Positions 1 through 64,000 of a DNA stretch of 64,000 nucleotides are shown here, in pieces. Every line of letters begins with the position of its first letter. Within the stretch, counting starts at the first letter, position 1. Source of the stretch: Sedimentisphaerales bacterium (GTDB lineage Bacteria; Planctomycetota; Phycisphaerae; Sedimentisphaerales; SM23-30); NCBI GenBank assembly GCA_963666285.1, contig OY762711.1, one strand, 5' to 3'. The notes below the pieces were generated by a model that had not been told where the DNA came from, made no database searches, and saw only the letters and a program-made list of their open reading frames with translations. The translations under genes were made by a program, and so were the position numbers.

Positions 1-293
1 ATCGCCAGTGAGCCGTCACGAAGCTGCTCAATGCATTGCGGTTCGGAGCCCAGTGTGCTGCTCGGATATATACTTATTTTCATCTTACCGCCCGAGATCT
101 CTTCCAGCTGCTTGCCCATATATTCCATTGCAATATGGACTGGGTGGTTGGTGTCCAGGCTGTGGCCCAGTTTAAGGACCTTGGCATCTGAGCCCAGGCT
201 TCCGGCATTCCTTACATAAAGGGCAAAACCGCCTGCTGTTACTATCGCACCGATCAGGAGACCGCAAAAAAAGAATGATAATGAATGTTTCAT
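1..293 (-). CDS. dctP: TRAP transporter substrate-binding protein, DctP family (partial, runs off the window start)
   Basis: Not in the ORF track. Manual translation from CAT at 291-293 gives MKHSLSFFFCGLLIGAIVTAGG...VLKLGHSLDTNHPVHIAMEYMGKQLEEISGGKMKISIYPSSTLGSEPQCIEQLRDGSL, a typical DctP N-terminus. Confidence 0.85.
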   Translation of the reverse strand, partial: MKHSLSFFFCGLLIGAIVTAGGFALYVRNAGSLGSDAKVLKLGHSLDTNHPVHIAMEYMGKQLEEISGGKMKISIYPSSTLGSEPQCIEQLRDGSLA

Positions 294-714
294 AGTATTA
301 TTTAACCTTTCAAACAAATTTATTGATTAGAAAGCTGTGATCCTGAATTACTGATTTTAATATATCTTTATTACTTATTCAAGTTCCTTATATGAATAAA
401 CAGTTGGTTATTGTGCAATTATTTTTTTCTTTTAAAAGTATTTTTTTGCCTTAACTATATGATTTGCAGTTAGTTAATATGAATTGCTCGATGTGGTTTA
501 TGTCTGTATTGGTCAATAAGTGTATTTTGGTGTAGTGAAATGTTCACTTTGAACAATAATTGTTGTTGTTTAGGCCTTTGGGGTGGTTCGGCATGCTCAA
601 AGGCATTATTTTTGTTGTAATATTTTCACTGATGTGTTAATTTTAATATTGGTCCTTGTGGCGGCTGTTGCTTGAAAAGAAATTTTGTGCTTATTTTCAT
701 TCTGGAGATTAGTT

Positions 715-1602
715 ATGAAAAAGGTGTCTGTAAATTGGGTTTTGAGTGTTGTTTTAGGTCTGTTTATCTTTTCTGGTTCCGGGTTGGCTGATATTTCATT
801 ACGTTTGGATTATGGCGATGGTGACTGGCAGGAAGTTGGTCCTTTTGCTGCATTTTTTCCTGATTTACCTAAATTGGGAATATATAGTGATAGTGATCAG
901 GAATGGTCAGGCAAAATTAACGGCAGATTAATAAATGGCAGATTAGCAAATTCTGATGATGGTGTTTTTTACGTTACAGGTTCAATATCTGAGTTAGATC
1001 CATTAGGTTCAGGATATAGATTGTCTGGTAATTCACACAGTTCCTTTTCGCTTAACAATGGTATTAATTTTACGATGGATTTTGATAGTGGTGAAGGTAT
1101 TTATATAGATCATATTTTACTTTATGACGATTCTTCTATTTTTAATGTTCCAGTAGACACTCTCAGGGTTTGGAATGCTGGTTCACCTGGATATGATGAT
1201 GCGGAACTAAATGCTAATGCTGGCGATGGATATCTACTTCTCGAAGGTGGCTCTGTAACCTTTAATGCTAGTGCTTCTACTGTTACCTATTGGGAAGAGT
1301 CTTGGGATCCTGACTATGAGCCTTCTTCATGGACTGATAACATCACTTCTGATTTCTTCAAAGATATCTATTGGAGTATAAATGGTGTAAATGTTGCGTA
1401 TGGCCTTACCCCAGAGCTTTCTTATGATACTTTGATGCAGGGATTAAACCTTACTCCCGGCACATATGATCTCAAAATGGAAATAGATGGCATGGAAGGT
1501 TATGACTATGATATTACCACTATCGAAATCATTCCCGAACCAATTTCATTTGCCATAATGATTGGTGGTGGAGCATTAATGTTAAAAAGAAGAGTAAGGT
1601 AA
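715..1602 (+). CDS. PEP-CTERM sorting-domain secreted protein
   Basis: Signal peptide from ATG 715 (GGAG upstream); C-terminus IPEP + hydrophobic helix + KRRVR. Confidence 0.85.
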   Translation: MKKVSVNWVLSVVLGLFIFSGSGLADISLRLDYGDGDWQEVGPFAAFFPDLPKLGIYSDSDQEWSGKINGRLINGRLANSDDGVFYVTGSISELDPLGSGYRLSGNSHSSFSLNNGINFTMDFDSGEGIYIDHILLYDDSSIFNVPVDTLRVWNAGSPGYDDAELNANAGDGYLLLEGGSVTFNASASTVTYWEESWDPDYEPSSWTDNITSDFFKDIYWSINGVNVAYGLTPELSYDTLMQGLNLTPGTYDLKMEIDGMEGYDYDITTIEIIPEPISFAIMIGGGALMLKRRVR

Positions 1603-1633
1603 CACGTATTTATATTACCATCATTTAATTAGC

Positions 1634-1714
1634 TTGCCGCTTTGCGGCAAACCTTCCCTAATACCAAATAAATAATACCTAATACCTCTCAAACTGGCCA
1701 TCGGTCAGTTTGAG
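1634..1714. repeat. REP-like hairpins and 7-bp (AATACCT) repeats between convergent genes
   Basis: Hairpin TTGCCGC-ttt-GCGGCAA at 1634-1650; repeated aatacct; hairpin CTCAAACTGGCCATCGGTCAGTTTGAG at 1688-1714, with a near-identical copy at 22635-22661. Confidence 0.6.
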
Positions 1715-1728
1715 TTATGTCTTGTTAC

Positions 1729-3414
1729 TTATTTCGTTTTTGGCTCTTGCTGCCGAAACTTGAATATTTCTATCGTATCAACCGAAAATACTTCCTTTTC
1801 CTGCTTGTCATTACGCACCATCGGGTAGCAATCCTTACTGACAAACTCGTATTTTTCACTCATATCGGCAAACCACTGCTCAAATTTATTCTGATCAAAA
1901 TCGTCTTTTGCCTGGTCCTTAAAACCTTTGCGATACAAAACAAAATATTCATATCCCTGCCCATCTTCCGGCAGATATTCCGGAAACGGCTTCCGAACCA
2001 TATCGGTTGGCTTATAGATATACTTATTCGCCAGGTACATTGCCGACCAGCTCAGGTCCGACCATGTCTTTTCAGAAAACGAGACACCAAGGTCATCTTT
2101 TATGCAGCATGCTTCCGATGCGAAGTTGCTGTTATACCAGAACCATCTCGAAAAGCTTCTCATGCGTTCGTCAGCACTGTTTTTATAAGGATGGATTATG
2201 TCATTTGCCGATGTTGCAATCGCTATCAGCGACAAGCCGCCCAATACCAGGCATACCACTGTTTTGGTATTCTTTTCTGTTGCTCTCCCGGCATGACTGT
2301 TCAGCATTACCGCCGCTCCAATACCAATTACAATGTTTAGCATCGGGGCAAAATACATCGAAAACTTTACATGCCCGCCATATGGAAACTTACCCATAAA
2401 TGCCGCCGCCATATTCATGCCCAGCGGAAACAGCAGCAGGGCGGCAATCTGCCATCTGCCACGTTTGAATAATGCCCATATCCCCGTGATCATTAGGATA
2501 GCCGTTGCACTGCTGCCATAGTTTTCTCCTCCGACAGGATGCCCGAATGTTGAACCGGTATGGGTAGTTATAAACCATTTTACCAACTGAATTGGGTTCG
2601 TCAGTGATGGAAATGTATCTTTCCAGCTGTTGGCCATATACCCGATTTCGGCCTCCTGCTGAGCCTTGGTTGACAGGATAAACATCAGTATAAACGACAA
2701 TCCAAATATCAGGTTAAATATCACCCAGTAAATTAAAGGGGTCCGTCCCCTTTTTTCTTTCACTATCACTATCAGCAGCAGTAAACTTAATCCGCTCGCT
2801 GTAAATAGCATCGGAAACGACATCCATATTGCTATCGGAACCCACAGTATCATCCCAACCAGCCATTTCATATTATTCGGCTGTCGCAGCCATTCAATTG
2901 CCAAAACTACCATTACCAGCGAGACAAACATATCTGTTCCATAGGTCTTGAATTCTGCCGCATATCGTATATTCGGATATGATACCGCAAAAAACGCCAA
3001 CGCAAACACTCTTGCCGATCCGCTCAGCAGTCTCTTGCATATATGCCAGAACAAAAACATACTCGCTATCGAGCTCAAAAATGCCGGCAGCCGCAGCGAT
3101 AGCTCGTTAAATCCAAACACCTGGCTGCAAGCCTTGCCCAGCCAAAAATATAATACAGGTGCCACCTGGTGATAGTTTAGCGGCTGCAGCAGCTCCATAT
3201 AACTCCGCTTAAATACATTCACCGCGATAAAGCATTCATCCTCCCACAGCGGAAACATAAGGAAATATCGCACACATCTTGCCGCAATCCCGACTATAAA
3301 AAAGAATAGTATCCACTTGTCCATCGACTTCATTGCCGGGTTTTTATCCAGCTGTTCGGTCAGGTAGAGCGGATTATTAAAGATTTCCAGTGAGCTGTTT
3401 TTCTCAGCTTGCAT
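1729..3414 (-). CDS. Glycosyltransferase family 39 / ArnT-PMT-like polytopic membrane protein
   Basis: LWEDE motif after the first TM helix, 'ELSLRLPAF', 'YAAEFKTYG', many TM segments. Confidence 0.75.
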   Translation of the reverse strand: MQAEKNSSLEIFNNPLYLTEQLDKNPAMKSMDKWILFFFIVGIAARCVRYFLMFPLWEDECFIAVNVFKRSYMELLQPLNYHQVAPVLYFWLGKACSQVFGFNELSLRLPAFLSSIASMFLFWHICKRLLSGSARVFALAFFAVSYPNIRYAAEFKTYGTDMFVSLVMVVLAIEWLRQPNNMKWLVGMILWVPIAIWMSFPMLFTASGLSLLLLIVIVKEKRGRTPLIYWVIFNLIFGLSFILMFILSTKAQQEAEIGYMANSWKDTFPSLTNPIQLVKWFITTHTGSTFGHPVGGENYGSSATAILMITGIWALFKRGRWQIAALLLFPLGMNMAAAFMGKFPYGGHVKFSMYFAPMLNIVIGIGAAVMLNSHAGRATEKNTKTVVCLVLGGLSLIAIATSANDIIHPYKNSADERMRSFSRWFWYNSNFASEACCIKDDLGVSFSEKTWSDLSWSAMYLANKYIYKPTDMVRKPFPEYLPEDGQGYEYFVLYRKGFKDQAKDDFDQNKFEQWFADMSEKYEFVSKDCYPMVRNDKQEKEVFSVDTIEIFKFRQQEPKTK

Positions 3415-3621
3415 ATATATACTCCAGCCTTAACAGGTCAAATTTGTGTATCTGTAGTAAGTATAATAGTTTATGCAAAAGCTCCTCTTTGTCAATCGAA
3501 AATAAATCATTGTCCTCTCGTAAGTTAGCTTACATTTATATTTGAGTTTGGATGCTTGTTAAGGTACTATTACTGAAAGTGTAATGAATTGCCATTGTGT
3601 GTATTTTAGGGGTGATATCAC

Positions 3622-5136
3622 ATGAAGATCAAAGTTAAGAAATGGTATATCTTAGTTACTGTTTTAATATTAGCGATTGTATGCTTCTTTGTCAATGGGT
3701 GTAAAATTGATCCTAAACTTCAGGATGAGTTTTTTAGGACGGGCTTGAATCCTGAGATCAAATCAGAATTATTTGAATTCCAAAATCTTATACCTGGGAT
3801 TATGAAAGAGCGTAAAGTTCCCGGCTCTGCATTGGCTGTTGTTGACAGCGACGGTATAATCTGGTCCGCCACGTTTGGCTTTACTGATTATGACAAAAAT
3901 ACGCCGGTTACACGGGATACTATCTTCAGCATCCAGTCGATGTCAAAAACTTTTACTGCTTCTGCTGTTATGCTGGCTGTTCAGGATGGTCTCGTTGACC
4001 TCGATATTCCTATCAGCCAATATCTTCCCGGTTTCAAAATCAATAGCCGTTACGAACAGCATCCTGAAGATGTGATAACATTGCGACATTTATTAAGCCA
4101 TACCGCCGGGTTTATTCACGAGGCTCCGGTTGGTAACAACATAGATGCTTCCTGTCCATCTTTTAACGATCATATTAAAAGCATATCTGATACCTGGCTT
4201 CAATGCAAAGTAGGTGAAAGCTGGCACTATTCAAATCTTGGCATTGATCTGGCTGCTTATATATTACAGGTAAAATCAGGCAAGCCAATCACTGAATATA
4301 TGAAAGAGAAAATATTCGATCCGCTGGAAATGGACAATAGTTCTGTTGACCTTGATTTTATCAGGAATCATCCCAATCGTGCTATTGGCCATCGAGAGTA
4401 TTTTAAACAGCTGGAATTAATACCTATGCTGGGAGCAGGAGGTGTCTATACCAATGCAAATGACCTCGCCGAATTCATCCGGTTTTTCCTGAACAATGGC
4501 AGAGTAAATGGCCATACCATCCTGAAAGATTCATCTCTGGAAATCATGTATGCACCCTTGACAAATAAAAATGATATGGGAACTGGTGTTTATATTGTTA
4601 AAAGTGGAAATGGCTCTGTTTATATCAATCATGGTGGCGGCGGGTTTGGCTTTTCTACTTTTATGATCTGGTATCCGGAATATGGTATTGGCGGTTTGGT
4701 ATTAACCAACTCTGAAAGTGGCCTTCAGCTATTCAATATTATCGAAGAATTGATCCGGAAAAAGCTGATCGAAAAGAAGTCAGATTTTATTCTGCCTGCT
4801 TCCTGGGACCCAAAGGTCAAAAATGTAGTTTTACCGGAAAATACTAAGCCTGAGCCTGACAATTTTACCGCTTATAAACCTCAGTGGAAAAAATATACCG
4901 GAACATACAAATACATCATTGGCGGCAATAAACTTCATAATTATGCTTCTATTGCTCTGGCTCTGGGGTATCCCGTACCTGAATTGGAAGTCAAAATATA
5001 TGAAAGAGACGGCTTTCTGGAAGTAAATGGTCGGCGGCTGGATGAATATCTCCCTGGCGTGTTTTTCACTTATGATGGTGAGTGCCTTGATTTTTCAGGA
5101 GATACTCCTCTTTGGAACGGTCTTAAGATAGAATAA
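3622..5136 (+). CDS. Serine hydrolase, beta-lactamase/AmpC-like family
   Basis: SxxK (SMSK), LLSHTAG, YSN and HGGG motifs; N-terminal signal. Confidence 0.85.
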   Translation: MKIKVKKWYILVTVLILAIVCFFVNGCKIDPKLQDEFFRTGLNPEIKSELFEFQNLIPGIMKERKVPGSALAVVDSDGIIWSATFGFTDYDKNTPVTRDTIFSIQSMSKTFTASAVMLAVQDGLVDLDIPISQYLPGFKINSRYEQHPEDVITLRHLLSHTAGFIHEAPVGNNIDASCPSFNDHIKSISDTWLQCKVGESWHYSNLGIDLAAYILQVKSGKPITEYMKEKIFDPLEMDNSSVDLDFIRNHPNRAIGHREYFKQLELIPMLGAGGVYTNANDLAEFIRFFLNNGRVNGHTILKDSSLEIMYAPLTNKNDMGTGVYIVKSGNGSVYINHGGGGFGFSTFMIWYPEYGIGGLVLTNSESGLQLFNIIEELIRKKLIEKKSDFILPASWDPKVKNVVLPENTKPEPDNFTAYKPQWKKYTGTYKYIIGGNKLHNYASIALALGYPVPELEVKIYERDGFLEVNGRRLDEYLPGVFFTYDGECLDFSGDTPLWNGLKIE

Positions 5137-5227
5137 ATGGATTTGGTTGGGTGTATGGTATGTCCAGATGCTGAGCCTGTAGATATATTTTCTTGTGTTT
5201 GGCCTTTGTTCGGGTTATTATTATGCC

Positions 5228-6277
5228 ATGGCATTAGAAAGAATAATTGACCCGGAAAACCGCGAAACTGGCGAAGAGAAATACGACTTGGCTCTCAGAC
5301 CCAAGCTCATCAAGGAGTGTATCGGTCAGGAAAAGCTTATCGAAAAGATCATGATCGCTCTTACCGCTGCCCGGCAGCGTCAGGAGCCGATGGAACATAC
5401 CCTTCTCCATGGCCCGCCCGGGCTCGGCAAGACTACTATTGCCCATGTTATCGCAAATGAGATGGGTACTGCTCTCAAAACTACCAGCGGCCCGGCATTA
5501 ACCCGTCCCGGCGACCTCATGGGGATACTTACCAACCTGCAGCGGGGCGATGTGCTCTTTATCGATGAGATTCACCGCCTGCCCGCTACTGTAGAAGAAT
5601 TTATCTACCCGGCAATGGAGGATTTCCGCGTCGATTTTACCGTCGATTCTGGAATGCACGCCAAGACTATCAATATTCCGCTCCAGCCGTTTACACTTAT
5701 TGGTGCTACCACTCGAGCCGGGCTTATTTCCGCTCCTATGCGTGCCCGTTTCGGCATACAGCATCATCTGGAGTTTTGGTCTCAGGATGACTTGGTCAAA
5801 TGTCTTAACCGGTCTGCTAATATGATGCAGATGGATTTCAAAGATGAATCGCTTGGTATTATTGCCGGTTGCAGCCGTGGTACTCCTCGTATTGCCAACC
5901 GTCTGCTACGCAGGGTGCGAGACTATAGCCAGGTTCATTGCGGTGGAAAGGTAACCGCTGACGCGGCCAATCATACCCTTAGAATCGAAGAAATCGATGA
6001 GATGGGGCTGGATAATCTGGATAGGGCCTACCTTAGTACACTTATCGGCACGTATAGCGGCGGTCCTGCGGGCATCGAAGCTATTGCCGCTACACTCGGC
6101 GAGGAACGCGATACTCTCGAAGATGTTGTTGAACCGTATCTGCTCCAGCAGGGGTTTGTCGCCCGCACCCGGCAGGGACGTATGGCTACCGAAGCTGCTT
6201 ATAAACACTTGAATATGCCTTATGATGGTAAGCTCGGCAAAGATAAAGCTAATTCACAGCCGAATCTTTTCGATTAG
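5228..6277 (+). CDS. ruvB: Holliday junction branch migration helicase RuvB
   Basis: LRPK, GPPGLGKTT, LFIDEIHRL, GATTRAG, RGTPRIANRLLRRVRDY, EPYLLQQG. Confidence 0.97.
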   Translation: MALERIIDPENRETGEEKYDLALRPKLIKECIGQEKLIEKIMIALTAARQRQEPMEHTLLHGPPGLGKTTIAHVIANEMGTALKTTSGPALTRPGDLMGILTNLQRGDVLFIDEIHRLPATVEEFIYPAMEDFRVDFTVDSGMHAKTINIPLQPFTLIGATTRAGLISAPMRARFGIQHHLEFWSQDDLVKCLNRSANMMQMDFKDESLGIIAGCSRGTPRIANRLLRRVRDYSQVHCGGKVTADAANHTLRIEEIDEMGLDNLDRAYLSTLIGTYSGGPAGIEAIAATLGEERDTLEDVVEPYLLQQGFVARTRQGRMATEAAYKHLNMPYDGKLGKDKANSQPNLFD

Positions 6278-6339
6278 GGTTTTGTAGTGATAGTACAAAA
6301 GTTATCGAAAATGTTAGTATATTTGGATTCTGTTATTTG

Positions 6340-7187
6340 ATGGAAAATAATTCAGAAATAGTCATATACCAAAACCATGAAGGTGATATTCGGATAGATG
6401 TACATCTTATAGACGATACTGTTTGGCTATCGCAGGCAGGTATGGCTACATTGTTTCAAACTTCAGTTCCAAACATAAGTATGCATATTAGAAATATTTA
6501 TGAGGAAGGGGAGCTGGAACAGGTTTCAACTGTTAAGAAATTCTTAATAGTTCGAAATGAAGGAGATAGAAGTGTTAAACGGGAGATAGAACATTACAAC
6601 CTTGATGTGATTATCTCTGTTGGATATAGAATTAAAAGTAAGATTGCAACTCAATTTAGAATTTGGGCAACTCAAACCTTAAAAGAGTATATTGTAAAAG
6701 GGTTTGTCTTAAACGATGATCGTTTCAAATCTGGTAATTCGATGAATTATTTTAACGAATTACAGGAACGAATTCGAGAAATTAGATTATCGGAACGATT
6801 CTTTTATCAGAAAATAAAGGATATTTATACTACTAGTATAGATTATGACCCTAATGATGAAAAAACTATCTTAATGAAAATGAAATTAAGTTGCTTGGGC
6901 TGCTTGTTGAACAATATTTGGCCTTTGCTGAAACAATGGCACAGCAGCATACCCCAATGTATATGGATGATTGGATTAAACGCCTGGATTCTATTATTCA
7001 GCTTAATGGCAAAGAATTGCTTCATCATGCTGGAAAGATTTCCCATAAAATGGCATTAGATAAATCTGCAACTGAATATGATAAATATAAAGAATTGCAG
7101 ATAAAAGAACAATGTGAACAAAGTCTGGCTGAGTTAGTTGAAGACATACAACGTTTGTCGAAAAAAGCAGAAAAGAAAGAGGGCTAA
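6340..7187 (+). pseudogene. RhuM-family protein, split by an internal deletion/frameshift
   Basis: The N-part (HYNLDVIISVGYRIKSKIATQFRIWAT, IREIRLSERFFYQKIKDIY) and the C-part (KNYLNENEIKLLGLLVEQYLAFAE...HAGKISH) are in different frames; junction at ~6861-6869. Confidence 0.8.
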
Positions 7188-8463
7188 GTGTTTGCCGGCT
7201 AATACTAATAAAACCGCATATAAGAAACCAAAATATAAACCGCTCAAAAACAAACGCGGGTTTGACCTGTTTACCTTCAAGCTTACCCAGGAAGGAATGG
7301 TTATTACCGGTGCTGTTAGTGTAGTTGCTGGTTTTGTCACTATGTCACCGGCTTATCATCTCCTGGTATCTCTTTTCTGTGCCTACCTCGTAATATATTT
7401 TGTCGGAGGATGGTATACTCCGAAACTTGATATTAAAGGGCGGTTACCCGACCGGCTGGAGGCCGGCAGAGAAATAAAAGTCCGGTATGAATTAACTAAC
7501 CTGAAAAAACGATCTGCCTATGATGTTGCTGTCGGGCTTTTTCACTTGCCTGCCCAATTGAGACAGACCAAAACGAATGATGTTATCTCGTGTATCAAAA
7601 CAGGTGAAACTGTTACTTACGATCTTGAACTGAAACCTCTTCGCCGCGGCATGTACGAGATTTTCGGACCGAGATATTTTTCTACTTTCCCCTTTAATCT
7701 GTTCAGAAACGGACCGACCAACAAGCGTGAAATTTCGATGCTGGTTATTCCATCATATCATCCAATCGGTACACTCCAGCTTTCTAAAGATAGCCGCTAT
7801 TGCCCTGGTGGTGTCACCAGTGCCTCGAATGTTGGTGAGTCGCCCGAATATATCGGCAACAGGGAATTCCGGTCTGGTGATTCGCCTCGAAGGATAGACT
7901 GTCGTGCCTGGGCCAGGCTTGGTTCGCCTGCCATCAAGGAATACAATGAAGAATATTTCTGTCATGTTGCTTTGATTCTTGATACTCAGATCAGCGAAGA
8001 CGTTAAGCCCGGCCCCGAAGGTTATCCAAACTTTGAAGCTGCTGTCAGCCTTACTGCTTCGCTTGTTGATTCGATATCAAAAAGTGAAGATGTAATAGAT
8101 GTCTTTGCTGCCGGTTCTGAACTTTATATCTTCCGTGCCGGCAGAAATACCGCCCAGTTTGATAACCTGCTGGAAGTTTTTGCTTGCCTGGAACATTCTA
8201 AATCCGATCCTTTCGGTAGTATCTCATCTACCCTTGTTCAGGAGCTGGAAAACACCTCTTCGGCGATCTTTGTCCTGCTGGATTGGGATGATTCACGAGA
8301 GATACTTGTCAAACAGGCATTAGAGCACGGTTGTGTCGTCAAAATTATTTTGATCGGCAACGGTAAATACACCAAAGATTATCGTAGTAATTCGGAGTTG
8401 GCTGTTGCTACTTATGATATTACCCCTGAAATGGTCAAGGAAGGAAGAGTTTGTTTCTCATAA
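7138..8463 (+). CDS. DUF58-domain protein (MoxR/vWA-associated type); start uncertain
   Basis: N-terminal TM pair, 'RRGMYEI...STFPFNLF', 'EYIGNREFRSGDSPRRIDCRAWARLG', 'ILDT', 'FEAAVSLTAS'. Confidence 0.85.
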   Translation: MKTYNVCRKKQKRKRAKCLPANTNKTAYKKPKYKPLKNKRGFDLFTFKLTQEGMVITGAVSVVAGFVTMSPAYHLLVSLFCAYLVIYFVGGWYTPKLDIKGRLPDRLEAGREIKVRYELTNLKKRSAYDVAVGLFHLPAQLRQTKTNDVISCIKTGETVTYDLELKPLRRGMYEIFGPRYFSTFPFNLFRNGPTNKREISMLVIPSYHPIGTLQLSKDSRYCPGGVTSASNVGESPEYIGNREFRSGDSPRRIDCRAWARLGSPAIKEYNEEYFCHVALILDTQISEDVKPGPEGYPNFEAAVSLTASLVDSISKSEDVIDVFAAGSELYIFRAGRNTAQFDNLLEVFACLEHSKSDPFGSISSTLVQELENTSSAIFVLLDWDDSREILVKQALEHGCVVKIILIGNGKYTKDYRSNSELAVATYDITPEMVKEGRVCFS

Positions 8464-8472
8464 ATAAATACT

Positions 8473-9141
8473 ATGGAATTCTTTTGGCTTAATAGACAAG
8501 ATAATAAGGAGCTTATTTTATTCTTTAACGGGTGGGGCATGGACCAGCACCCGGTACAGCATATCGAATGCAGCTCTTATGATGTTCTTGAATTCCATGA
8601 TTATTCGTCTCAGGAACTTTCTCTTGATCTTCCTGAACTGGTAAAAACTTACGATAGCGTTTCACTCATCGCCTGGTCGCTGGGTGTCTGGGCTGCCGCC
8701 GAGTTTTTATCTGGTCGTAAGATGAATATTTCTCGGGGTATCGCCATTAACGGGACAACAGAGCCTGTCAGTATTAAATACGGTATTTCACCGAATGTCT
8801 TTCAGGGTACTATTGACAATTGGTCTGATACTGCTCGCGGTTCTTTCAATCGCCGTATGTGTAAAGATAAAAATATATTGGATTTCTTTACTGACAATTA
8901 TCCTGACCGCTCGGCCGTAAGCCAGAAAGAGGAGCTCGTTTCGCTTCAATCCAGAATCGAATCGTCCAATATTGAGCCTTCATTTTTTGATACCGCCGTA
9001 ATAGGTATCAAAGACAAAATATTTCCTTCTGACAGCCAGCAGGCTTTCTGGAAAAAGCATTCTGTATATGCTCAGCTTGTACCGGCTCCTCATTATTTCT
9101 TTAATGATATTATTGACTGGAGGGTAATACTTGGTTTATGA
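8473..9141 (+). CDS. bioG: DUF452 family pimeloyl-ACP methyl ester esterase (BioG-like)
   Basis: LILFFNGWGMD, AWSLGVW (nucleophile Ser), AINGT, DKIFP, PHY; lies directly upstream of bioC. Confidence 0.8.
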   Translation: MEFFWLNRQDNKELILFFNGWGMDQHPVQHIECSSYDVLEFHDYSSQELSLDLPELVKTYDSVSLIAWSLGVWAAAEFLSGRKMNISRGIAINGTTEPVSIKYGISPNVFQGTIDNWSDTARGSFNRRMCKDKNILDFFTDNYPDRSAVSQKEELVSLQSRIESSNIEPSFFDTAVIGIKDKIFPSDSQQAFWKKHSVYAQLVPAPHYFFNDIIDWRVILGL

Positions 9142-9895
9142 CAAACCGGACAAGTTATTGATCAGGCAGCGATTTGCCCGCAGCCTGAAAACTTATACTG
9201 ATAATGCCTCGGTGCAGCATCAGATTGCTGACCGGCTGATTTCTGAACTTATAGAGGCTGCCGGCCATTATTTTCCTCGTATTATGGAAATTGGTTGCGG
9301 TTCTGGACTTTTTACCCGGCTTATAAATGATAAGCTCCGGTTCGAGAGGCTCTTTTTAAATGACCTTGTCGATGACTGTCGGTTTGTTGCCGATACCGTT
9401 CCTGCCGGTGAATTTATTAGTGGTGATATTGAAACTATCGATTCATTACCCCAGGATATCAACCTGGTTGTTTCCAATGCTGTCTTCCAGTGGTTCCATG
9501 ATATGCCTGCCACTCTCAGCAGGCTGGCAGCAGTTATGCAGCCGGGGGCTATGCTGGCATTTTCAACCTTCGGGCCTGACAATCTGTCTGAAGTCTCCAG
9601 TATAACTGGTTCTTCCCTTGAATATATGCCTCTGTACGAACTCAAGGAAATACTCTCTGATAACTTTGAAGTTATTACCTGTTATGAAAAATGGTATTTC
9701 CTGGAATTTCAATCACCGGTAGACGTGCTCAAGCATCTCAAGCAGACTGGTGTAACCGCAATCTCAAACCAAAGCTGGACCAAAAGTGATATGGCCGCCT
9801 TTTGTGATGAATATAATAGTAAATTTAACACTGAAAATGGTGTTGTTTTAAGTTATCACCCTGTTATTGTTGTGGCGCTAAAAAAGGAGTTATAA
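9131..9895 (+). CDS. bioC: Malonyl-ACP O-methyltransferase BioC
   Basis: IRQRFARSLKTY...QHQIA, EIGCGSG, SNAVFQW, FSTFGPDNL, HLKQTGV. Confidence 0.9.
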   Translation: MVYDKPDKLLIRQRFARSLKTYTDNASVQHQIADRLISELIEAAGHYFPRIMEIGCGSGLFTRLINDKLRFERLFLNDLVDDCRFVADTVPAGEFISGDIETIDSLPQDINLVVSNAVFQWFHDMPATLSRLAAVMQPGAMLAFSTFGPDNLSEVSSITGSSLEYMPLYELKEILSDNFEVITCYEKWYFLEFQSPVDVLKHLKQTGVTAISNQSWTKSDMAAFCDEYNSKFNTENGVVLSYHPVIVVALKKEL

Positions 9896-11400
9896 TGTCT
9901 AAAAAAGTATTATTATTGGTTTCTGTTGTATATTTACTGGCTTCTGTTTGTGTATTGAACGCTGCCCAGAAGCCGAATATCGTCTTTCTTTTCAGCGATG
10001 ACCATGCCGTTCAGGCTATAAGTGCCTATGGCTCGATAGTCAATAAAACTCCAAATATTGATCGGCTTGCTGATGAAGGTGCGATGTTTACTCGAAACTA
10101 TTGTGCCAATTCCATTTGTGCTCCCAGTCGGGCATGTATTCTTACTGGCCTCCACAGCCACAAAAACGGGTTGCGTGACAATGTCGACCGGTTCGACGGT
10201 AGCCAGCAGACTTTCCCGAAAATCCTGCAGAAAAATGGATACAAAACTGCTATTTTTGGTAAATGGCATCTGAAAACCAATCCGACCGGATTTGATAAAT
10301 GGATGATCTATCCCGGACAGGGCTATTATTACAATCCGGACTATATTACTCCGGAAGGAAAAAAACGCATTGAAGGGTATTCTGTTGAACTCACTACCAA
10401 TTTTGCTTTGGATTTTATCAAAGAGCAAAAAGAAGCAGATAAACCATTCCTGCTGATGTGTCAATATAAAGCGCCGCATCGTACCTGGAACCCAGGACCG
10501 AAATACCTCGATAAGTATAGGAATGTCAAATTCCCTGAACCTGATACGCTTTTCGATGATTATAGCAATCGTTCCAGTAACGCAGCTAAACAGGAGATGG
10601 AAATTGGCAGGGATATGATTATGGGGTACGATTTGAAAGTGCCGGTTGAAAAATGTATCGACTGGAAACGAATGACAGAGAAACAACGTCAGGATTTTGC
10701 CGAATCGTATAGAATGGCAAACAAGGAGTTCATGGAAGCTAACCTTACTGGCAAAGATCTTGTACGATGGAAGTACCAACGTTATATGCAGGACTATCTT
10801 GCTTGTATCGCTGCTGTTGATGATAATATCGGCCGCATTCTGGACTATCTCAAGGAAAACGGGCTGGAAGACAATACCATTGTTGTTTATAGCTCCGATC
10901 AGGGTTTCTATCTCGGTGAGCACGGCTGGTTCGATAAACGCTGGATGTTTGAGGAATCTTTCAGAATGCCGCTGTTTATCCGCTGGCCCGGCGTTATCAA
11001 ACCCGGTACCGTAATTGATAAGCTTACTCAAAACATTGATTTTGCTCCGACTTTCCTGGAGATGCTCAACCTGCAGGCTCCTCAAAAAATGCAGGGTGAG
11101 AGCTTCCTTCCGCTGCTGACTGGCAAACCTGTCCAGTGGCGTAAATCATTGTATTATCATTACTATGAGTTTCCTGGTTGCCATAGTGTTGCCAGGCACG
11201 AAGGTGTGGCTACTGAAAGATATAAACTGATAAGTTATTATCAAACTGGTGATTGGGAACTGTTCGACCTGGAAAAGGATCCAAAGGAAATGAACAGTGT
11301 GTATGGTGATAAAGAGTATTCAGCAGTGCAAAAAGAGCTGGAAGCGGAACTGATACGCCTGAAAAAACTCTACGATGCTCCGGATGTGTCTAAGAAATAA
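9895..11400 (+). CDS. Secreted formylglycine-dependent sulfatase
   Basis: Signal peptide, PNIVFLFSDDH, CAPSR, GKWHL, YSSDQG..LGEHG..DKR. Confidence 0.93.
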   Translation: MSKKVLLLVSVVYLLASVCVLNAAQKPNIVFLFSDDHAVQAISAYGSIVNKTPNIDRLADEGAMFTRNYCANSICAPSRACILTGLHSHKNGLRDNVDRFDGSQQTFPKILQKNGYKTAIFGKWHLKTNPTGFDKWMIYPGQGYYYNPDYITPEGKKRIEGYSVELTTNFALDFIKEQKEADKPFLLMCQYKAPHRTWNPGPKYLDKYRNVKFPEPDTLFDDYSNRSSNAAKQEMEIGRDMIMGYDLKVPVEKCIDWKRMTEKQRQDFAESYRMANKEFMEANLTGKDLVRWKYQRYMQDYLACIAAVDDNIGRILDYLKENGLEDNTIVVYSSDQGFYLGEHGWFDKRWMFEESFRMPLFIRWPGVIKPGTVIDKLTQNIDFAPTFLEMLNLQAPQKMQGESFLPLLTGKPVQWRKSLYYHYYEFPGCHSVARHEGVATERYKLISYYQTGDWELFDLEKDPKEMNSVYGDKEYSAVQKELEAELIRLKKLYDAPDVSKK

Positions 11401-11402
11401 AT

Positions 11403-12083
11403 ATGGCAAAAGTTTTTTACATAACAGGAATCGATACCGGTATTGGCAAAACGTACGCTGCGGGCGTGCTCGCAGCGTTTTTGCAGCAGCAGGGCCATCG
11501 GGTAATTACTGCCAAGCTTGTTCAGACCGGCTGTAAGGGCATTTCAGAAGATATTATCTTGCATCGTAAGATTATGGGGATTGATCTGCTCCCCGAAGAT
11601 ATCTCCGGCATAACCTGCCCTTATGTCTTTACTCTACCGGCATCGCCGCATTTGGCTGCCCGGGCAGAAGAGAAGGCCATCAATCCGGAAGTGATACTGA
11701 ATTCAATAAGTCGGCTTGCTGAAATGTATGACTTTATCATAGTTGAAGGAGCGGGGGGGCTGCTGGTGCCGCTTACTGGCGACCTTATGGCTATTGATTT
11801 TGCTGCCGCTCAAAACTGGCCCATTATTATTGTCAGTTCTTCTCGGCTTGGCAGTATAAACCACACTCTTATGACCGTTGAATGCGCTGCTTCCAGAAAT
11901 TGTATGATCGCCGGAGTAATTTATAATACAAACAGTCCCGACGATCCGGCTATAACCGCAGATTCCAGGGATATAATCGAAGCGAATCTTAACCATTTTT
12001 CCGATAGGGCATCACTAGTTGATCTTCCTCAAATCGATATCACAAATATACCAGATATTGATTTTTCTGATATATTTGTATGA
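11403..12083 (+). CDS. bioD: Dethiobiotin synthase
   Basis: ITGIDTGIGKT, KLVQTG, SPHLAA, VEGAGGLLVPL, LGSINHT. Confidence 0.95.
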   Translation: MAKVFYITGIDTGIGKTYAAGVLAAFLQQQGHRVITAKLVQTGCKGISEDIILHRKIMGIDLLPEDISGITCPYVFTLPASPHLAARAEEKAINPEVILNSISRLAEMYDFIIVEGAGGLLVPLTGDLMAIDFAAAQNWPIIIVSSSRLGSINHTLMTVECAASRNCMIAGVIYNTNSPDDPAITADSRDIIEANLNHFSDRASLVDLPQIDITNIPDIDFSDIFV

Positions 12084-12265
12084 GTTTACTTTCGCACTTT
12101 TCAAGTTGCAATAAACGCCTAAAAGGGCCTTCTTGTTGCGGTTTGAATTAAATATGCTTTCGAGATTTAGCCTCGAAAATGATAAAAATAACCTGATTAT
12201 AATTCACAAGGCCCTGTTCCGGCCTTTGCGTGTAATGTTGAACAGGCAATAGTGCCAGACCTTAC
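12084..12265 (+). mobile_element. MITE-like element, copy 1 (bioD/bioA junction)
   Basis: Starts GTTTACTTTCGCACTTTT, ends AGTGCCAGACCTTAC; flanks TATGA (12079-83) and CATGA (12266-70) form an imperfect 5-bp TSD. Confidence 0.8.
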
Positions 12266-12266
12266 C

Positions 12267-13556
12267 ATGAACAAAGACCAAATTAACAACCTGATTACTT
12301 TCGACCGTGACCATATCTGGCATCCATATACGTCAATGGCAGAGCCGTTGCCCGTTTATCCCGTTGTTGCTGCTGATGGAGTCGAACTCGAATTAGCTGA
12401 CGGTCGCAGGCTTGTAGACGGCATGAGTTCATGGTGGTGTGCTATCCATGGTTATAACCATCCCGTGATCAATCAGGCTATCAAAGGCCAGCTCGACAAA
12501 ATGGCACATGTTATGTTCGGCGGCATAACTCATGAGCCGGCGGTTTGCCTTGTCAAAAAGCTTATTGATATCACACCGGAACCGCTTCAGCATGTTTTTC
12601 TGGCTGATTCGGGCTCTGTTTCGGTTGAGGTTGCTATCAAAATGGCTCTGCAGTATTTCCAGACCCAGGGGCCAAAAACTAAAACAAGGCTTCTTACTGT
12701 TCGCGGCGGCTATCATGGCGATACTCTTGCCTGCATGAGTGTTTGTGATCCTGTTACCGGTATGCATCATCTTTTTACAGATATTCTTCCTAAACAGATA
12801 TTTGCCCACAAACCTGCCTGTCGTTTCGATCAGCCGTATAATTCCGAGTCCATTGATGACCTTGCAGGGCTGCTCAAGGCCAACTCCTCCGAAATTGCCG
12901 CTGTTATTATCGAGCCTGTTGTCCAGGGTGCCGGCGGCATGTGGTTCTACCATCCTCAATACCTCGTTGACCTGCGTGAACTTTGCGACCGGCATAATAT
13001 CCTGCTTATCTTCGATGAAATCGCAACCGGGTTTGGGCGGACCGGCAAAATGTTTGCCTGTCAGTGGCCTGAAATATCACCGGATATTATGACTGTTGGC
13101 AAAGCTCTTACCGGTGGATATATGACTCTGGCCGCGTCATTGACAACCGAAAAAGTAGCTATGGGGATATCTGATAATGGCGGGGTTTTCATGCATGGAC
13201 CAACATTTATGGCTAACCCATTGGCTTGTGCGGCTGCTTGTGCCGGATTGGATCTGCTCAACAAAGGCGATTGGGCTTCTCAGGTATCAGAAATTGAAAC
13301 CGGCTTAAAGGCGATGCTTGAACCTTGTCGCAGCAGCGAACTTGTTGCTGATGTAAGAGTGCTCGGTGCCATAGGAGTAGTGGAAATGCACCAGCCGGTA
13401 GATATTGCCGCTATTCAGAAGTTCTTCGTCGATCACGGCGTCTGGATACGTCCCTTTGGGAAACTTATCTATCTTATGCCGCCGTATATTATTAGTCCGG
13501 ACCGCCTAAAACTGCTTTGCGATGCAGTAACAGGCTGGATTAATTTGCAGGCATGA
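12267..13556 (+). CDS. bioA: Adenosylmethionine-8-amino-7-oxononanoate aminotransferase
   Basis: HIWHPYTSM, DGMSSWWCAIHGYNHP, DSGSVSVEVAIKMA, FDEIATGFGRTG, GKALTGG, HGPTFMANPLAC. Confidence 0.97.
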   Translation: MNKDQINNLITFDRDHIWHPYTSMAEPLPVYPVVAADGVELELADGRRLVDGMSSWWCAIHGYNHPVINQAIKGQLDKMAHVMFGGITHEPAVCLVKKLIDITPEPLQHVFLADSGSVSVEVAIKMALQYFQTQGPKTKTRLLTVRGGYHGDTLACMSVCDPVTGMHHLFTDILPKQIFAHKPACRFDQPYNSESIDDLAGLLKANSSEIAAVIIEPVVQGAGGMWFYHPQYLVDLRELCDRHNILLIFDEIATGFGRTGKMFACQWPEISPDIMTVGKALTGGYMTLAASLTTEKVAMGISDNGGVFMHGPTFMANPLACAAACAGLDLLNKGDWASQVSEIETGLKAMLEPCRSSELVADVRVLGAIGVVEMHQPVDIAAIQKFFVDHGVWIRPFGKLIYLMPPYIISPDRLKLLCDAVTGWINLQA

Positions 13557-13932
13557 TACCGTGGTTTTCTGTTTCATAACTGTCTATTAATAATTAGGTT
13601 TCTTTTACAGGCTGTAACCTTAAGCTCAATCGGTATCGCTAATATTGTTATTCGCTTTTCTCCTGCCGGGATATCCCTTTTGTTAGTCCTATAATTCTGT
13701 GGATAAACCATGTCCGGTTTTTGTTTAATTTCACAATTAGTCTCATAACTTTTACTCTGCTTAATTAATTATCATGGTTTTTATGTCTGTGATAATAGGG
13801 TAATTTTCTCTAAGTTGCTATTTTATAAGTATTACTATTTTTACTGCATCTTTCTTCTTATTATTTGGAACTTATATGTTACTTTTAATATGGCGATAGA
13901 AATTCTGGTAGCTTGTAGAAATAAACTTAAAT

Positions 13933-15078
13933 ATGGCTTTACGTCTAAAAAAAATGGAAACAAACCAGAACATACTATTTGTTGATGATGACATCCGGCT
14001 GTTATCCGGCCTCAAAAGGGCTCTTCACCATGAGACCGAAGTGGGGTTGTATTTTGCTACCGAAAGTTCAAATGCTTTCGAGATAATGCAAAAAAACAAG
14101 ATTGATGTTGTTGTTTCCGGCTTCAAGGCAAAAGACATGTCTGGCAGTGAAATTCTTGAAAAAGTCAAAGAGTCAAATCCCGGTAGTGTACGTATGATGT
14201 TTGCCGGGTTCGAAAATGATTCTGAAATCAAACAGCAAAGCAGCGACCTGGTACATCGTCACATTTCTCGACCTTGCAGTAGTTTGAATATTATTGACAT
14301 GATCAAAAGTGTCAGTAGAAAATGGGCTGATGTGCCAAAAGAATTCAGGGTGGTAGCAGCTGATATGCCTCACCTCCCGTTTTTACCGGAGACAATTGAG
14401 TATGTCAGAAGCTCCAGGGGGCTGGATCTGAATGATAAGGCTCTTGTTCAACTGCTGGCCAGGGACCTTGGTTTTGTGTCCTGGGTTTTACGTAATTCCG
14501 ATGAAAAAATATATGATTTGAATTGTAGCGGTACTAATGACTTTATAATCAAAGTTTGTGATATATATGGGTTTTTGCACAATGGGTATCTTATAGATGG
14601 TTGTGTACGATGTTATGAGGAGCCTCTCTTGTTAAGCCTGCAGCGTCGGGTATATTATCATGGCAGTCTGACAGGAGAGTACGCATCTGGAATTGCGGGG
14701 GATATACTGGGGGAAGACTCTTGTGGTAGCAGGAGTTTGTTAGCTGGTATGCTGCACGATGCTGGAAAGCTGGTTATAGCTCAAAAGCATGCGCAGCAAT
14801 ATCAGCTATTAGATAGATCTTCGCGTTCTGTTTCGGATCGTCTTCAGCAGGAAAATAATGACTTTGGTGCTTCTCACAACAAGGTTGGTGCTATGCTTCT
14901 GGATCTATGGGGTATCCCTGAAGTTATTGTCGATGCTGTTTTGAACCATCATGAGACTGACTGCCTGGAAGGCAGGTGTGATTTGCTGACCATAGTGAAA
15001 AAAGCGAATTGGATGGCTCATGGAAAGACTGATGGAAATGTCCCATTAAAAGATTATGAATTAAAAAATACGAACTAA
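13933..15078 (+). CDS. Receiver-like + HDOD domain signalling protein
   Basis: N-terminal ILFVDDD receiver fold; C-terminal 'LAGMLHDAGKL...FGASHNKVGAMLLDLWGIPEVIVDAVLNHH'. Confidence 0.8.
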   Translation: MALRLKKMETNQNILFVDDDIRLLSGLKRALHHETEVGLYFATESSNAFEIMQKNKIDVVVSGFKAKDMSGSEILEKVKESNPGSVRMMFAGFENDSEIKQQSSDLVHRHISRPCSSLNIIDMIKSVSRKWADVPKEFRVVAADMPHLPFLPETIEYVRSSRGLDLNDKALVQLLARDLGFVSWVLRNSDEKIYDLNCSGTNDFIIKVCDIYGFLHNGYLIDGCVRCYEEPLLLSLQRRVYYHGSLTGEYASGIAGDILGEDSCGSRSLLAGMLHDAGKLVIAQKHAQQYQLLDRSSRSVSDRLQQENNDFGASHNKVGAMLLDLWGIPEVIVDAVLNHHETDCLEGRCDLLTIVKKANWMAHGKTDGNVPLKDYELKNTN

Positions 15079-15129
15079 TTAAAACTTAAAGCAGTTTTTG
15101 CTGCAATTACTTTTTCAGGGAGAGATACC

Positions 15130-15858
15130 ATGAAATATAAATTATTATTTGTTGATGACGATCAAAAAGTTACCCAGGGTATTAGAAGAAACCTTGCTGA
15201 ACTTGATTATGAAATCTTTACTGCCGATTCCGGTCAGCAGGCTCTGGATATTCTTGCGAATGAGCCGATTTCAGTTGTTGTTTCTGATGAAAAGATGCCC
15301 GGGATGACCGGTGCCGAATTCCTGTCAAAGGTTAGAGATCTATACCCCGACACTATCAGGATTATTCTTACCGGGCAGGCCTCTCTTGAAGCTACCGTTA
15401 AGGCCATTAATGAAGGCGAAGTATATCGTTTTCTTATCAAACCATGTAATACTACCGAACTTATCTTTACTATCAGGCAGGCTCTCAAGCAGCGTGAGCT
15501 GGTTGTCCAGAGTAATAAACTTCTCGAACTTACTCGGCGGCAAAGTGAACTGCTCCAGACGCTTGAAACCGAATGTCCCGGCATTGTGGATGTAAAGACA
15601 AATGATGACGGCGCTATTATTTTAGAAGAGCCGAGTGATGATATTGATGTTCTTATACAGAATATTCAAAATGAAGTTGAAAAAGGCGAATCTCTGTTTT
15701 TGGACTGGTCCTGCTCAAATGGGGCTGCCAACGGCCAGGCGAGTAACCAGGTTGGCGATCCGACTTTATTTAATATAGATTTAGGCGAAACATCAGACCA
15801 AAAGGGTGTAAGCGATAAGAGCAAAGATAGTCTTGATAATTCTGAGATGTACTATTAA
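15130..15858 (+). CDS. Response regulator (receiver domain + coiled-coil/acidic tail)
   Basis: LLFVDDD, VVSDEKMPGMTG, ILTG, FLIKP. Confidence 0.88.
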   Translation: MKYKLLFVDDDQKVTQGIRRNLAELDYEIFTADSGQQALDILANEPISVVVSDEKMPGMTGAEFLSKVRDLYPDTIRIILTGQASLEATVKAINEGEVYRFLIKPCNTTELIFTIRQALKQRELVVQSNKLLELTRRQSELLQTLETECPGIVDVKTNDDGAIILEEPSDDIDVLIQNIQNEVEKGESLFLDWSCSNGAANGQASNQVGDPTLFNIDLGETSDQKGVSDKSKDSLDNSEMYY

Positions 15859-15859
15859 T

Positions 15860-16042
15860 GTTTAATTTCGCAGTTTTTAAGTTGCAAAAATCGCCTAAAA
15901 GGGCCTTTCTGCAACGCTTTGAATTAAATAACACTTTCGAGAAATAGCTCGAAAATACTTTTAAATATAAAGTTTTTCATTCACAAGGCCCTGTTCTGGC
16001 CTTTCCGTGTAATGCTGAACAGTCAAAAGTGCGAAACCGCAC
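15860..16042 (+). mobile_element. MITE-like element, copy 2
   Basis: GTTTAATTTCGCAG...AAAAGTGCGAAACCGCAC; perfect TSD TTAAT (15855-59 / 16043-47). Confidence 0.85.
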
Positions 16043-16093
16043 TTAATCTCAGTTCAATATGAAGTGTTTCTTTGATTTTGGTGCATTTATGTG

Positions 16094-16123
16094 GGGGACA
16101 GCGATTAGCTGTTCCCTTTTTTT
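16094..16123 (+). terminator. Rho-independent terminator
   Basis: GGGGACAGC-gatta-GCTGTTCCC followed by a T7 tract. Confidence 0.7.
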
Positions 16124-16137
16124 ATACCTGTAATGCA

Positions 16138-16291
16138 GTTAACTTTTGCCATTTTCAAGTTGTGAAATTGTATATAATGGCTTTTCTGCCGCCTGTTGAA
16201 TTACATGCACTTATGGGGAAATACCCACAAATATAGATAAATATAACATTTCCATTCACCATAAGGCTAATACCAAACAGTCAAAAGTACG
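16138..16291 (+). mobile_element. Degenerate MITE-like copy 3
   Basis: GTTAACTTTTGCCATTTTCAAGTTG ... AACAGTCAAAAGTACG is colinear with the other copies but strongly diverged. Confidence 0.6.
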
Positions 16292-16434
16292 CCTTGGATA
16301 AGATGCGATGCATAAAGTGTATATGCACAAAATTGTCATTTATAATGCACGAAATAGACTTGTTTAAATCAATATAATCTTGCATACTGGAACTATATAA
16401 TCTGTATGATTTCTGAATTATGTTTTATTTCTTA

Positions 16435-16637
16435 GTTAACTTTCGTAGTTTTTAAGTTGCAAAAAACGCCTAAAAGGCCTTCCTGCAATACTTCGAATTT
16501 AATACATTTTCGAGAAATGGCTCGAAAATACAATTAAATGTAAAGTTTTTCATTTACAAGACCCTGTTCAGGTCTTTGCGTATAATACTGAACAGTCATA
16601 AGTGCGACATGCATATGATGCGTAGCATTAACTGCAC
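16435..16637 (+). mobile_element. MITE-like element, copy 4
   Basis: GTTAACTTTCGTAG...AGTGCG[insert]CTGCAC; flanks TCTTA / TTTTA. Confidence 0.8.
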
Positions 16638-16719
16638 TTTTAGAGAAACTTCAGAGGCTCCTTTATTAGTAGAAGTTGCCTGATTGTCAAAAGTTTATAA
16701 CTCAAAAGGAGTATTGAAT

Positions 16720-17571
16720 ATGTTATACCGTGGTTCTAAGGCTAATAGCGGTAGAGGCTTCACTTTAATTGAGTTGCTGGTGGTTATTTCTATTATTGCG
16801 TTACTTGTATCAATTATCTTACCGGCATTAAACAGGGCAAAGGATAATGCCAAAAGAACTGTATGTGCCAATAATCTGAAATCAATTGGCCAGGCTCTGT
16901 TCATGTATGCAACAAACAACGATGATAAAATTCCGCAGACAGACTATGAAATGGGAGCGCCTGGAACTCCCAATAAAACTTATATGATGTTTTTAATTAA
17001 CCCTGATATAAATCTCAAGCCGATGGATCGCATTTATGACACCAAGGGGTTAGGTTATTTGTTTGGCAAAAAATACATTGATACTCCGGAAGTCTTTTAC
17101 TGTGAAGGCATTCCCAGGTCGGCTATGTCATGGAGGTTTGAACTCTTTGATGGTGGCGGCGGGTTCCCATGGAATACCGGGATAACCGAACAGAACACTA
17201 ATTATGTCCGTTGTAGTTTTAGTTATGTTCCTCAATCCCGCAAACAAAAGATGGGACTTACTATTCCTGGCGATTATACTCCTACCAGCGGTATTATCAG
17301 ATCTGACGGCAAGGAATATTTCCCTATTGTTGCCAAGTCAATTTCGGAGCTCTATGGAGATTACGCTATTACTTCCGGGCTGCTTCATACCCTGAGTGCT
17401 TTACCTCACAAGATGGGCAAAAACGGCTCTGGTGTTAATGTGCTGTTTGGTGATACCAGTGTTAGATTTTGTAATGACAGGGAAGCGTTCGATGAAGATT
17501 TGTGGGATGACAGTATTGGTGACGGACCGCACGAATACGAATTCAGAAAAGTCTATTCATTGTTAAAATAG
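16720..17571 (+). CDS. Prepilin-type N-terminal methylation protein (planctomycete DUF1559-like)
   Basis: [29 protein letters not shown]...[10 protein letters not shown]-terminal H...NVLFGD. Confidence 0.88.
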
Positions 17572-17578
17572 CATTATC

Positions 17579-18289
17579 TCAGTGACCTTGTCTCTCTGAA
17601 TATTCGATAAAATTTTCGATTAATAATTTATTTACTGGCTCGTCGATATATTTTTCCGGATGCCACTGAACTGCCATCAGGAATGGATGTCCCGGCATCT
17701 CAACTGCCTCGATTATACCATCTTCTGTTTCTGCTGCTGCCAGTAAACCATTGCCGGCTTTTATTATTCCCTGGTGATGGGCACTTGCTGTTTCTACTGT
17801 TTCTGAATCCAGCCAGTTTCTGAGCTTGCTCTCCGGGTGCAGTGAAACCATGTGACGTGTCTTTTCACCTTCATAACCATGGTTCACAGAACCGTTTATA
17901 TCCGGTATGTGCTGACATATCTCACCTCCGAATGCCATGTTGATAATCTGCATCCCCAGGCATATGCCAAGTATTGGAATTTTCTTCTTAATTACTGTGG
18001 CCAATAGCCTTAGGTCAAATTCCTGACGTCTGGCATGCACCAGCTCTGCCTTGGCGTGTAATGGCATGTCCCATTGTCTGGTATCCAGATCCATTCCACC
18101 GGTAAATACTATCCCGGAAATGTTTTCCAGGTATCCGTCCAGACTCTTATCGCTGCTCACTGGCAATATTGGCCGACACAATACATTATATCCCTCGAAT
18201 ACGTCGAAATAGGTATGGTCCAGGTATGCCCTCTCAATATTATCCGCTGAGAGGTGGTAGTTCATGCTGATTCCGATTTCGATTGCCAT
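17579..18289 (-). CDS. Peptidase C26 / gamma-glutamyl-gamma-aminobutyrate hydrolase family (class I glutamine amidotransferase)
   Basis: FTGGMD, PILGICLGMQ, SAHHQG, AVQWHPE. Confidence 0.9.
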   Translation of the reverse strand: MAIEIGISMNYHLSADNIERAYLDHTYFDVFEGYNVLCRPILPVSSDKSLDGYLENISGIVFTGGMDLDTRQWDMPLHAKAELVHARRQEFDLRLLATVIKKKIPILGICLGMQIINMAFGGEICQHIPDINGSVNHGYEGEKTRHMVSLHPESKLRNWLDSETVETASAHHQGIIKAGNGLLAAAETEDGIIEAVEMPGHPFLMAVQWHPEKYIDEPVNKLLIENFIEYSERQGH

Positions 18290-18454
18290 TTAAATGGTTT
18301 TCCTTTATTATTATTTCAGCCGTTAGTGCCGGTTATTTGAGCTCTCCAAAAAATTATACTGTCTCTTAATGTAAAATTAAAGATTTATTGATGAAATTAA
18401 GTCTCGTTGTATTGTAAGTTTTGAAATTAAGTATTTTCTTTAGAGGAGTTTTTG

Positions 18455-19558
18455 ATGATTAAAAAAAATGTTAAATTGTCTTTTGCTGTCATATTATTAC
18501 TCGCTGTAGTTAGTTTTGCTCAGGATTATTTCCCTGATATTGATGGCTATCATACATTGGTAAGTGACTTCCATACTCATACTGTTTTTTCTGATGGTGA
18601 TGTCTGGCCTTCCGTACGAATTAAGGAAGCCAAAAGAGAGCATCTTGATGTAATTGCTATTACCGACCATATTGAGTATCAACCACATTACGAGGACTTG
18701 CCAACAAAGCATGATCGTCCATATGAAATCGCAAAAAATGAGTTGAAAGATAATGATAAGCTTATTCTTATAAAAGGAACTGAAATTACCAGAGATACTC
18801 CTCCCGGCCATTATAATGCTGTTTTTATTAAGGATATCAGCTCGCTTGCCAAACATTGTGCCAAGGACGAAGAAACCGTCGAACAGAAGGTTGCTAAATT
18901 AGTTAATATTGTCGGACAGGCCAATAACCAGGGTGCCTTTGTCTTTTGGAATCATCATGACTGGAAAGGGCAGGATCGTGGCAACTGGATGGAATGTCAT
19001 ACTAAAATGGTTGCTGACAAACAGCTTCATGGCATGGAAGTCGTCAATGGTGGCAGTTATTACCCTCGCGCTCATCAGTGGTGTATTGATAACAACCTTA
19101 CAATGCTGGGTAATTCTGATATCCACAGACCTTCTATCAATTATAAATATACGCCAGAAAAACATCGGTCCCTCACTCTGGTATTCGCCAAAGAGCGTAC
19201 CGCCGATTCTGTTCGAGAGGCTCTCGATGCTGCCAGGACAGCTGTCTGGTACAAAAACAGTCTTATAGGTGATAAAGAGCTTCTCGGTTCTTTATTGGAT
19301 AAGTTACTTGTTTTTACTGTTACCGCAAAAGGTGATGACTTTCTTAATCTAATGGTTGAAAATACTGCCCTGATCGATCTGGAAGTGGCTGGGTTAGGGC
19401 AGCTCGAGGGTAGAACTTCTATTATCCCTGCTCGCAGTGAAATGGAAGTTAACCTGCCGTTATTTTCGGAAAATGGCAAATATACTCTTGAATTTAGTGT
19501 ATCTAATTTCAAGACCGCACCAAACGAAGGGTTGCATGTCATAAAGACTTTTGAATAA
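18455..19558 (+). CDS. Secreted PHP-domain phosphoesterase
   Basis: Signal peptide; DFHTHTVFSDG, AITDH, GTEITR..PPGHYN, NSDIH. Confidence 0.85.
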   Translation: MIKKNVKLSFAVILLLAVVSFAQDYFPDIDGYHTLVSDFHTHTVFSDGDVWPSVRIKEAKREHLDVIAITDHIEYQPHYEDLPTKHDRPYEIAKNELKDNDKLILIKGTEITRDTPPGHYNAVFIKDISSLAKHCAKDEETVEQKVAKLVNIVGQANNQGAFVFWNHHDWKGQDRGNWMECHTKMVADKQLHGMEVVNGGSYYPRAHQWCIDNNLTMLGNSDIHRPSINYKYTPEKHRSLTLVFAKERTADSVREALDAARTAVWYKNSLIGDKELLGSLLDKLLVFTVTAKGDDFLNLMVENTALIDLEVAGLGQLEGRTSIIPARSEMEVNLPLFSENGKYTLEFSVSNFKTAPNEGLHVIKTFE

Positions 19559-19581
19559 CCAAAAGATTACTTCTATAACCT

Positions 19582-19619
19582 AAAAAGGCAGGACGCAATA
19601 AACGTTTCCTGCCTTTTTT
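19582..19619. terminator. Bidirectional intrinsic terminator
   Basis: AAAAAGGCAGGA...TCCTGCCTTTTTT between convergent genes. Confidence 0.8.
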
Positions 19620-19655
19620 GATTTTATTAGCAATATTTTTATTATCTGCCAGCTA

Positions 19656-20966
19656 TTAACTGTCATAGCGTTTAATTATGATAGTATTATTCTGGCCGCC
19701 GAAACCGAAAGAATTTGACATGCAGATGTTTACTTCTGCTTCCCTCGGTGCATTTGGTATATAGTCCAGGTCGCATTCCGGGGCAGGGGTATTCAAATTT
19801 GTCGTTGGAGGTAGAATATTATCCCTTATCGCTGTTATACAGGTTATCAGTTCGGTTGCTCCTGCTGCGGCAATCAAATGGCCCAGCATACTCTTTACAC
19901 TGCTGATCGGGGTTTTATAAGCCTGTTCGCCGAATACGGTTTTAATTACCAGTGTCTCAATCTTATCATTTTCTGATGTCCCCGTTCCATGGGCACTGAT
20001 GTAATCAATATCTTCTGGTTTCAAACCGGCATCTGCCAGTGCCAGGCTAACCGCTGCTGCTCCGCCTCGGCCTGTTTCATGCTGATCTGTTATCCTGAAA
20101 GCATCTGCCGTACTGCCGTATCCTATCACTTCTGCCAGGATAGTTGCACCTCGTTTTTTCGCCGATTCCAGCTCTTCCAGGATTATCGCTGAACCGCCTT
20201 CTGCCATGACAAAGCCGTCACGGCTGACATCGAAAGGTCGTGATGAGGTTTTATAGTCATCATTTCGGGTTGATAGGGCGGTCAACCGGTTGAATCCTGT
20301 CACTCCCAGCGGGTGTATCATTGAATGTGCTCCGCCGCTAAGCAGGATATCTGCTTCGCCGTTGCGGATCATTTCTGTCGCTTCTCCGATTGCCTGGGTG
20401 CTGGCGGCACATGCTGTCAAGCAGCTGCAGCATGGCCCTCTTAGGCCAAATATCGAGGCCAGGTGTGCTGCTGGCATATTCGGCTCCTGCTCCATCTCTG
20501 TCACGCCGTTCATCTTCTCTGATGCGATCTCCAGCCATTTATTCCAGTTTACATCTTTGGCTTCATTATCCCAGCCTCCGACATTGGCCGCGATAAAGTT
20601 CTCGAAATCACTTGGCCCTTCTCCCGCTCCCAGGTAAACACCAACATTTTCGGATGCTATTTCGCTTTGTTCTTCTAGGTTATCTGGAAGTTTGGCATTT
20701 TGCCATGCCTGGTATGCAGCCGCTATCATGAGCTTGCTGTTACGGGCAGCTGTTCCATTATTTTGCCTTATTGCTTCTGGCAGTTTATCCCAGAAACTCC
20801 AGTCCAGTACCTGGGCACTGAATTGGGTTGGAAATGTGCCTGCGTCAAAAATCTCTGTCTTTTCGATGCCGCATTCGCAATTCAGGATTCGTTTCCAGGT
20901 AGTTTCGACATCATTGCCAAGTGGGTTTACTGTACCCATTCCTGTTATAACAACTCGTCTTGTCAT
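19656..20966 (-). CDS. fabF: Beta-ketoacyl-ACP synthase II (catalytic Cys-His-His intact)
   Basis: RRVVITGMG, TACAAS, SAHGTGT, KSMLGH, SNSFGFGG. Confidence 0.9.
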   Translation of the reverse strand: MTRRVVITGMGTVNPLGNDVETTWKRILNCECGIEKTEIFDAGTFPTQFSAQVLDWSFWDKLPEAIRQNNGTAARNSKLMIAAAYQAWQNAKLPDNLEEQSEIASENVGVYLGAGEGPSDFENFIAANVGGWDNEAKDVNWNKWLEIASEKMNGVTEMEQEPNMPAAHLASIFGLRGPCCSCLTACAASTQAIGEATEMIRNGEADILLSGGAHSMIHPLGVTGFNRLTALSTRNDDYKTSSRPFDVSRDGFVMAEGGSAIILEELESAKKRGATILAEVIGYGSTADAFRITDQHETGRGGAAAVSLALADAGLKPEDIDYISAHGTGTSENDKIETLVIKTVFGEQAYKTPISSVKSMLGHLIAAAGATELITCITAIRDNILPPTTNLNTPAPECDLDYIPNAPREAEVNICMSNSFGFGGQNNTIIIKRYDS

Positions 20967-20991
20967 ATTTATTCCTGTTTATTCTATTATG

Positions 20992-21183
20992 GTTTACTTT
21001 CGCAGTTATTAAGTCGCAAAAATCGCCTAAAAGGGCCTTCCTGCAATACTTATGTTTTAAACAAAGCGTGAGACAATAGTCGAACACCTTAATTCTTCAC
21101 TTTTCATTATTCATTTTTCACTTAATTGGCCCTGTTCTGGCCTTTGTGTGTAATGTTGAACAGTCAAAAGTGCGATACCGCAC
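20992..21183 (+). mobile_element. MITE-like element, copy 5 (variant core)
   Basis: GTTTACTTTCGCAG...AAAAGTGCGATACCGCAC; perfect TSD TTATG (20987-91 / 21184-88). Confidence 0.85.
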
Positions 21184-21273
21184 TTATGCTAATAGTATGA
21201 AGTTGTATATTCTTATAATTATTTAAATTCGAGCGAAGCGATCATGTTTTGTCCTTCACTCCTGACTCTTTAC

Positions 21274-22608
21274 TCAATCGTGCTTCTTGAGCACGATCGC
21301 CGTTGTCTGTCCGCCCAGGCTGTAGTTTGTCACCAGGGCGTATTTGATTTCTTTCTCGATTTTGCCGCCTGTTGTCAGGTTTAGGCTGCAGCCTTCAGCT
21401 TTGCTTTTGCAGTTTAATGTTTCGGCTATTACTCCTCTATCCATCGATAAAACCGCTATTGCTGCATCTATTGCTCCTGAACCTGCTCCTGCCATACCTA
21501 TCCGGCTTTTGGTTGCCAGAACTGGTACTGTTGCAGCTGCGTCACCCAGGGCCGCCTCTATCCCCGCGGCCTCGGCTTTGTCATGTGCCGGTACACCGCT
21601 TCCATGTGGTATCAAAAGGTCAATGTCTTCTGCTTCGATCCCCGCATCTTTTAATGCCTTTTGTATTGCTACTGTGGTGCCTTTACAGTTGGTTTCCGGG
21701 TTAATAAAATCGTTATCTGATCTCCCGTGATTAAATGATGAACCATATCCGACAACTTCTGCGTAAATTTTGGCACCACGGCCTGTTGCACGTTCATATT
21801 CTTCCATTACCAGGATTGCGCCGCCTTCTGCTGCGACAAATCCATCTGCATCGGTGGCAAACGGTCTGCTGGACTCTTTGGGAGTATCATTATATTTGCT
21901 GCTTGAAAGGTTGTTCAGGGCATAACGCGTAAAGTTCATTGCATTTACTTTACTCTCTGCTCCGCCTGCCAGGACAATGTCGGCTTTGTTGCTGGAGATA
22001 TGACGGCGGGCTTCGCCAAGTGCCATCAGCCCGGAAGTGTCTCCGCAGGTGATCGAGTTGCTCGGACCCTGCAGGTCATAAATTATACTTACGTGACAGC
22101 TCAGCATATTGGGCAGATATTTCAGCAGCCATAATGGAGTAAGTGACTCCATTCCGCCGCTGCCCCATGTCTTAAGGTCAAATACTCCATCTGTTACACT
22201 TGTGCTTGCTGCCTGGCTTAGCTCTGACAGGTCGCAGCACATCGAACCGGCACCAATATTGACTCCGCTTCGGGTCGGATCTATATCTATCGGGCCATCC
22301 GGGTTATTAGCCCTGGTGTTCAGACCGCTATCCTGCATGGCACAATCTGCTGCCATTACGGCTAGCTGGATATCGCGGCTCATTAATTTTACACTTTTGC
22401 GGTGGCTCTTTGGCACAACCTGGTTCATCTTTACTACCGGGGCTTCTCCTGATACGCGGCTCTTGAGATTTTCCGCGTCAAAAGAACTTACTTTGTCTAT
22501 TCCTATTTCATTGCTGAGCAGGGCGTTCATACTTTCGTCTTTGCCCAGCCCCAGTGCGCTGACCAGCCCGACACCTGTTATCACAGATCTGCGTTTTGGC
22601 ATTATCAC
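21274..22608 (-). CDS. Ketosynthase-like paralog lacking catalytic residues (chain-length-factor-like)
   Basis: FabF fold, but 'ITCGDTSG' aligns to 'LTACAAS' (Cys->Asp) and 'RIGM' to 'MLGH' (His->Met). Confidence 0.8.
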   Translation of the reverse strand: MIMPKRRSVITGVGLVSALGLGKDESMNALLSNEIGIDKVSSFDAENLKSRVSGEAPVVKMNQVVPKSHRKSVKLMSRDIQLAVMAADCAMQDSGLNTRANNPDGPIDIDPTRSGVNIGAGSMCCDLSELSQAASTSVTDGVFDLKTWGSGGMESLTPLWLLKYLPNMLSCHVSIIYDLQGPSNSITCGDTSGLMALGEARRHISSNKADIVLAGGAESKVNAMNFTRYALNNLSSSKYNDTPKESSRPFATDADGFVAAEGGAILVMEEYERATGRGAKIYAEVVGYGSSFNHGRSDNDFINPETNCKGTTVAIQKALKDAGIEAEDIDLLIPHGSGVPAHDKAEAAGIEAALGDAAATVPVLATKSRIGMAGAGSGAIDAAIAVLSMDRGVIAETLNCKSKAEGCSLNLTTGGKIEKEIKYALVTNYSLGGQTTAIVLKKHD

Positions 22609-22676
22609 CTCTCTGTTTTGTTTACTTTTTTACTTTCAAACCGGCCATCGGTCAGTTTGAATAAATTATTACCTTA

Positions 22677-22878
22677 GTTAACTTTCGTTGTTTTAAGTTG
22701 CAAAAATCGCCTTAAAGGGCCTTTCAGGTGAATCTTGAATTAAACAAAGCGTGAGACGATAGTCGAACACCTTAGTTTTTCACTTCATTATTCACTTAAT
22801 TAGCCTGTTCCGGACTTTGCGTATAATGCTGAACAATCAAAAGTGCGTCATGCATATGATGCGTAGCATAAACCGCAC
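22677..22878 (+). mobile_element. MITE-like element, copy 6 (variant core + loop insert)
   Basis: GTTAACTTTCG...AAAAGTGCG[insert]CCGCAC; perfect TSD CCTTA (22672-76 / 22879-83). Confidence 0.85.
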
Positions 22879-23070
22879 CCTTAATTATTTGCTGGACTTT
22901 ATTTATAATTAAAGCTTCAGCATATGTTTAACCTAAAAGTATCGCCATATATCTCTAATTAGTCAATAATAAAATAATGAATCAACTGTTTGACTTTTCT
23001 GTTGTTTTTTATCTATTTTTATAAAAAAACCGTTATATTTGACCGTTTATTGTGGACGATATTATAAAAG

Positions 23071-24837
23071 ATGTCTTTAACGAAGAATGAAAACGAAATA
23101 ATAAGAAATGCTGGTTCAGGCAATCAGGAAAGCCTTAACCAGCTCTTTGAAATGGCACGCCCAAGGGTCACGCAGTATATATACCGCTTGACGCTGGACC
23201 ACCATATAACACAAGACGTTGTACAGGATACACTTATAGACATGGCAAAATGCTTGGGAAAACTTGAAGACCAGGATAAATTCTGGCCTTGGCTGCGAAG
23301 GATAGCTTATAATAAGCTGAAAAATCAGCAGCGAAAAGAGTTCAGGCAGAAAGATATTGTCACCAGGCTATACTCTGGAACCAATTCCGAACAGGCTAAA
23401 GGGCTGTCAAATCTCATTAGTGAAGAGCTGTCTGAAGTCGTCATGAGCTCTATGCGGCAGTTAAAGAGTGATCATCGTCGTGTTTTAGTGTTAAGGTGTT
23501 ATGAGGAAATGACTTACCCTGAAATTGCCGACATTATGGAACGCACTGAGTTTGGCACTAGAATGCTTTTTGTCAGGGCGAAAAACGCGTTAAAAAAGAA
23601 ATTAGCTAAAAATGGAATGTCCAAAGCTGCTCTTTTGACCGCTCTGATCGCTTTTGGCAAAATTACTGCCGGTTCTCAGGCTGCAACTGCTCAATTAACA
23701 TCAGCTAGCCTTAATGCAGGATTTACTGCATCCTTAACAGCAAATATTACAACTTTTGCTGCTGGAGCTAAACTGACTGCTGCTGTAATTACTGTTATGG
23801 CTCTTTCCTCGTTTATGTCCGACTTGGGTTCTGGTTCGCATAATAATCATGATAGTATAGGGCAGGTTTCGGCTCATATGCTGTCTCTTATGGCTGACCC
23901 GCAAAATTATACCGAATTCTGGTATTCATACCCTGATGGCCCGGCAGGGCCGCTTCTATCGAGGTTTACCGCCAGGGATGCCGATACCGGCCACACGATT
24001 GGCCAGTGGTTTAATACTCGGGATGGTAATTACTTCTATGACCGACCGGCAGACTATGTTTACCTGTTAAACCATAACTACTACAATAATGACTTCGATA
24101 TAATGCGGCTGCCGGCTGACAATTATAAAATGGTTTCGGCGATAAATGAAACTTATGGAGCAGGTTCGGGTTTAGACAATTCTATAAGATACGAGGGGGC
24201 CGGACTGTTTTATGTGAAAGGGCTGGATAGTCAGGGCAGATCGTATTCTCAGGCCGGCAGACTACGGAATATTCCTAAGGAAGAATATTTTAACCTCACC
24301 TGGGCAAAGAGTGCGAGCTTAGTGGATTTACGTGATGATATTCATAAACAGGGCTGGGCTGGTGTTACCGTATCAGGTTTACTGAACGGAAAAACCGTTA
24401 ATGGCAGTGGTTGTATCCCGCTATATCTTGATACTGCACAAAGTCATTCGCCTTGGCTTTTCTTGGATATCGCCGGTAATTTTTATTATTCTGGTAAATC
24501 TGATTTTCTCACCGGATTTTCTCGGCCTTGGTATGGCCTGCATACTATTGACTCTATCCGACGTGACTTTGCTTATAGTAAGTATGATGCCGGTTCAATT
24601 AAGGTTGCTGACCAATCAGTAGATGTTACCTTCCTGATCGGTGATAACCGAATTGTTTATACTGTTTCGCTTGACGCCGATTTAGTTGAATCTATTCGTT
24701 TATTCGATTCAAATGGCTCGGAAACAGGATACCTTGTATTTGACTATAGACTTGAATCAGAAAAAGATCCGGGAAATTCAGCTTCTGCTCAAGAGCTTAA
24801 ATCCTTATTAGATATATTTGTAAAGGTGACCGAGTAG
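23071..24837 (+). CDS. ECF sigma factor with long C-terminal extension
   Basis: Region 2 (QDVVQDT...FWPWLRRIAYN), region 4 (RRVLVLRCYEEMTYPEIADIM...RAKNALKKKL), then an Ala/Thr-rich hydrophobic segment and ~330 further residues. Confidence 0.85.
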   Translation: MSLTKNENEIIRNAGSGNQESLNQLFEMARPRVTQYIYRLTLDHHITQDVVQDTLIDMAKCLGKLEDQDKFWPWLRRIAYNKLKNQQRKEFRQKDIVTRLYSGTNSEQAKGLSNLISEELSEVVMSSMRQLKSDHRRVLVLRCYEEMTYPEIADIMERTEFGTRMLFVRAKNALKKKLAKNGMSKAALLTALIAFGKITAGSQAATAQLTSASLNAGFTASLTANITTFAAGAKLTAAVITVMALSSFMSDLGSGSHNNHDSIGQVSAHMLSLMADPQNYTEFWYSYPDGPAGPLLSRFTARDADTGHTIGQWFNTRDGNYFYDRPADYVYLLNHNYYNNDFDIMRLPADNYKMVSAINETYGAGSGLDNSIRYEGAGLFYVKGLDSQGRSYSQAGRLRNIPKEEYFNLTWAKSASLVDLRDDIHKQGWAGVTVSGLLNGKTVNGSGCIPLYLDTAQSHSPWLFLDIAGNFYYSGKSDFLTGFSRPWYGLHTIDSIRRDFAYSKYDAGSIKVADQSVDVTFLIGDNRIVYTVSLDADLVESIRLFDSNGSETGYLVFDYRLESEKDPGNSASAQELKSLLDIFVKVTE

Positions 24838-24839
24838 TT

Positions 24840-25877
24840 GTGATTAGTTTGAAAGAAACAAATATGAATATAATTAAAATCCATCTGCTTTTTGTCATAT
24901 GTATAAATATTAGTATATGTATGGCATCTTCCCTATCAGGAGGCACGATAACCAATAAAACTATTGTTGCTTTATCTGATACAATTATAAATGCTGCTAA
25001 GCCTTTTAATATTATTCATGTTGATACTGTATTTGGAAATGATATAAATAGCGGATCTTCTCGGCAGAATGCTCTCAAGACCATTCAGGCTGCAATTATT
25101 AAATCTCAGGACGATGATACGATACTTGTTTGGCCCGGTGTTTATAATGAAACGGTAGATTTCTACGGTAAGGCTGTTACCGTTAAGAGTGCTGCTGATG
25201 CGGCTGTTATCTCTAATCCTAATGGGTACGGTGTTCGTTTTCATTCTGCTGAAGGTTATGACAGTATTTTGAAAAACTTTGTTATTCGTGATTGTGTTTA
25301 TGCCGTGCAGGTAGAAAGCTCTTCTCCTGTTATAGAGAATGTTACTGTTGTTCAGAATTTGCAGGGCATTATAGCTGATGGCGTTGCTGATCCGAATATT
25401 GCTAATAGTATCTTCTGGGCCAATCAGTTCGGCGATCTGGTTAATTGCGATGCTCAGTTTAGTTGGATACAAGATTGTCAGAGCGGATCGGCTGCTTCGG
25501 AAAATGATGGAACCGGTGTGGGTAGTCCAATGTTTACTGATCCTAATAGTAATGACTTCCATCTCAAATCCGAGATGGGGAGATTTTACCCCGAACCTGT
25601 AGAGCAGCCGGCAATGTTTGGAGTTGCTGATGGGGTTTGGGTTGTCGATAGAGTTACCAGCTCCTGTATTGATGCAGGAGATCCTGAACTTGACCCTTCT
25701 TTGGAGGGTTCGTCAAATGGCGGAAGACTAAATATTGGTGCCTATGGCGGCACTCCTTACGCTTCCAAAAGCGAGTATCCGCTTGCTGCCGATTTTAATC
25801 GTGATGGTATTGTTGACCTGATTGACTTTGCTGTTCTCAGCAGCCAGTGGCTTGATACTATGCCTTGGCATCAATAG
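24840..25877 (+). CDS. Secreted parallel beta-helix protein with dockerin-like tail; start uncertain
   Basis: TIQAAI..SQDDDTILVWPGVYNE, SSCIDAGDP, GRLNIGAYGGT, ADFNRDGIVDLIDFAVLSSQWL. Confidence 0.75.
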   Translation: MISLKETNMNIIKIHLLFVICINISICMASSLSGGTITNKTIVALSDTIINAAKPFNIIHVDTVFGNDINSGSSRQNALKTIQAAIIKSQDDDTILVWPGVYNETVDFYGKAVTVKSAADAAVISNPNGYGVRFHSAEGYDSILKNFVIRDCVYAVQVESSSPVIENVTVVQNLQGIIADGVADPNIANSIFWANQFGDLVNCDAQFSWIQDCQSGSAASENDGTGVGSPMFTDPNSNDFHLKSEMGRFYPEPVEQPAMFGVADGVWVVDRVTSSCIDAGDPELDPSLEGSSNGGRLNIGAYGGTPYASKSEYPLAADFNRDGIVDLIDFAVLSSQWLDTMPWHQ

Positions 25878-26029
25878 CTTTATTTTTATAATATTTCGAG
25901 TTTTGGGTTCCGTTCTTTGCTGTGAAAAGAGCGGAACTCTATCAAAGTGTTTCTATCATTATTTATTATCCAGTTTAACTACTGTATCCGGAAAATGTAC
26001 GTTTAAATTGCATGAATTATTTTTGAATC

Positions 26030-26063
26030 GTAATGTTGAACAGTCAAAAGTGCGAAGCCGCAC
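26030..26063 (+). mobile_element. Isolated right end of the MITE-like element
   Basis: GTAATGTTGAACAGTCAAAAGTGCGAAGCCGCAC. Confidence 0.7.
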
Positions 26064-26110
26064 GATTAAGGAGCTGTTTTTATTAACCTATTTTATTGGA
26101 GGACTTTCCT

Positions 26111-27046
26111 ATGAAAGCCAGAAATTTATTACTTGGTATTTTTGTTATAGTTTTTATTTCTGCTTCAGCTTTTGCGGCTGGTGATAAAGTCAGAAATAGA
26201 TACGCTGGATCTAAAGGTGTTGGACCTGTTACCGTTAAGGTGTCTGCTGATAAAGTCCAAACCCTGGAACAGACTCAAGACAAGACTCAGGATCAGACCC
26301 AGGACAAATTACAGGATGGTTCCTGCCAGCAGGATTGCACTGGCGACCAGGCTCAGGACCAGACCCAGGACAAATTGCAGGATGGTTCCTGTCAGCAGGA
26401 TTGCACTGGCGACCAGGCTCAGGACCAGACCCAGGACAAATTGCAGGATGGTTCCTGTCAGCAGGATTGCACTGGCGACCAAGCTCAGGACCAGACCCAG
26501 GACAAATTGCAGGATGGTTCCTGTCAGCAGGATTGCACTGGCGACCAGGCTCAGGATCAGAACCAGGATCAACTGCAGGACGGTTCTTGTCAGCAGGATT
26601 GCACCGGCGACCAGCCTACAGACGAGCAGGCCTATGCTTTAGTCTATTTGCTTGCAGAGGAAACCCTGGCTCATGATGTATATGCAGCCTTGGCGGAAGT
26701 TTATCAGCTGAACATTTTTGCTAACATAGCTGATTCAGAACAGAGTCATATGGATGCCGTTGAAAACCTCATTTATCTTTATGGTATCGATATGGTCCTT
26801 ACCCCGGATGATGAACAATTCTTTACCGATGAATATGAGATACTTGCTCTAGGTCCTCAGAATATTATTGAGGCTCTCGAAGTGGGTGTGCTTATTGAAG
26901 AAATGGATATTGCTGATATCGAAGCTATGCTGGCTGATGATACCCTTCCTGCCTCAGAAGTTCAGGTACTCACAAACTTGCTGGTTGCTTCAGAAAAACA
27001 TCTTGCTGCATTTACAAGGGTACTTGCAGTTCTTAGTGCTCAGTAA
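26111..27046 (+). CDS. Secreted DUF2202 (ferritin-like) protein with Gln/Asp/Cys tandem repeats
   Basis: Signal peptide; EETLAHDVY, FANIADSEQSHMDAV, IEEMDIAD, NLLVASEKHLAAF. Confidence 0.8.
   Translation: MKARNLLLGIFVIVFISASAFAAGDKVRNRYAGSKGVGPVTVKVSADKVQTLEQTQDKTQDQTQDKLQDGSCQQDCTGDQAQDQTQDKLQDGSCQQDCTGDQAQDQTQDKLQDGSCQQDCTGDQAQDQTQDKLQDGSCQQDCTGDQAQDQNQDQLQDGSCQQDCTGDQPTDEQAYALVYLLAEETLAHDVYAALAEVYQLNIFANIADSEQSHMDAVENLIYLYGIDMVLTPDDEQFFTDEYEILALGPQNIIEALEVGVLIEEMDIADIEAMLADDTLPASEVQVLTNLLVASEKHLAAFTRVLAVLSAQ
26288..26614 (+). repeat. 5 x 66-bp in-frame tandem repeat (QDQTQDKLQDGSCQQDCTGDQA)
   Basis: Visible directly in both DNA and protein. Confidence 0.95.
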
Positions 27047-27239
27047 TAATTATTAAGGATGACCCGATAACAGGGGTTGCCTAAAGTATTACCTCGTAAC
27101 TGAGATAGTCAAAATACCTGAATATTCTAACAAAGTCCTTTATGCCATAAAAATATTATTCAGGTATTATAACTATTATCGTGTATGTGTGTATGCATAC
27201 GTTTTTTGTCTTTTGTGTAATTCATATTTAATCATCTGG

Positions 27240-27273
27240 TCCAGGCTGTGAATGTTTTTGTTTGCAGCCTGGA
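27240..27273 (+). terminator. Possible terminator hairpin
   Basis: TCCAGGCTG...CAGCCTGGA followed by ttcttattt. Confidence 0.5.
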
Positions 27274-27325
27274 TTCTTATTTGGGCTGCCTTGATATTTT
27301 AGCAATTATGTGATATTATATATAT

Positions 27326-27507
27326 GTTTACTTTCGCAGTTTTTAAGTTGCAAAAATCGCCTAAAAGGGCCTTCCTGTAACACTTTGAATTAAATATACT
27401 TTCGAGAAATAACTCGAAAATACAATTAAATGGTAAGTTTTTTATTCACAAGGCCCTGTTCCGGCCTTTGCGTATAATGTTGAACAGTCAAAAGTGCGAA
27501 ACCGCAC
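27326..27507 (+). mobile_element. MITE-like element, copy 7
   Basis: GTTTACTTTCGCAG...AAAAGTGCGAAACCGCAC; TSD TATAT on both sides. Confidence 0.85.
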
Positions 27508-27602
27508 TATATATTGATACCTCTTTTTTCTCGCAATATTTTCTTTTGATTTTGCGTTCTTAAACAAAGAAGTTTTATATTTTTACAGGCATTTTGAGCT
27601 TT

Positions 27603-28475
27603 ATGTCAATAGATACTAAAAAGCAATACAGGGCATTTACCCTTATAGAGCTGCTGGTAGTTATCAGCATAATTGCTTTATTACTAAGTATTTCTATTCC
27701 GGCATTAAACAAAGCTCGTATCGCTGCTCGTAAAGTTATTAGCCAGAGCAATTTGAGACAAACCTCTATGGCTTCTGTTATGTACGACTCTGATAACGGC
27801 AGACTTATGCCCTCTGTTGCCTATATTGAATCCGGTAGTCCTCGAACCTGGCTGGAACCTACTACTCTTGTCAATTATGAGTTTTCCGGGCATCGTTCTA
27901 TTAGTGCATACCTTGGCAGATATATCGAAAAGGCTGATTCTATTTATTGCCCCAGTGCGCCCGCTGATTTTTCGTATATGCAGGATGCATGGGATTCAAA
28001 AGATAGTTGGGACAATCCTGATACCCTCCGTTTACAGGATCCTCTTTTCGGAACTTTCTCCTACTGGTGGAATTATAAAGGCTATCTATCCGATTTAGGC
28101 AGGGTATTTAACGGTCCCAGCTCATCATCAGCTTCTAGTCGAGAGAGCACACTTCTGGCCTCCTGTACTTTCGGCACAACTCCGAATCCTTCAAATTGGC
28201 TGGATCTTGGCGACTATATTAGTTGCGAAAAGTTCCGTAAATCTGGCAAAACTCCTCAATATTCTGTTGCTTCCCAACTATGGAACAGAATGAACCATGA
28301 CGGCACCGGCAGAGAGCTGTTGGATATAACGCTTAATGCGACATATATTGACGGGCATGTCGAGCAGTTTAACGCTTCAGATACTACTCCGTTGAGAGTG
28401 TCAATGAGCCCTGATGGTGGCTTGCCATATTTCCCTGACAACCTCAGGGGAGAAATTTATATTCCATATAAATAA
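27603..28475 (+). CDS. Prepilin-type N-terminal methylation protein (planctomycete DUF1559-like)
   Basis: [29 protein letters not shown]...SNLRQ, YCPS, NATYIDGHVE. Confidence 0.88.
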   Translation: MSIDTKKQYRAFTLIELLVVISIIALLLSISIPALNKARIAARKVISQSNLRQTSMASVMYDSDNGRLMPSVAYIESGSPRTWLEPTTLVNYEFSGHRSISAYLGRYIEKADSIYCPSAPADFSYMQDAWDSKDSWDNPDTLRLQDPLFGTFSYWWNYKGYLSDLGRVFNGPSSSSASSRESTLLASCTFGTTPNPSNWLDLGDYISCEKFRKSGKTPQYSVASQLWNRMNHDGTGRELLDITLNATYIDGHVEQFNASDTTPLRVSMSPDGGLPYFPDNLRGEIYIPYK

Positions 28476-28771
28476 GAGCTATTTGCCTGTCCCGGCATAC
28501 AAACTCTTTTCTTCTCTGGCCTTCATTTCTATTATTTCAAAGATGCAAAAATTGTTTTAATAGCGACACGTGTTACATATATGTTATTTTCCTTAACTGA
28601 ACTACAAAATAGTTACTTTATTCTTTGGTTTTCCGAAATAATTGTAATAATATTTTTGAAATTATTGATTTTCTGTCATTTTTAGGCATATTGTTAATTG
28701 TAAGCAAATCATAGGGTTAGGGGAAAAATCGCTGTTATCAGTACTAAAAATATCGATATCTGCCGTGCTAA

Positions 28772-28787
28772 TGGCACGTAGATTGCA
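28772..28787 (+). promoter_or_regulatory. Sigma-54 (-24/-12) promoter of glutamine synthetase
   Basis: TGGCACG-TAGA-TTGCA matches the TGGCACG-N4-TTGCW consensus, ~215 bp upstream of the GS start. Confidence 0.85.
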
Positions 28788-29000
28788 CTAATTCCGGCAT
28801 GAAAGATTGGGGTACGTGCCCCAATTGTGGGATATTATGCCCTCGACAATTGAAAATTACGATTGTGCCTTAAAAATGACTGTTTCAAACCTGAAACTTG
28901 TTACTCCCCGGCGTTCTGGTTTTCAAACTAGAGGTGTATAGAAAATGTGAATATGTACAAGGGATATTGTACAAGAAAGAAAAAACAGGAGACTTTTACA

Positions 29001-31106
29001 ATGAGCGAATCCAACAAAGCTACATGTTTTGGTAGTAACGTATTTAACGATGCGGTTATGTCTGAAAGATTGCCTAAGGCAGTTTACAAGACTCTGAAAA
29101 AGACTATTCAGGCTGGTGACACTCTTGACGCTTCAATAGCTGATGTTGTAGCTAATGCTATGAAAGACTGGGCTGTTGAAAAAGGCGCTACTCATTATTG
29201 TCACTGGTTCCAGCCGATGACAGGCCTTACCGCTGAAAAGCACGATTCTTTTATCTCGGCTACTCCTTCAGGTGAATCTATCATGGAATTCAGCGGCAAA
29301 CAGCTGATCCAGGGTGAACCTGATGCGTCTTCTTTCCCTTCTGGCGGACTGCGTGCTACTTTTGAAGCTCGTGGTTACACTGCCTGGGATTGTACCTCTC
29401 CTGTATTTGTTAAAGAAGATGGCGATAACAAGACTCTTTATATCCCGTCTGCTTTCTGTTCTTATAAAGGTCATGCATTAGACAAGAAGACTCCTCTTCT
29501 GCGTTCTATGGATGCTCTAAATACTCAGGCTCTGCGTGTTCTTAGAGCTCTTGGTAATACTACTACTAACCGCGTTACTTCAACTCTCGGCCCTGAACAG
29601 GAATACTTCCTGGTTGACCGCAGCTTCGTTGAACAGCGTATGGACTTGATGCTGGCCGGTCGCACTTTGTTTGGTGCTCCTTCGCCACGTGGCCAGGAAC
29701 TGGATGACCATTACTTTGGTTCTCTGCATGAAAGAATTGCTTCTTATATGGCAGAACTGAACGAAGAGCTTTGGAAGCTTGGCGTAACTGCTACCACTCA
29801 GCATAACGAAGTGGCTCCTGCTCAGTATGAAGTAGCTCCTGTATTCAGTACAGTTAACGTTGCTACTGACCATAATCAGCTTTGTATGGAAACTCTGCAG
29901 AAGGTTGCTCTTCGTCATGATTTCGTTTGCCTGCTGCACGAAAAACCGTTCGCTGGTGTTAATGGTTCCGGTAAACACAATAACTGGTCTATGGGTACAG
30001 ATGATGGCATCAACCTGCTGGATCCGGGCTCAACTCCTGAATCTAACATGTTCTTCCTGGCTTCTCTGTTCGCTATTATCAAGGCTGTTGATTCTAACGC
30101 TAAACTGTTGCGTGCTACCGTTGCTACTACCGGTAACGAACACCGTCTTGGTGCCAACGAAGCTCCTCCTGCGATCGTTAGTATCTTCCTGGGCGACCAG
30201 TTGAACGAAATCTTCGAAACTATCGCCAAGGGTTCTATGGCCGGCTGCAGTGCTGAAGGCGGCAAGCTGGTTCTTGGTGCTACTACTCTTCCTGAACTTC
30301 CTAAAGATTGTACTGACCGTAACCGTACTTCTCCGTTTGCCTTCACTGGTAACCGTTTTGAGTTCCGTATGGTTGGTTCTACTCAGAGCTGTTCTGGTCC
30401 GATCTTTACTATCAATACTATTGTTGCTGATGCTCTGAAAGAAATTGCTGACGAGCTGGAAGCTGCTTCTGACGCTCCTAAGGCTCTTGAACAGATCATG
30501 ATCAAGATTGCTAAGGAACATGGTAAGGTTGTATTCAACGGCGATAACTATTCTGATGCATGGGTTGCAGAAGCTGCCAAACGCGGCCTGCCAAACATTC
30601 CTTCTACTGTTGATGCTCTGATGTGTCTGAAGGATAAAGATGTTGTTGATCTGTTCGCTAAAAACACTGTCTTAAAACCTGACGAACTTGAAGCTCGTCT
30701 GGAAATCCTGCTCGAAGCATATGCTACAACTATCAAGATCGAAGGTAAGACAGCTCTTAGCATGGCTAAACGTCAGATCCTTCCTGTTACTATGAAGTAT
30801 GCCGGCGACTTGGCTTCTACTCTGACTTGTGTCAAAGAAGCTGGCGGAAGCACTAAAGCTCAGGAAACTAAACTGAAAGCTGTTTGTGCTCTTAACGATT
30901 CTTTAGTAGATGCTATCGACAAGCTGGAAGCTGCTATTGCTAAGACTAATGAAGCCGAAGAAGCTGAAGAAGCTGCTAAGATTGCCAGCACTGAAATCCG
31001 TGATACTATGGGCGTTGTTCGTGAATCAGTTGACGCTCTGGAAATGCTGGTTGACGCTGAAATGTGGCCGCTTCCAACTTACGCTGAAATGCTTTTCATG
31101 CGTTAA
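29001..31106 (+). CDS. glnA: Glutamine synthetase type III
   Basis: [73 protein letters not shown]; strongly biased codon usage. Confidence 0.95.
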
Positions 31107-31184
31107 TAGATATTTTAAGGTATTATTTACAAGTAAATAGTGTAAGGCAAAGAGTGACATATTGCGGCAGCTAAAAAAATAGTA

Positions 31185-31356
31185 TCGCCGAAAGGCGAAA
31201 CTGCAACTTTTCACTCTTAGTTCTTCACTCTTAACTTTTGATACGTATTAGGAATTATAGGTATTTGCTGAAAGAGTGGCGGTTTGCGTCAGCCTTTAAA
31301 ATAAGGTCGCTTGCGACACCTTCACTAATACCTGATACCTAGCTCCTAATACCTGA
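31185..31356. repeat. REP-like hairpin and heptad-repeat module
   Basis: TCGCC-gaaa-GGCGA hairpin, ttcactc repeats, (a)tacct repeats, and GCGTCAGCCTTTAAAATAAG-[hairpin]-ACACCT resembling 37524-37567. Confidence 0.55.
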
Positions 31357-31380
31357 TTTTGTATAATATCCCCCTTCATT

Positions 31381-31414
31381 AGAGGGCCGTTCCTTGTGAT
31401 CGGCTCTCTTTTTT
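31381..31414 (+). terminator. Rho-independent terminator after glnA
   Basis: AGAGGGCCG...CGGCTCTCT followed by a T tract. Confidence 0.7.
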
Positions 31415-31561
31415 ATGCGCTGTCACATTTACACTCTACTTACGCTGACCGCTTTTCCCTTTTATTTGTCATGATTTTAATATAAAATCTCTTCTCTTGA
31501 TTATTAGATCAGGGCGGTTGCCCAGGCTGACCAGCAATCAGTTTGAGTTTTTACTTACATA

Positions 31562-34372
31562 ATGATTTTGAAAAACAGGGGGCATGTTTTGAAAAAAAGT
31601 ATTTTTAATGTTGGTTCGTTACTGCTATTGTTCTTGTCTATATCTTTTCAGTGCAACCATCTCTTATCCAGTAACGTTGAATGTCAGTTGAAGGTCGATT
31701 CCCTAAAATGTGAATATCAGGTCAATCCGTTAGGGATTGATATCACAAATCCTCGCCTCAGCTGGACTATGCAATCTGATGCCCGATCACAGACCCAGTC
31801 CGCCTACCAGGTTATCGTTTCAACCAGTCTCGACTCTTTAACGGCTAGTAAAGCTGACCAGTGGAACAGCCGCAAAGTTCAATCGGGCAATTCCATCCAG
31901 GTTACTTATAGCGGTCCGGAACTTGCCCCTGAAACCCGTTATTATTGGCGCGTCCGTATCTGGGACCAGAACGATACACCCAGTGCCTGGAGCGAACCGG
32001 CCTGGTTCGAAACTGCTATTTTGCATCAGCATAACTGGCAGGCTAAATGGCTGAATGATGGCAAAACTAACCCGGCTGTCGAAGAGGATTTCTTTAAATT
32101 CGATCCGGCTCCATTATTCCGCAAGGATTTCACCCTGACCAAACCCGTCAGCCAGGCCCGTCTTTATATCACTGGCCTTGGCTATTATGAAGCTTCTCTA
32201 AACGGCAAACGCATCGGCGACCATCTCCTCGATCCCGGCTGGACCGACTTCTCCAAAAGGATTTATTACAGTACATACGACCTCACCGACCGGCTGACAA
32301 CAGGCGGCAATTGTCTAGGCGTCACACTTGGCAACGGCTGGTTTAACCCGCTCCCTCTACGCATGTGGGGGCATCTCAATATTAGAGAACACCTGACTGT
32401 CGGTCGCCCTCAATTCATCGCCCAGCTCAAAATCACTTACAAAGATGGCTCTGAGCAGCTGATCACCAGCGACACCGGCTGGAAGGTCACAGAAGGCCCA
32501 ATTATACGCAATAGCATCTACCTTGGCGAAATTTACGATGCTCGCAAGGAACTTGCCGCATGGAATATGCCCGGCTTTGACGATTCCGCCTGGCACAACG
32601 CTGCTCTGGCTGATTCGCCCGCTCCAATCCTCCAGGCCCAGCCGCTCCTTCCGATCAGATCCACTGCCGTTATTAAGCCTGTTAGCGTAACAGAGATCAA
32701 AGATGGTGTTTATATTGTCGATATGGGCTGCAATTTCGCCGGACTGGCATCTTTCAAATTTAATCTCAAAAAGTCCGCCATGGTTAAAATGCGATATGGC
32801 GAACTCCTATATAATGACGGCACATTGAACCCAATGACCAGTGTCTGCGGTCAGATCAAGGGCAAGCGGAACGACTCCCTCCAGGCCAATCCCGGCCTCG
32901 CCTGGCAGGAAGACATATATTTCGCCAAAGGCTCATCCCCGGAAATCTACACCCCGCGGTTTACTTTCCACGCCTTTCGCTATATCGAGATTACCGGGCT
33001 GCCCCAAAAACCCGAGCTCGATTCTATCACCGGCTACCGCTTAAATACAGACGTTACTCCTGTCGGCAGCTTTTCCTGCTCAAACGACCTTTTCAATTCC
33101 ATCCAGCAAATATGTCAGACATCTTTCCTCAGTAATATATTCAGTGTTCAGTCTGACTGCCCGCATCGCGAACGGTTCGGCTACGGCGGCGACCTGGTCA
33201 ATACCAATGAGGCCTTCATATACAATTATGATATGGCCAATTTCTATGCCAAGGCTGTTCAGGACTGGGACGACTGCAAGCTGGCCGACGGCATGCTCAC
33301 CGATACCGCTCCCTTCGTCGGCATCCAGTATTGCGGCGTAGGCTGGGCCATGGCACATCTACATACTCAGCTTGTCCTGTACCGCTATTATGGCGACCTT
33401 ACAATTCTTCAGCAGCAATATGATACCGCGGTCCGGTGGTTTGACCTCGTTATCAACAGCAATCCGGATTTCATCGTCAACCAGGGCCTGTCCGACCATG
33501 AAACTCTAACCGAAAATCCCGCTCCAACTCTGGTTACGCCTCTTTATTTTCAATGTGCCAATATGCTCGCACAAATCTCTGCAATACTCGGCAAAAACGA
33601 CAATCGAGACAAATACCTCACTCTCGCTGATAATATTATGACTGCCTATAACGGCAAATTCTTTGACACTGCTACCGGCAAATGCGGCTCCGGCACCCAA
33701 TCCAGCCAGTCTTTCGCTTTGTATTCTGATATTCTGCCTCAGGATTCTCAAAAAGCGGCATTTCAATACCTTCTCGATCGCATCAAAAAATGCGATAATC
33801 ATTTATCTACCGGCATTTTCGGCACAAACTACATGCTCGATATCCTCTCCCGCCAGGGCAGCGGCGAGCTCGCTTACACCATCGTCAACCAGCGAACATT
33901 TCCAGGATGGGGCCATATGCTCGAAAGCGGGGCAACCTCTCTATGGGAACACTGGCAGTTCAGCGACAATACCTACTCGCACAACCATCCGATGTTCGGC
34001 TCGGTCTCAAAATGGTTCTACAGCTCTCTCGGCGGCATAAAGCCTGATCCACAGGCCGTTGGCTTTGACAAAATTATTATCAACCCGCTCGTTCTAAAAC
34101 AGCTGCAATGGGTAAAATCCACCTACAACTCCGTCAGGGGGCCAATCACCTCGAACTGGCACAAATCTGATAATGAGATAACCTTCGATATTACTATCCC
34201 TGCCAATACTACTGCCACAGTATATCTGCCTTCCGATAAACTGCAAGCCATCAAAGAGGGCGGTAAACCAGTTACTGCCGTCAGTGATATCAAACTATCC
34301 ACCTGTAATAACGGCGTATCCGCCTGGAACATCGGTTCCGGCTCATACCACTTTACCATCCCGTGCAAATAG
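31562..34372 (+). CDS. Alpha-L-rhamnosidase, GH78 family (secreted)
   Basis: NPLGID..PRLSW, APLFRKDF, ITGLGYYE, SDCPHRERFGYGGD, GATSLWEHW, SHNHPMFGSV. Confidence 0.92.
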   Translation: MILKNRGHVLKKSIFNVGSLLLLFLSISFQCNHLLSSNVECQLKVDSLKCEYQVNPLGIDITNPRLSWTMQSDARSQTQSAYQVIVSTSLDSLTASKADQWNSRKVQSGNSIQVTYSGPELAPETRYYWRVRIWDQNDTPSAWSEPAWFETAILHQHNWQAKWLNDGKTNPAVEEDFFKFDPAPLFRKDFTLTKPVSQARLYITGLGYYEASLNGKRIGDHLLDPGWTDFSKRIYYSTYDLTDRLTTGGNCLGVTLGNGWFNPLPLRMWGHLNIREHLTVGRPQFIAQLKITYKDGSEQLITSDTGWKVTEGPIIRNSIYLGEIYDARKELAAWNMPGFDDSAWHNAALADSPAPILQAQPLLPIRSTAVIKPVSVTEIKDGVYIVDMGCNFAGLASFKFNLKKSAMVKMRYGELLYNDGTLNPMTSVCGQIKGKRNDSLQANPGLAWQEDIYFAKGSSPEIYTPRFTFHAFRYIEITGLPQKPELDSITGYRLNTDVTPVGSFSCSNDLFNSIQQICQTSFLSNIFSVQSDCPHRERFGYGGDLVNTNEAFIYNYDMANFYAKAVQDWDDCKLADGMLTDTAPFVGIQYCGVGWAMAHLHTQLVLYRYYGDLTILQQQYDTAVRWFDLVINSNPDFIVNQGLSDHETLTENPAPTLVTPLYFQCANMLAQISAILGKNDNRDKYLTLADNIMTAYNGKFFDTATGKCGSGTQSSQSFALYSDILPQDSQKAAFQYLLDRIKKCDNHLSTGIFGTNYMLDILSRQGSGELAYTIVNQRTFPGWGHMLESGATSLWEHWQFSDNTYSHNHPMFGSVSKWFYSSLGGIKPDPQAVGFDKIIINPLVLKQLQWVKSTYNSVRGPITSNWHKSDNEITFDITIPANTTATVYLPSDKLQAIKEGGKPVTAVSDIKLSTCNNGVSAWNIGSGSYHFTIPCK

Positions 34373-34710
34373 AGCAAGCAATATACAATATCCTACTCAT
34401 TGTATGACCGATTTTATCCTTTGGTTTCAATGAGCTTATAACTGCTGTATCCTTACCGCCCGCTGCTCGCTGCTGGCCGCTGATTGCCTGTCTATTAATT
34501 ACTTTTGATTTACTCTCAATTTTTGCTATCATAAGTGTGTTATTTTGGAAAATTGATTAATGGCCGGGGATGCTGACTTTCTTTATCTCTTTGGCCTTAA
34601 ATGGTTTACTTATAATATTTTAAGGTTGTGTTTCGTATTTGGTCTCAAAGTTGTTTTTTTACCTGAAACTTGAAACCTGGTCCCTGAACCCTTAAATTAG
34701 GAAAGAGATT

Positions 34711-37299
34711 ATGAAAAAGTCTGGTCTGTTTGTATTTTTATTGGTTCTATTTACTAGTTCACTCACCATGGCCGCCAACGGCGACCTCGGCGTTTCCAGT
34801 GGTGCCGATGGCTCCGAATCCGATCCCTTCCTCATCGAAGACTTTACCGACTTCCAGGCATTCTGCGCCGACACCGCTAAATGGGCTTCCGGCGTCCACA
34901 CCCGCCTCGAAACCGACCTCGACCTTGCCCCCAATCTCCCTGGCAGACAAATCTATACCCAGGCACCAATTGCAGGCGATACCGACTCCGATTACACCTT
35001 TGACGGCACAGCCTTTGCGGGCAGCTTCAATGGCAATAATCATGTGATTAAAAATCTGGAAATCAATGGAGCATACTATTGTGGACTATTCGGTAAAACA
35101 GAGTCAGGTTGTGAGATAACCAATCTTGGTTTAGACAATATCGCTATCACTGGCGATTATTATACCGGCGGTCTTTGTGGTGAAAATCATGGTACTATCT
35201 CCAACTGTTATGCAACTGGTTCGGTTTTGGGCAATCATTCTATCGGCGGTCTTTGTGGTGAAAATCAAGGTACTATCTCCAACTGTTATGCAACTGGTTC
35301 GGTTTCGGGTGATCATTCTATCGGCGGTCTTTGTGGTGAAAATCAAGGTACTATCTCCAACTGTTATGCAACTGGATCAGTTTCGGGTGGTAGTCGCTCA
35401 TATACTCTCGGTGGTTTCTGTGGGTATAATCCATCTGGTACTATTATCAACTGTTTTCATTATTTTTATGGTGGACCCGATAATGGCTTTAGTTCTCCTC
35501 TTGACGATAATGAGTTGCAGACTAAAGCTAGTTTCATTGGTTTTGATTTTTCTGGCGATTCATCTGACGGTACTGATGATTATTGGTCTATTGAGGCTGG
35601 TTATATGCCGAGACTTTCATGGCAAATTTCATCCGGTTTTGAACCTCCGTATTTATTAAACACTTTAGTAACTTCACTTCCTGGCACAGGCTACTCTAAT
35701 GATCCGTTTATTATTACTGACTATGATGATATTTTAGAATTTAGAAATAACAGTTCACTTCGTATCGGGTATTATAGTCTGGTAGCAGATATTGACCTGG
35801 TTGGTATTACATATCCAGATGCATTTATACCGGAATATTTTTTGGGAACATTACTTGGTAATGGTCATGTAATATCAAATCTGGCGATTGATGGAGAGTC
35901 AGGCCTTGGCTTTTTTAAGATAGTGTATGGTTCTGTAACCAATCTTGGTTTAGACAATATCGCTATCACTGGCGATTATTATACCGGCGGTCTTTGTGGT
36001 GAAAATTGGGGTACTATCTCCAACTGTTATTCAACTGGTGATGTTTCGGGTGGACATATTTCGAATTTTACCGGCGGTCTTTGTGGTGAAAATTGGGGTA
36101 CTATCTCCAACTGTTATTCAACTGGTGATGTTTCGGGTGGACATATTTCGAATTATACTGGCGGGCTTTGTGGTGAAAATAGAGGTTCTATCTCTAATTG
36201 TTATTCAACTGGCTGTGTTTCGAGTGATTATTATTCGTATTATATCGGTGGGCTTTGTGGTGAAAATAGCGGCACTATCTCTAACTGTTATTCAACTGGC
36301 AGTGTTACCGGTGAACGTACAACCTATTACCTGGGTGGACTGTGCGGGGAGAATACTGGCGTAATAACTCATTGTTATTCAACTGGCAGTATAATCGGTC
36401 ATGATAATTGTTATCAACTTGGCGGCATCTGTGGGAAAAATGGTACACGAAATTTAGAAGGGATAATTTCCTATTGTCATTTTACCGGTAGCGTAACTGG
36501 TGAATTAGATTGCGGCGGTCTTGGTGGCTTATGTGGGGTTATTTATTCTGGCATAATAACCAACTGTTATTCAACTGGCAGCGTAACAGGCGGATTGTAT
36601 TGTCGTTACATCGGCGGATTCTGCGGGCAAAAAGCTTCAATTGAATTTAATGGCTTTTGGAATAGGATTTCTAATTGCTATTCAACTGTGAATGTTAACT
36701 GTGGAGATTATAGTAGTTCTATAGGTGGTTTCTGTGGAGCGAGTGGTAGCGGCGCATTAAGCAATTGCTATTCTACTGGGAATGTTAACTGTGGAGATTA
36801 TAGTAGTTCTATAGGTGGTTTCTGTGGAGCGAATGGTAGCGGAGTATTAAGCAATAGCTATTCTATCGGCAGCGTATCAGGTGGAGTTGAATGTACCTAC
36901 CTCGACGGATTCTGCGGATACATGACAAGGTCGTCACATAGTGATACCACCCTCGGTGACATTAGTAATTGTTTCTGGGATAATGAAACTTCAGGTATTT
37001 CGACAAACAACCATTATTACGACAAAACCACCGCCGAGATGCAAACCCAATCTACCTTCACCGATGCCGGCTGGGACTTCAACGTCGAATCCGACAACGG
37101 CACAGACGACCTCTGGCATATGCCGTACAACGCAGCCGGTTACCCAATACTCTACTTCCAGCGTGACATCCCCGGCGACCTCTCCGGCTCCTATGGCATA
37201 AACCTCTCCGACTTCAGCGAATTGTCCAATGGCTGGATGATTGATTTTGAATTTGCTGATTTGGAAGAACTGGCAGAATATTGGCTGGAAGGTAAATAA
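34711..37299 (+). CDS. Secreted GLUG-motif repeat protein with dockerin-like C-terminus
   Basis: Signal peptide; many GGLCGEN.GTISNCY(A/S)TG.V repeats; TTAEMQTQSTFTDAGWDF; PGDLSGSYGINLSDF..L...W. Confidence 0.85.
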   Translation: MKKSGLFVFLLVLFTSSLTMAANGDLGVSSGADGSESDPFLIEDFTDFQAFCADTAKWASGVHTRLETDLDLAPNLPGRQIYTQAPIAGDTDSDYTFDGTAFAGSFNGNNHVIKNLEINGAYYCGLFGKTESGCEITNLGLDNIAITGDYYTGGLCGENHGTISNCYATGSVLGNHSIGGLCGENQGTISNCYATGSVSGDHSIGGLCGENQGTISNCYATGSVSGGSRSYTLGGFCGYNPSGTIINCFHYFYGGPDNGFSSPLDDNELQTKASFIGFDFSGDSSDGTDDYWSIEAGYMPRLSWQISSGFEPPYLLNTLVTSLPGTGYSNDPFIITDYDDILEFRNNSSLRIGYYSLVADIDLVGITYPDAFIPEYFLGTLLGNGHVISNLAIDGESGLGFFKIVYGSVTNLGLDNIAITGDYYTGGLCGENWGTISNCYSTGDVSGGHISNFTGGLCGENWGTISNCYSTGDVSGGHISNYTGGLCGENRGSISNCYSTGCVSSDYYSYYIGGLCGENSGTISNCYSTGSVTGERTTYYLGGLCGENTGVITHCYSTGSIIGHDNCYQLGGICGKNGTRNLEGIISYCHFTGSVTGELDCGGLGGLCGVIYSGIITNCYSTGSVTGGLYCRYIGGFCGQKASIEFNGFWNRISNCYSTVNVNCGDYSSSIGGFCGASGSGALSNCYSTGNVNCGDYSSSIGGFCGANGSGVLSNSYSIGSVSGGVECTYLDGFCGYMTRSSHSDTTLGDISNCFWDNETSGISTNNHYYDKTTAEMQTQSTFTDAGWDFNVESDNGTDDLWHMPYNAAGYPILYFQRDIPGDLSGSYGINLSDFSELSNGWMIDFEFADLEELAEYWLEGK

Positions 37300-37325
37300 T
37301 AGCCGAATCATTCAGTGCCTTTGAT

Positions 37326-37389
37326 AAATCGCCTAAAAGGGACTTACTGCAACGCTTTGAATTTAAACAAAATGTGAGACGATAGCGAA
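37326..37389 (+). mobile_element. Truncated MITE-like fragment abutting the large inverted element
   Basis: AAATCGCCTAAAAGGGACTT...GTGAGACGATAG matches the core of copies 5/6, then breaks off. Confidence 0.7.
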
Positions 37390-37995
37390 TTATTCCTGAT
37401 GTCAACGTACATCGGGGCACCGGAATTTTTCATTTTTAATTTAGCAAAGCTCACCACTCTTCTTATTTTTTAGATTTCCAGATTTCAGACAGATACTACA
37501 ATTTTGACATAAACTGTACTCACGCGTCAGCTTTAAAATAGTCGTCCCGATGTATATCGGGACACCTCCTTTACAATTTTTATTTTACCCTTTACACTTC
37601 AGATGCCGCGAAGCGGCATCTGGTTGGCCCAGTGGTGAAAACCAGGCGGATAGGCTCATGGTAAATGTCTGCCGTTATGGCTCCGTGGCCCGCCGCGCAC
37701 CCTCCGGTGGCCGCCGCGCTATCGCCGTGCGGTCTCCGTAGGTATGCCGTAAGTTAAGAAGAGCTCTTCTCGCCGCCGCGCTAATCCGTTGCCCCTCCGT
37801 AAGCCGCCGTTGCCCGTCGCGCTGGCTCAATAGCCCGCCGTCGGTCGGCGTTCGCCGGGACGAGCCGCCGTTTCTCTTTTTAACGCCGCACTGCCTCCGC
37901 GCTGCCTCCGCGATACCTCCGTACACCCGCCGCGAGGTCTCCGCAAGTCGTCAATGGTGTTCCGCTGCCCGCGGCAGGCTTTCGCGCGAAATTAT
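37385..37995 (-). repeat. Large inverted repeat, left copy (REP-like hairpins + helically phased CCKCCG array)
   Basis: Reverse complement of 41546-42145 with scattered substitutions; palindromes at 37544-63, 37600-22 and 37757-70. Confidence 0.92.
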
Positions 37996-38107
37996 ATTAA
38001 ATATCAGGTAAAAACACGATCAGATAATAATCAAAGTACAAAAAATGGAAATAACCATATTTGGCAGGCTCATAAAGGTGGTCAAAACGTAGGCCCAAAT
38101 AGAAATA

Positions 38108-39664
38108 TTACTCAGAAATTGATAATGCACCGGTCGGGCAGGATTCAGCCAGATCAGCAGCCAGTTCGGCAGGCAGTTCGCCAAGATCCATGCCAAGCGG
38201 AGCAACCACCCTGGTATCATAGCCCCGACAACTGAACGTAAGTGCCTTATCTGGATTAAAGTTAGCAGATATTTGTACGCATATGCCGCACTTTATGCAC
38301 TTGCCTGGCTCATAGATGAGCCTATTACTCCCGGCATACTCTATTGTATATTCCTTACGCTGAGAATGTTTGTACGCTGTCGGCGAAGCATCCAGTAAGC
38401 TGCTGTATTTACGCAACTTACAATTGTCAACATCACGACAGTCACAATGCAGACAATCTGCTGCGGTTGGTTTTTCGCTGCTCTTTTCGCTCTTGCTATC
38501 CAGCATATCACGCAGCCGGGCTATCCGAAACAGCTCATCTTCGGTAAACTTGCCTATTCGAGTATTGAACGGTTTGGGCTCACCAGTTACAGGAACACCC
38601 GCCAGAAACTGGCAAATACTCACCGCCGCATATCGGCCCTGACCAACCGCACGAACTGCCATCCGCCCCGCCTGGTTGATTCCACCTGCGGTAAACACAT
38701 TCTTAAACTCTTCATTAACAGATACTTGCAAGGCAAGCTTATCAATTACCGGTTTTTCAGATTCTCCGGTAACCAGCCCCCATTGAACAAAAAACTCATC
38801 ACTTTTAGGGCCGGTTGCCAGCAGTACCGCATCATATTTACCCGTAAGCTCTGTCAGCGTTAAGTCTTTACCAAGCTCACTTTGTGAATATTCAGCTCCC
38901 ATCTCAAACGGCATAGCAGTTTCAGCCTTCAGAATATCAGCCGGCAGCTTCTCAGACTCTATCTGGAGCAGACCGCCGCCTGGTTCGGCTTGTTTATCAA
39001 ATACCGTAGCCTTATGCCCTGCAAGGGTTAAGTGCCACGCAGCAGACAGACCGGCAGGACCGGCACCGACAATTGACACACTCTTGCCCGTACTGGCAGC
39101 CGGTTTTGGTACAGCCATATTATTGATAATATAATAGCCGACATCTCCTTTAAGCTCACAGATCGGTATGGACCTACCTGTTTGCTTATGTCGGCATATT
39201 TTTTCGCATGGTGCCGGGCATATCGCCGCCAGAATTCCCGGTATCGGTATCGTCTGCCGCACAATTTCCGCGGCTCTCGGCATGTCACCGGCACTTATCG
39301 CTCGCAGCATATTGGGAATGTCCAGATCAGCCGGACACGCTACCTGACAAGGCCCCAGGCAGTCGCCCAGATGCTCGCTCAGCAGCAGTTCTAAAGCCTT
39401 ACGACGCAAGTGGATAACTTCCTCGGTCTCACTGTCGATTCGCATTTCATGTGTAACCTCGGTCGCACAGGAAGGAGCAAATCCGGCCCGGCCATGAATT
39501 TTCACCAGGCAGACCATACAGGTAGTATTCGGCTTGCACTTTTTGTTATAGCACAATACCGGAATCTCGATCCCGGCTTCTTTTGCAGCCTGATAAATCG
39601 TTTTACCAGCTTCAGTTACGATCTGTTTGCCGTCAATAGTAATTGTTATCTGCCTGCTGTCCAT
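38108..39664 (-). CDS. Fe-S flavoprotein: 2Fe-2S domain + GltD/DPD-like 4Fe-4S/FAD domain + C-terminal 4Fe-4S dicluster
   Basis: IPVLC..CMVCLV..PSC; CLGPCQVACP; ICPAPCEKIC; IVGAGPAGL; CLHCDC; CIKCGICV; CPTGAL. Confidence 0.8.
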   Translation of the reverse strand: MDSRQITITIDGKQIVTEAGKTIYQAAKEAGIEIPVLCYNKKCKPNTTCMVCLVKIHGRAGFAPSCATEVTHEMRIDSETEEVIHLRRKALELLLSEHLGDCLGPCQVACPADLDIPNMLRAISAGDMPRAAEIVRQTIPIPGILAAICPAPCEKICRHKQTGRSIPICELKGDVGYYIINNMAVPKPAASTGKSVSIVGAGPAGLSAAWHLTLAGHKATVFDKQAEPGGGLLQIESEKLPADILKAETAMPFEMGAEYSQSELGKDLTLTELTGKYDAVLLATGPKSDEFFVQWGLVTGESEKPVIDKLALQVSVNEEFKNVFTAGGINQAGRMAVRAVGQGRYAAVSICQFLAGVPVTGEPKPFNTRIGKFTEDELFRIARLRDMLDSKSEKSSEKPTAADCLHCDCRDVDNCKLRKYSSLLDASPTAYKHSQRKEYTIEYAGSNRLIYEPGKCIKCGICVQISANFNPDKALTFSCRGYDTRVVAPLGMDLGELPAELAADLAESCPTGALSISE

Positions 39665-39817
39665 AAGTAATATAATATAGTGTTATTACAGGATTTATAC
39701 CAGAAATTTGTCGATAATAATAAAGTTGAAATTATTTTGCTTTGAATAATGAATAACTAGTGATATTATTATGTAACCGTATTTAATGGACTTACAATCA
39801 AAAACCTACCTGAAAAC

Positions 39818-40999
39818 ATGGATGCAGCTCAAGCGGACAACCTTTCATATATCTATATAGATTCCAACGAAGCAATAGCCGAAGTATGTGAAAAAATGCA
39901 GCATGCAGATGCCGTTGCTATCGATATCGAATGTGACAGTCTATACCATTATTATGAAAAAGTTTGCCTGCTTCAACTTTCATTTTCCGGTGTAAACTAT
40001 TTAATAGACACACTTTGTGGAATTGGCGTCGGTCAGGTACTGGATGTCTTATCACGTCAGAAGATCATCGTGCACTGCGGTGATTATGATTTCCGGATGC
40101 TGCGAAAATGCTATGGCTTTTTGCCCAGGGGCGAGGTTTTTGATTCCTGGATAGCTGCCCGGCTATTGGGATTTGAACGGGTTTCACTGTCAGATCTGGT
40201 TAGGACCATGCTGGATGTTGACCTGCCGAAAAGCTCACAGAAATCCGACTGGTCGCGCAGACCCTTGTCAGATAAGCAGATAGAATACGCAGTAAGAGAC
40301 ACCTGCTACCTGGAACAGCTGGCAGGCAAGCTATCAGATACGCTGGAGGCTAAGGGCCGCAGCCAATGGAACGAGCAAGGCGTCCAAGAGATGCTCCAGC
40401 GAGCCAGTTTTACCGAAGAGCAGGAAAACAATAACCCAGATAAAGTATGGCGTATAAAGGGTTTAAATAAATTATCCACCCGTCAGCTGGAATATGTCCG
40501 GCAGTTGTGGTTCTGGCGTGACATACTGGCCAGGAAGATGGACCGGCCACACTTTAAGGTGATGTCGAATTCAATGATAATAGATATCGCTATCTGGGCC
40601 TCCAAACACCATCACCATAGTAAACCGGTTACTGCCATCAAAGGCGTTAGAATGCCTAAGACCCTTAATGGAAAGCGTTTAGAAAGTTTTACCCGGGCAC
40701 TGAACCGAGGCCATAAAACAGCAGATGCCAAGCTGCCGCCAAGAAGACTGCCGGTGGATAACAGCGATTATGATGAGAATTATGCACTGCTGGACGTCGA
40801 ACCATATCAGAAGGCATGCTGCCAGGTAGCCGAGAAGCTTGGAATTGAGCCGCCAATACTGGTGACTCGCGCTCAATGGTATAAGATTCTGATCGAAATG
40901 CCGGGCGATATAGATGAGATTTTACAGAAAGCCGAGATACTTCCCTGGAAATATGAGTATATCAAGGAAATGCTCAACATGGTCGAATCCGGTAGCTAA
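39818..40999 (+). CDS. rnd: Ribonuclease D (DEDDy exonuclease + HRDC)
   Basis: AIDIECDS..YYEKVCLLQ, HCGDYDF, FDSWIAARLLG, SDWSRRPLS..QIEYAVRD, WRDILARKMDRP. Confidence 0.88.
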   Translation: MDAAQADNLSYIYIDSNEAIAEVCEKMQHADAVAIDIECDSLYHYYEKVCLLQLSFSGVNYLIDTLCGIGVGQVLDVLSRQKIIVHCGDYDFRMLRKCYGFLPRGEVFDSWIAARLLGFERVSLSDLVRTMLDVDLPKSSQKSDWSRRPLSDKQIEYAVRDTCYLEQLAGKLSDTLEAKGRSQWNEQGVQEMLQRASFTEEQENNNPDKVWRIKGLNKLSTRQLEYVRQLWFWRDILARKMDRPHFKVMSNSMIIDIAIWASKHHHHSKPVTAIKGVRMPKTLNGKRLESFTRALNRGHKTADAKLPPRRLPVDNSDYDENYALLDVEPYQKACCQVAEKLGIEPPILVTRAQWYKILIEMPGDIDEILQKAEILPWKYEYIKEMLNMVESGS

Positions 41000-41030
41000 G
41001 TATATATAATAATGGAGCTTATGAGTTTTT

Positions 41031-41435
41031 ATGCACTTTAATAAAGGCAGACAAGACAAAGATGAAGGTCTGAATTTCACCGCTATGATAGATGTGGTGT
41101 TTCTGCTGCTGATATTCTTTATGTGTACAGCTTCGGTGCAGCTGCCCGAAAGTGAGATCAAGGCCGCCATTCCCGGCAGCTCCAATACCGTACCGGAGTT
41201 TCAGCCGGTGCGAATCGATATAAATACTGTTGGAGAAAATATTTCTGTAACTTGTGACGGCCGGCTCTGTGAAAATGACAGCACATTGAGCAGCCATATA
41301 TCCGCCCGTAGCCAGATAGCCGATCTGCCGGTTATCTTTTCTATTGATGACAATGTTGAGTTTGACGATATCGTGCATGTAATGGACATATGCCGACAAT
41401 CCGGCCTCAAAAAGCTTGCCATACCTACTAACTAG
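41031..41435 (+). CDS. exbD: Biopolymer transport protein ExbD/TolR
   Basis: LNFTAMIDVVFLLLIFFM; D..VEFDDIVHVMD.C..SG. Confidence 0.88.
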   Translation: MHFNKGRQDKDEGLNFTAMIDVVFLLLIFFMCTASVQLPESEIKAAIPGSSNTVPEFQPVRIDINTVGENISVTCDGRLCENDSTLSSHISARSQIADLPVIFSIDDNVEFDDIVHVMDICRQSGLKKLAIPTN

Positions 41436-41545
41436 CCCTATCCACCTGCTTTGGTACAACCAATTTTAAGCAAAACTGGTACTTCCATTTCTGTTTTTTG
41501 TCAGGTCGTTTTTACTTTCATGTTATCCCCTGAGGAATTGTGCAG

Positions 41546-42145
41546 TAATACGCGTGAAAACTTGCCGCGGGCAGCGAAACTCCATCGGCTACCTGCGGAG
41601 ACCTCGCGGCGGGTGTACGGAGGTATCGCGGCGGCAAGCGGCGGCAGCGCGGCGTTAAAAAGAGAAACGGCGGCTCGTCCCGGCGAACGTCGATCAACGG
41701 CGGGCTATTGAGACAGCGCGACGGTTAGCGGCGGCTTACGGAGGCCCAACGGATTAGCGCGGCGGCGAGAAGAGCTCTTCTTACCTTACGGCATACCTAC
41801 GGAGGCTACGCGGCGATAGTACGGCGGCCAACGGAGGGTACGCGGCGGGCCACGGAGCCATAACGGCGAATATTCACTCTGTGCCAATCCGCCGGATTTT
41901 CACCACTGGGCTGACCAGATGCCGCTCCGCGGCATCTGAAGTGTAAAGGGTAAAATAAAAAGAGTAAAGGAGGTGTCCCGATGTACATCGGGACGACTTA
42001 TTTTAAAGCTGACGCGTGAGTAAATTTTATATCAAAATTGCAGTATCTGTCTGAAATCTGAAAATTAAGAGGAGTGGTGAGCTACGCTAAATTAAAAATG
42101 AAAAATTAAGGTGTCCTGATGTACGTTGACCAGGAATAATTCGCA
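41546..42145 (+). repeat. Large inverted repeat, right copy (helically phased CGGMGG array + REP-like hairpins)
   Basis: Reverse complement of 37385-37995; palindromes at 41768-81, 41916-38 and 41975-94. Confidence 0.92.
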
Positions 42146-42960
42146 TTTGCGGACAACTTGTTTTAAACGGCTACGCCTTATAAGAGAACCGCTGATGAAC
42201 ACCGATGCACACCGATAAAGAAAAGAAATGGAAAGCGATTGGCAGATGAGCAGTAGAACAGGAAAGTTGAAGTTCAAGTAATTTTGAAATGATTTATTTC
42301 TCGCAAAGACCGCGAAGCTCGCAAAGGATTTGAGCTGTGAATAATGAAATGGTAAATACTGACTAATACTGTCTGGGCAAAAAACGGTTGTAATTTTTTG
42401 GTAATTGGAATATGTTTTGGGGAGTGGGTATTAATTTGCGGGCAGATTGTTTTAAACGGCTACGCCTTATAAGAGAACCACTGATAAACACCGATGCACA
42501 CCGATAAAGAAAAGAAATGGAAAGCGATTGGCAGATGAGCAGTAGAGCAGGAAAAGGAAAGTTGAAGTTCAAGTAATTTTGAAATGATTTATCTCTCGCA
42601 GAGACCGCGAAGCTCGCAAAGGAATTGAGCTGTGAATAATGAAATGGTAAATACTGACTAATACTGTCAGGGCAAAAAACGGTTGTAATTTTTTGGTAAT
42701 TGGAATATGTTTTGGGGAGTGGGTATTAATATGCTGACAGTTTGTTTTAAGCGGCTACGCCTTATAAGCGAACCACTGATAAACACCGATGCACACCGAT
42801 AAAGAAAGAAAAAATGGAAATCGATTGGCAGATGAGCAGTAGAACAGGAAAAAGAAAGTTGAAGTTCAAGTAATTTTGAAATGATTTATCTCTTGCAGAG
42901 GATTTGAGCTGTAAATAATAAAACAGTAAATATTGGCTAATACTGTCTGTCAAAAAACGG
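42145..42960. repeat. Non-coding tandem repeat, ~290-bp unit x ~2.8
   Basis: TTGTTTTAA(A/G)CGGCTACGCCTTATAAG recurs at 42158, 42447 and 42742 with colinear downstream sequence. Confidence 0.93.
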
Positions 42961-43097
42961 TCGTATAAAAATGACAAATACCGGAGGCACTTGCGTCTTC
43001 ACCTTTGGCAACGACGCGACGGAGATGTGCCTATTTAAACCGCCTGTTGACGTAAATACCATTCCTGCAATTTTGCTGATGTTCGCAGATAATAATA

Positions 43098-44537
43098 TTA
43101 TTTTTGCCATAGCCAGTCAGCTGCAAATTGGGCGAGGTCGGCCAGGTCGATATTGTTATCGTTGTTGCTGTCGTGACGGTGGCGGTGTTCCATAGTGAAA
43201 GTATAATTACCGCCGGCCTGACCGTCATTGTCACCGTCGATTGAGTTGCCGGTTGCTGAACTTACAACGGAGTCTTTTACAATGATAGTGTATTTATCAT
43301 TGAGTAGAGTTTCGCCGAAAGCAATGATAAGAAATGAGCTACCGCTGCCGGTAACGCTAAGCGGAATGGTTTCGCCGGTTTCGTTAGTGATTTCAATATC
43401 ACTGTTGTTGAACTCTATGATATCGTTGAAGAACAGGGTTGCAGAATCTATACCGTTCTCGTTGGTATATACACCATCAGTTGGATTTTTCGGTTCGCGC
43501 ATGACAAATTCGGGGCCAATAGTTACAGCGTCAGCTTTATAGATATGCCATATGCCGTTAGCATCTGATACATACATATGCATACTGTCGTCGCTGACAG
43601 TTATTGACTCAATATTATAAAACCCCTTGGCAAATTCACTATCGGAACCATCCGGTTCAACTGCTTGAACCGCATTAGTATAGCGTTCGGTGACATATAA
43701 TTGTTGGCCAAACGAACCGCCATTGCTAAAGGCGAGGTCACGATATTGTCGACTGTTTGTATGGACAGGTGAATTTAACTCAGACCATACCCATTCAGTT
43801 TCAATATTATATAATTGATAGATTACACATTTTTGGTCATGGTTATAATCCCAATCTACCATAGTCAATCTTCCATTATATAACCCAGTTGAGTCGGTTT
43901 TCATACCCCAAATATCTAGGTCTGTTCTTCCTATTGGAAGTGAATTTTGAGATATCTTAGTCATGTTGAAACTAGTGTCTGCAATGTACAAGCTAGAACC
44001 ACCAGTAACATGTCCATCAACGAGAATTATATTAGCATTAGATGATTTATCGATAACAAAATCAAATATGCAACATAAATAATCAGAACTGTCTCCAAGA
44101 GCAGATTCAACTGTAAATTGATTCATTCCAGAAAGACGAATTAAATTAGTCCTATTTGTTTCATTATTATTATCGCTGTCGTATTGTACTGATATGAAAA
44201 GCTCACTACTAAACTGACCGGTCCAATCAAAACGAATTGAACGAACATCGCTAACATTCGGGTAGCCACTTTTAATTCCTATTGATGTTACAATTCCATT
44301 AGATATCCTAAAAACTTTAAGTATCCCATTATCAACACCAGCAGCAACTACACCTGTGCCATAAGCTGGATTTCTAACTGCTTCCAGTCTAGGTGTTTGG
44401 CCGTCCAGAGCAGATATGATATGTGTTACGACAAAATTTGTATCAGGATTGCCATCTGGTCCAACTACATATGGGTCAGCAAAAACTAAAGCAGGCAAGC
44501 AGAGAGTGATTGTTAAACTTAAAATAGTAGACTTCAT
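43098..44537 (-). CDS. Secreted protein (possible beta-propeller region, Ig-like domain, dockerin-like tail)
   Basis: MKSTILSL signal; 'YTIIVKDSV...GNSIDGDNDGQAGGNYTF'; 'DSNNDNNIDLADLAQFAADWL'. Confidence 0.7.
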   Translation of the reverse strand: MKSTILSLTITLCLPALVFADPYVVGPDGNPDTNFVVTHIISALDGQTPRLEAVRNPAYGTGVVAAGVDNGILKVFRISNGIVTSIGIKSGYPNVSDVRSIRFDWTGQFSSELFISVQYDSDNNNETNRTNLIRLSGMNQFTVESALGDSSDYLCCIFDFVIDKSSNANIILVDGHVTGGSSLYIADTSFNMTKISQNSLPIGRTDLDIWGMKTDSTGLYNGRLTMVDWDYNHDQKCVIYQLYNIETEWVWSELNSPVHTNSRQYRDLAFSNGGSFGQQLYVTERYTNAVQAVEPDGSDSEFAKGFYNIESITVSDDSMHMYVSDANGIWHIYKADAVTIGPEFVMREPKNPTDGVYTNENGIDSATLFFNDIIEFNNSDIEITNETGETIPLSVTGSGSSFLIIAFGETLLNDKYTIIVKDSVVSSATGNSIDGDNDGQAGGNYTFTMEHRHRHDSNNDNNIDLADLAQFAADWLWQK

Positions 44538-45061
44538 TATATTGATCCTCAAATAAAATTTATCTTTATTCGTAACTTGAAGGTGAATTACAAGCGGGTA
44601 TAAAAGCAATTTCCAGAGGTCACCTAAATAATAAGCAACCATCAAAATTTACGTCCTATAACTGTGTATATGATAGCTGTCATTTTTTGAAAAAACAAGT
44701 ATTTGTAAATGATTTCATGATGGGAGCAGGGTTTGAGGTGGTTGTGTGTTTGGGTTATGTTTATTTTTTATAAGTATTTATGTGGATTTTGGTAATATGT
44801 TTTTGTGTAAAATTTATGCAATGGGTGAAAAAATGTAATTTATGCGGTTTTGGCGGGGTATAAGTAGTTGTGTAAGTAAAAGCGTTAAAAAATGTGATAA
44901 AAGATATGAGTGGCAACGGAGGTGAGACGATAGTAGTTGGGAGGTTTTACCGGTGTAGTTATTTTTATTGAGAATTACGATAATTGCCTGTATATTAAGG
45001 GTTTGTTGAAAGTTTTTATGCCGGAATGAAGGCGAGATTCAGAAAGATAAGGGTTTGAAAC

Positions 45062-47428
45062 TTGTACAAACGGTCGATTAACATATTGCTGCTGTTGCTA
45101 TTTTATGCCGGGATGGTTATGGGCCAGGTGGTGGTCAATGAAGTTGAGGAGAGCAAGATAGAGTCCGGTGTGGAAGTGTCGGTCAGCAGGTTAACCGTGG
45201 AAGAGCAGGTAGAGCAGTTGATACTGGATGCCTTTGGCGATACGGACGGTTATGTCGAGCTGCTTGATAAGGCGCAGGCTTTGGCGAAGGATATGCCCGA
45301 AGGAAAGTCAGGATTTTTCGAAGTGTATATTAACCAGAGCAAGCTTCGGATAGCGGCGTCCAAGGTTAGTGTAAGGCTGGAGAATGGCGAAGAGGGAGTA
45401 GAATTGTCGATGCAGGCGAGGCTGCTGGCGAAAGGGCTGGCGGAGTCTGCCGAACAGATGGAAGAGTTGAAAGCCGGGCTGAATAAGAAGCTTGAAGATA
45501 TCAAGATGTATAACCGTAAGCAGCGAGGGCGGATGCTGGGGTTGATAAGTCGCTGCGAATATAGTAACGGCTGGGTGTATTATTCGATATCGACAATAGC
45601 AGGAAACGGTTTGAAGGAGCATTTCTTAAGCGAGGCGGAGAAGATCTTTACGCGTTTTCTGGCGAAGGACTATCAGGCAGTGAATCTGCCGGTAATGGTG
45701 AACTGCCTGTATGGTAAGGGTCTGTGCCTGAGAGATTCCGGCAGGTATTATGATCTGCTGGTGATGCTGGATACGATGTCGGTGAGTGATTCCAATGCGG
45801 TAAAGTTTGCACGATTGCGGCTGGCGGCTTCGGTGAAGCTGAGTTTGAGTGTCGAGATATTGAGGGTGGTGCAGGAGTATTTTGAAGATGATGCAATTGA
45901 TAAGCGTCTGACGGGTGAGGAGCTGGAGATGCTGGTGAATTGTATCGAGGCGGGCGTCAGGCTGCTGGACAGGGATTTGCCGATAAAGATGAAAATGTCT
46001 TTGCGAAAGCAGCTGGTTAAGGCGATAGACCGTACAGAAGGTTACGGTCAGTACTGGCAGGACCGGGTGAGCGATTTACTGGGTGATCTGGATTTGAAGA
46101 GTCCTTATGTTAAGCTGCTGCAGGCTTACGATGAATCGGCTGACGGTCGAGACTACGAAAAGATATTCAGCCTGGCAGATGATGGTCTGAAGTTATGTGA
46201 TGAAAGTGAGCCGGAAAAGAAGAGTGAATTTTTGTATTTGAAGGTAATATCAAGCTGGAACTCGAAGAAATTTGACGATGCGTGGGGTTCGGCATATCTA
46301 TTTATGGAAGAGTTTCCCGGTAATGTTCATAGTGAGCAGGTGGCCGGGATATTATGCCAGGTTTCGATAAAGATAGTAGAGCAGGACCGGGCCAGGTTCA
46401 AGGAAGTTTACGGTAAATTGGCCGGTATGCTGGATAAGGGGCAGGTTGATAGCGAGGAGTATATGTGGACGAGCGGGTGTCTGCTAATTAATGCCGGGGA
46501 ATACAAGGAAGGGTATGAGTATTTCCACCAGGAGGAAGTGGTTGAAGTGCTGGAGGTAAAGAGCTATTACGGCATGCTGCTGGCGGTATTGCCGATGATG
46601 AGGGAGGGTGAGCTAACGGACCGCGAGGCAGTTGACAGTGTTGAGGAGTGCTGCAGGGAGTTTACCGCGAGTAATGGAAGTTTTGTGCAGACCAGCCACT
46701 TTGTCGAGGCGGCAGATATAATATGCGAGATAGCCAGTGAGCTTTTGGGCAGAGAGAAGTACGATCTTGCGGGGCGAATACTGGGTCTGGTAGAGTTTAT
46801 GCCGCATATTCGGGGTGAAATATTCGCAAAATATATGGGAGTAAATATATCTTATCGACTGGCGATGGGCGGCAGGCTGGATGAATTTATCGATGAGATA
46901 ACAAGTAAGAATCTGCATAATGATCCTAAGATATTTAACCTGCTGGTGAGTGAATCACGCAAACTTGAGATGGCGGCCGAGAAAGAAAATGAGCTGTTGA
47001 TACGGATATACCGGCTGCTGCTGAGCAGTAAGCTGCTGGATGATAAGAATGCGGTGGCGGTACGAATATACCTGGCACAATGTTATTACGGCAGCGGCGA
47101 TTACGTTCATTTTTTGAACCTGGCGGAGTCGATTGTAAAAAGTTACCCGATGCATGTTACTGTGGTTTTTTATCGCCAGATGGCGGTATCGTATCGAGAG
47201 GAGGGAGATTATGTCCGTTCGGCAGAATACTGGAATATGGTTTTACAGAATAGTGTCGAGATGAAAGAAGGCTGGAAAGAGGCTTTGTATAATAAGATTT
47301 TCTGTTATAATAAGGGCGGCGAGCGGGAGAAAGCAAGCCAGATCATGAATCTGGCGTTATTACGCAGGCCAGAGCTATTGGAGGAAGAGCGGTTTAAGAC
47401 ATTGAAGGGCGAGATGGGTAATGAGTAA
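45062..47428 (+). CDS. Large secreted alpha-helical (TPR-like) hypothetical protein
   Basis: Signal peptide; TPR-like helices (CLYGKGLCL, YLAQCYYGSGDY, WKEALYNKIFCY). Confidence 0.65.
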   Translation: MYKRSINILLLLLFYAGMVMGQVVVNEVEESKIESGVEVSVSRLTVEEQVEQLILDAFGDTDGYVELLDKAQALAKDMPEGKSGFFEVYINQSKLRIAASKVSVRLENGEEGVELSMQARLLAKGLAESAEQMEELKAGLNKKLEDIKMYNRKQRGRMLGLISRCEYSNGWVYYSISTIAGNGLKEHFLSEAEKIFTRFLAKDYQAVNLPVMVNCLYGKGLCLRDSGRYYDLLVMLDTMSVSDSNAVKFARLRLAASVKLSLSVEILRVVQEYFEDDAIDKRLTGEELEMLVNCIEAGVRLLDRDLPIKMKMSLRKQLVKAIDRTEGYGQYWQDRVSDLLGDLDLKSPYVKLLQAYDESADGRDYEKIFSLADDGLKLCDESEPEKKSEFLYLKVISSWNSKKFDDAWGSAYLFMEEFPGNVHSEQVAGILCQVSIKIVEQDRARFKEVYGKLAGMLDKGQVDSEEYMWTSGCLLINAGEYKEGYEYFHQEEVVEVLEVKSYYGMLLAVLPMMREGELTDREAVDSVEECCREFTASNGSFVQTSHFVEAADIICEIASELLGREKYDLAGRILGLVEFMPHIRGEIFAKYMGVNISYRLAMGGRLDEFIDEITSKNLHNDPKIFNLLVSESRKLEMAAEKENELLIRIYRLLLSSKLLDDKNAVAVRIYLAQCYYGSGDYVHFLNLAESIVKSYPMHVTVVFYRQMAVSYREEGDYVRSAEYWNMVLQNSVEMKEGWKEALYNKIFCYNKGGEREKASQIMNLALLRRPELLEEERFKTLKGEMGNE

Positions 47429-47540
47429 TTGATGCCGGTTATGATCAGTGTTTTTTTGCATGGATAAAGGCAAAAGTTTGAATTTATTTGTGAAAATATT
47501 AATCAGGAGAGCGAAGTTTTAAGTTTTCGGAAATTGCATT

Positions 47541-50459
47541 ATGGCTGAGTGGAAGATTGTATACAAAATATTGAATATATCGACGGATAGAGAGCCCAAT
47601 GCCTGGGAGATACTTGGGGTCGATCGCAGAGAGAATGATCTTCGCAAGATATTGTCCGCGTTTGAAGAGCGCAAGCGTATACTGGCAGCCGGAGTTACGG
47701 GTCAGCGTCAAATGGTCCTGATACGCAAATTTCAGCAGGAAGTTCTGGTGCCGGCGTTTAATAAAGTATGTACCGAAGCCGAACGTGACGAAGTTGAGGA
47801 TCTGGAAGAGCCTGAAACAATCGAGGAAGAGATACCGGAAGTTGAAGAAGATGAATTTCGTTTGAAAGAAACAGATGACGATAATGTTTATTCGTTGGCA
47901 ACGGGAGATTATATAGATGCCGATGAATTTCTTAAACCGGACGAAAAGTCTGCTCCAGTTGAGGCGGAGGATGACGACAGAGGGGCAATTCCATTTTTGG
48001 AAGTAATGGAGGACAGCGTCAGTTCAGAGGCTATAGAAGCAAAAGCAGAACCTGACAGTAAGAAGTCCAATGATGATAGTGATGATTACCAGGTGCCTGT
48101 GCTGCTGGATGCGGATCAGTTTGTGCCGGAGCTTGAGTCTTCGCAGGAACTGCAGGCGTTGCAAAATGTGATGGATGACTCTAAGGTTGAGGAGCAGCTT
48201 GACAGTTTTGAAGAGTTGGGTGTGGCTGAAGAAGAAGAGGGAGAAGAACCGAAGAAACAGAAAAAGCAGCTTGGCCGAGAAAAGTACCTTCTGTATTTAA
48301 TTGCAATAATACCATTTATTGCGCTTGGAGTATTTGCAATTGTTTTGATGAATATGGATCCGGAAAAGGACGGTGGGGCTGATACGGTAGAAGTTGGGCA
48401 GGTGTCTGAAGTAGAAAGCGGGCAGGATACAGGTTTGGCGGCAGATGCGGGTGATGGAAGCATGGACCCAGATAAGCCGGACAAACAGGCATCGGTAACA
48501 GAGGCTGTATTGCCAGAGAATAAGAAGTTGTCGCTGGGAGTCAAGTCTGTCGAGGTGCCGGTAAGGTTTTCATTTTTGATCGACGAGGTGAGGGCGAGTT
48601 TCTCAGACGGTTCAAGTTCGGTAGAAATTCTTGAGGATATAGCTGTAATTCTGAAGGCGTGGCAAATAATAGTGCAGAATGCACCGGAGACCTCTGATTA
48701 TGTTTTAATGCTGCAGAATATGCGGCACAGGGGCAGAGCTGATAAAATTTTTGATTTGAAATCATCCGGGGTCGATTACCTCGATTCAATTTTAAGTAAG
48801 CCGGACAGTTCGATAGATTTTCCGATAGAGTTTTTCCGGGAAGAGTTTGATTCAGGAGATAAGGTCAGGATATGGCGGGCAATAGAGCTGGCGGGTATTT
48901 CCGGAAGTACTTCGCTGCAGGAATTTATTTTTGACGAACTGGATAAGAAGAAGGACCAGGAACTAGCCTGCAGGATGATCCGTGCGTTGTGTATCTGGTC
49001 ATCGGCAACAGAGCAACTGGCTATGCTGGATTTGCTGAAGCCGGGCAAGCGTGAATTGGCGAAGATGATGTTCGGTAACCTGCTGATACGTTATGAGATC
49101 GATCCGCTGTCGTCCGGTGCCTATGAAAGTCTGCTGCCCCATAGCTTTACAAGCCGGGATCTGGCCAGGACTATGGAATGGTGGCAGAATTATCTTTTGC
49201 GATTGTCGCCGTCGATGGCGGTAAGCAGTGGGTTGGTTTCCGGTAATATGGGTGTGTCAAGAGCTCAAGGGGCAGACAGGATAACAGAAACTTCATACCA
49301 GGGCAATGTCTTGGCGGTAATATGGAAGAATTCGATCGAGTTGAGTGCCGCGTTAAGAAGTACCCGCGGCATGCCTTTACTGTCGCCAGATATAGAGATT
49401 AATCCATCGATAACATATCCGGTCAGCCAGGTATTATTCAGAAGTGTAAAACAGCTTTCAGAGGGGCTGCTTGCGGTCATGTACGATGAATATTCGAAGG
49501 AGGATTTTTTAGAGGATCTGGATATTCTTCGTTTTCATGCGTTGGAGTATGAGTTTGGTGATGTTGATCTTCGCGCTCCGTATAAGGCTGAGGAAGTGTC
49601 AGTGTATTGCGACCTGATCTCCGGCGGTGAGTTTTCCGGAAAATTTAAGACAGCACAGCTAATTGAAGGGCAATCGCCATTGTTAGCAGTTCGCAAGAGC
49701 CTGTTCGAAGCAATGACAAAATATGCGGCAAGTTCGATAGTAGATTATAAGTCAGATTTTATAGGAGATGTATCATATTATATTGAACTTGACTTTGACT
49801 TTGAGTTGAATAACGAATATGAGCTGGTAAATGAATCGGAAGAGAAACTCAAGCAATTACTGGAGGAGTTTCGTTCGGAGCCGTTTTCGGTAGATAAATT
49901 TAACAAGGTTCGTACCGCGAGCAGCCAGGCGGATATGCAGGGTAAGGCCGGCCTAGCCTATTTACAGCTGGCGATAAAGGCGATGCAGTCGAATAATAAA
50001 AATGATGCAGGCGCGATGGCAATAGATTGTTTTAAGAATGCGATGAAATGGCCGGAGAGCCGTGCGATATTAAAAAGTTATACCCCTGGATTATTTGAAT
50101 CTCTATCGGAAGATCCAGATCACCGATGTTCTTATTGTGGAGATACCGGATATAGATTGTGTCCAGAATGTGACGGTATGATTTTTGTATTGTGCCAGGA
50201 ATGCAGGGGAAGCGGCGCTGTGACGGTGCGTCTGGAAGGTCGTGTGACCTGTCCGGATTGCGGAGGTTATGGTATAGTGCCATGCTGGGAATGTGCCGGA
50301 ACGGGAGTGGTTCCATGTATGGAATGTTATGATTACCTGACATCACAGGAACTGTTTTTGCCGGATGATGAAGTTTTGAAGGAACTGCAGCAGGAGATAA
50401 ACCTGGCTACATTGCAGATAAGGGTAGATGTAAAGCCTAAGACGACTTCAGGAAATTGA
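47541..50459 (+). CDS. Hypothetical membrane protein with C-terminal DnaJ-type CxxCxGxG zinc-finger repeats
   Basis: 972-aa ORF; acidic N-region, one TM helix, then CSYCGDTG/CPECDG/CQECRGSG/CPDCGGYG/CWECAGTG/CMEC. Confidence 0.7.
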   Translation: MAEWKIVYKILNISTDREPNAWEILGVDRRENDLRKILSAFEERKRILAAGVTGQRQMVLIRKFQQEVLVPAFNKVCTEAERDEVEDLEEPETIEEEIPEVEEDEFRLKETDDDNVYSLATGDYIDADEFLKPDEKSAPVEAEDDDRGAIPFLEVMEDSVSSEAIEAKAEPDSKKSNDDSDDYQVPVLLDADQFVPELESSQELQALQNVMDDSKVEEQLDSFEELGVAEEEEGEEPKKQKKQLGREKYLLYLIAIIPFIALGVFAIVLMNMDPEKDGGADTVEVGQVSEVESGQDTGLAADAGDGSMDPDKPDKQASVTEAVLPENKKLSLGVKSVEVPVRFSFLIDEVRASFSDGSSSVEILEDIAVILKAWQIIVQNAPETSDYVLMLQNMRHRGRADKIFDLKSSGVDYLDSILSKPDSSIDFPIEFFREEFDSGDKVRIWRAIELAGISGSTSLQEFIFDELDKKKDQELACRMIRALCIWSSATEQLAMLDLLKPGKRELAKMMFGNLLIRYEIDPLSSGAYESLLPHSFTSRDLARTMEWWQNYLLRLSPSMAVSSGLVSGNMGVSRAQGADRITETSYQGNVLAVIWKNSIELSAALRSTRGMPLLSPDIEINPSITYPVSQVLFRSVKQLSEGLLAVMYDEYSKEDFLEDLDILRFHALEYEFGDVDLRAPYKAEEVSVYCDLISGGEFSGKFKTAQLIEGQSPLLAVRKSLFEAMTKYAASSIVDYKSDFIGDVSYYIELDFDFELNNEYELVNESEEKLKQLLEEFRSEPFSVDKFNKVRTASSQADMQGKAGLAYLQLAIKAMQSNNKNDAGAMAIDCFKNAMKWPESRAILKSYTPGLFESLSEDPDHRCSYCGDTGYRLCPECDGMIFVLCQECRGSGAVTVRLEGRVTCPDCGGYGIVPCWECAGTGVVPCMECYDYLTSQELFLPDDEVLKELQQEINLATLQIRVDVKPKTTSGN

Positions 50460-51273
50460 TTTTGAGTGAATACTTAGTTTTGGCGAATCCGGTATTATAC
50501 CTAAACCATGCGAAGGCAGCGGCAATAAGAATTAAGGGCCAAAACTGCCTGATAAATATATAGAGGGAATTGATTCTTTCATAACCTGCTAGAAACGGGA
50601 GTGCCGCAATAAGAATGAGTGTGATAATCCTGGCCGTTTTGCAGGTGTATATATGCGGCCTGAGATTGGGGTGTTTTTCTATGATAATCCAGGCCAGGTA
50701 TGCCGCGAGTATGCCGATGGCGGCCCCAGCGATAGTGTCGGAAGGGTAATGTTTGGATGCGAGAATTCTCAGTAGTGCGATGATAAATGCGGATGAATGC
50801 AGGACAGTTAGAGCGGCGAACCGGAATGCGGCGATGGAGCTGTTGGCTATGTATGGTGTAAGAGCAGTTGCGACGGCGTATGCTGTTGCTGTATCGCCGG
50901 AAGGGAAGGAAGATAACTGTCTGTCAAAGTGATGTTCTTTTTCAGGCTGGGCGGTAACAGCGATTTGGAATTCCGGTCGAGGTCTGGCGATAAAATATTT
51001 AGCCGGGTAAACAAAAGGGAAGATAAGCGGCATTGCGATAATGGCGACAAGAACCGGTTTTACCTGTCGAGTGGTAATGAGCCAGATAAGCAGAAGCCAT
51101 ATTGGTACCCATGCTTTTCCGAGTTGGCGGAATGCGTTTATCCAATGGTTAGTGCAAATGTTGGGCCGATATTTAAAAAGGAAAAAATAGACCTTGTCAT
51201 CCAGGAAGAAATAGCTGGCAGTAGTAAGTAGAGCCAGAGCAGATATAATAATGATTATGATATTACGTTTCAT
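50437..51273 (-). CDS. PAP2-family membrane phosphatase
   Basis: KYFIARPRP, SFPSGD, RILASKHYPSD. Confidence 0.85.
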   Translation of the reverse strand: MKRNIIIIIISALALLTTASYFFLDDKVYFFLFKYRPNICTNHWINAFRQLGKAWVPIWLLLIWLITTRQVKPVLVAIIAMPLIFPFVYPAKYFIARPRPEFQIAVTAQPEKEHHFDRQLSSFPSGDTATAYAVATALTPYIANSSIAAFRFAALTVLHSSAFIIALLRILASKHYPSDTIAGAAIGILAAYLAWIIIEKHPNLRPHIYTCKTARIITLILIAALPFLAGYERINSLYIFIRQFWPLILIAAAFAWFRYNTGFAKTKYSLKINFLKSS

Positions 51274-51399
51274 TACAGCAGTTTTTCTATTTTTATCGTC
51301 AATTCGATTCTACATAAAATAAAACAGGCATCAAGTTAAAATCCTGTTAGTCCTATTTTTGCTTGTCTGATAAATAATTTAGGTTATTATTTGTATTAT

Positions 51400-52206
51400 A
51401 TGGAAAAGAAAGTTAAAAAAAAGAGGAATAAGAAAATGCTTATATTGCGTTTTGTGATATTGCTGCTGGTGTTTGTCTGGCTGGCAGGCTGTGCGATTGA
51501 CAGGCAGATGTTTCCTTGCAGGCGTACATATGAAACATTGAGCGGCCTGGTTAAGCTGCCTGTTGATGATGGCAATCAAGTTGCATTGGTATATATCGAA
51601 AATTCTAAAGCGGAATTTACAGTATTATTTAATCATGGCAATTATGAGGATCTTGGCGTATTAGAGGAGTTTCTGGCAGATTATTCTCGCAAAGGATTTT
51701 CAATTATTGCCTGGGATTATCGAGGCTATGGAGCGAGCAGCGGCAGGCCAAAAGAAAAGAATGTATGTAGCGATGTACAGAAGGTATTTGATTATGCGGT
51801 TGAAGAGCTTGGATTGGATCCGGGTAAGATAATTGTCCATGGCCGTTCGATAGGCAGCGGTCCGTCATGTGAGCTTGCTGAGAATAATAAAGTTGGCGGG
51901 TTGATAGTAGAATCCGGATTTATGTCAGTTTTCAGTGTTATGCTGCCGTGGGCCGGCCTGCCAGGAGATAAGTTTGTGAATATTGATAAGATTGATAAGG
52001 TTGACTGCCCGGTTTTGGTATTGCATGGAAAGCATGACCGGACGATAAGTTTTGATCATGGTCAGAAACTTTACGGCCAGGCAAGGGAGCCGAAGAGCTG
52101 CCACTGGTTTGATGATGCCGGGCATAATGATATTTTGTATTTTGAAGCTGAATACTGGCAGGCGATAAAGGAATTCAAAAAGCAAAAGTTAGAAAATAAA
52201 CAATAG
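51400..52206 (+). CDS. Alpha/beta hydrolase (ABHD17-like), probable lipoprotein; start uncertain
   Basis: LAGC lipobox, FNHGN, DYRGYG, GRSIG, HGKHD, AGHND. Confidence 0.85.
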   Translation: MEKKVKKKRNKKMLILRFVILLLVFVWLAGCAIDRQMFPCRRTYETLSGLVKLPVDDGNQVALVYIENSKAEFTVLFNHGNYEDLGVLEEFLADYSRKGFSIIAWDYRGYGASSGRPKEKNVCSDVQKVFDYAVEELGLDPGKIIVHGRSIGSGPSCELAENNKVGGLIVESGFMSVFSVMLPWAGLPGDKFVNIDKIDKVDCPVLVLHGKHDRTISFDHGQKLYGQAREPKSCHWFDDAGHNDILYFEAEYWQAIKEFKKQKLENKQ

Positions 52207-52234
52207 TGAAGAGCTGGTTTAGAATATAGCAGTA

Positions 52235-52268
52235 AAATAAAAAAGGCTTCGTATAGAAACGAAGCCTT
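52235..52268 (-). terminator. Intrinsic terminator between convergent genes
   Basis: A-tract + AAGGCTTCGT-atagaa-ACGAAGCCTT. Confidence 0.7.
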
Positions 52269-52313
52269 ATGGTGATGATTATGTTTAGTTGAGCGAAAAG
52301 CTCAATTATGAAA

Positions 52314-52952
52314 TTAGTTCATGCGGCGATGAACTCTACCAACAATAGCAGTGCCGAAGCCTGCGAGTATGACAGCACCAGGAGCCGGTACTGTTGGGGC
52401 CGGTTCAGGAGCAGCCGGTTCAGCAAAGTTCAATTCAAGTCCGATTGCTGCTTTGGCAGCATTGTCACCGATTTTGTTGTATTGGACGATAATGTCAAAA
52501 GATGAATTGTTGACACAGTATTTAGTGTTATTTATGAATAGGTTTGTACCATCAAACATTATTGTATAAGACCTGCTGATATCCCACCATGCTGATTCAT
52601 CGATAACAGAATCTTTATTATGGTCATTGCTACAATCGCCATCCCAAATAATAACATTGTTTTCGTTTTTGATACAAAAGAAACCATAATAATTTTCACC
52701 ATTTATAGTGATATCAAGGTCGACTGCTTTGTTCGTTTCCAGTAAGAATTTGTAGCTTTTATCTGAACCGTAAAAATTGCCGGCATTTTCATATGTGAAA
52801 TTACTGCCATCAGAATATGAAAGTGAAGTTGTGACAGTTCCGGTTCCGCTTCCAATGTTTTCAGTCCATGATTCTGACCAGTCAGAGGTAATTCCTGCAA
52901 AGGTGCTACCGGCAAATAATGACAAAGCAATCAAAAAGGCAAATTTTTTCAT
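52314..52952 (-). CDS. PEP-CTERM-type (VPAP variant) secreted protein
   Basis: Signal peptide; VPAPGAVILAGFGTAIVGRVHRRMN. Confidence 0.85.
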   Translation of the reverse strand: MKKFAFLIALSLFAGSTFAGITSDWSESWTENIGSGTGTVTTSLSYSDGSNFTYENAGNFYGSDKSYKFLLETNKAVDLDITINGENYYGFFCIKNENNVIIWDGDCSNDHNKDSVIDESAWWDISRSYTIMFDGTNLFINNTKYCVNNSSFDIIVQYNKIGDNAAKAAIGLELNFAEPAAPEPAPTVPAPGAVILAGFGTAIVGRVHRRMN

Positions 52953-53232
52953 TTTTCTCTCCTCAGAATTTTTAAATACAGTTACTCAATAAAAAATTAT
53001 TAAATTTTGGAAGGGAATGGTGGTGGGACCCAATTTTTCCCTTCTTCTCCGTTTGTGGAATTACATGATAGGAAATTAAAGCAGATGTGTCAATATGATA
53101 TTAGGGATAAAGTTAAATATTCTCGCATTTTTTGGCAGAAAGCCGCTAATTTGGGTTATTTGGAAGATATAGTTGGTTTGTAGCAGGGGAGGTGGTTACG
53201 TTCTGTTAATTGTATAAGGCGATTTTTTATTG

Positions 53233-53269
53233 AAAAAAGGAGCCTGGCGTGTCAGCCAGACTCCTTTTT
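53233..53269 (-). terminator. Intrinsic terminator
   Basis: AAAAAAGGAGCCTGGC...GCCAGACTCCTTTTT. Confidence 0.75.
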
Positions 53270-53308
53270 GTTTTTTTGGGGTTATATAAAAAGGGAATAA
53301 AATAAGCT

Positions 53309-54151
53309 CTAGTTCATACGACGGCGAATTCTGCCAACGATAGCGGTACCGAAACCAGCGAGAAGTATAGCTCCAGGAGCAGGAACGGCCGCTGCGTTAT
53401 ATTCAACAGTTACGTTATCAAGAGCCAGTCCGTCGATATTATCATAGCATAACCAGCCATACCTATTTCCACCTACAACCGATGCGATGTCATCAGCAGT
53501 TGATCTAGTAACACTATAGATAAGTGTACCATTAGAGTCTAGTAGGTTGAAGTCAACAGCAAGTGAGCCTGCCAGATCGTAGTAAACACTTTCAAGAGTG
53601 TACCATCCAGAATCTGAAACAGTTGCATAATCCTGGCTATTTTCATTTAATAGTTTATAGGAGTTAAATGAATAGTCTGAGTTATTAGATGCATTAACAA
53701 TCAAATCTTCGTTAACAATACCAACATGCCAGATAAAGTCACGAAGGTGGCTACCGTCTTGTTTACTGATAGCGACAGACCAGTCAAAGCCATTTCCGTC
53801 ATCCCAGTTTGTGTCCAGATAAACATCCATAGAAACACTAAAACCGGTTCCGAAAGAATCAGAGTAGCCACCTAATCTAGTGTAAGGTGAGACAGCGCCA
53901 AGTGTAGGTGTGCCATAGACGTTACTCTGTTCAGAAAGGTTAGTAATGATGGCATGTGAGCTTCCATCAGCAGAGATGATACCATCTGTGCCAGAGGCTA
54001 CCTGAATGATATCGCCACCAGCATAATTTTGCCAATTGTTTGAGTCGGTGCCAGCTGTCCAGCCAGCATCTTCAAAACCTTCAAAATAGGTAACGTCAGC
54101 AGATGCAACACCAGCAATACAGAGAGCAAGTAACAATACAATCTTTTTCAT
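53309..54151 (-). CDS. PEP-CTERM-type (VPAP variant) secreted protein
   Basis: Signal peptide; VPAPGAILLAGFGTAIVGRIRRRMN. Confidence 0.85.
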   Translation of the reverse strand: MKKIVLLLALCIAGVASADVTYFEGFEDAGWTAGTDSNNWQNYAGGDIIQVASGTDGIISADGSSHAIITNLSEQSNVYGTPTLGAVSPYTRLGGYSDSFGTGFSVSMDVYLDTNWDDGNGFDWSVAISKQDGSHLRDFIWHVGIVNEDLIVNASNNSDYSFNSYKLLNENSQDYATVSDSGWYTLESVYYDLAGSLAVDFNLLDSNGTLIYSVTRSTADDIASVVGGNRYGWLCYDNIDGLALDNVTVEYNAAAVPAPGAILLAGFGTAIVGRIRRRMN

Positions 54152-54416
54152 TTTAGTTTTCTCCTTAGAAAATAAGTTATAAGAAATAAGGCCTTAGATT
54201 TTGTCAAATAAACCAGAATGGAATGTAAAATTGAAATTGACATTCTCTTTTTTTAAGCAATAACCTTAAATTCATAATATAGTAGTAACAGGTGAAAGTC
54301 AAGATATTATCTAAGTCTGCAAACTGTTTATTTGAAGAGGTAATATTCTTATCAGTGTTAATAAAGGCTTTTTTCGCAAATGTTATTTTGGTGTTAGGAA
54401 TGTAAATCTAAAACTA

Positions 54417-55505
54417 TCAAGCTTTTGTAGTACTTTTGCGTTTGAAGCCTTTATCGTTGAGTTCGAAGACGTAAGCGAGTACTTCAGCGACCGCTTTGTA
54501 AAGTTCCGGCGGTACATAGTCGCCTACTTCGCAGCTTTTGAACAGGGCCCGTGCCAGCGGTTTTCGTTCAACGATAGGTACTCCTGAATCAAGAGCAATT
54601 CTCCTAATACGCTGTGCCATATATCCAGAACCTTTGGCAACCAGCTTCGGTGACGGCATAGTCTCAGGGTCGTATTTGAGAGCGAGAGCAAGTTCAGTAG
54701 GGTTGGTAACAATGACATCAGCTTTTGGAACAGCCTGCGCGGTACGCTGAGAAGCCAGCTGTCGAGCGACAGATCGTCGCCGCTGTTTCATGATTGGGTC
54801 ACCTTCCATCCTTTTCATTTCTTCTTTGACCTCTTCCTTGGTCATTTTCAGATCGTTATAGTGTTTGTATTTCTGGTAGCCATAGTCCATGAGAGCCAGT
54901 ATAAGCAGAACAGTTGCCATCCTGATGCCGAGTATAAATGTCATTTCACCTCCGGCAACAAGTATGTCAATAAAAGAAAGAGTTGAAAGAGATACAATTT
55001 TTTCCATAGAGTTGGTAATTGTAATACCAGCAACAGAACCAATAATACATACTTTCGCTAGAGATAAGGCCGCCTTGACCGCGCTTTGTGCAGAGAACAG
55101 GCGTTTAATACCGCTAAGAGGGGACAGTTTTTCAAAAGACGGAGTAATAGGTTTGGAAGTAATCATGAATCCAACCTGGAAGAGATTGGCGAGGTATGAA
55201 GCAAGAAACAGAAACAGAAATATTGGTCCAAGAATTCTAACGAGATATTTAATAACCATAGCCCCGCCTTGTTCAAAAGCGAGTTTTCCGGTAACCGCAA
55301 CGCGGTCGAGCTCGAAAGCCCAGTCAAATAGTTCCATAATAAGCTTAATCATGTCATCGATGAGAATATTAAGCGTAAAAAGGGCAGCCAGCAGGCATAA
55401 TGCAGCTGTAAGATCCATGCTTTTGGCAACCTGTCCTTTATCCCTGGCTTCCTGCAGCCGCCGAGCGGTAGGTGCCTCTGTTTTGTCTCCGGTATCTGAT
55501 GGCAT
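54417..55505 (-). CDS. flhB: Flagellar export apparatus protein FlhB
   Basis: KTEAPTARRLQEARDKGQVAKS, KMTKEEVKEE..EGDP, NPTE cleavage motif (NPTH variant), PLARAL, AVAEVLAYV. Confidence 0.93.
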   Translation of the reverse strand: MPSDTGDKTEAPTARRLQEARDKGQVAKSMDLTAALCLLAALFTLNILIDDMIKLIMELFDWAFELDRVAVTGKLAFEQGGAMVIKYLVRILGPIFLFLFLASYLANLFQVGFMITSKPITPSFEKLSPLSGIKRLFSAQSAVKAALSLAKVCIIGSVAGITITNSMEKIVSLSTLSFIDILVAGGEMTFILGIRMATVLLILALMDYGYQKYKHYNDLKMTKEEVKEEMKRMEGDPIMKQRRRSVARQLASQRTAQAVPKADVIVTNPTELALALKYDPETMPSPKLVAKGSGYMAQRIRRIALDSGVPIVERKPLARALFKSCEVGDYVPPELYKAVAEVLAYVFELNDKGFKRKSTTKA

Positions 55506-55537
55506 AAATAATGATTCAGCAGTGATTTAGTCAGCGT

Positions 55538-56320
55538 TTAGCTGGTTTGGTAGAAAAGTCCCCCGATTTCCCTGAAAGCAAGAACAATGTATTCATCAAA
55601 AATATCGAATGCCGCGCCAAGTGCAGTAATCATAATAAACATGGTCAGCAGTATTCGCATTGGGAACCCGGCAGCGAGAATATTGAGCTGCGGCATAGTT
55701 CTGGAAATGAAACCAAGGGCAATAGTCGCGAGAAAGACAGCAACGAGAACGGGCCCGGCAATTCTAATCCCAGCCTGAAATGCGAGAATGAGCACATTAA
55801 CCAGCGTTCTCATAATAGGTTCGGTAGAAATTGGAGCAGCTAAAGGTATAGTTTTGAAGGTATCGGCAATGGTATGAATGAGTACCAGGTGTCCGTTGAT
55901 AAGTATGTAGAAAGTTGTTAACAGCAGGCTGTAAATCTGCTGGATGAGTGTGACGTCCAAGCCGGATGCCGGGTCAACCATCTTTGACATGCTGAGCCCC
56001 ATTTGCTGGCTGATCATCTCGGCTCCCATTTTTATGCCGGTGAACATAAAAAGCAGAATTAGCCCCATGCCGGCACCGATGACCATTTCGCTGGTAACAG
56101 AAATAGTAAGTCCGATCCAGTTTTCCGGCTGGAAAACAATACCGGGTACCAGAGGCCATACAGCCATTGCAATAACGAACATGAACATGCCGCGGACAAT
56201 AACGGGGATTGAAGACAAGCCAAGGAGCGGGCCGAACATTGCCAGTCCGGATACGCGAAATAGAACCAGAATAAAAGCCGGTAGTCTTTCGTAGAGAGTC
56301 TCAACAGGTGTTAAGAACAT
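55538..56320 (-). CDS. fliR: Flagellar export apparatus protein FliR
   Basis: RVSGL..FGP, EMVIG, QQMGL...DP, NGHL, GFISRTMPQLNILAAGFP. Confidence 0.9.
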   Translation of the reverse strand: MFLTPVETLYERLPAFILVLFRVSGLAMFGPLLGLSSIPVIVRGMFMFVIAMAVWPLVPGIVFQPENWIGLTISVTSEMVIGAGMGLILLFMFTGIKMGAEMISQQMGLSMSKMVDPASGLDVTLIQQIYSLLLTTFYILINGHLVLIHTIADTFKTIPLAAPISTEPIMRTLVNVLILAFQAGIRIAGPVLVAVFLATIALGFISRTMPQLNILAAGFPMRILLTMFIMITALGAAFDIFDEYIVLAFREIGGLFYQTS

Positions 56321-56783
56321 AAATGCTTCCTTGCAAGTAGTTTACAGATGAAAATTTGTTTATTAAATCTGTATTGCCGTCCATGGCGTTATTTATAAAC
56401 TTCAGTAATTCCAATGAAACAGTTAGAGGTAAAAACATTAAAAAATTTCAAAAGAAAACCGAAGCTAAAAGTTCATTAACTCTATGCTAATGAACCATTT
56501 GGACAGTTTACACAGATTATGGCTAAATGTCAAAAAATTAAACCAATTTTATCGGAACTACCGATAGACTCGATTGAGAGGGTCTGTAGCCTTTCTTTTA
56601 TTTATCCCCGAAAGCTATGGACTTGTACAAGCGGTTGTGCAACCGACGGGCACGGAGTGTATGAATATATAATAAAATTACCCAAATTAACATTTGGTTT
56701 AAGTTTATTTTTTATAGATACTTATATATTTTTTCGGTCTAAATGATGAAGGGAAGTATAAAGCAAAGCAGGAATGTTGAACT

Positions 56784-57674
56784 ATGGGACTAGTATACAG
56801 TAATTTTCATTTCATTTATGATCAGAAGCGGGAACTGGGCCTGAAATTTGTAAATGGAATAACATTGGGCAGGCAGCAAATATTCCTGCGAGCCAGGGAA
56901 TATCAGCGTTTGTGTGATAAGTACGGTATAACCAGTAGGACGCTCCCGAAATTTGGAACATGTGATGATCAATTCCTTGAGAATGCATTTGGCTGCAGTA
57001 TAACATCAGCAGATTACAGTGATTATGAAGGGGCCGAACTGGTACATGATTTTAACAGGGCTTTGGATTCCAGCTGGTATGGTAAATATGATCTTGTAAT
57101 CGATGGCGGTACCCTGGAGCATGTCTTTAATTTTCCTCAGGCAATAGCCAATTGTATGAACCTACTGAAAAAAGACGGTCATTTATTTATATTTACCCCG
57201 GCCAACAATAACATGGGGCATGGTTTTTATCAGTTTAGTCCCGAATTGTTTTATCGAGTTTTGGATGATGAAAACGGTTTCCAGGTAAAAAGTATGGTTT
57301 TATGTGACAGCAAGTATCCCGGAGTAGAACTGGATGATAATTTAGGTCACTGGCGGGTAGCTGATCCAGTTAAGGTAGAATCGCGAGTAGGTCTGGTGTC
57401 GAATCGTCCGGCGTGGATAATGGTACATGCCGTAAAGACAGCAGATAAGCCGGTATTTGAGAAGTATCCTATACAATCAGACTATGCGACAACGTATGAG
57501 CAATGCAAGGTCGAAGGTAAGAACCCGGAATCAGCCAGGAAAACAAGCGGCAGGATAAAGGCTAAGGTTAAGGCCATATTGCCAGGAAAACTTCTGCGAG
57601 GCAGGATCGGCAAAGCACAACTGAATACGTATTCAGTAAAGAACAAGGAATTTTACGAAAAACTTGATTGGTAA
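56784..57674 (+). CDS. Class I SAM-methyltransferase-like protein of a polysaccharide locus
   Basis: LGRQ, DYSDYEGA, YDLVIDGGTLEHVFN, GHGFYQFSPELF. Confidence 0.7.
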   Translation: MGLVYSNFHFIYDQKRELGLKFVNGITLGRQQIFLRAREYQRLCDKYGITSRTLPKFGTCDDQFLENAFGCSITSADYSDYEGAELVHDFNRALDSSWYGKYDLVIDGGTLEHVFNFPQAIANCMNLLKKDGHLFIFTPANNNMGHGFYQFSPELFYRVLDDENGFQVKSMVLCDSKYPGVELDDNLGHWRVADPVKVESRVGLVSNRPAWIMVHAVKTADKPVFEKYPIQSDYATTYEQCKVEGKNPESARKTSGRIKAKVKAILPGKLLRGRIGKAQLNTYSVKNKEFYEKLDW

Positions 57675-57727
57675 AAGTGCGAAATTGATTTTTGAATAAG
57701 TTTCAGAAATAGAAACAGGCGAGGAAT

Positions 57728-58693
57728 ATGAAAGCATTAGTAACAGGCGGAGCAGGTTTTATTGGATCACATTTATGTGAGTCGCTACTGGCGGACGGTC
57801 ATGAAGTAATAGTAATTGATGATTTGTCTACAGGGCGGATAGAGAATTTATCAGCGGTGATAAAACACGAGAATCTCCAATTTGTACGAGATGATGTTCG
57901 GAACAATTTGACGATGAACCTGCTGGTGGAGAAGTGTGATATGGTGTTTCACCTGGCAGCTGCGGTGGGAGTGCAGCTGATCGTGGATGAGCCTGTTAGA
58001 ACCATAGAGACAAATATTCACGGTACCGAAATTGTTTTAGAGCTGGCAAACAAATACGGTAAAAAGATATTGCTGGCTTCAACAAGCGAGGTTTACGGCA
58101 AGTCAGAGAAAGTGCCGTTTTGTGAAGACGATGACACTGTTTTGGGCAGTACCCGTTTTAGTCGCTGGTCGTATGCCTGCAGCAAAGCGATAGACGAATT
58201 CCTGGGGCTGGCGTATTACCAGCAGTATGGTCTGCCGGTAGTGATAGCGAGATTTTTTAATACGGTAGGGCCTCGTCAGACAGGTCAGTACGGGATGGTG
58301 ATACCGAGATTTGTTGTACAGGCCTTGCAGGGTGAACCGGTAACGATATACGGCAGCGGCAAACAGTCAAGATGCTTTGGCTATGTAGGCGATGCGGTAA
58401 AAGCAGTTAGAAAGCTAATGGCATCGGAGACATCGCCGGGCAGAGTTTATAATATTGGTTCAACGGAAGAAGTTACGATAGAGACCCTGGCAGATAAGAT
58501 AATAGCCAAGACCGGCAGTTCCGGCGGTAAGAAGTATCTGAGCTATGAAGAAGCGTACGGCAGGTCTTTTGACGATATGATGCGTCGTGTCCCCTGCGTG
58601 GACAGGTTACGGGAAGAGATTGATTTTGTCCCGGAAACGGACTTAGATGAAATATTGAAGCAGGTAATTGCAGAAAAAAAACAAACGAGGTAA
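57728..58693 (+). CDS. NAD-dependent nucleotide-sugar epimerase/dehydratase
   Basis: [40 protein letters not shown]. Confidence 0.9.
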
Positions 58694-58697
58694 TTCA

Positions 58698-59462
58698 ATG
58701 AGAGTACTAGTAACAGGCGGTGCAGGTTTTATCGGCAGTCACCTGGTTGAGCGTTTGCTGGCCAGAGGTGATTCAGTGATTGTACTGGATAATTTTCATA
58801 CCGGCCAGAGAGATAATCTTCGTCATCTGCTGAGTAATGATGAACTGGAGATATATCGCCAGGATGTAACAGATCCATTTAAGTATGAGGTGGATTATAT
58901 ATATAACCTGGCATGCCCGGCAAGCCCGATCCATTACCAGCGCAGCCCGGTAAAAACCGTTGTTACCTCAGTACAGGGTGCGATTAATTGTCTGAACCTG
59001 GCACATGAGATAAAGGCAAGGGTTTTGCAGGCGTCTACCAGTGAGGTTTACGGCGATCCGGCAATGCATCCGCAGATGGAGCATTACTGGGGAAATGTAA
59101 ATACTATAGGCCCGCGCAGCTGTTACGATGAGGGCAAACGGGTAGCAGAGACATTGATGTTTGATTATTATCGCGAATATGGAGTAGATATCCGGGTCGC
59201 GAGGATATTTAATACTTTTGGTCCCAGGATGAGCTGTAATGACGGGCGGGTAATCAGTAATTTTATTTTACAGGCATTGAGAGGTGAAGATATCTCGCTG
59301 TTTGGTGATGGCAGCCAGACCAGATCATTCTGTTTTGTAGATGACCTGGTTGAAGGTTTGCTAAGGCTGATGGATAATACCGAGACAGTTGGGCCGGTGA
59401 ACCTGGGCAACCCGATGGAACGGACGATACGTGAAGTTGCCGAGATAATTGTGCCGATATGA
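58698..59462 (+). pseudogene. UDP-glucuronate decarboxylase (UXS) family, apparently C-terminally truncated
   Basis: [34 protein letters not shown]; ends at 'EVAEIIVPI*' without the usual DDP..R.PDI...LGWEP tail. Confidence 0.65.
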
Positions 59463-59580
59463 ATGAAAAGCCAATAGTGAGTGAATTAAGCATAAAGGGC
59501 ACCTCTAAAAAATCATCTTTCGCAACAAAAGCAATTTCTAGGAGTACCCTTAAAGAGTTAACAGAAAAGGTGGAGTAATA

Positions 59581-61065
59581 TTGGTAACTGCAAGGCAGGT
59601 AATAAGAAACTCGATATGGTCGGCACTGGCATTTGGTATTAGTTTTGGAGTAAGTATACTCCTGGCTTTTATACTGCCGCATATGCTGGGTAAAGAGGAA
59701 TACGGCAGGTATGGCTATTATTTCAGGATTTTTTCGTGGATTAATGCTATATCAATATTGTTTGTTCCACCCGCCTTACTGCGATACGGTTCTGAATTAA
59801 GAGGATATAATAATACTTTACAATTACGCAAATTACTTCGCTGGGGCTATAAGTATCAGTTATGGATAAGCATAACGGTAACCTTCGGAGCGGTATTATA
59901 TTTATGGCAAACAGAATTTTCTGACAGCAGCTACCTGACAGCTTCAATATTGGTGTTGTTATCCGGATTTATCTCCGGTTTTCACCTGGTAGGGCGAAGT
60001 TACCTGGAGGCAAACCAGCGATTCAGGCTCTGCAGCAGGATAACGCTATGGAGCTCAATTGTAAAACTAACAGTTTTGGTATTATTGTTTTTTAGCGGAG
60101 CGCAGAAGGCGTATTGTTTTTTTTCGATAATACTTGCAGAGCATATTGTCCTCCTGGTTTTAACGTTATATGCAAACCTGTTATATAATAAAACCAAACA
60201 AGGAGAGATGTTAGAAGGTAAAAAACTGAACGCTTGCGAATTTTCCGGCAGGGTAAAAGATTATGGTTTAACGATGGGTGCAGCCGGTTTATTCTCAATG
60301 GTGGCATGGGGGTATATCGAAGTTTTTTTTATAAAGCAGCTGTATAGTAAAGAAGATATGCTGTCGGAGTTGTCATATTATTGCCTGGCAGTTTCAATAT
60401 CTACCTTGATGCTAAGAGTTTTAAATAATATCAATAAGCCTTTGTTGACATTTTTTGTTCATCATAAAGTAACAGACAGGGGTGATGTTGTAGAGAAAGG
60501 CTTTATGAAGAGCCTGATAATATTTACAATGACAGGCGGTGCCGGTTGTATCTTTTTATACTTATTCTCAGGTGAGCTGTTTGACCTGGTATTCCCGGTT
60601 GAAATGGCAAAAGCCCGGCTGCCGTTTATAATTTTGCTGGTGCCTTCATTTATATTGTGTATGCTCATGCCGCTGGGGCCATTGCAGCAGGCGTATGAAG
60701 CTCATAAGTTTCTGTTATGGATTAATGTTATAGCCGCGATATTGAATTTGACATTGGATATGTTATTGATACCGGAATATGGTGCGGTTGGTGCGGCGAT
60801 AGTAAACAGCGTGGTGCAGACATCGATAAGTATAGGTGGTGTAATCTACCTGCAGCATAAGAAAATACTGAAACTTCCGGTAGGTGGGATTTGCCGGCTG
60901 TTTTGCTGTTTTGCATTATTAATATTATCAGTTAATTGTCTAAAGAGTATTGTAAGCAGCCTGGTTTTGTTAGTTTTAGCGTTTCTAATGTACCCGGTGC
61001 TGCTGGTAATTTTTAATTGTGTCAGGTATAACCGCGCGTCGGGGAAAATAGTAGTTAATTATTAG
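59581..61065 (+). CDS. wzx: Wzx-type polysaccharide flippase (MOP superfamily)
   Basis: RNSIW, LGKEEYG, ~12 TM helices, NLTLDMLLIPEYGAVGAAI. Confidence 0.8.
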   Translation: MVTARQVIRNSIWSALAFGISFGVSILLAFILPHMLGKEEYGRYGYYFRIFSWINAISILFVPPALLRYGSELRGYNNTLQLRKLLRWGYKYQLWISITVTFGAVLYLWQTEFSDSSYLTASILVLLSGFISGFHLVGRSYLEANQRFRLCSRITLWSSIVKLTVLVLLFFSGAQKAYCFFSIILAEHIVLLVLTLYANLLYNKTKQGEMLEGKKLNACEFSGRVKDYGLTMGAAGLFSMVAWGYIEVFFIKQLYSKEDMLSELSYYCLAVSISTLMLRVLNNINKPLLTFFVHHKVTDRGDVVEKGFMKSLIIFTMTGGAGCIFLYLFSGELFDLVFPVEMAKARLPFIILLVPSFILCMLMPLGPLQQAYEAHKFLLWINVIAAILNLTLDMLLIPEYGAVGAAIVNSVVQTSISIGGVIYLQHKKILKLPVGGICRLFCCFALLILSVNCLKSIVSSLVLLVLAFLMYPVLLVIFNCVRYNRASGKIVVNY

Positions 61066-61093
61066 AAGTAAACTAAGAGATGAAGAAGAGATT

Positions 61094-62374
61094 ATGAGTT
61101 TAAAGTATAAACCAGCGTTTTTGACATTTGCCCGGATATTCAAGGATGAGCTTCCCTGGGGTGCGATTTCAATCCATAATTACCTAAAGCATAAGGGTGA
61201 AGATAGCGGACAGTTATTTAAGATAACGTCAGATGAAGACCTGGAACATGCTATCGGCGAGATGAAGCTGCAAGGGGTGAACCTGATAGGAATAAGTGCA
61301 ATGAATATAGAAGGAGATTTTGCACTAGAATCATATTCCAGGTTAAAGGGCAGGTTTCCTGATGCGAAATTTATTTTTGGCGGCGTTTTGTTTTCGACTA
61401 TGCCTGAGAAAGCCAGTAAAGATGCGATGGTTGTAGTCGGGCCGGGCGAAAAGACGGTTTATGACCTGCTGACAGGCAGAATTGAATACCAGGTCGGGAC
61501 AATTATTGGAGAGCACCTGGAGAAGTTTGACTTTAATCCGCTGCCGGCCAGGTCGATGGTGAGTAAATTCGGTAATAAGGAAATGGAAAATGAGGCAATT
61601 TTGCAGACATCGAGGGGGTGTCCGTTTCAGTGTACATTCTGTCTGAGCAAGGAACTGCGCAGGACAAAGATGTCATATTATGAGCTGGAAGATGTTGTTC
61701 AGCTGGCGAAAGATTATTATGAGTTATTTTCATTTAATCGTTTTTTCATATCTGATGATATTTTCTTCATGAATACAGAGCGGGTAAGCCTGTTCTGTGA
61801 TATGTTTGATGAACTTGGTTTGCCTTTTAAGTTTCGGGCAATGAGTCATGCAAAAATAGATGATATCGATATGTACAGGCGGGTTGCGGCAAGCGGTTTC
61901 TGGAAGGTGTCGATAGGGGCGGAATCCGGTGATAATGAAGTATTAAAAGCAATTGGTAAAAGAATAACAGTGGACGATATAGAGCGTTCAGTCGTTCAGA
62001 TAAAAGAGGCCGGTCTTCGGGCTGAGACATTATTTATAATAGGCCATCCGCAGGACACAAAAGAGACGATCGAAAAAACCATAGCGTTAGGTGTCAGGCT
62101 GAAACGGAAATATGGAGTGACATCATGGTTTTCTCTGGCACAGCCGTTTCCGGGTACTGAGTTTGGCAGGCAGTCGCAGGTAACGGGACAAATAATACCG
62201 AATACAGATAAAGAATGGTCGATCCGCGGCGTGTCGTATATCCCGGATGGTCTGACAGTTGACTATTTACTGGAGGCCAGGCGGCGTGGAATGTATATGT
62301 GTAACGCGAAGTTTGGCACGGTACGTTATTATCTGAATAAATGGATAAGCCCTGAGAAGCTGGAGATAGGCTAA
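61094..62374 (+). CDS. B12-binding radical SAM protein
   Basis: GISAM, FGG, VGPGE (cobalamin-binding-like); TSRGCPFQCTFC; GAESG; PFPGT. Confidence 0.85.
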   Translation: MSLKYKPAFLTFARIFKDELPWGAISIHNYLKHKGEDSGQLFKITSDEDLEHAIGEMKLQGVNLIGISAMNIEGDFALESYSRLKGRFPDAKFIFGGVLFSTMPEKASKDAMVVVGPGEKTVYDLLTGRIEYQVGTIIGEHLEKFDFNPLPARSMVSKFGNKEMENEAILQTSRGCPFQCTFCLSKELRRTKMSYYELEDVVQLAKDYYELFSFNRFFISDDIFFMNTERVSLFCDMFDELGLPFKFRAMSHAKIDDIDMYRRVAASGFWKVSIGAESGDNEVLKAIGKRITVDDIERSVVQIKEAGLRAETLFIIGHPQDTKETIEKTIALGVRLKRKYGVTSWFSLAQPFPGTEFGRQSQVTGQIIPNTDKEWSIRGVSYIPDGLTVDYLLEARRRGMYMCNAKFGTVRYYLNKWISPEKLEIG

Positions 62375-62393
62375 CGTTAAGTTCTGGATTGAT

Positions 62394-63518
62394 ATGAAAA
62401 TATGTTATGTATGTAATGAATATCCGCCGAACCCTCATGGAGGAATTGGTACCTATGTAAAAGATATTACCATGGGATTGGCTGCCAGGGGACATGAGAT
62501 TACAGTTGTCGGTATTGGCGTATCAGATAAGCAATGGACAGAAGAGGGCGTAAATGTTGTCGAGCTGGCAGCATCCGGACTGCCGACAAAAATACGAGGT
62601 CTGCACGACCGTTTTAAGATATATGGATATTTGAAACAGGCGGCCCGTGCGGGAAAATATGATTTAATAGAAGTACCAGACTACCAGGGCTGGCTGCCAT
62701 TTAAGTTTGACTATTGCCCGGTTATAGTAAGGCTTCATTTATCGGAGTGTGTGATCAGTAATTATCAGCAATCTCGAGTATCAAGGCAGATATCATGTTT
62801 TGAGCGGAAAACGCTGAGGCCAGACAGGGTTTGGGTAGGAGTTTCAAAATGGGCTTATGAAGAGACCGTTTCAGTTATAGGCAAAACACCTAATGAGAGT
62901 CGTGTAATATATTACCCTGTAACAACTTGTGAACCACACCGGTCATCAGTTGACGTTGACCGTTATGTTTTATATGCCGGGACAATCAGTGAGCGTAAAG
63001 GAGCATTGACACTTGCCAGAGCGGCCGATGTTTTTCTGGCAGAGAACCCTGATTTAAGCCTGGTTTATGCCGGGCCGCCTATTTCTGATAGTATTGAAGG
63101 TGAAATCAGGGGCATTATTGGAGAAGGATTGAGTGAGAGGGTTTACTTTACCGGCAGGGTTTCCCGTGGAGAGGTTATTTCATTGATGACTAATGCAAAG
63201 ATATTTGCGTTTCCGAGCCAACTTGAGACATTTGGCCTGGTAATTGCGGAAGCGATGTTATGCGGAGCTCCGACAATATGCTGTGATGCTGGTCCATGTC
63301 CTGAATTTGTCAGCAATGGTAAAACCGGGGTTTTAATTCCTGTTGACGATGATAAATCATTAGTAAAAGCAGTGTGTCAAATACTGAATGATGATGAATA
63401 TGCCCAAAGCCTGTCAGATAATGGCAGGGAATATATATCAGGCAATTTTTCGATAGATAAAGCAATTCAGGCCAACCTGGATTTATATACAAGTGTACTT
63501 GAGAAGAACTCAAACTGA
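62394..63518 (+). CDS. Glycosyltransferase family 4
   Basis: EYPP..GGIGTY, RKG, FPSQLETFGLVIAEAM. Confidence 0.9.
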   Translation: MKICYVCNEYPPNPHGGIGTYVKDITMGLAARGHEITVVGIGVSDKQWTEEGVNVVELAASGLPTKIRGLHDRFKIYGYLKQAARAGKYDLIEVPDYQGWLPFKFDYCPVIVRLHLSECVISNYQQSRVSRQISCFERKTLRPDRVWVGVSKWAYEETVSVIGKTPNESRVIYYPVTTCEPHRSSVDVDRYVLYAGTISERKGALTLARAADVFLAENPDLSLVYAGPPISDSIEGEIRGIIGEGLSERVYFTGRVSRGEVISLMTNAKIFAFPSQLETFGLVIAEAMLCGAPTICCDAGPCPEFVSNGKTGVLIPVDDDKSLVKAVCQILNDDEYAQSLSDNGREYISGNFSIDKAIQANLDLYTSVLEKNSN

Positions 63519-63598
63519 CAGGCAGTCGGTTTGATAAGTGTGGAGAAAACTGTGAAAGTAAACTGTGAGTATGGTAAAATAATATAAGAGGTGTGATT

Positions 63599-64000
63599 AT
63601 GTATTCAATCAAAACTCAGAAAAGAGCGGCAAGGTCATTATATTTATTAATATTTGTGATCCTCCTGGCTATGCCATTTCGGTATATTCATTTAATGCTT
63701 CACGATATGTCAGTGGTATATTTAACAGCAAAGTATATTGTTGTATCGTGCCTGGCATTTTTTCTGGCAGTCCTGCTTTTTGTGTATTTTATATTGACGC
63801 CAAAGCCGGAGCGTAAATTTGAATACAGTAGTTTTCGAGATATTGCAGTGCTGGCATTTGTAGTAGCAGTTATGGGTGTAATTGTCGGAATTGCCAACGG
63901 TAATCAGTTTTATTATCTTGTTGGCGATACGTTTCGTCATGTAAGCCCGTGGATATTTTTCTTTGTATTTTTATGGATGTTCCAGGTTCTTTTGGATTCT
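63599..64000 (+). CDS. Polytopic membrane protein (possible Wzy polymerase/ligase), partial
   Basis: Manual translation from ATG 63599 (GAGGTG RBS) stays open to the window end: MYSIKTQKRAARSLYLLIFVILLAMPF..., very hydrophobic. Confidence 0.6.
   Translation, partial: MYSIKTQKRAARSLYLLIFVILLAMPFRYIHLMLHDMSVVYLTAKYIVVSCLAFFLAVLLFVYFILTPKPERKFEYSSFRDIAVLAFVVAVMGVIVGIANGNQFYYLVGDTFRHVSPWIFFFVFLWMFQVLLDS

Follow-up and report, generated by a model that had tools for sequence, protein, structure and literature searches.

Strand bias in bacteria is normally read as the result of two replichores plus transcription. Polar, distance-decaying synthesis of one strand from a protein-wrapped site beside a hairpin is a feature of oriT and of rolling-circle double-strand origins. 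Four further systems come close to the locus described here. In Bartonella, run-off (escape) replication proceeds in both directions from a phage-derived origin that lies beside its own helicase gene (PMC2697382). The strong gyrase motif, as in the Mu SGS, is degenerate and spans 130 bp; its two 47-bp arms, in a 10.75-bp phase, lie symmetrically on either side of the cut (PMC6379681). The ends of IS607-family elements carry four short direct repeats, helically phased, which nucleate a TnpA filament (PMC6188088). Intergenic heptamer direct repeats such as TAACTGA are strand-biased short repeats (PMC4679880). In the literature searched, mostly open-access main texts, we found no description of phased CGG arrays or of polar mutational domains, and no link between intergenic short repeats and such domains.

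We analyzed a stretch of 64,000 nucleotides from a Sedimentisphaerales bacterium (contig OY762711.1, assembly GCA_963666285.1), called the window below. A sequence-only reading had described two inverted copies of a CGG motif recurring once per helical turn around a 14-bp palindrome. All 37 motifs it listed (19 CGG in the right copy, 18 CCG in the left) lie where it placed them, and the periodicity is real: in each copy the power in the 9.5-11.5 band exceeded that of 2000 out of 2000 dinucleotide shuffles, and only 2 of 5000 random placements reached the power of the array in this band. A single period fitted to a whole copy is best at 10.2-10.25, owing to phase slips among the three blocks; individual blocks, measured at the positions given in the list, run at 10.3-11.0. 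The copies are the arms (37401-37988 and 41551-42130) of an inverted repeat of about 600-730 bp, about 88% alike. The features of the region are the following.

25400..41600, minus strand: left polar domain, minus strand G-rich
37401..37988, minus strand: left arm of the long inverted repeat, with array, anchor and hairpin/heptamer mosaic, reading outward
37543..37622, minus strand: pair of GC-rich, REP-like hairpins from the dispersed modular mosaic that follows the anchor on its 3' side
37618..37631, minus strand: left anchor, TGG-N4-ACCAGAT; the CGGs keep a fixed phase relative to it
37632..37670, minus strand: left spacer of about 40 bp, last CGG to anchor
37668..37988, minus strand: left phased RCGGM array, long class, three blocks
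37757..37770, no strand: dyad AGAAGAGCTCTTCT between blocks, left copy
38108..39664, minus strand: Fe-S/FAD oxidoreductase gene, inner segment
39818..40999, plus strand: RNase D-like gene (3'-5' exonuclease and HRDC), inner segment
41031..41435, plus strand: ExbD gene
41436..45061, no strand: 3.6-kb stretch missing from congener G003
41452..41487, plus strand: two upstream anchor-like sites, TGGTACAACCA and TGGTACTTCCA
41551..41870, plus strand: right phased RCGGM array, long class
41600..64000, plus strand: right polar domain, plus strand G-rich at silent sites, segmented to about 80,000 in window coordinates
41768..41781, no strand: dyad AGAAGAGCTCTTCT, right copy
41868..41906, plus strand: right spacer, last CGG to anchor
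41907..41920, plus strand: right anchor, TGGGCTGACCAGAT
41916..42130, plus strand: right hairpin/heptamer mosaic, hairpins at 41916-41938 and 41974-41995

The inner 3708 bp showed zero differences to contigs of two public runs (X1 and X2), which are possibly the source data. No inversion joint could be read in the contigs of four runs, which are short over dispersed repeats, and contig depths in X1 span 7-21 and cannot give copy number. In congener G003 the Fe-S gene adjoins rnd, and the order and orientation of the Fe-S gene, rnd, an exbD-like ORF and a TPR gene are kept; genome G001 is rearranged here. The ExbD-like ORF of G003 abuts the TPR gene, whose counterpart starts at 45062 in the window. 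The stretch missing in between holds the array and the mosaic, tandem units of 295 bp and a gene for 515 aa that has no Pfam match. Since the inner genes are syntenic with G003, we ruled out that the two copies are composite transposon or MITE ends around the inner segment, or the ends of one mobile unit or invertible segment. The parallel with plasmid centromeres also fell away: the copies are 2 of 84 arrays and do not form a centromere-like unit, the inner genes keep their ancestral order, and a plasmid-type centromere (parC, tubC) is a single locus beside parR or tubR and motor genes rather than 84 dispersed copies. The neighbors of the arrays in the window are housekeeping or secreted-protein genes. 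Among 30 arrays listed no gene was common to the neighborhoods, and parS-like words lay near arrays in only 2 of 6 cases.

Searched genome-wide, the two copies proved to belong to a family of 84 arrays on the chromosome, grouped into about 75 dispersed loci. Arrays hold 7-30 motifs at steps of 10 bp (197) or 11 bp (228). The valid controls are those on motif and on step; a reversed-genome null keeps the phase of the arrays and is poor. By this measure there were 28 clusters of at least six motifs versus 0 for each of four control spacings. Short arrays have about nine helical slots (92-94 bp), some 28-30 medium arrays are one dispersed family with 80-90% identity, and several arrays have no homologue elsewhere in the genome. 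On the leading strand lie 43 of the 84. The six close opposite-strand pairs, 3.2-4.4 kb apart, are all divergent (null 0.4). Two genes carry in-frame array inserts: a 93-bp insert in panE is absent from 3 of 3 congeners, with the neighboring codons recoded to in-phase CGG, and that of an Fe-S gene is absent from 4 of 4 relatives. The strict pattern gave 40 matches here and at most 3 in each of 300 genomes of the phylum. Homologues of the array DNA were found in none of 30 relatives. In metagenomes the anchor-plus-array pattern matched three loci, none of them an array, and a relaxed pattern in 120 genomes of the order returned mostly CACGGA-type 10-mers.

The palindrome AGAAGAGCTCTTCT had been proposed as the seat of a protein dimer. 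Both window copies are where the sequence-only reading put them. Among 12 long copies it is perfect in 3, with the 10-bp core AAGAGCTCTT retained in 8, and no dyad of this type was seen in the short or medium arrays inspected. The dyad that matters is probably a different one that this reading had missed, a TGG-N4-ACCA anchor 3' of the array, 42-52 bp from the last CGG. Such an anchor occurs within 800 nt of 67 of the 84 arrays (background 9%) and within 160 nt of 37 (background 1.8%). At 23 non-redundant loci the CGGs are phase-locked to the anchor, which 0 of 5000 nulls matched. The family GC profile shows phased T-tracts in the spacer before the anchor, so that array and spacer display a trait of iteron origins, phased direct repeats adjoining an AT-rich stretch. 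We found that the RCGGM array, the T-tract spacer of about 40 bp and the anchor are one unit. In the right copy TGGTACAACCA and TGGTACTTCCA lie 455 and 430 bp before the downstream anchor. The shape of the anchor fits what we take to be the GntR/FadR operator consensus, TGGT-N3-ACCA. This genome has 11 GntR matches; both window anchors lie between convergent gene ends, whereas GntR/FadR operators are expected at promoters of regulated genes.

Array spacers are degenerate and are not tandem copies of one unit: over all arrays the spacers of neighboring units are 34% alike versus 31% for random pairs. The impression that substitutions between the window copies fall mostly in spacers was weakened on alignment, which gave 8 of 95 in motifs and 18 of 113 in spacers (P=0.14). 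The idea of a platform for a protein lying along one helical face gains indirect support from the degenerate spacers, the 10.5-bp steps, the phase-lock to the anchor, the phased T-tracts and the recoding of panE, with the relevant dyad probably the anchor and not the palindrome.

Such a platform could also be a strong gyrase or nucleoid-protein wrapping site that organizes the chromosome, with the skew described below a side effect of cleavage and repair. The GC phase near 10.5-10.7 resembles that of the gyrase arms, the adjoining REP-like hairpins recall BIME-2, array spacing is somewhat even (75 loci, CV 0.73 versus 0.90, P about 0.02), and five short arrays have two anchors 167-171 bp apart, or about 16 turns. 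We nevertheless consider this very unlikely. The gyrase motif is symmetric and the arrays are polar and specific to one strand (CGG 1253 versus CCG 95); gyrase reads shape, not a fixed trinucleotide; and 1 of 301 genomes has the motif, which a conserved enzyme would have no need of. A symmetric gyrase site alone would not explain a one-way mutational domain.

Most arrays mark the start of just such a domain, one-way and tens of kb long, in which the CGG strand is G-enriched. This strand is G-richer downstream than upstream at 73 of 84 arrays and at 51 of 57 singles; 18 of the 84 lack a clear G excess. Coding-only residual skew is 0.096 downstream versus -0.014 upstream, a difference of 0.110, while G-rich intergenic controls gave 0.019 +/- 0.007 with a maximum of 0.044 in 2000 draws. 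At fourfold sites downstream of arrays G rises by about 0.10 and T falls by about 0.09. The shift is independent of gene strand and replichore, and is the same at leading and lagging arrays. The skew switch (G>C) is present at arrays, yet T falls in the domains and rises on the main leading strand. GC-biased conversion was ruled out by argument, as it would raise C, which falls. In the window, silent sites of the TPR gene in the right domain have G 0.48 and C 0.16, and the rhamnosidase-like gene in the left domain has C 0.48 and G 0.13 on the plus strand. The conserved panE gene carries the signature as well (G 0.53 versus 0.07-0.25 in congeners), and glutamate makes up 6.8% versus 5.4% of residues in co- versus counter-oriented genes. 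Arrays without a near anchor had a higher median G excess (0.15, n=17) than the others (0.09, n=67; P=0.035). Repeated genes and the medium element had few private changes, and these lacked the spectrum predicted by the re-synthesis reading given below. Only 74 of 226 segmented stretches start within 4 kb of an array, the segmentation being fragmentary; its likelihood scores were trained on the domains themselves and are descriptive only.

The G excess is highest at the array; it is lost within about 3 kb on the upstream side and declines more slowly, over 40-60 kb, on the downstream side. At 66 singles the fourfold excess is 0 at -8 kb, 0.05 at -2.5 kb and 0.15 just upstream, and then 0.10 at 10-15 kb and 0.03 at 40-50 kb downstream. 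A single nick at a fixed place does not account for the rise over the last 2-3 kb upstream. A short upstream tail with a long downstream decay would suit a polar stop for a resecting helicase-nuclease, either Chi-like or in the form of a protein roadblock. Degradation that started from breaks downstream would come to a halt at the array or a little past it, and the CGG strand would be rebuilt from there by error-prone repair synthesis. A divergent pair, the arrangement of all six close opposite-strand pairs, would then protect the housekeeping genes inside it on either flank. Chi sites point the same way as replication. The arrays do not (43 of 84 leading), AGCGG is near-balanced on the replichores (2073 versus 1928), one-ended fork breaks would use one orientation only while both work equally here, and single-strand recognition needs no helical phase. 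We therefore regard a polar stop as quite unlikely.

We tentatively favor, at somewhat less than even chances, a reading in which each array is a cis-acting start platform for directional, error-prone re-synthesis of one strand; the evidence is compositional and comes from one genome. A protein would bind the anchor and then oligomerize or wrap DNA along the phased CGGs. A 3' end would form at or just upstream of the array, by a nick with some 3'-5' trimming or from an RNA primer, and a polymerase, working without normal correction, would extend the CGG strand by tens of kb. Polymerase misinsertions dG:T, dT:G and (8-oxo)dG:A on a nascent strand give A>G, C>T and T>G. These shifts on one strand would be the expected trace of such synthesis. 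Synthesis passing through the array would copy the array itself, which would explain array spread and gain inside genes. Divergent pairs, as in the window, would be two-way versions, and the arrays would in effect be dispersed, secondary, run-off origins. Against this reading stand the G excess at arrays lacking a near anchor, the 18 arrays with no clear excess, the segmented stretches that begin away from arrays, the few private changes, the rise upstream of arrays, the array-free domains of G003 and the failure to find an initiator. As to an initiator, this genome gave no match to PF08751, PF03432, PF02486, PF04986 or PF02534 (TrwC, MobP relaxase, Rep_trans, IS91 transposase and coupling protein, the five families searched), and no GxxExxY nuclease.

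IS elements and heptamer repeats crowd the polar domains in one orientation. A family that we take to be IS3-like has 7 co-oriented copies, 2 opposite and 0 outside domains, and two presumably IS110-like families have 8/1/0 and 4/0/0. Of 93 intergenic heptamer arrays, 46 are co-oriented, 2 opposite, 4 far, 39 intermediate and 2 unassigned. Under re-synthesis, IS elements and slippage repeats would enter the opened DNA in a single orientation. Slippage ahead of hairpins found no support (hairpins 3' of 19 and 5' of 13 of the 93). Co-orientation of IS elements, and of 8 of 9 above-cut-off four-helix-bundle genes in segmented domains, might instead point to RNA: very long transcripts could start at arrays or be protected by them, through antitermination or Rho avoidance, with the skew arising from transcription-linked mutation or selection. 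A word that we liken to boxA lies near arrays, on the opposite strand, in 18 of its 22 genomic occurrences. We give this reading hardly any credence, because domain genes are not co-oriented (57.7k versus 63.6k fourfold sites) and opposite-strand genes shift too, the main loss is of T and not of C, folding of the two array strands does not surpass that of shuffled sequences (z +1.05 and -0.10), and there is no Rfam match.

Many segmented domains are 35-43 kb long. This, with the nine-slot short arrays, would suit chromosomal mimics of a phage pac site: a terminase ring wrapped around the motifs would package some 40 kb of downstream DNA, which would serve transduction or gene transfer. The genome carries several prophages, one of them Mu-like and at the same site in G003. 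We found no arrays on three phage contigs (C2-C4), which held one lone anchor-like word, or at the ends of the Mu-like prophage, the one prophage whose ends were inspected. The shared site had suggested the Mu-like prophage as domain driver; this was ruled out, as G068 and G063 have domains without a Mu-like transposase (100-200 kb sampled each; G068 88% complete) and G055 has the transposase and no domains in 200 kb sampled. The decay is smooth with no headful step, and packaged duplex DNA gives no obvious strand bias. A pac mimic is thus highly improbable.

Congener G003 has strand-biased domains of the same signature that are stronger, longer, N-shaped and two-way. No CGG array was found in two 400-kb stretches of it, which means that domains of this kind do not in general require arrays. 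Across the genomes compared, silent-site skew domains are present in this genome, G003 and G068 and weak in G001, G025, G055 and G088. This bears on whether arrays are a product and not a cause: another directional process may make the domains, the arrays being degenerate forms of common intergenic 10-mer and 7-mer repeats, written or gathered at the places where it acts most strongly and spread as MITE-like passengers. Many phyla have near-perfect tandem repeats of 10 bp whose core is ACGGMG (at least 118 loci), and one (L316) directly precedes a gene that we take to be GxxExxY-like. The single dispersed family of medium arrays and the peak of G excess at the array also fit. We judge this unlikely. 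Spacers that are not tandem copies, mixed 10- and 11-bp steps, one phase to the anchor at unrelated loci, arrays without genomic homologues and the recoded panE codons all argue against it, as does the lack of an anchor 35-60 nt after the repeat in any of the 118 outside loci among the matches listed and of a GxxExxY gene in this genome.

A defined cis-element here predicts where about a third of the chromosome enters a one-strand mutational regime of another kind, whose strength suffices to alter amino-acid usage (Glu). There is a fair chance, slightly below that of the platform itself, that about 75 protein-wrapped, self-copying sites start mutagenic re-synthesis distinct from normal replication and define hypervariable zones, giving a first sequence handle on the patchwork of strand-biased domains that orients intergenic 7-mer and 10-mer repeats. 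Two questions become testable: whether bacteria have many secondary initiation sites, and what gives intergenic heptamer and decamer repeats their source and orientation. Anchor plus array is a ready bait for the cognate protein.

The arrays share traits with each known system. Like oriT and rolling-circle origins they are polar, but no relaxase, Rep or coupling protein of five families searched is present in this genome. IS607-family ends also have phased, repeated short motifs starting some tens of bp from the terminus; the arrays have 7-30 motifs, are not the ends of one element, and the genome has no TnpA over the cut-off. With heptamer and 10-mer repeats they share strand bias and intergenic position, and heptamer arrays lie directly beside them in the same orientation; unlike those near-perfect tandem copies, they mix steps of 10 and 11, carry an anchor and have spacers without relation to one another. 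Like strong gyrase sites and BIME-2 they place helically phased GC beside REP-like hairpins, dispersed between genes, with a period near gyrase's 10.75 bp (steps of 10/11, blocks of 10.3-11.0); what sets them apart is the anchor, a fixed trinucleotide on one strand and a polarity that extends for tens of kb. As in Bartonella run-off replication, there would be a secondary start, driving synthesis of a long plastic chromosomal region, and a gradient away from the start. Unlike in Bartonella, about 75 mostly one-way sites have no adjacent initiator, and what is seen is a mutational domain rather than amplification.

The sequence-only reading had placed two inverted copies of a helically phased CGG (RCGGMGG) array in the window, and all of its coordinates for CGG/CCG motifs and palindromes were correct. 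The phasing is real, since 0/2000 dinucleotide shuffles of either copy reached the observed power. Its proposed concentration of substitutions in spacers was not significant for the window pair (motifs 8/95 vs spacers 18/113, P=0.14). The 14-bp palindrome was present where reported, but among 12 long copies it is perfect in only 3 and keeps a 10-bp core in 8.

We found that the two copies form the two arms of an inverted repeat (left 37401-37988, right 41551-42130, ~88% alike). It encloses genes for an Fe-S flavoprotein, an RNase D-like protein and ExbD. The inner 3708 bp showed zero differences from two contig sets of public runs, which are possibly the source data. The congener G003 carries the Fe-S gene, rnd, an exbD-like ORF and a TPR gene in the same order and orientation as this genome (G000), and there exbD abuts the TPR gene. 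A 3.6-kb stretch of array, hairpin/heptamer mosaic and cargo gene separates these two in G000. The order and orientation conserved in G003 rule out a mobile unit enclosing the inner genes. Each window array points outward into its own variable region. Three tandem units of ~290-295 bp each (window 42145-42960) consist of 9/10-mer repeats of the type flanking GxxExxY genes elsewhere, yet G000 is without such a gene. In the left part of the window, copies of another repeat trail gene ends.

Window 12062, 15838, 16425, 20970, 22654, 27304, 37276: dispersed intergenic repeat, core AAATCGCCTAAAAGGG, 50-140 bp

The chromosome contig carrying the window is 6.15 Mb long. CGG[AC] chains at helical steps formed 28 clusters of at least 6 across the genome; four control spacings gave 0, and nine other four-letter motifs at most 4. 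A profile scan returned 98 array loci, 84 scoring at least 20, of which a few are probably false, e.g. a glycine-rich gene. Array lengths cluster near 93, 154 and 300 bp, with steps of 10 bp (n=197) or 11 bp (n=228). Adjacent spacers resemble each other no more than random spacers, and the arrays are therefore series of phased motifs rather than tandem copies. In six cases two neighbouring arrays diverge at a distance of 3.2-4.4 kb (expected 0.4; 0/20,000 draws), the partners being mutual best matches in 4/6.

Most anchored arrays stop 42 or 52 bp short of a 3' motif, TGG-N4-ACCA(GA), and their CGGs hold a single phase to this anchor with a period of 10.5 (23 non-redundant loci; 0/5000 nulls) across a spacer bearing phased T-tracts. 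A second anchor lies 167-171 bp upstream in five short arrays and at 412-430 bp in four long ones. Such a period could also indicate a gyrase or nucleoid site. The gyrase motif is symmetric, 130 bp long and of period 10.75 (PMC6379681), and we consider this identity improbable. A medium-class element runs from a boxA-like word (5' edge, CCG strand) through an array and a variable mosaic, followed by a weaker second array and an anchor 500-700 bp further along.

G000:C1 (chromosome), e.g. 712900-714100: medium-class element, ~28-30 copies, ~480 conserved bp

Arrays also arose within genes.

L078:2156-3175: panE, array-encoded in-frame insert of ~31 aa, Gly/Ala/Asn-rich, frame open
L077:2794-3474: 4Fe-4S gene, array-encoded in-frame insert of ~36 aa, Gly/Ala/Asn-rich, frame open

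The panE insert (93 bp) is missing in three congeners, and four in-phase RCGG are written into the codons preceding it; the insert of the Fe-S gene is similar.

Skew was measured after subtracting gene-strand, codon-position and replichore means. CGG-strand GC skew was ~+0.10 at 1-15 kb downstream of arrays, fell to +0.06 at 15-30 kb and to +0.02 at 40-60 kb, and was ~zero or slightly negative >4 kb upstream. Leading and lagging arrays behaved alike. Within coding DNA, skew was greater downstream than upstream for 73/84 arrays, with a difference of 0.110 vs 0.019 +/- 0.007 at G-rich intergenic controls. G excess at fourfold-degenerate sites around 66 single arrays was 0 at -8 kb, 0.15 just upstream and 0.03 at 40-50 kb. 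Left of the window pair, the gene at 31562 has + strand C 0.48 and G 0.13; right of it, the gene at 45062 has G 0.48 and C 0.16. Domain genes co-oriented with the array gain G (+0.10-0.13) and lose T (-0.09), opposite genes show the mirror change, and we think it most improbable that transcription underlies the domains. At twofold sites the shifts are A>G and C>T. By contrast, T is raised in the main replichore. The arrays are real, genome-wide and tied to a polar mutational regime.

Several observations count against the array-domain link: 18/84 arrays lack a clear G excess, arrays without a near anchor show no less of an excess, only 74/226 segmented skew stretches start at an array, and recent private mutations, though too few, lacked the expected spectrum. 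IS copies concentrate in domains in a single orientation, as do heptamer arrays and four-helix-bundle genes. The arrays could be passenger repeats, which we regard as unlikely. IS copies, presumably IS3-like and IS110-like, sit in hairpin mosaics just 3' of arrays, nearly always in the same orientation.

G000:C1 342.3k, 423k, 781.5k, 4654.7k and others: IS insertions in mosaics

In G000:C1 the heptamer GGCAGGG follows the polarity of the main replichore (256 vs 38), as expected of a KOPS-like word. The skew extremes (5.742 and 2.698 Mb) lie far from both dnaA genes (6.148, 1.186 Mb).

Array DNA had zero matches among 30 relatives, and the strict pattern matched 40 times in G000 and at most 3 times per genome across 300 phylum genomes. 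A species-genome scan gave at least 118 loci, mostly near-perfect 10-bp tandem repeats sharing the array core without the anchor; among the matches listed (L223-L340), those with an ACGG(A/C)G core span many phyla. An inverted counterpart lies near some (L224, L302). The domains are more widespread than the arrays. Those of G003 have the same signature, stronger, over 100-200 kb, two-way and N-shaped, and 800 kb scanned there held no CGG arrays.

G003:C1:500001-900000 and 1900001-2300000 (L097-L136): N-shaped two-way silent-site skew domains, switches near 715k, 822k, 1929k, 2267k
G068:C12:about 342k (L190:2000): very sharp switch of skew; within 400 bp the + strand goes from C 0.45 to G 0.70

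No array was seen at these G003 switches. The G003 domains resemble multi-origin profiles, and intergenic repeats track domain strand. The sharp G068 switch, which has no CGG array, falls between a catalase-like gene and its neighbour. In samples of 100-400 kb, switches were present in G068 and G063, and G001, G025, G055, G088 and G017 showed little switching.

The genome also carries prophages.

G000:C1:5279284-5316836 (L177:1785 to L178:19337; L179-L181): Mu-like prophage, 37.6 kb, intact-looking
G000:C1 965-1000k, 2111-2143k, 2154-2184k: three further prophages, HK97-type portals, two closely related

The first has a 5-bp target duplication as well as repeated end sites (GATGGCCAA). Its orthologue in G003 occupies the same site upstream of mraZ (38-93% aa identity), which suggests long vertical inheritance. 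Common to both genomes at one site, it failed the presence/absence test as driver. Three phage contigs (C2-C4, 65 kb each) bear host-type secreted-protein genes. The arrays might be mimics of a phage pac site, which is very unlikely.

We take array architecture, polarity and domain as established and infer the remaining mechanism. A protein may bind one helix face of the array, or the DNA may wrap; a 3' end would arise at or upstream of the array, and the CGG strand would be synthesised over a long distance, uncorrected. That arrays start such synthesis in this way is our tentative reading, somewhat short of an even chance. The one-strand shifts A>G, C>T and T>G match common nascent-strand misinsertions. 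G000 encodes DinB- and UmuC-like genes and two DnaA, as do relatives. Searches of G000 for TrwC- and MobP-type relaxases, a rolling-circle Rep (Rep_trans), a coupling protein, IS91 and IS607 transposases and a GxxExxY nuclease found none, for IS607 TnpA none over cut-off. The one-way domains could instead reflect arrays that stop resection, which seems improbable.

We found no description of such arrays or domains in the literature, of which coverage was incomplete. Among known systems, IS607 TnpA assembles on four phased 9-bp motifs (PMC6188088), run-off replication starts at a phage-derived origin (PMC2697382) and heptamer repeats are on record (PMC4679880). In form the arrays resemble an iteron or a filament-nucleation site, and in behaviour a run-off origin, but they fail a defining test of most known families tried.
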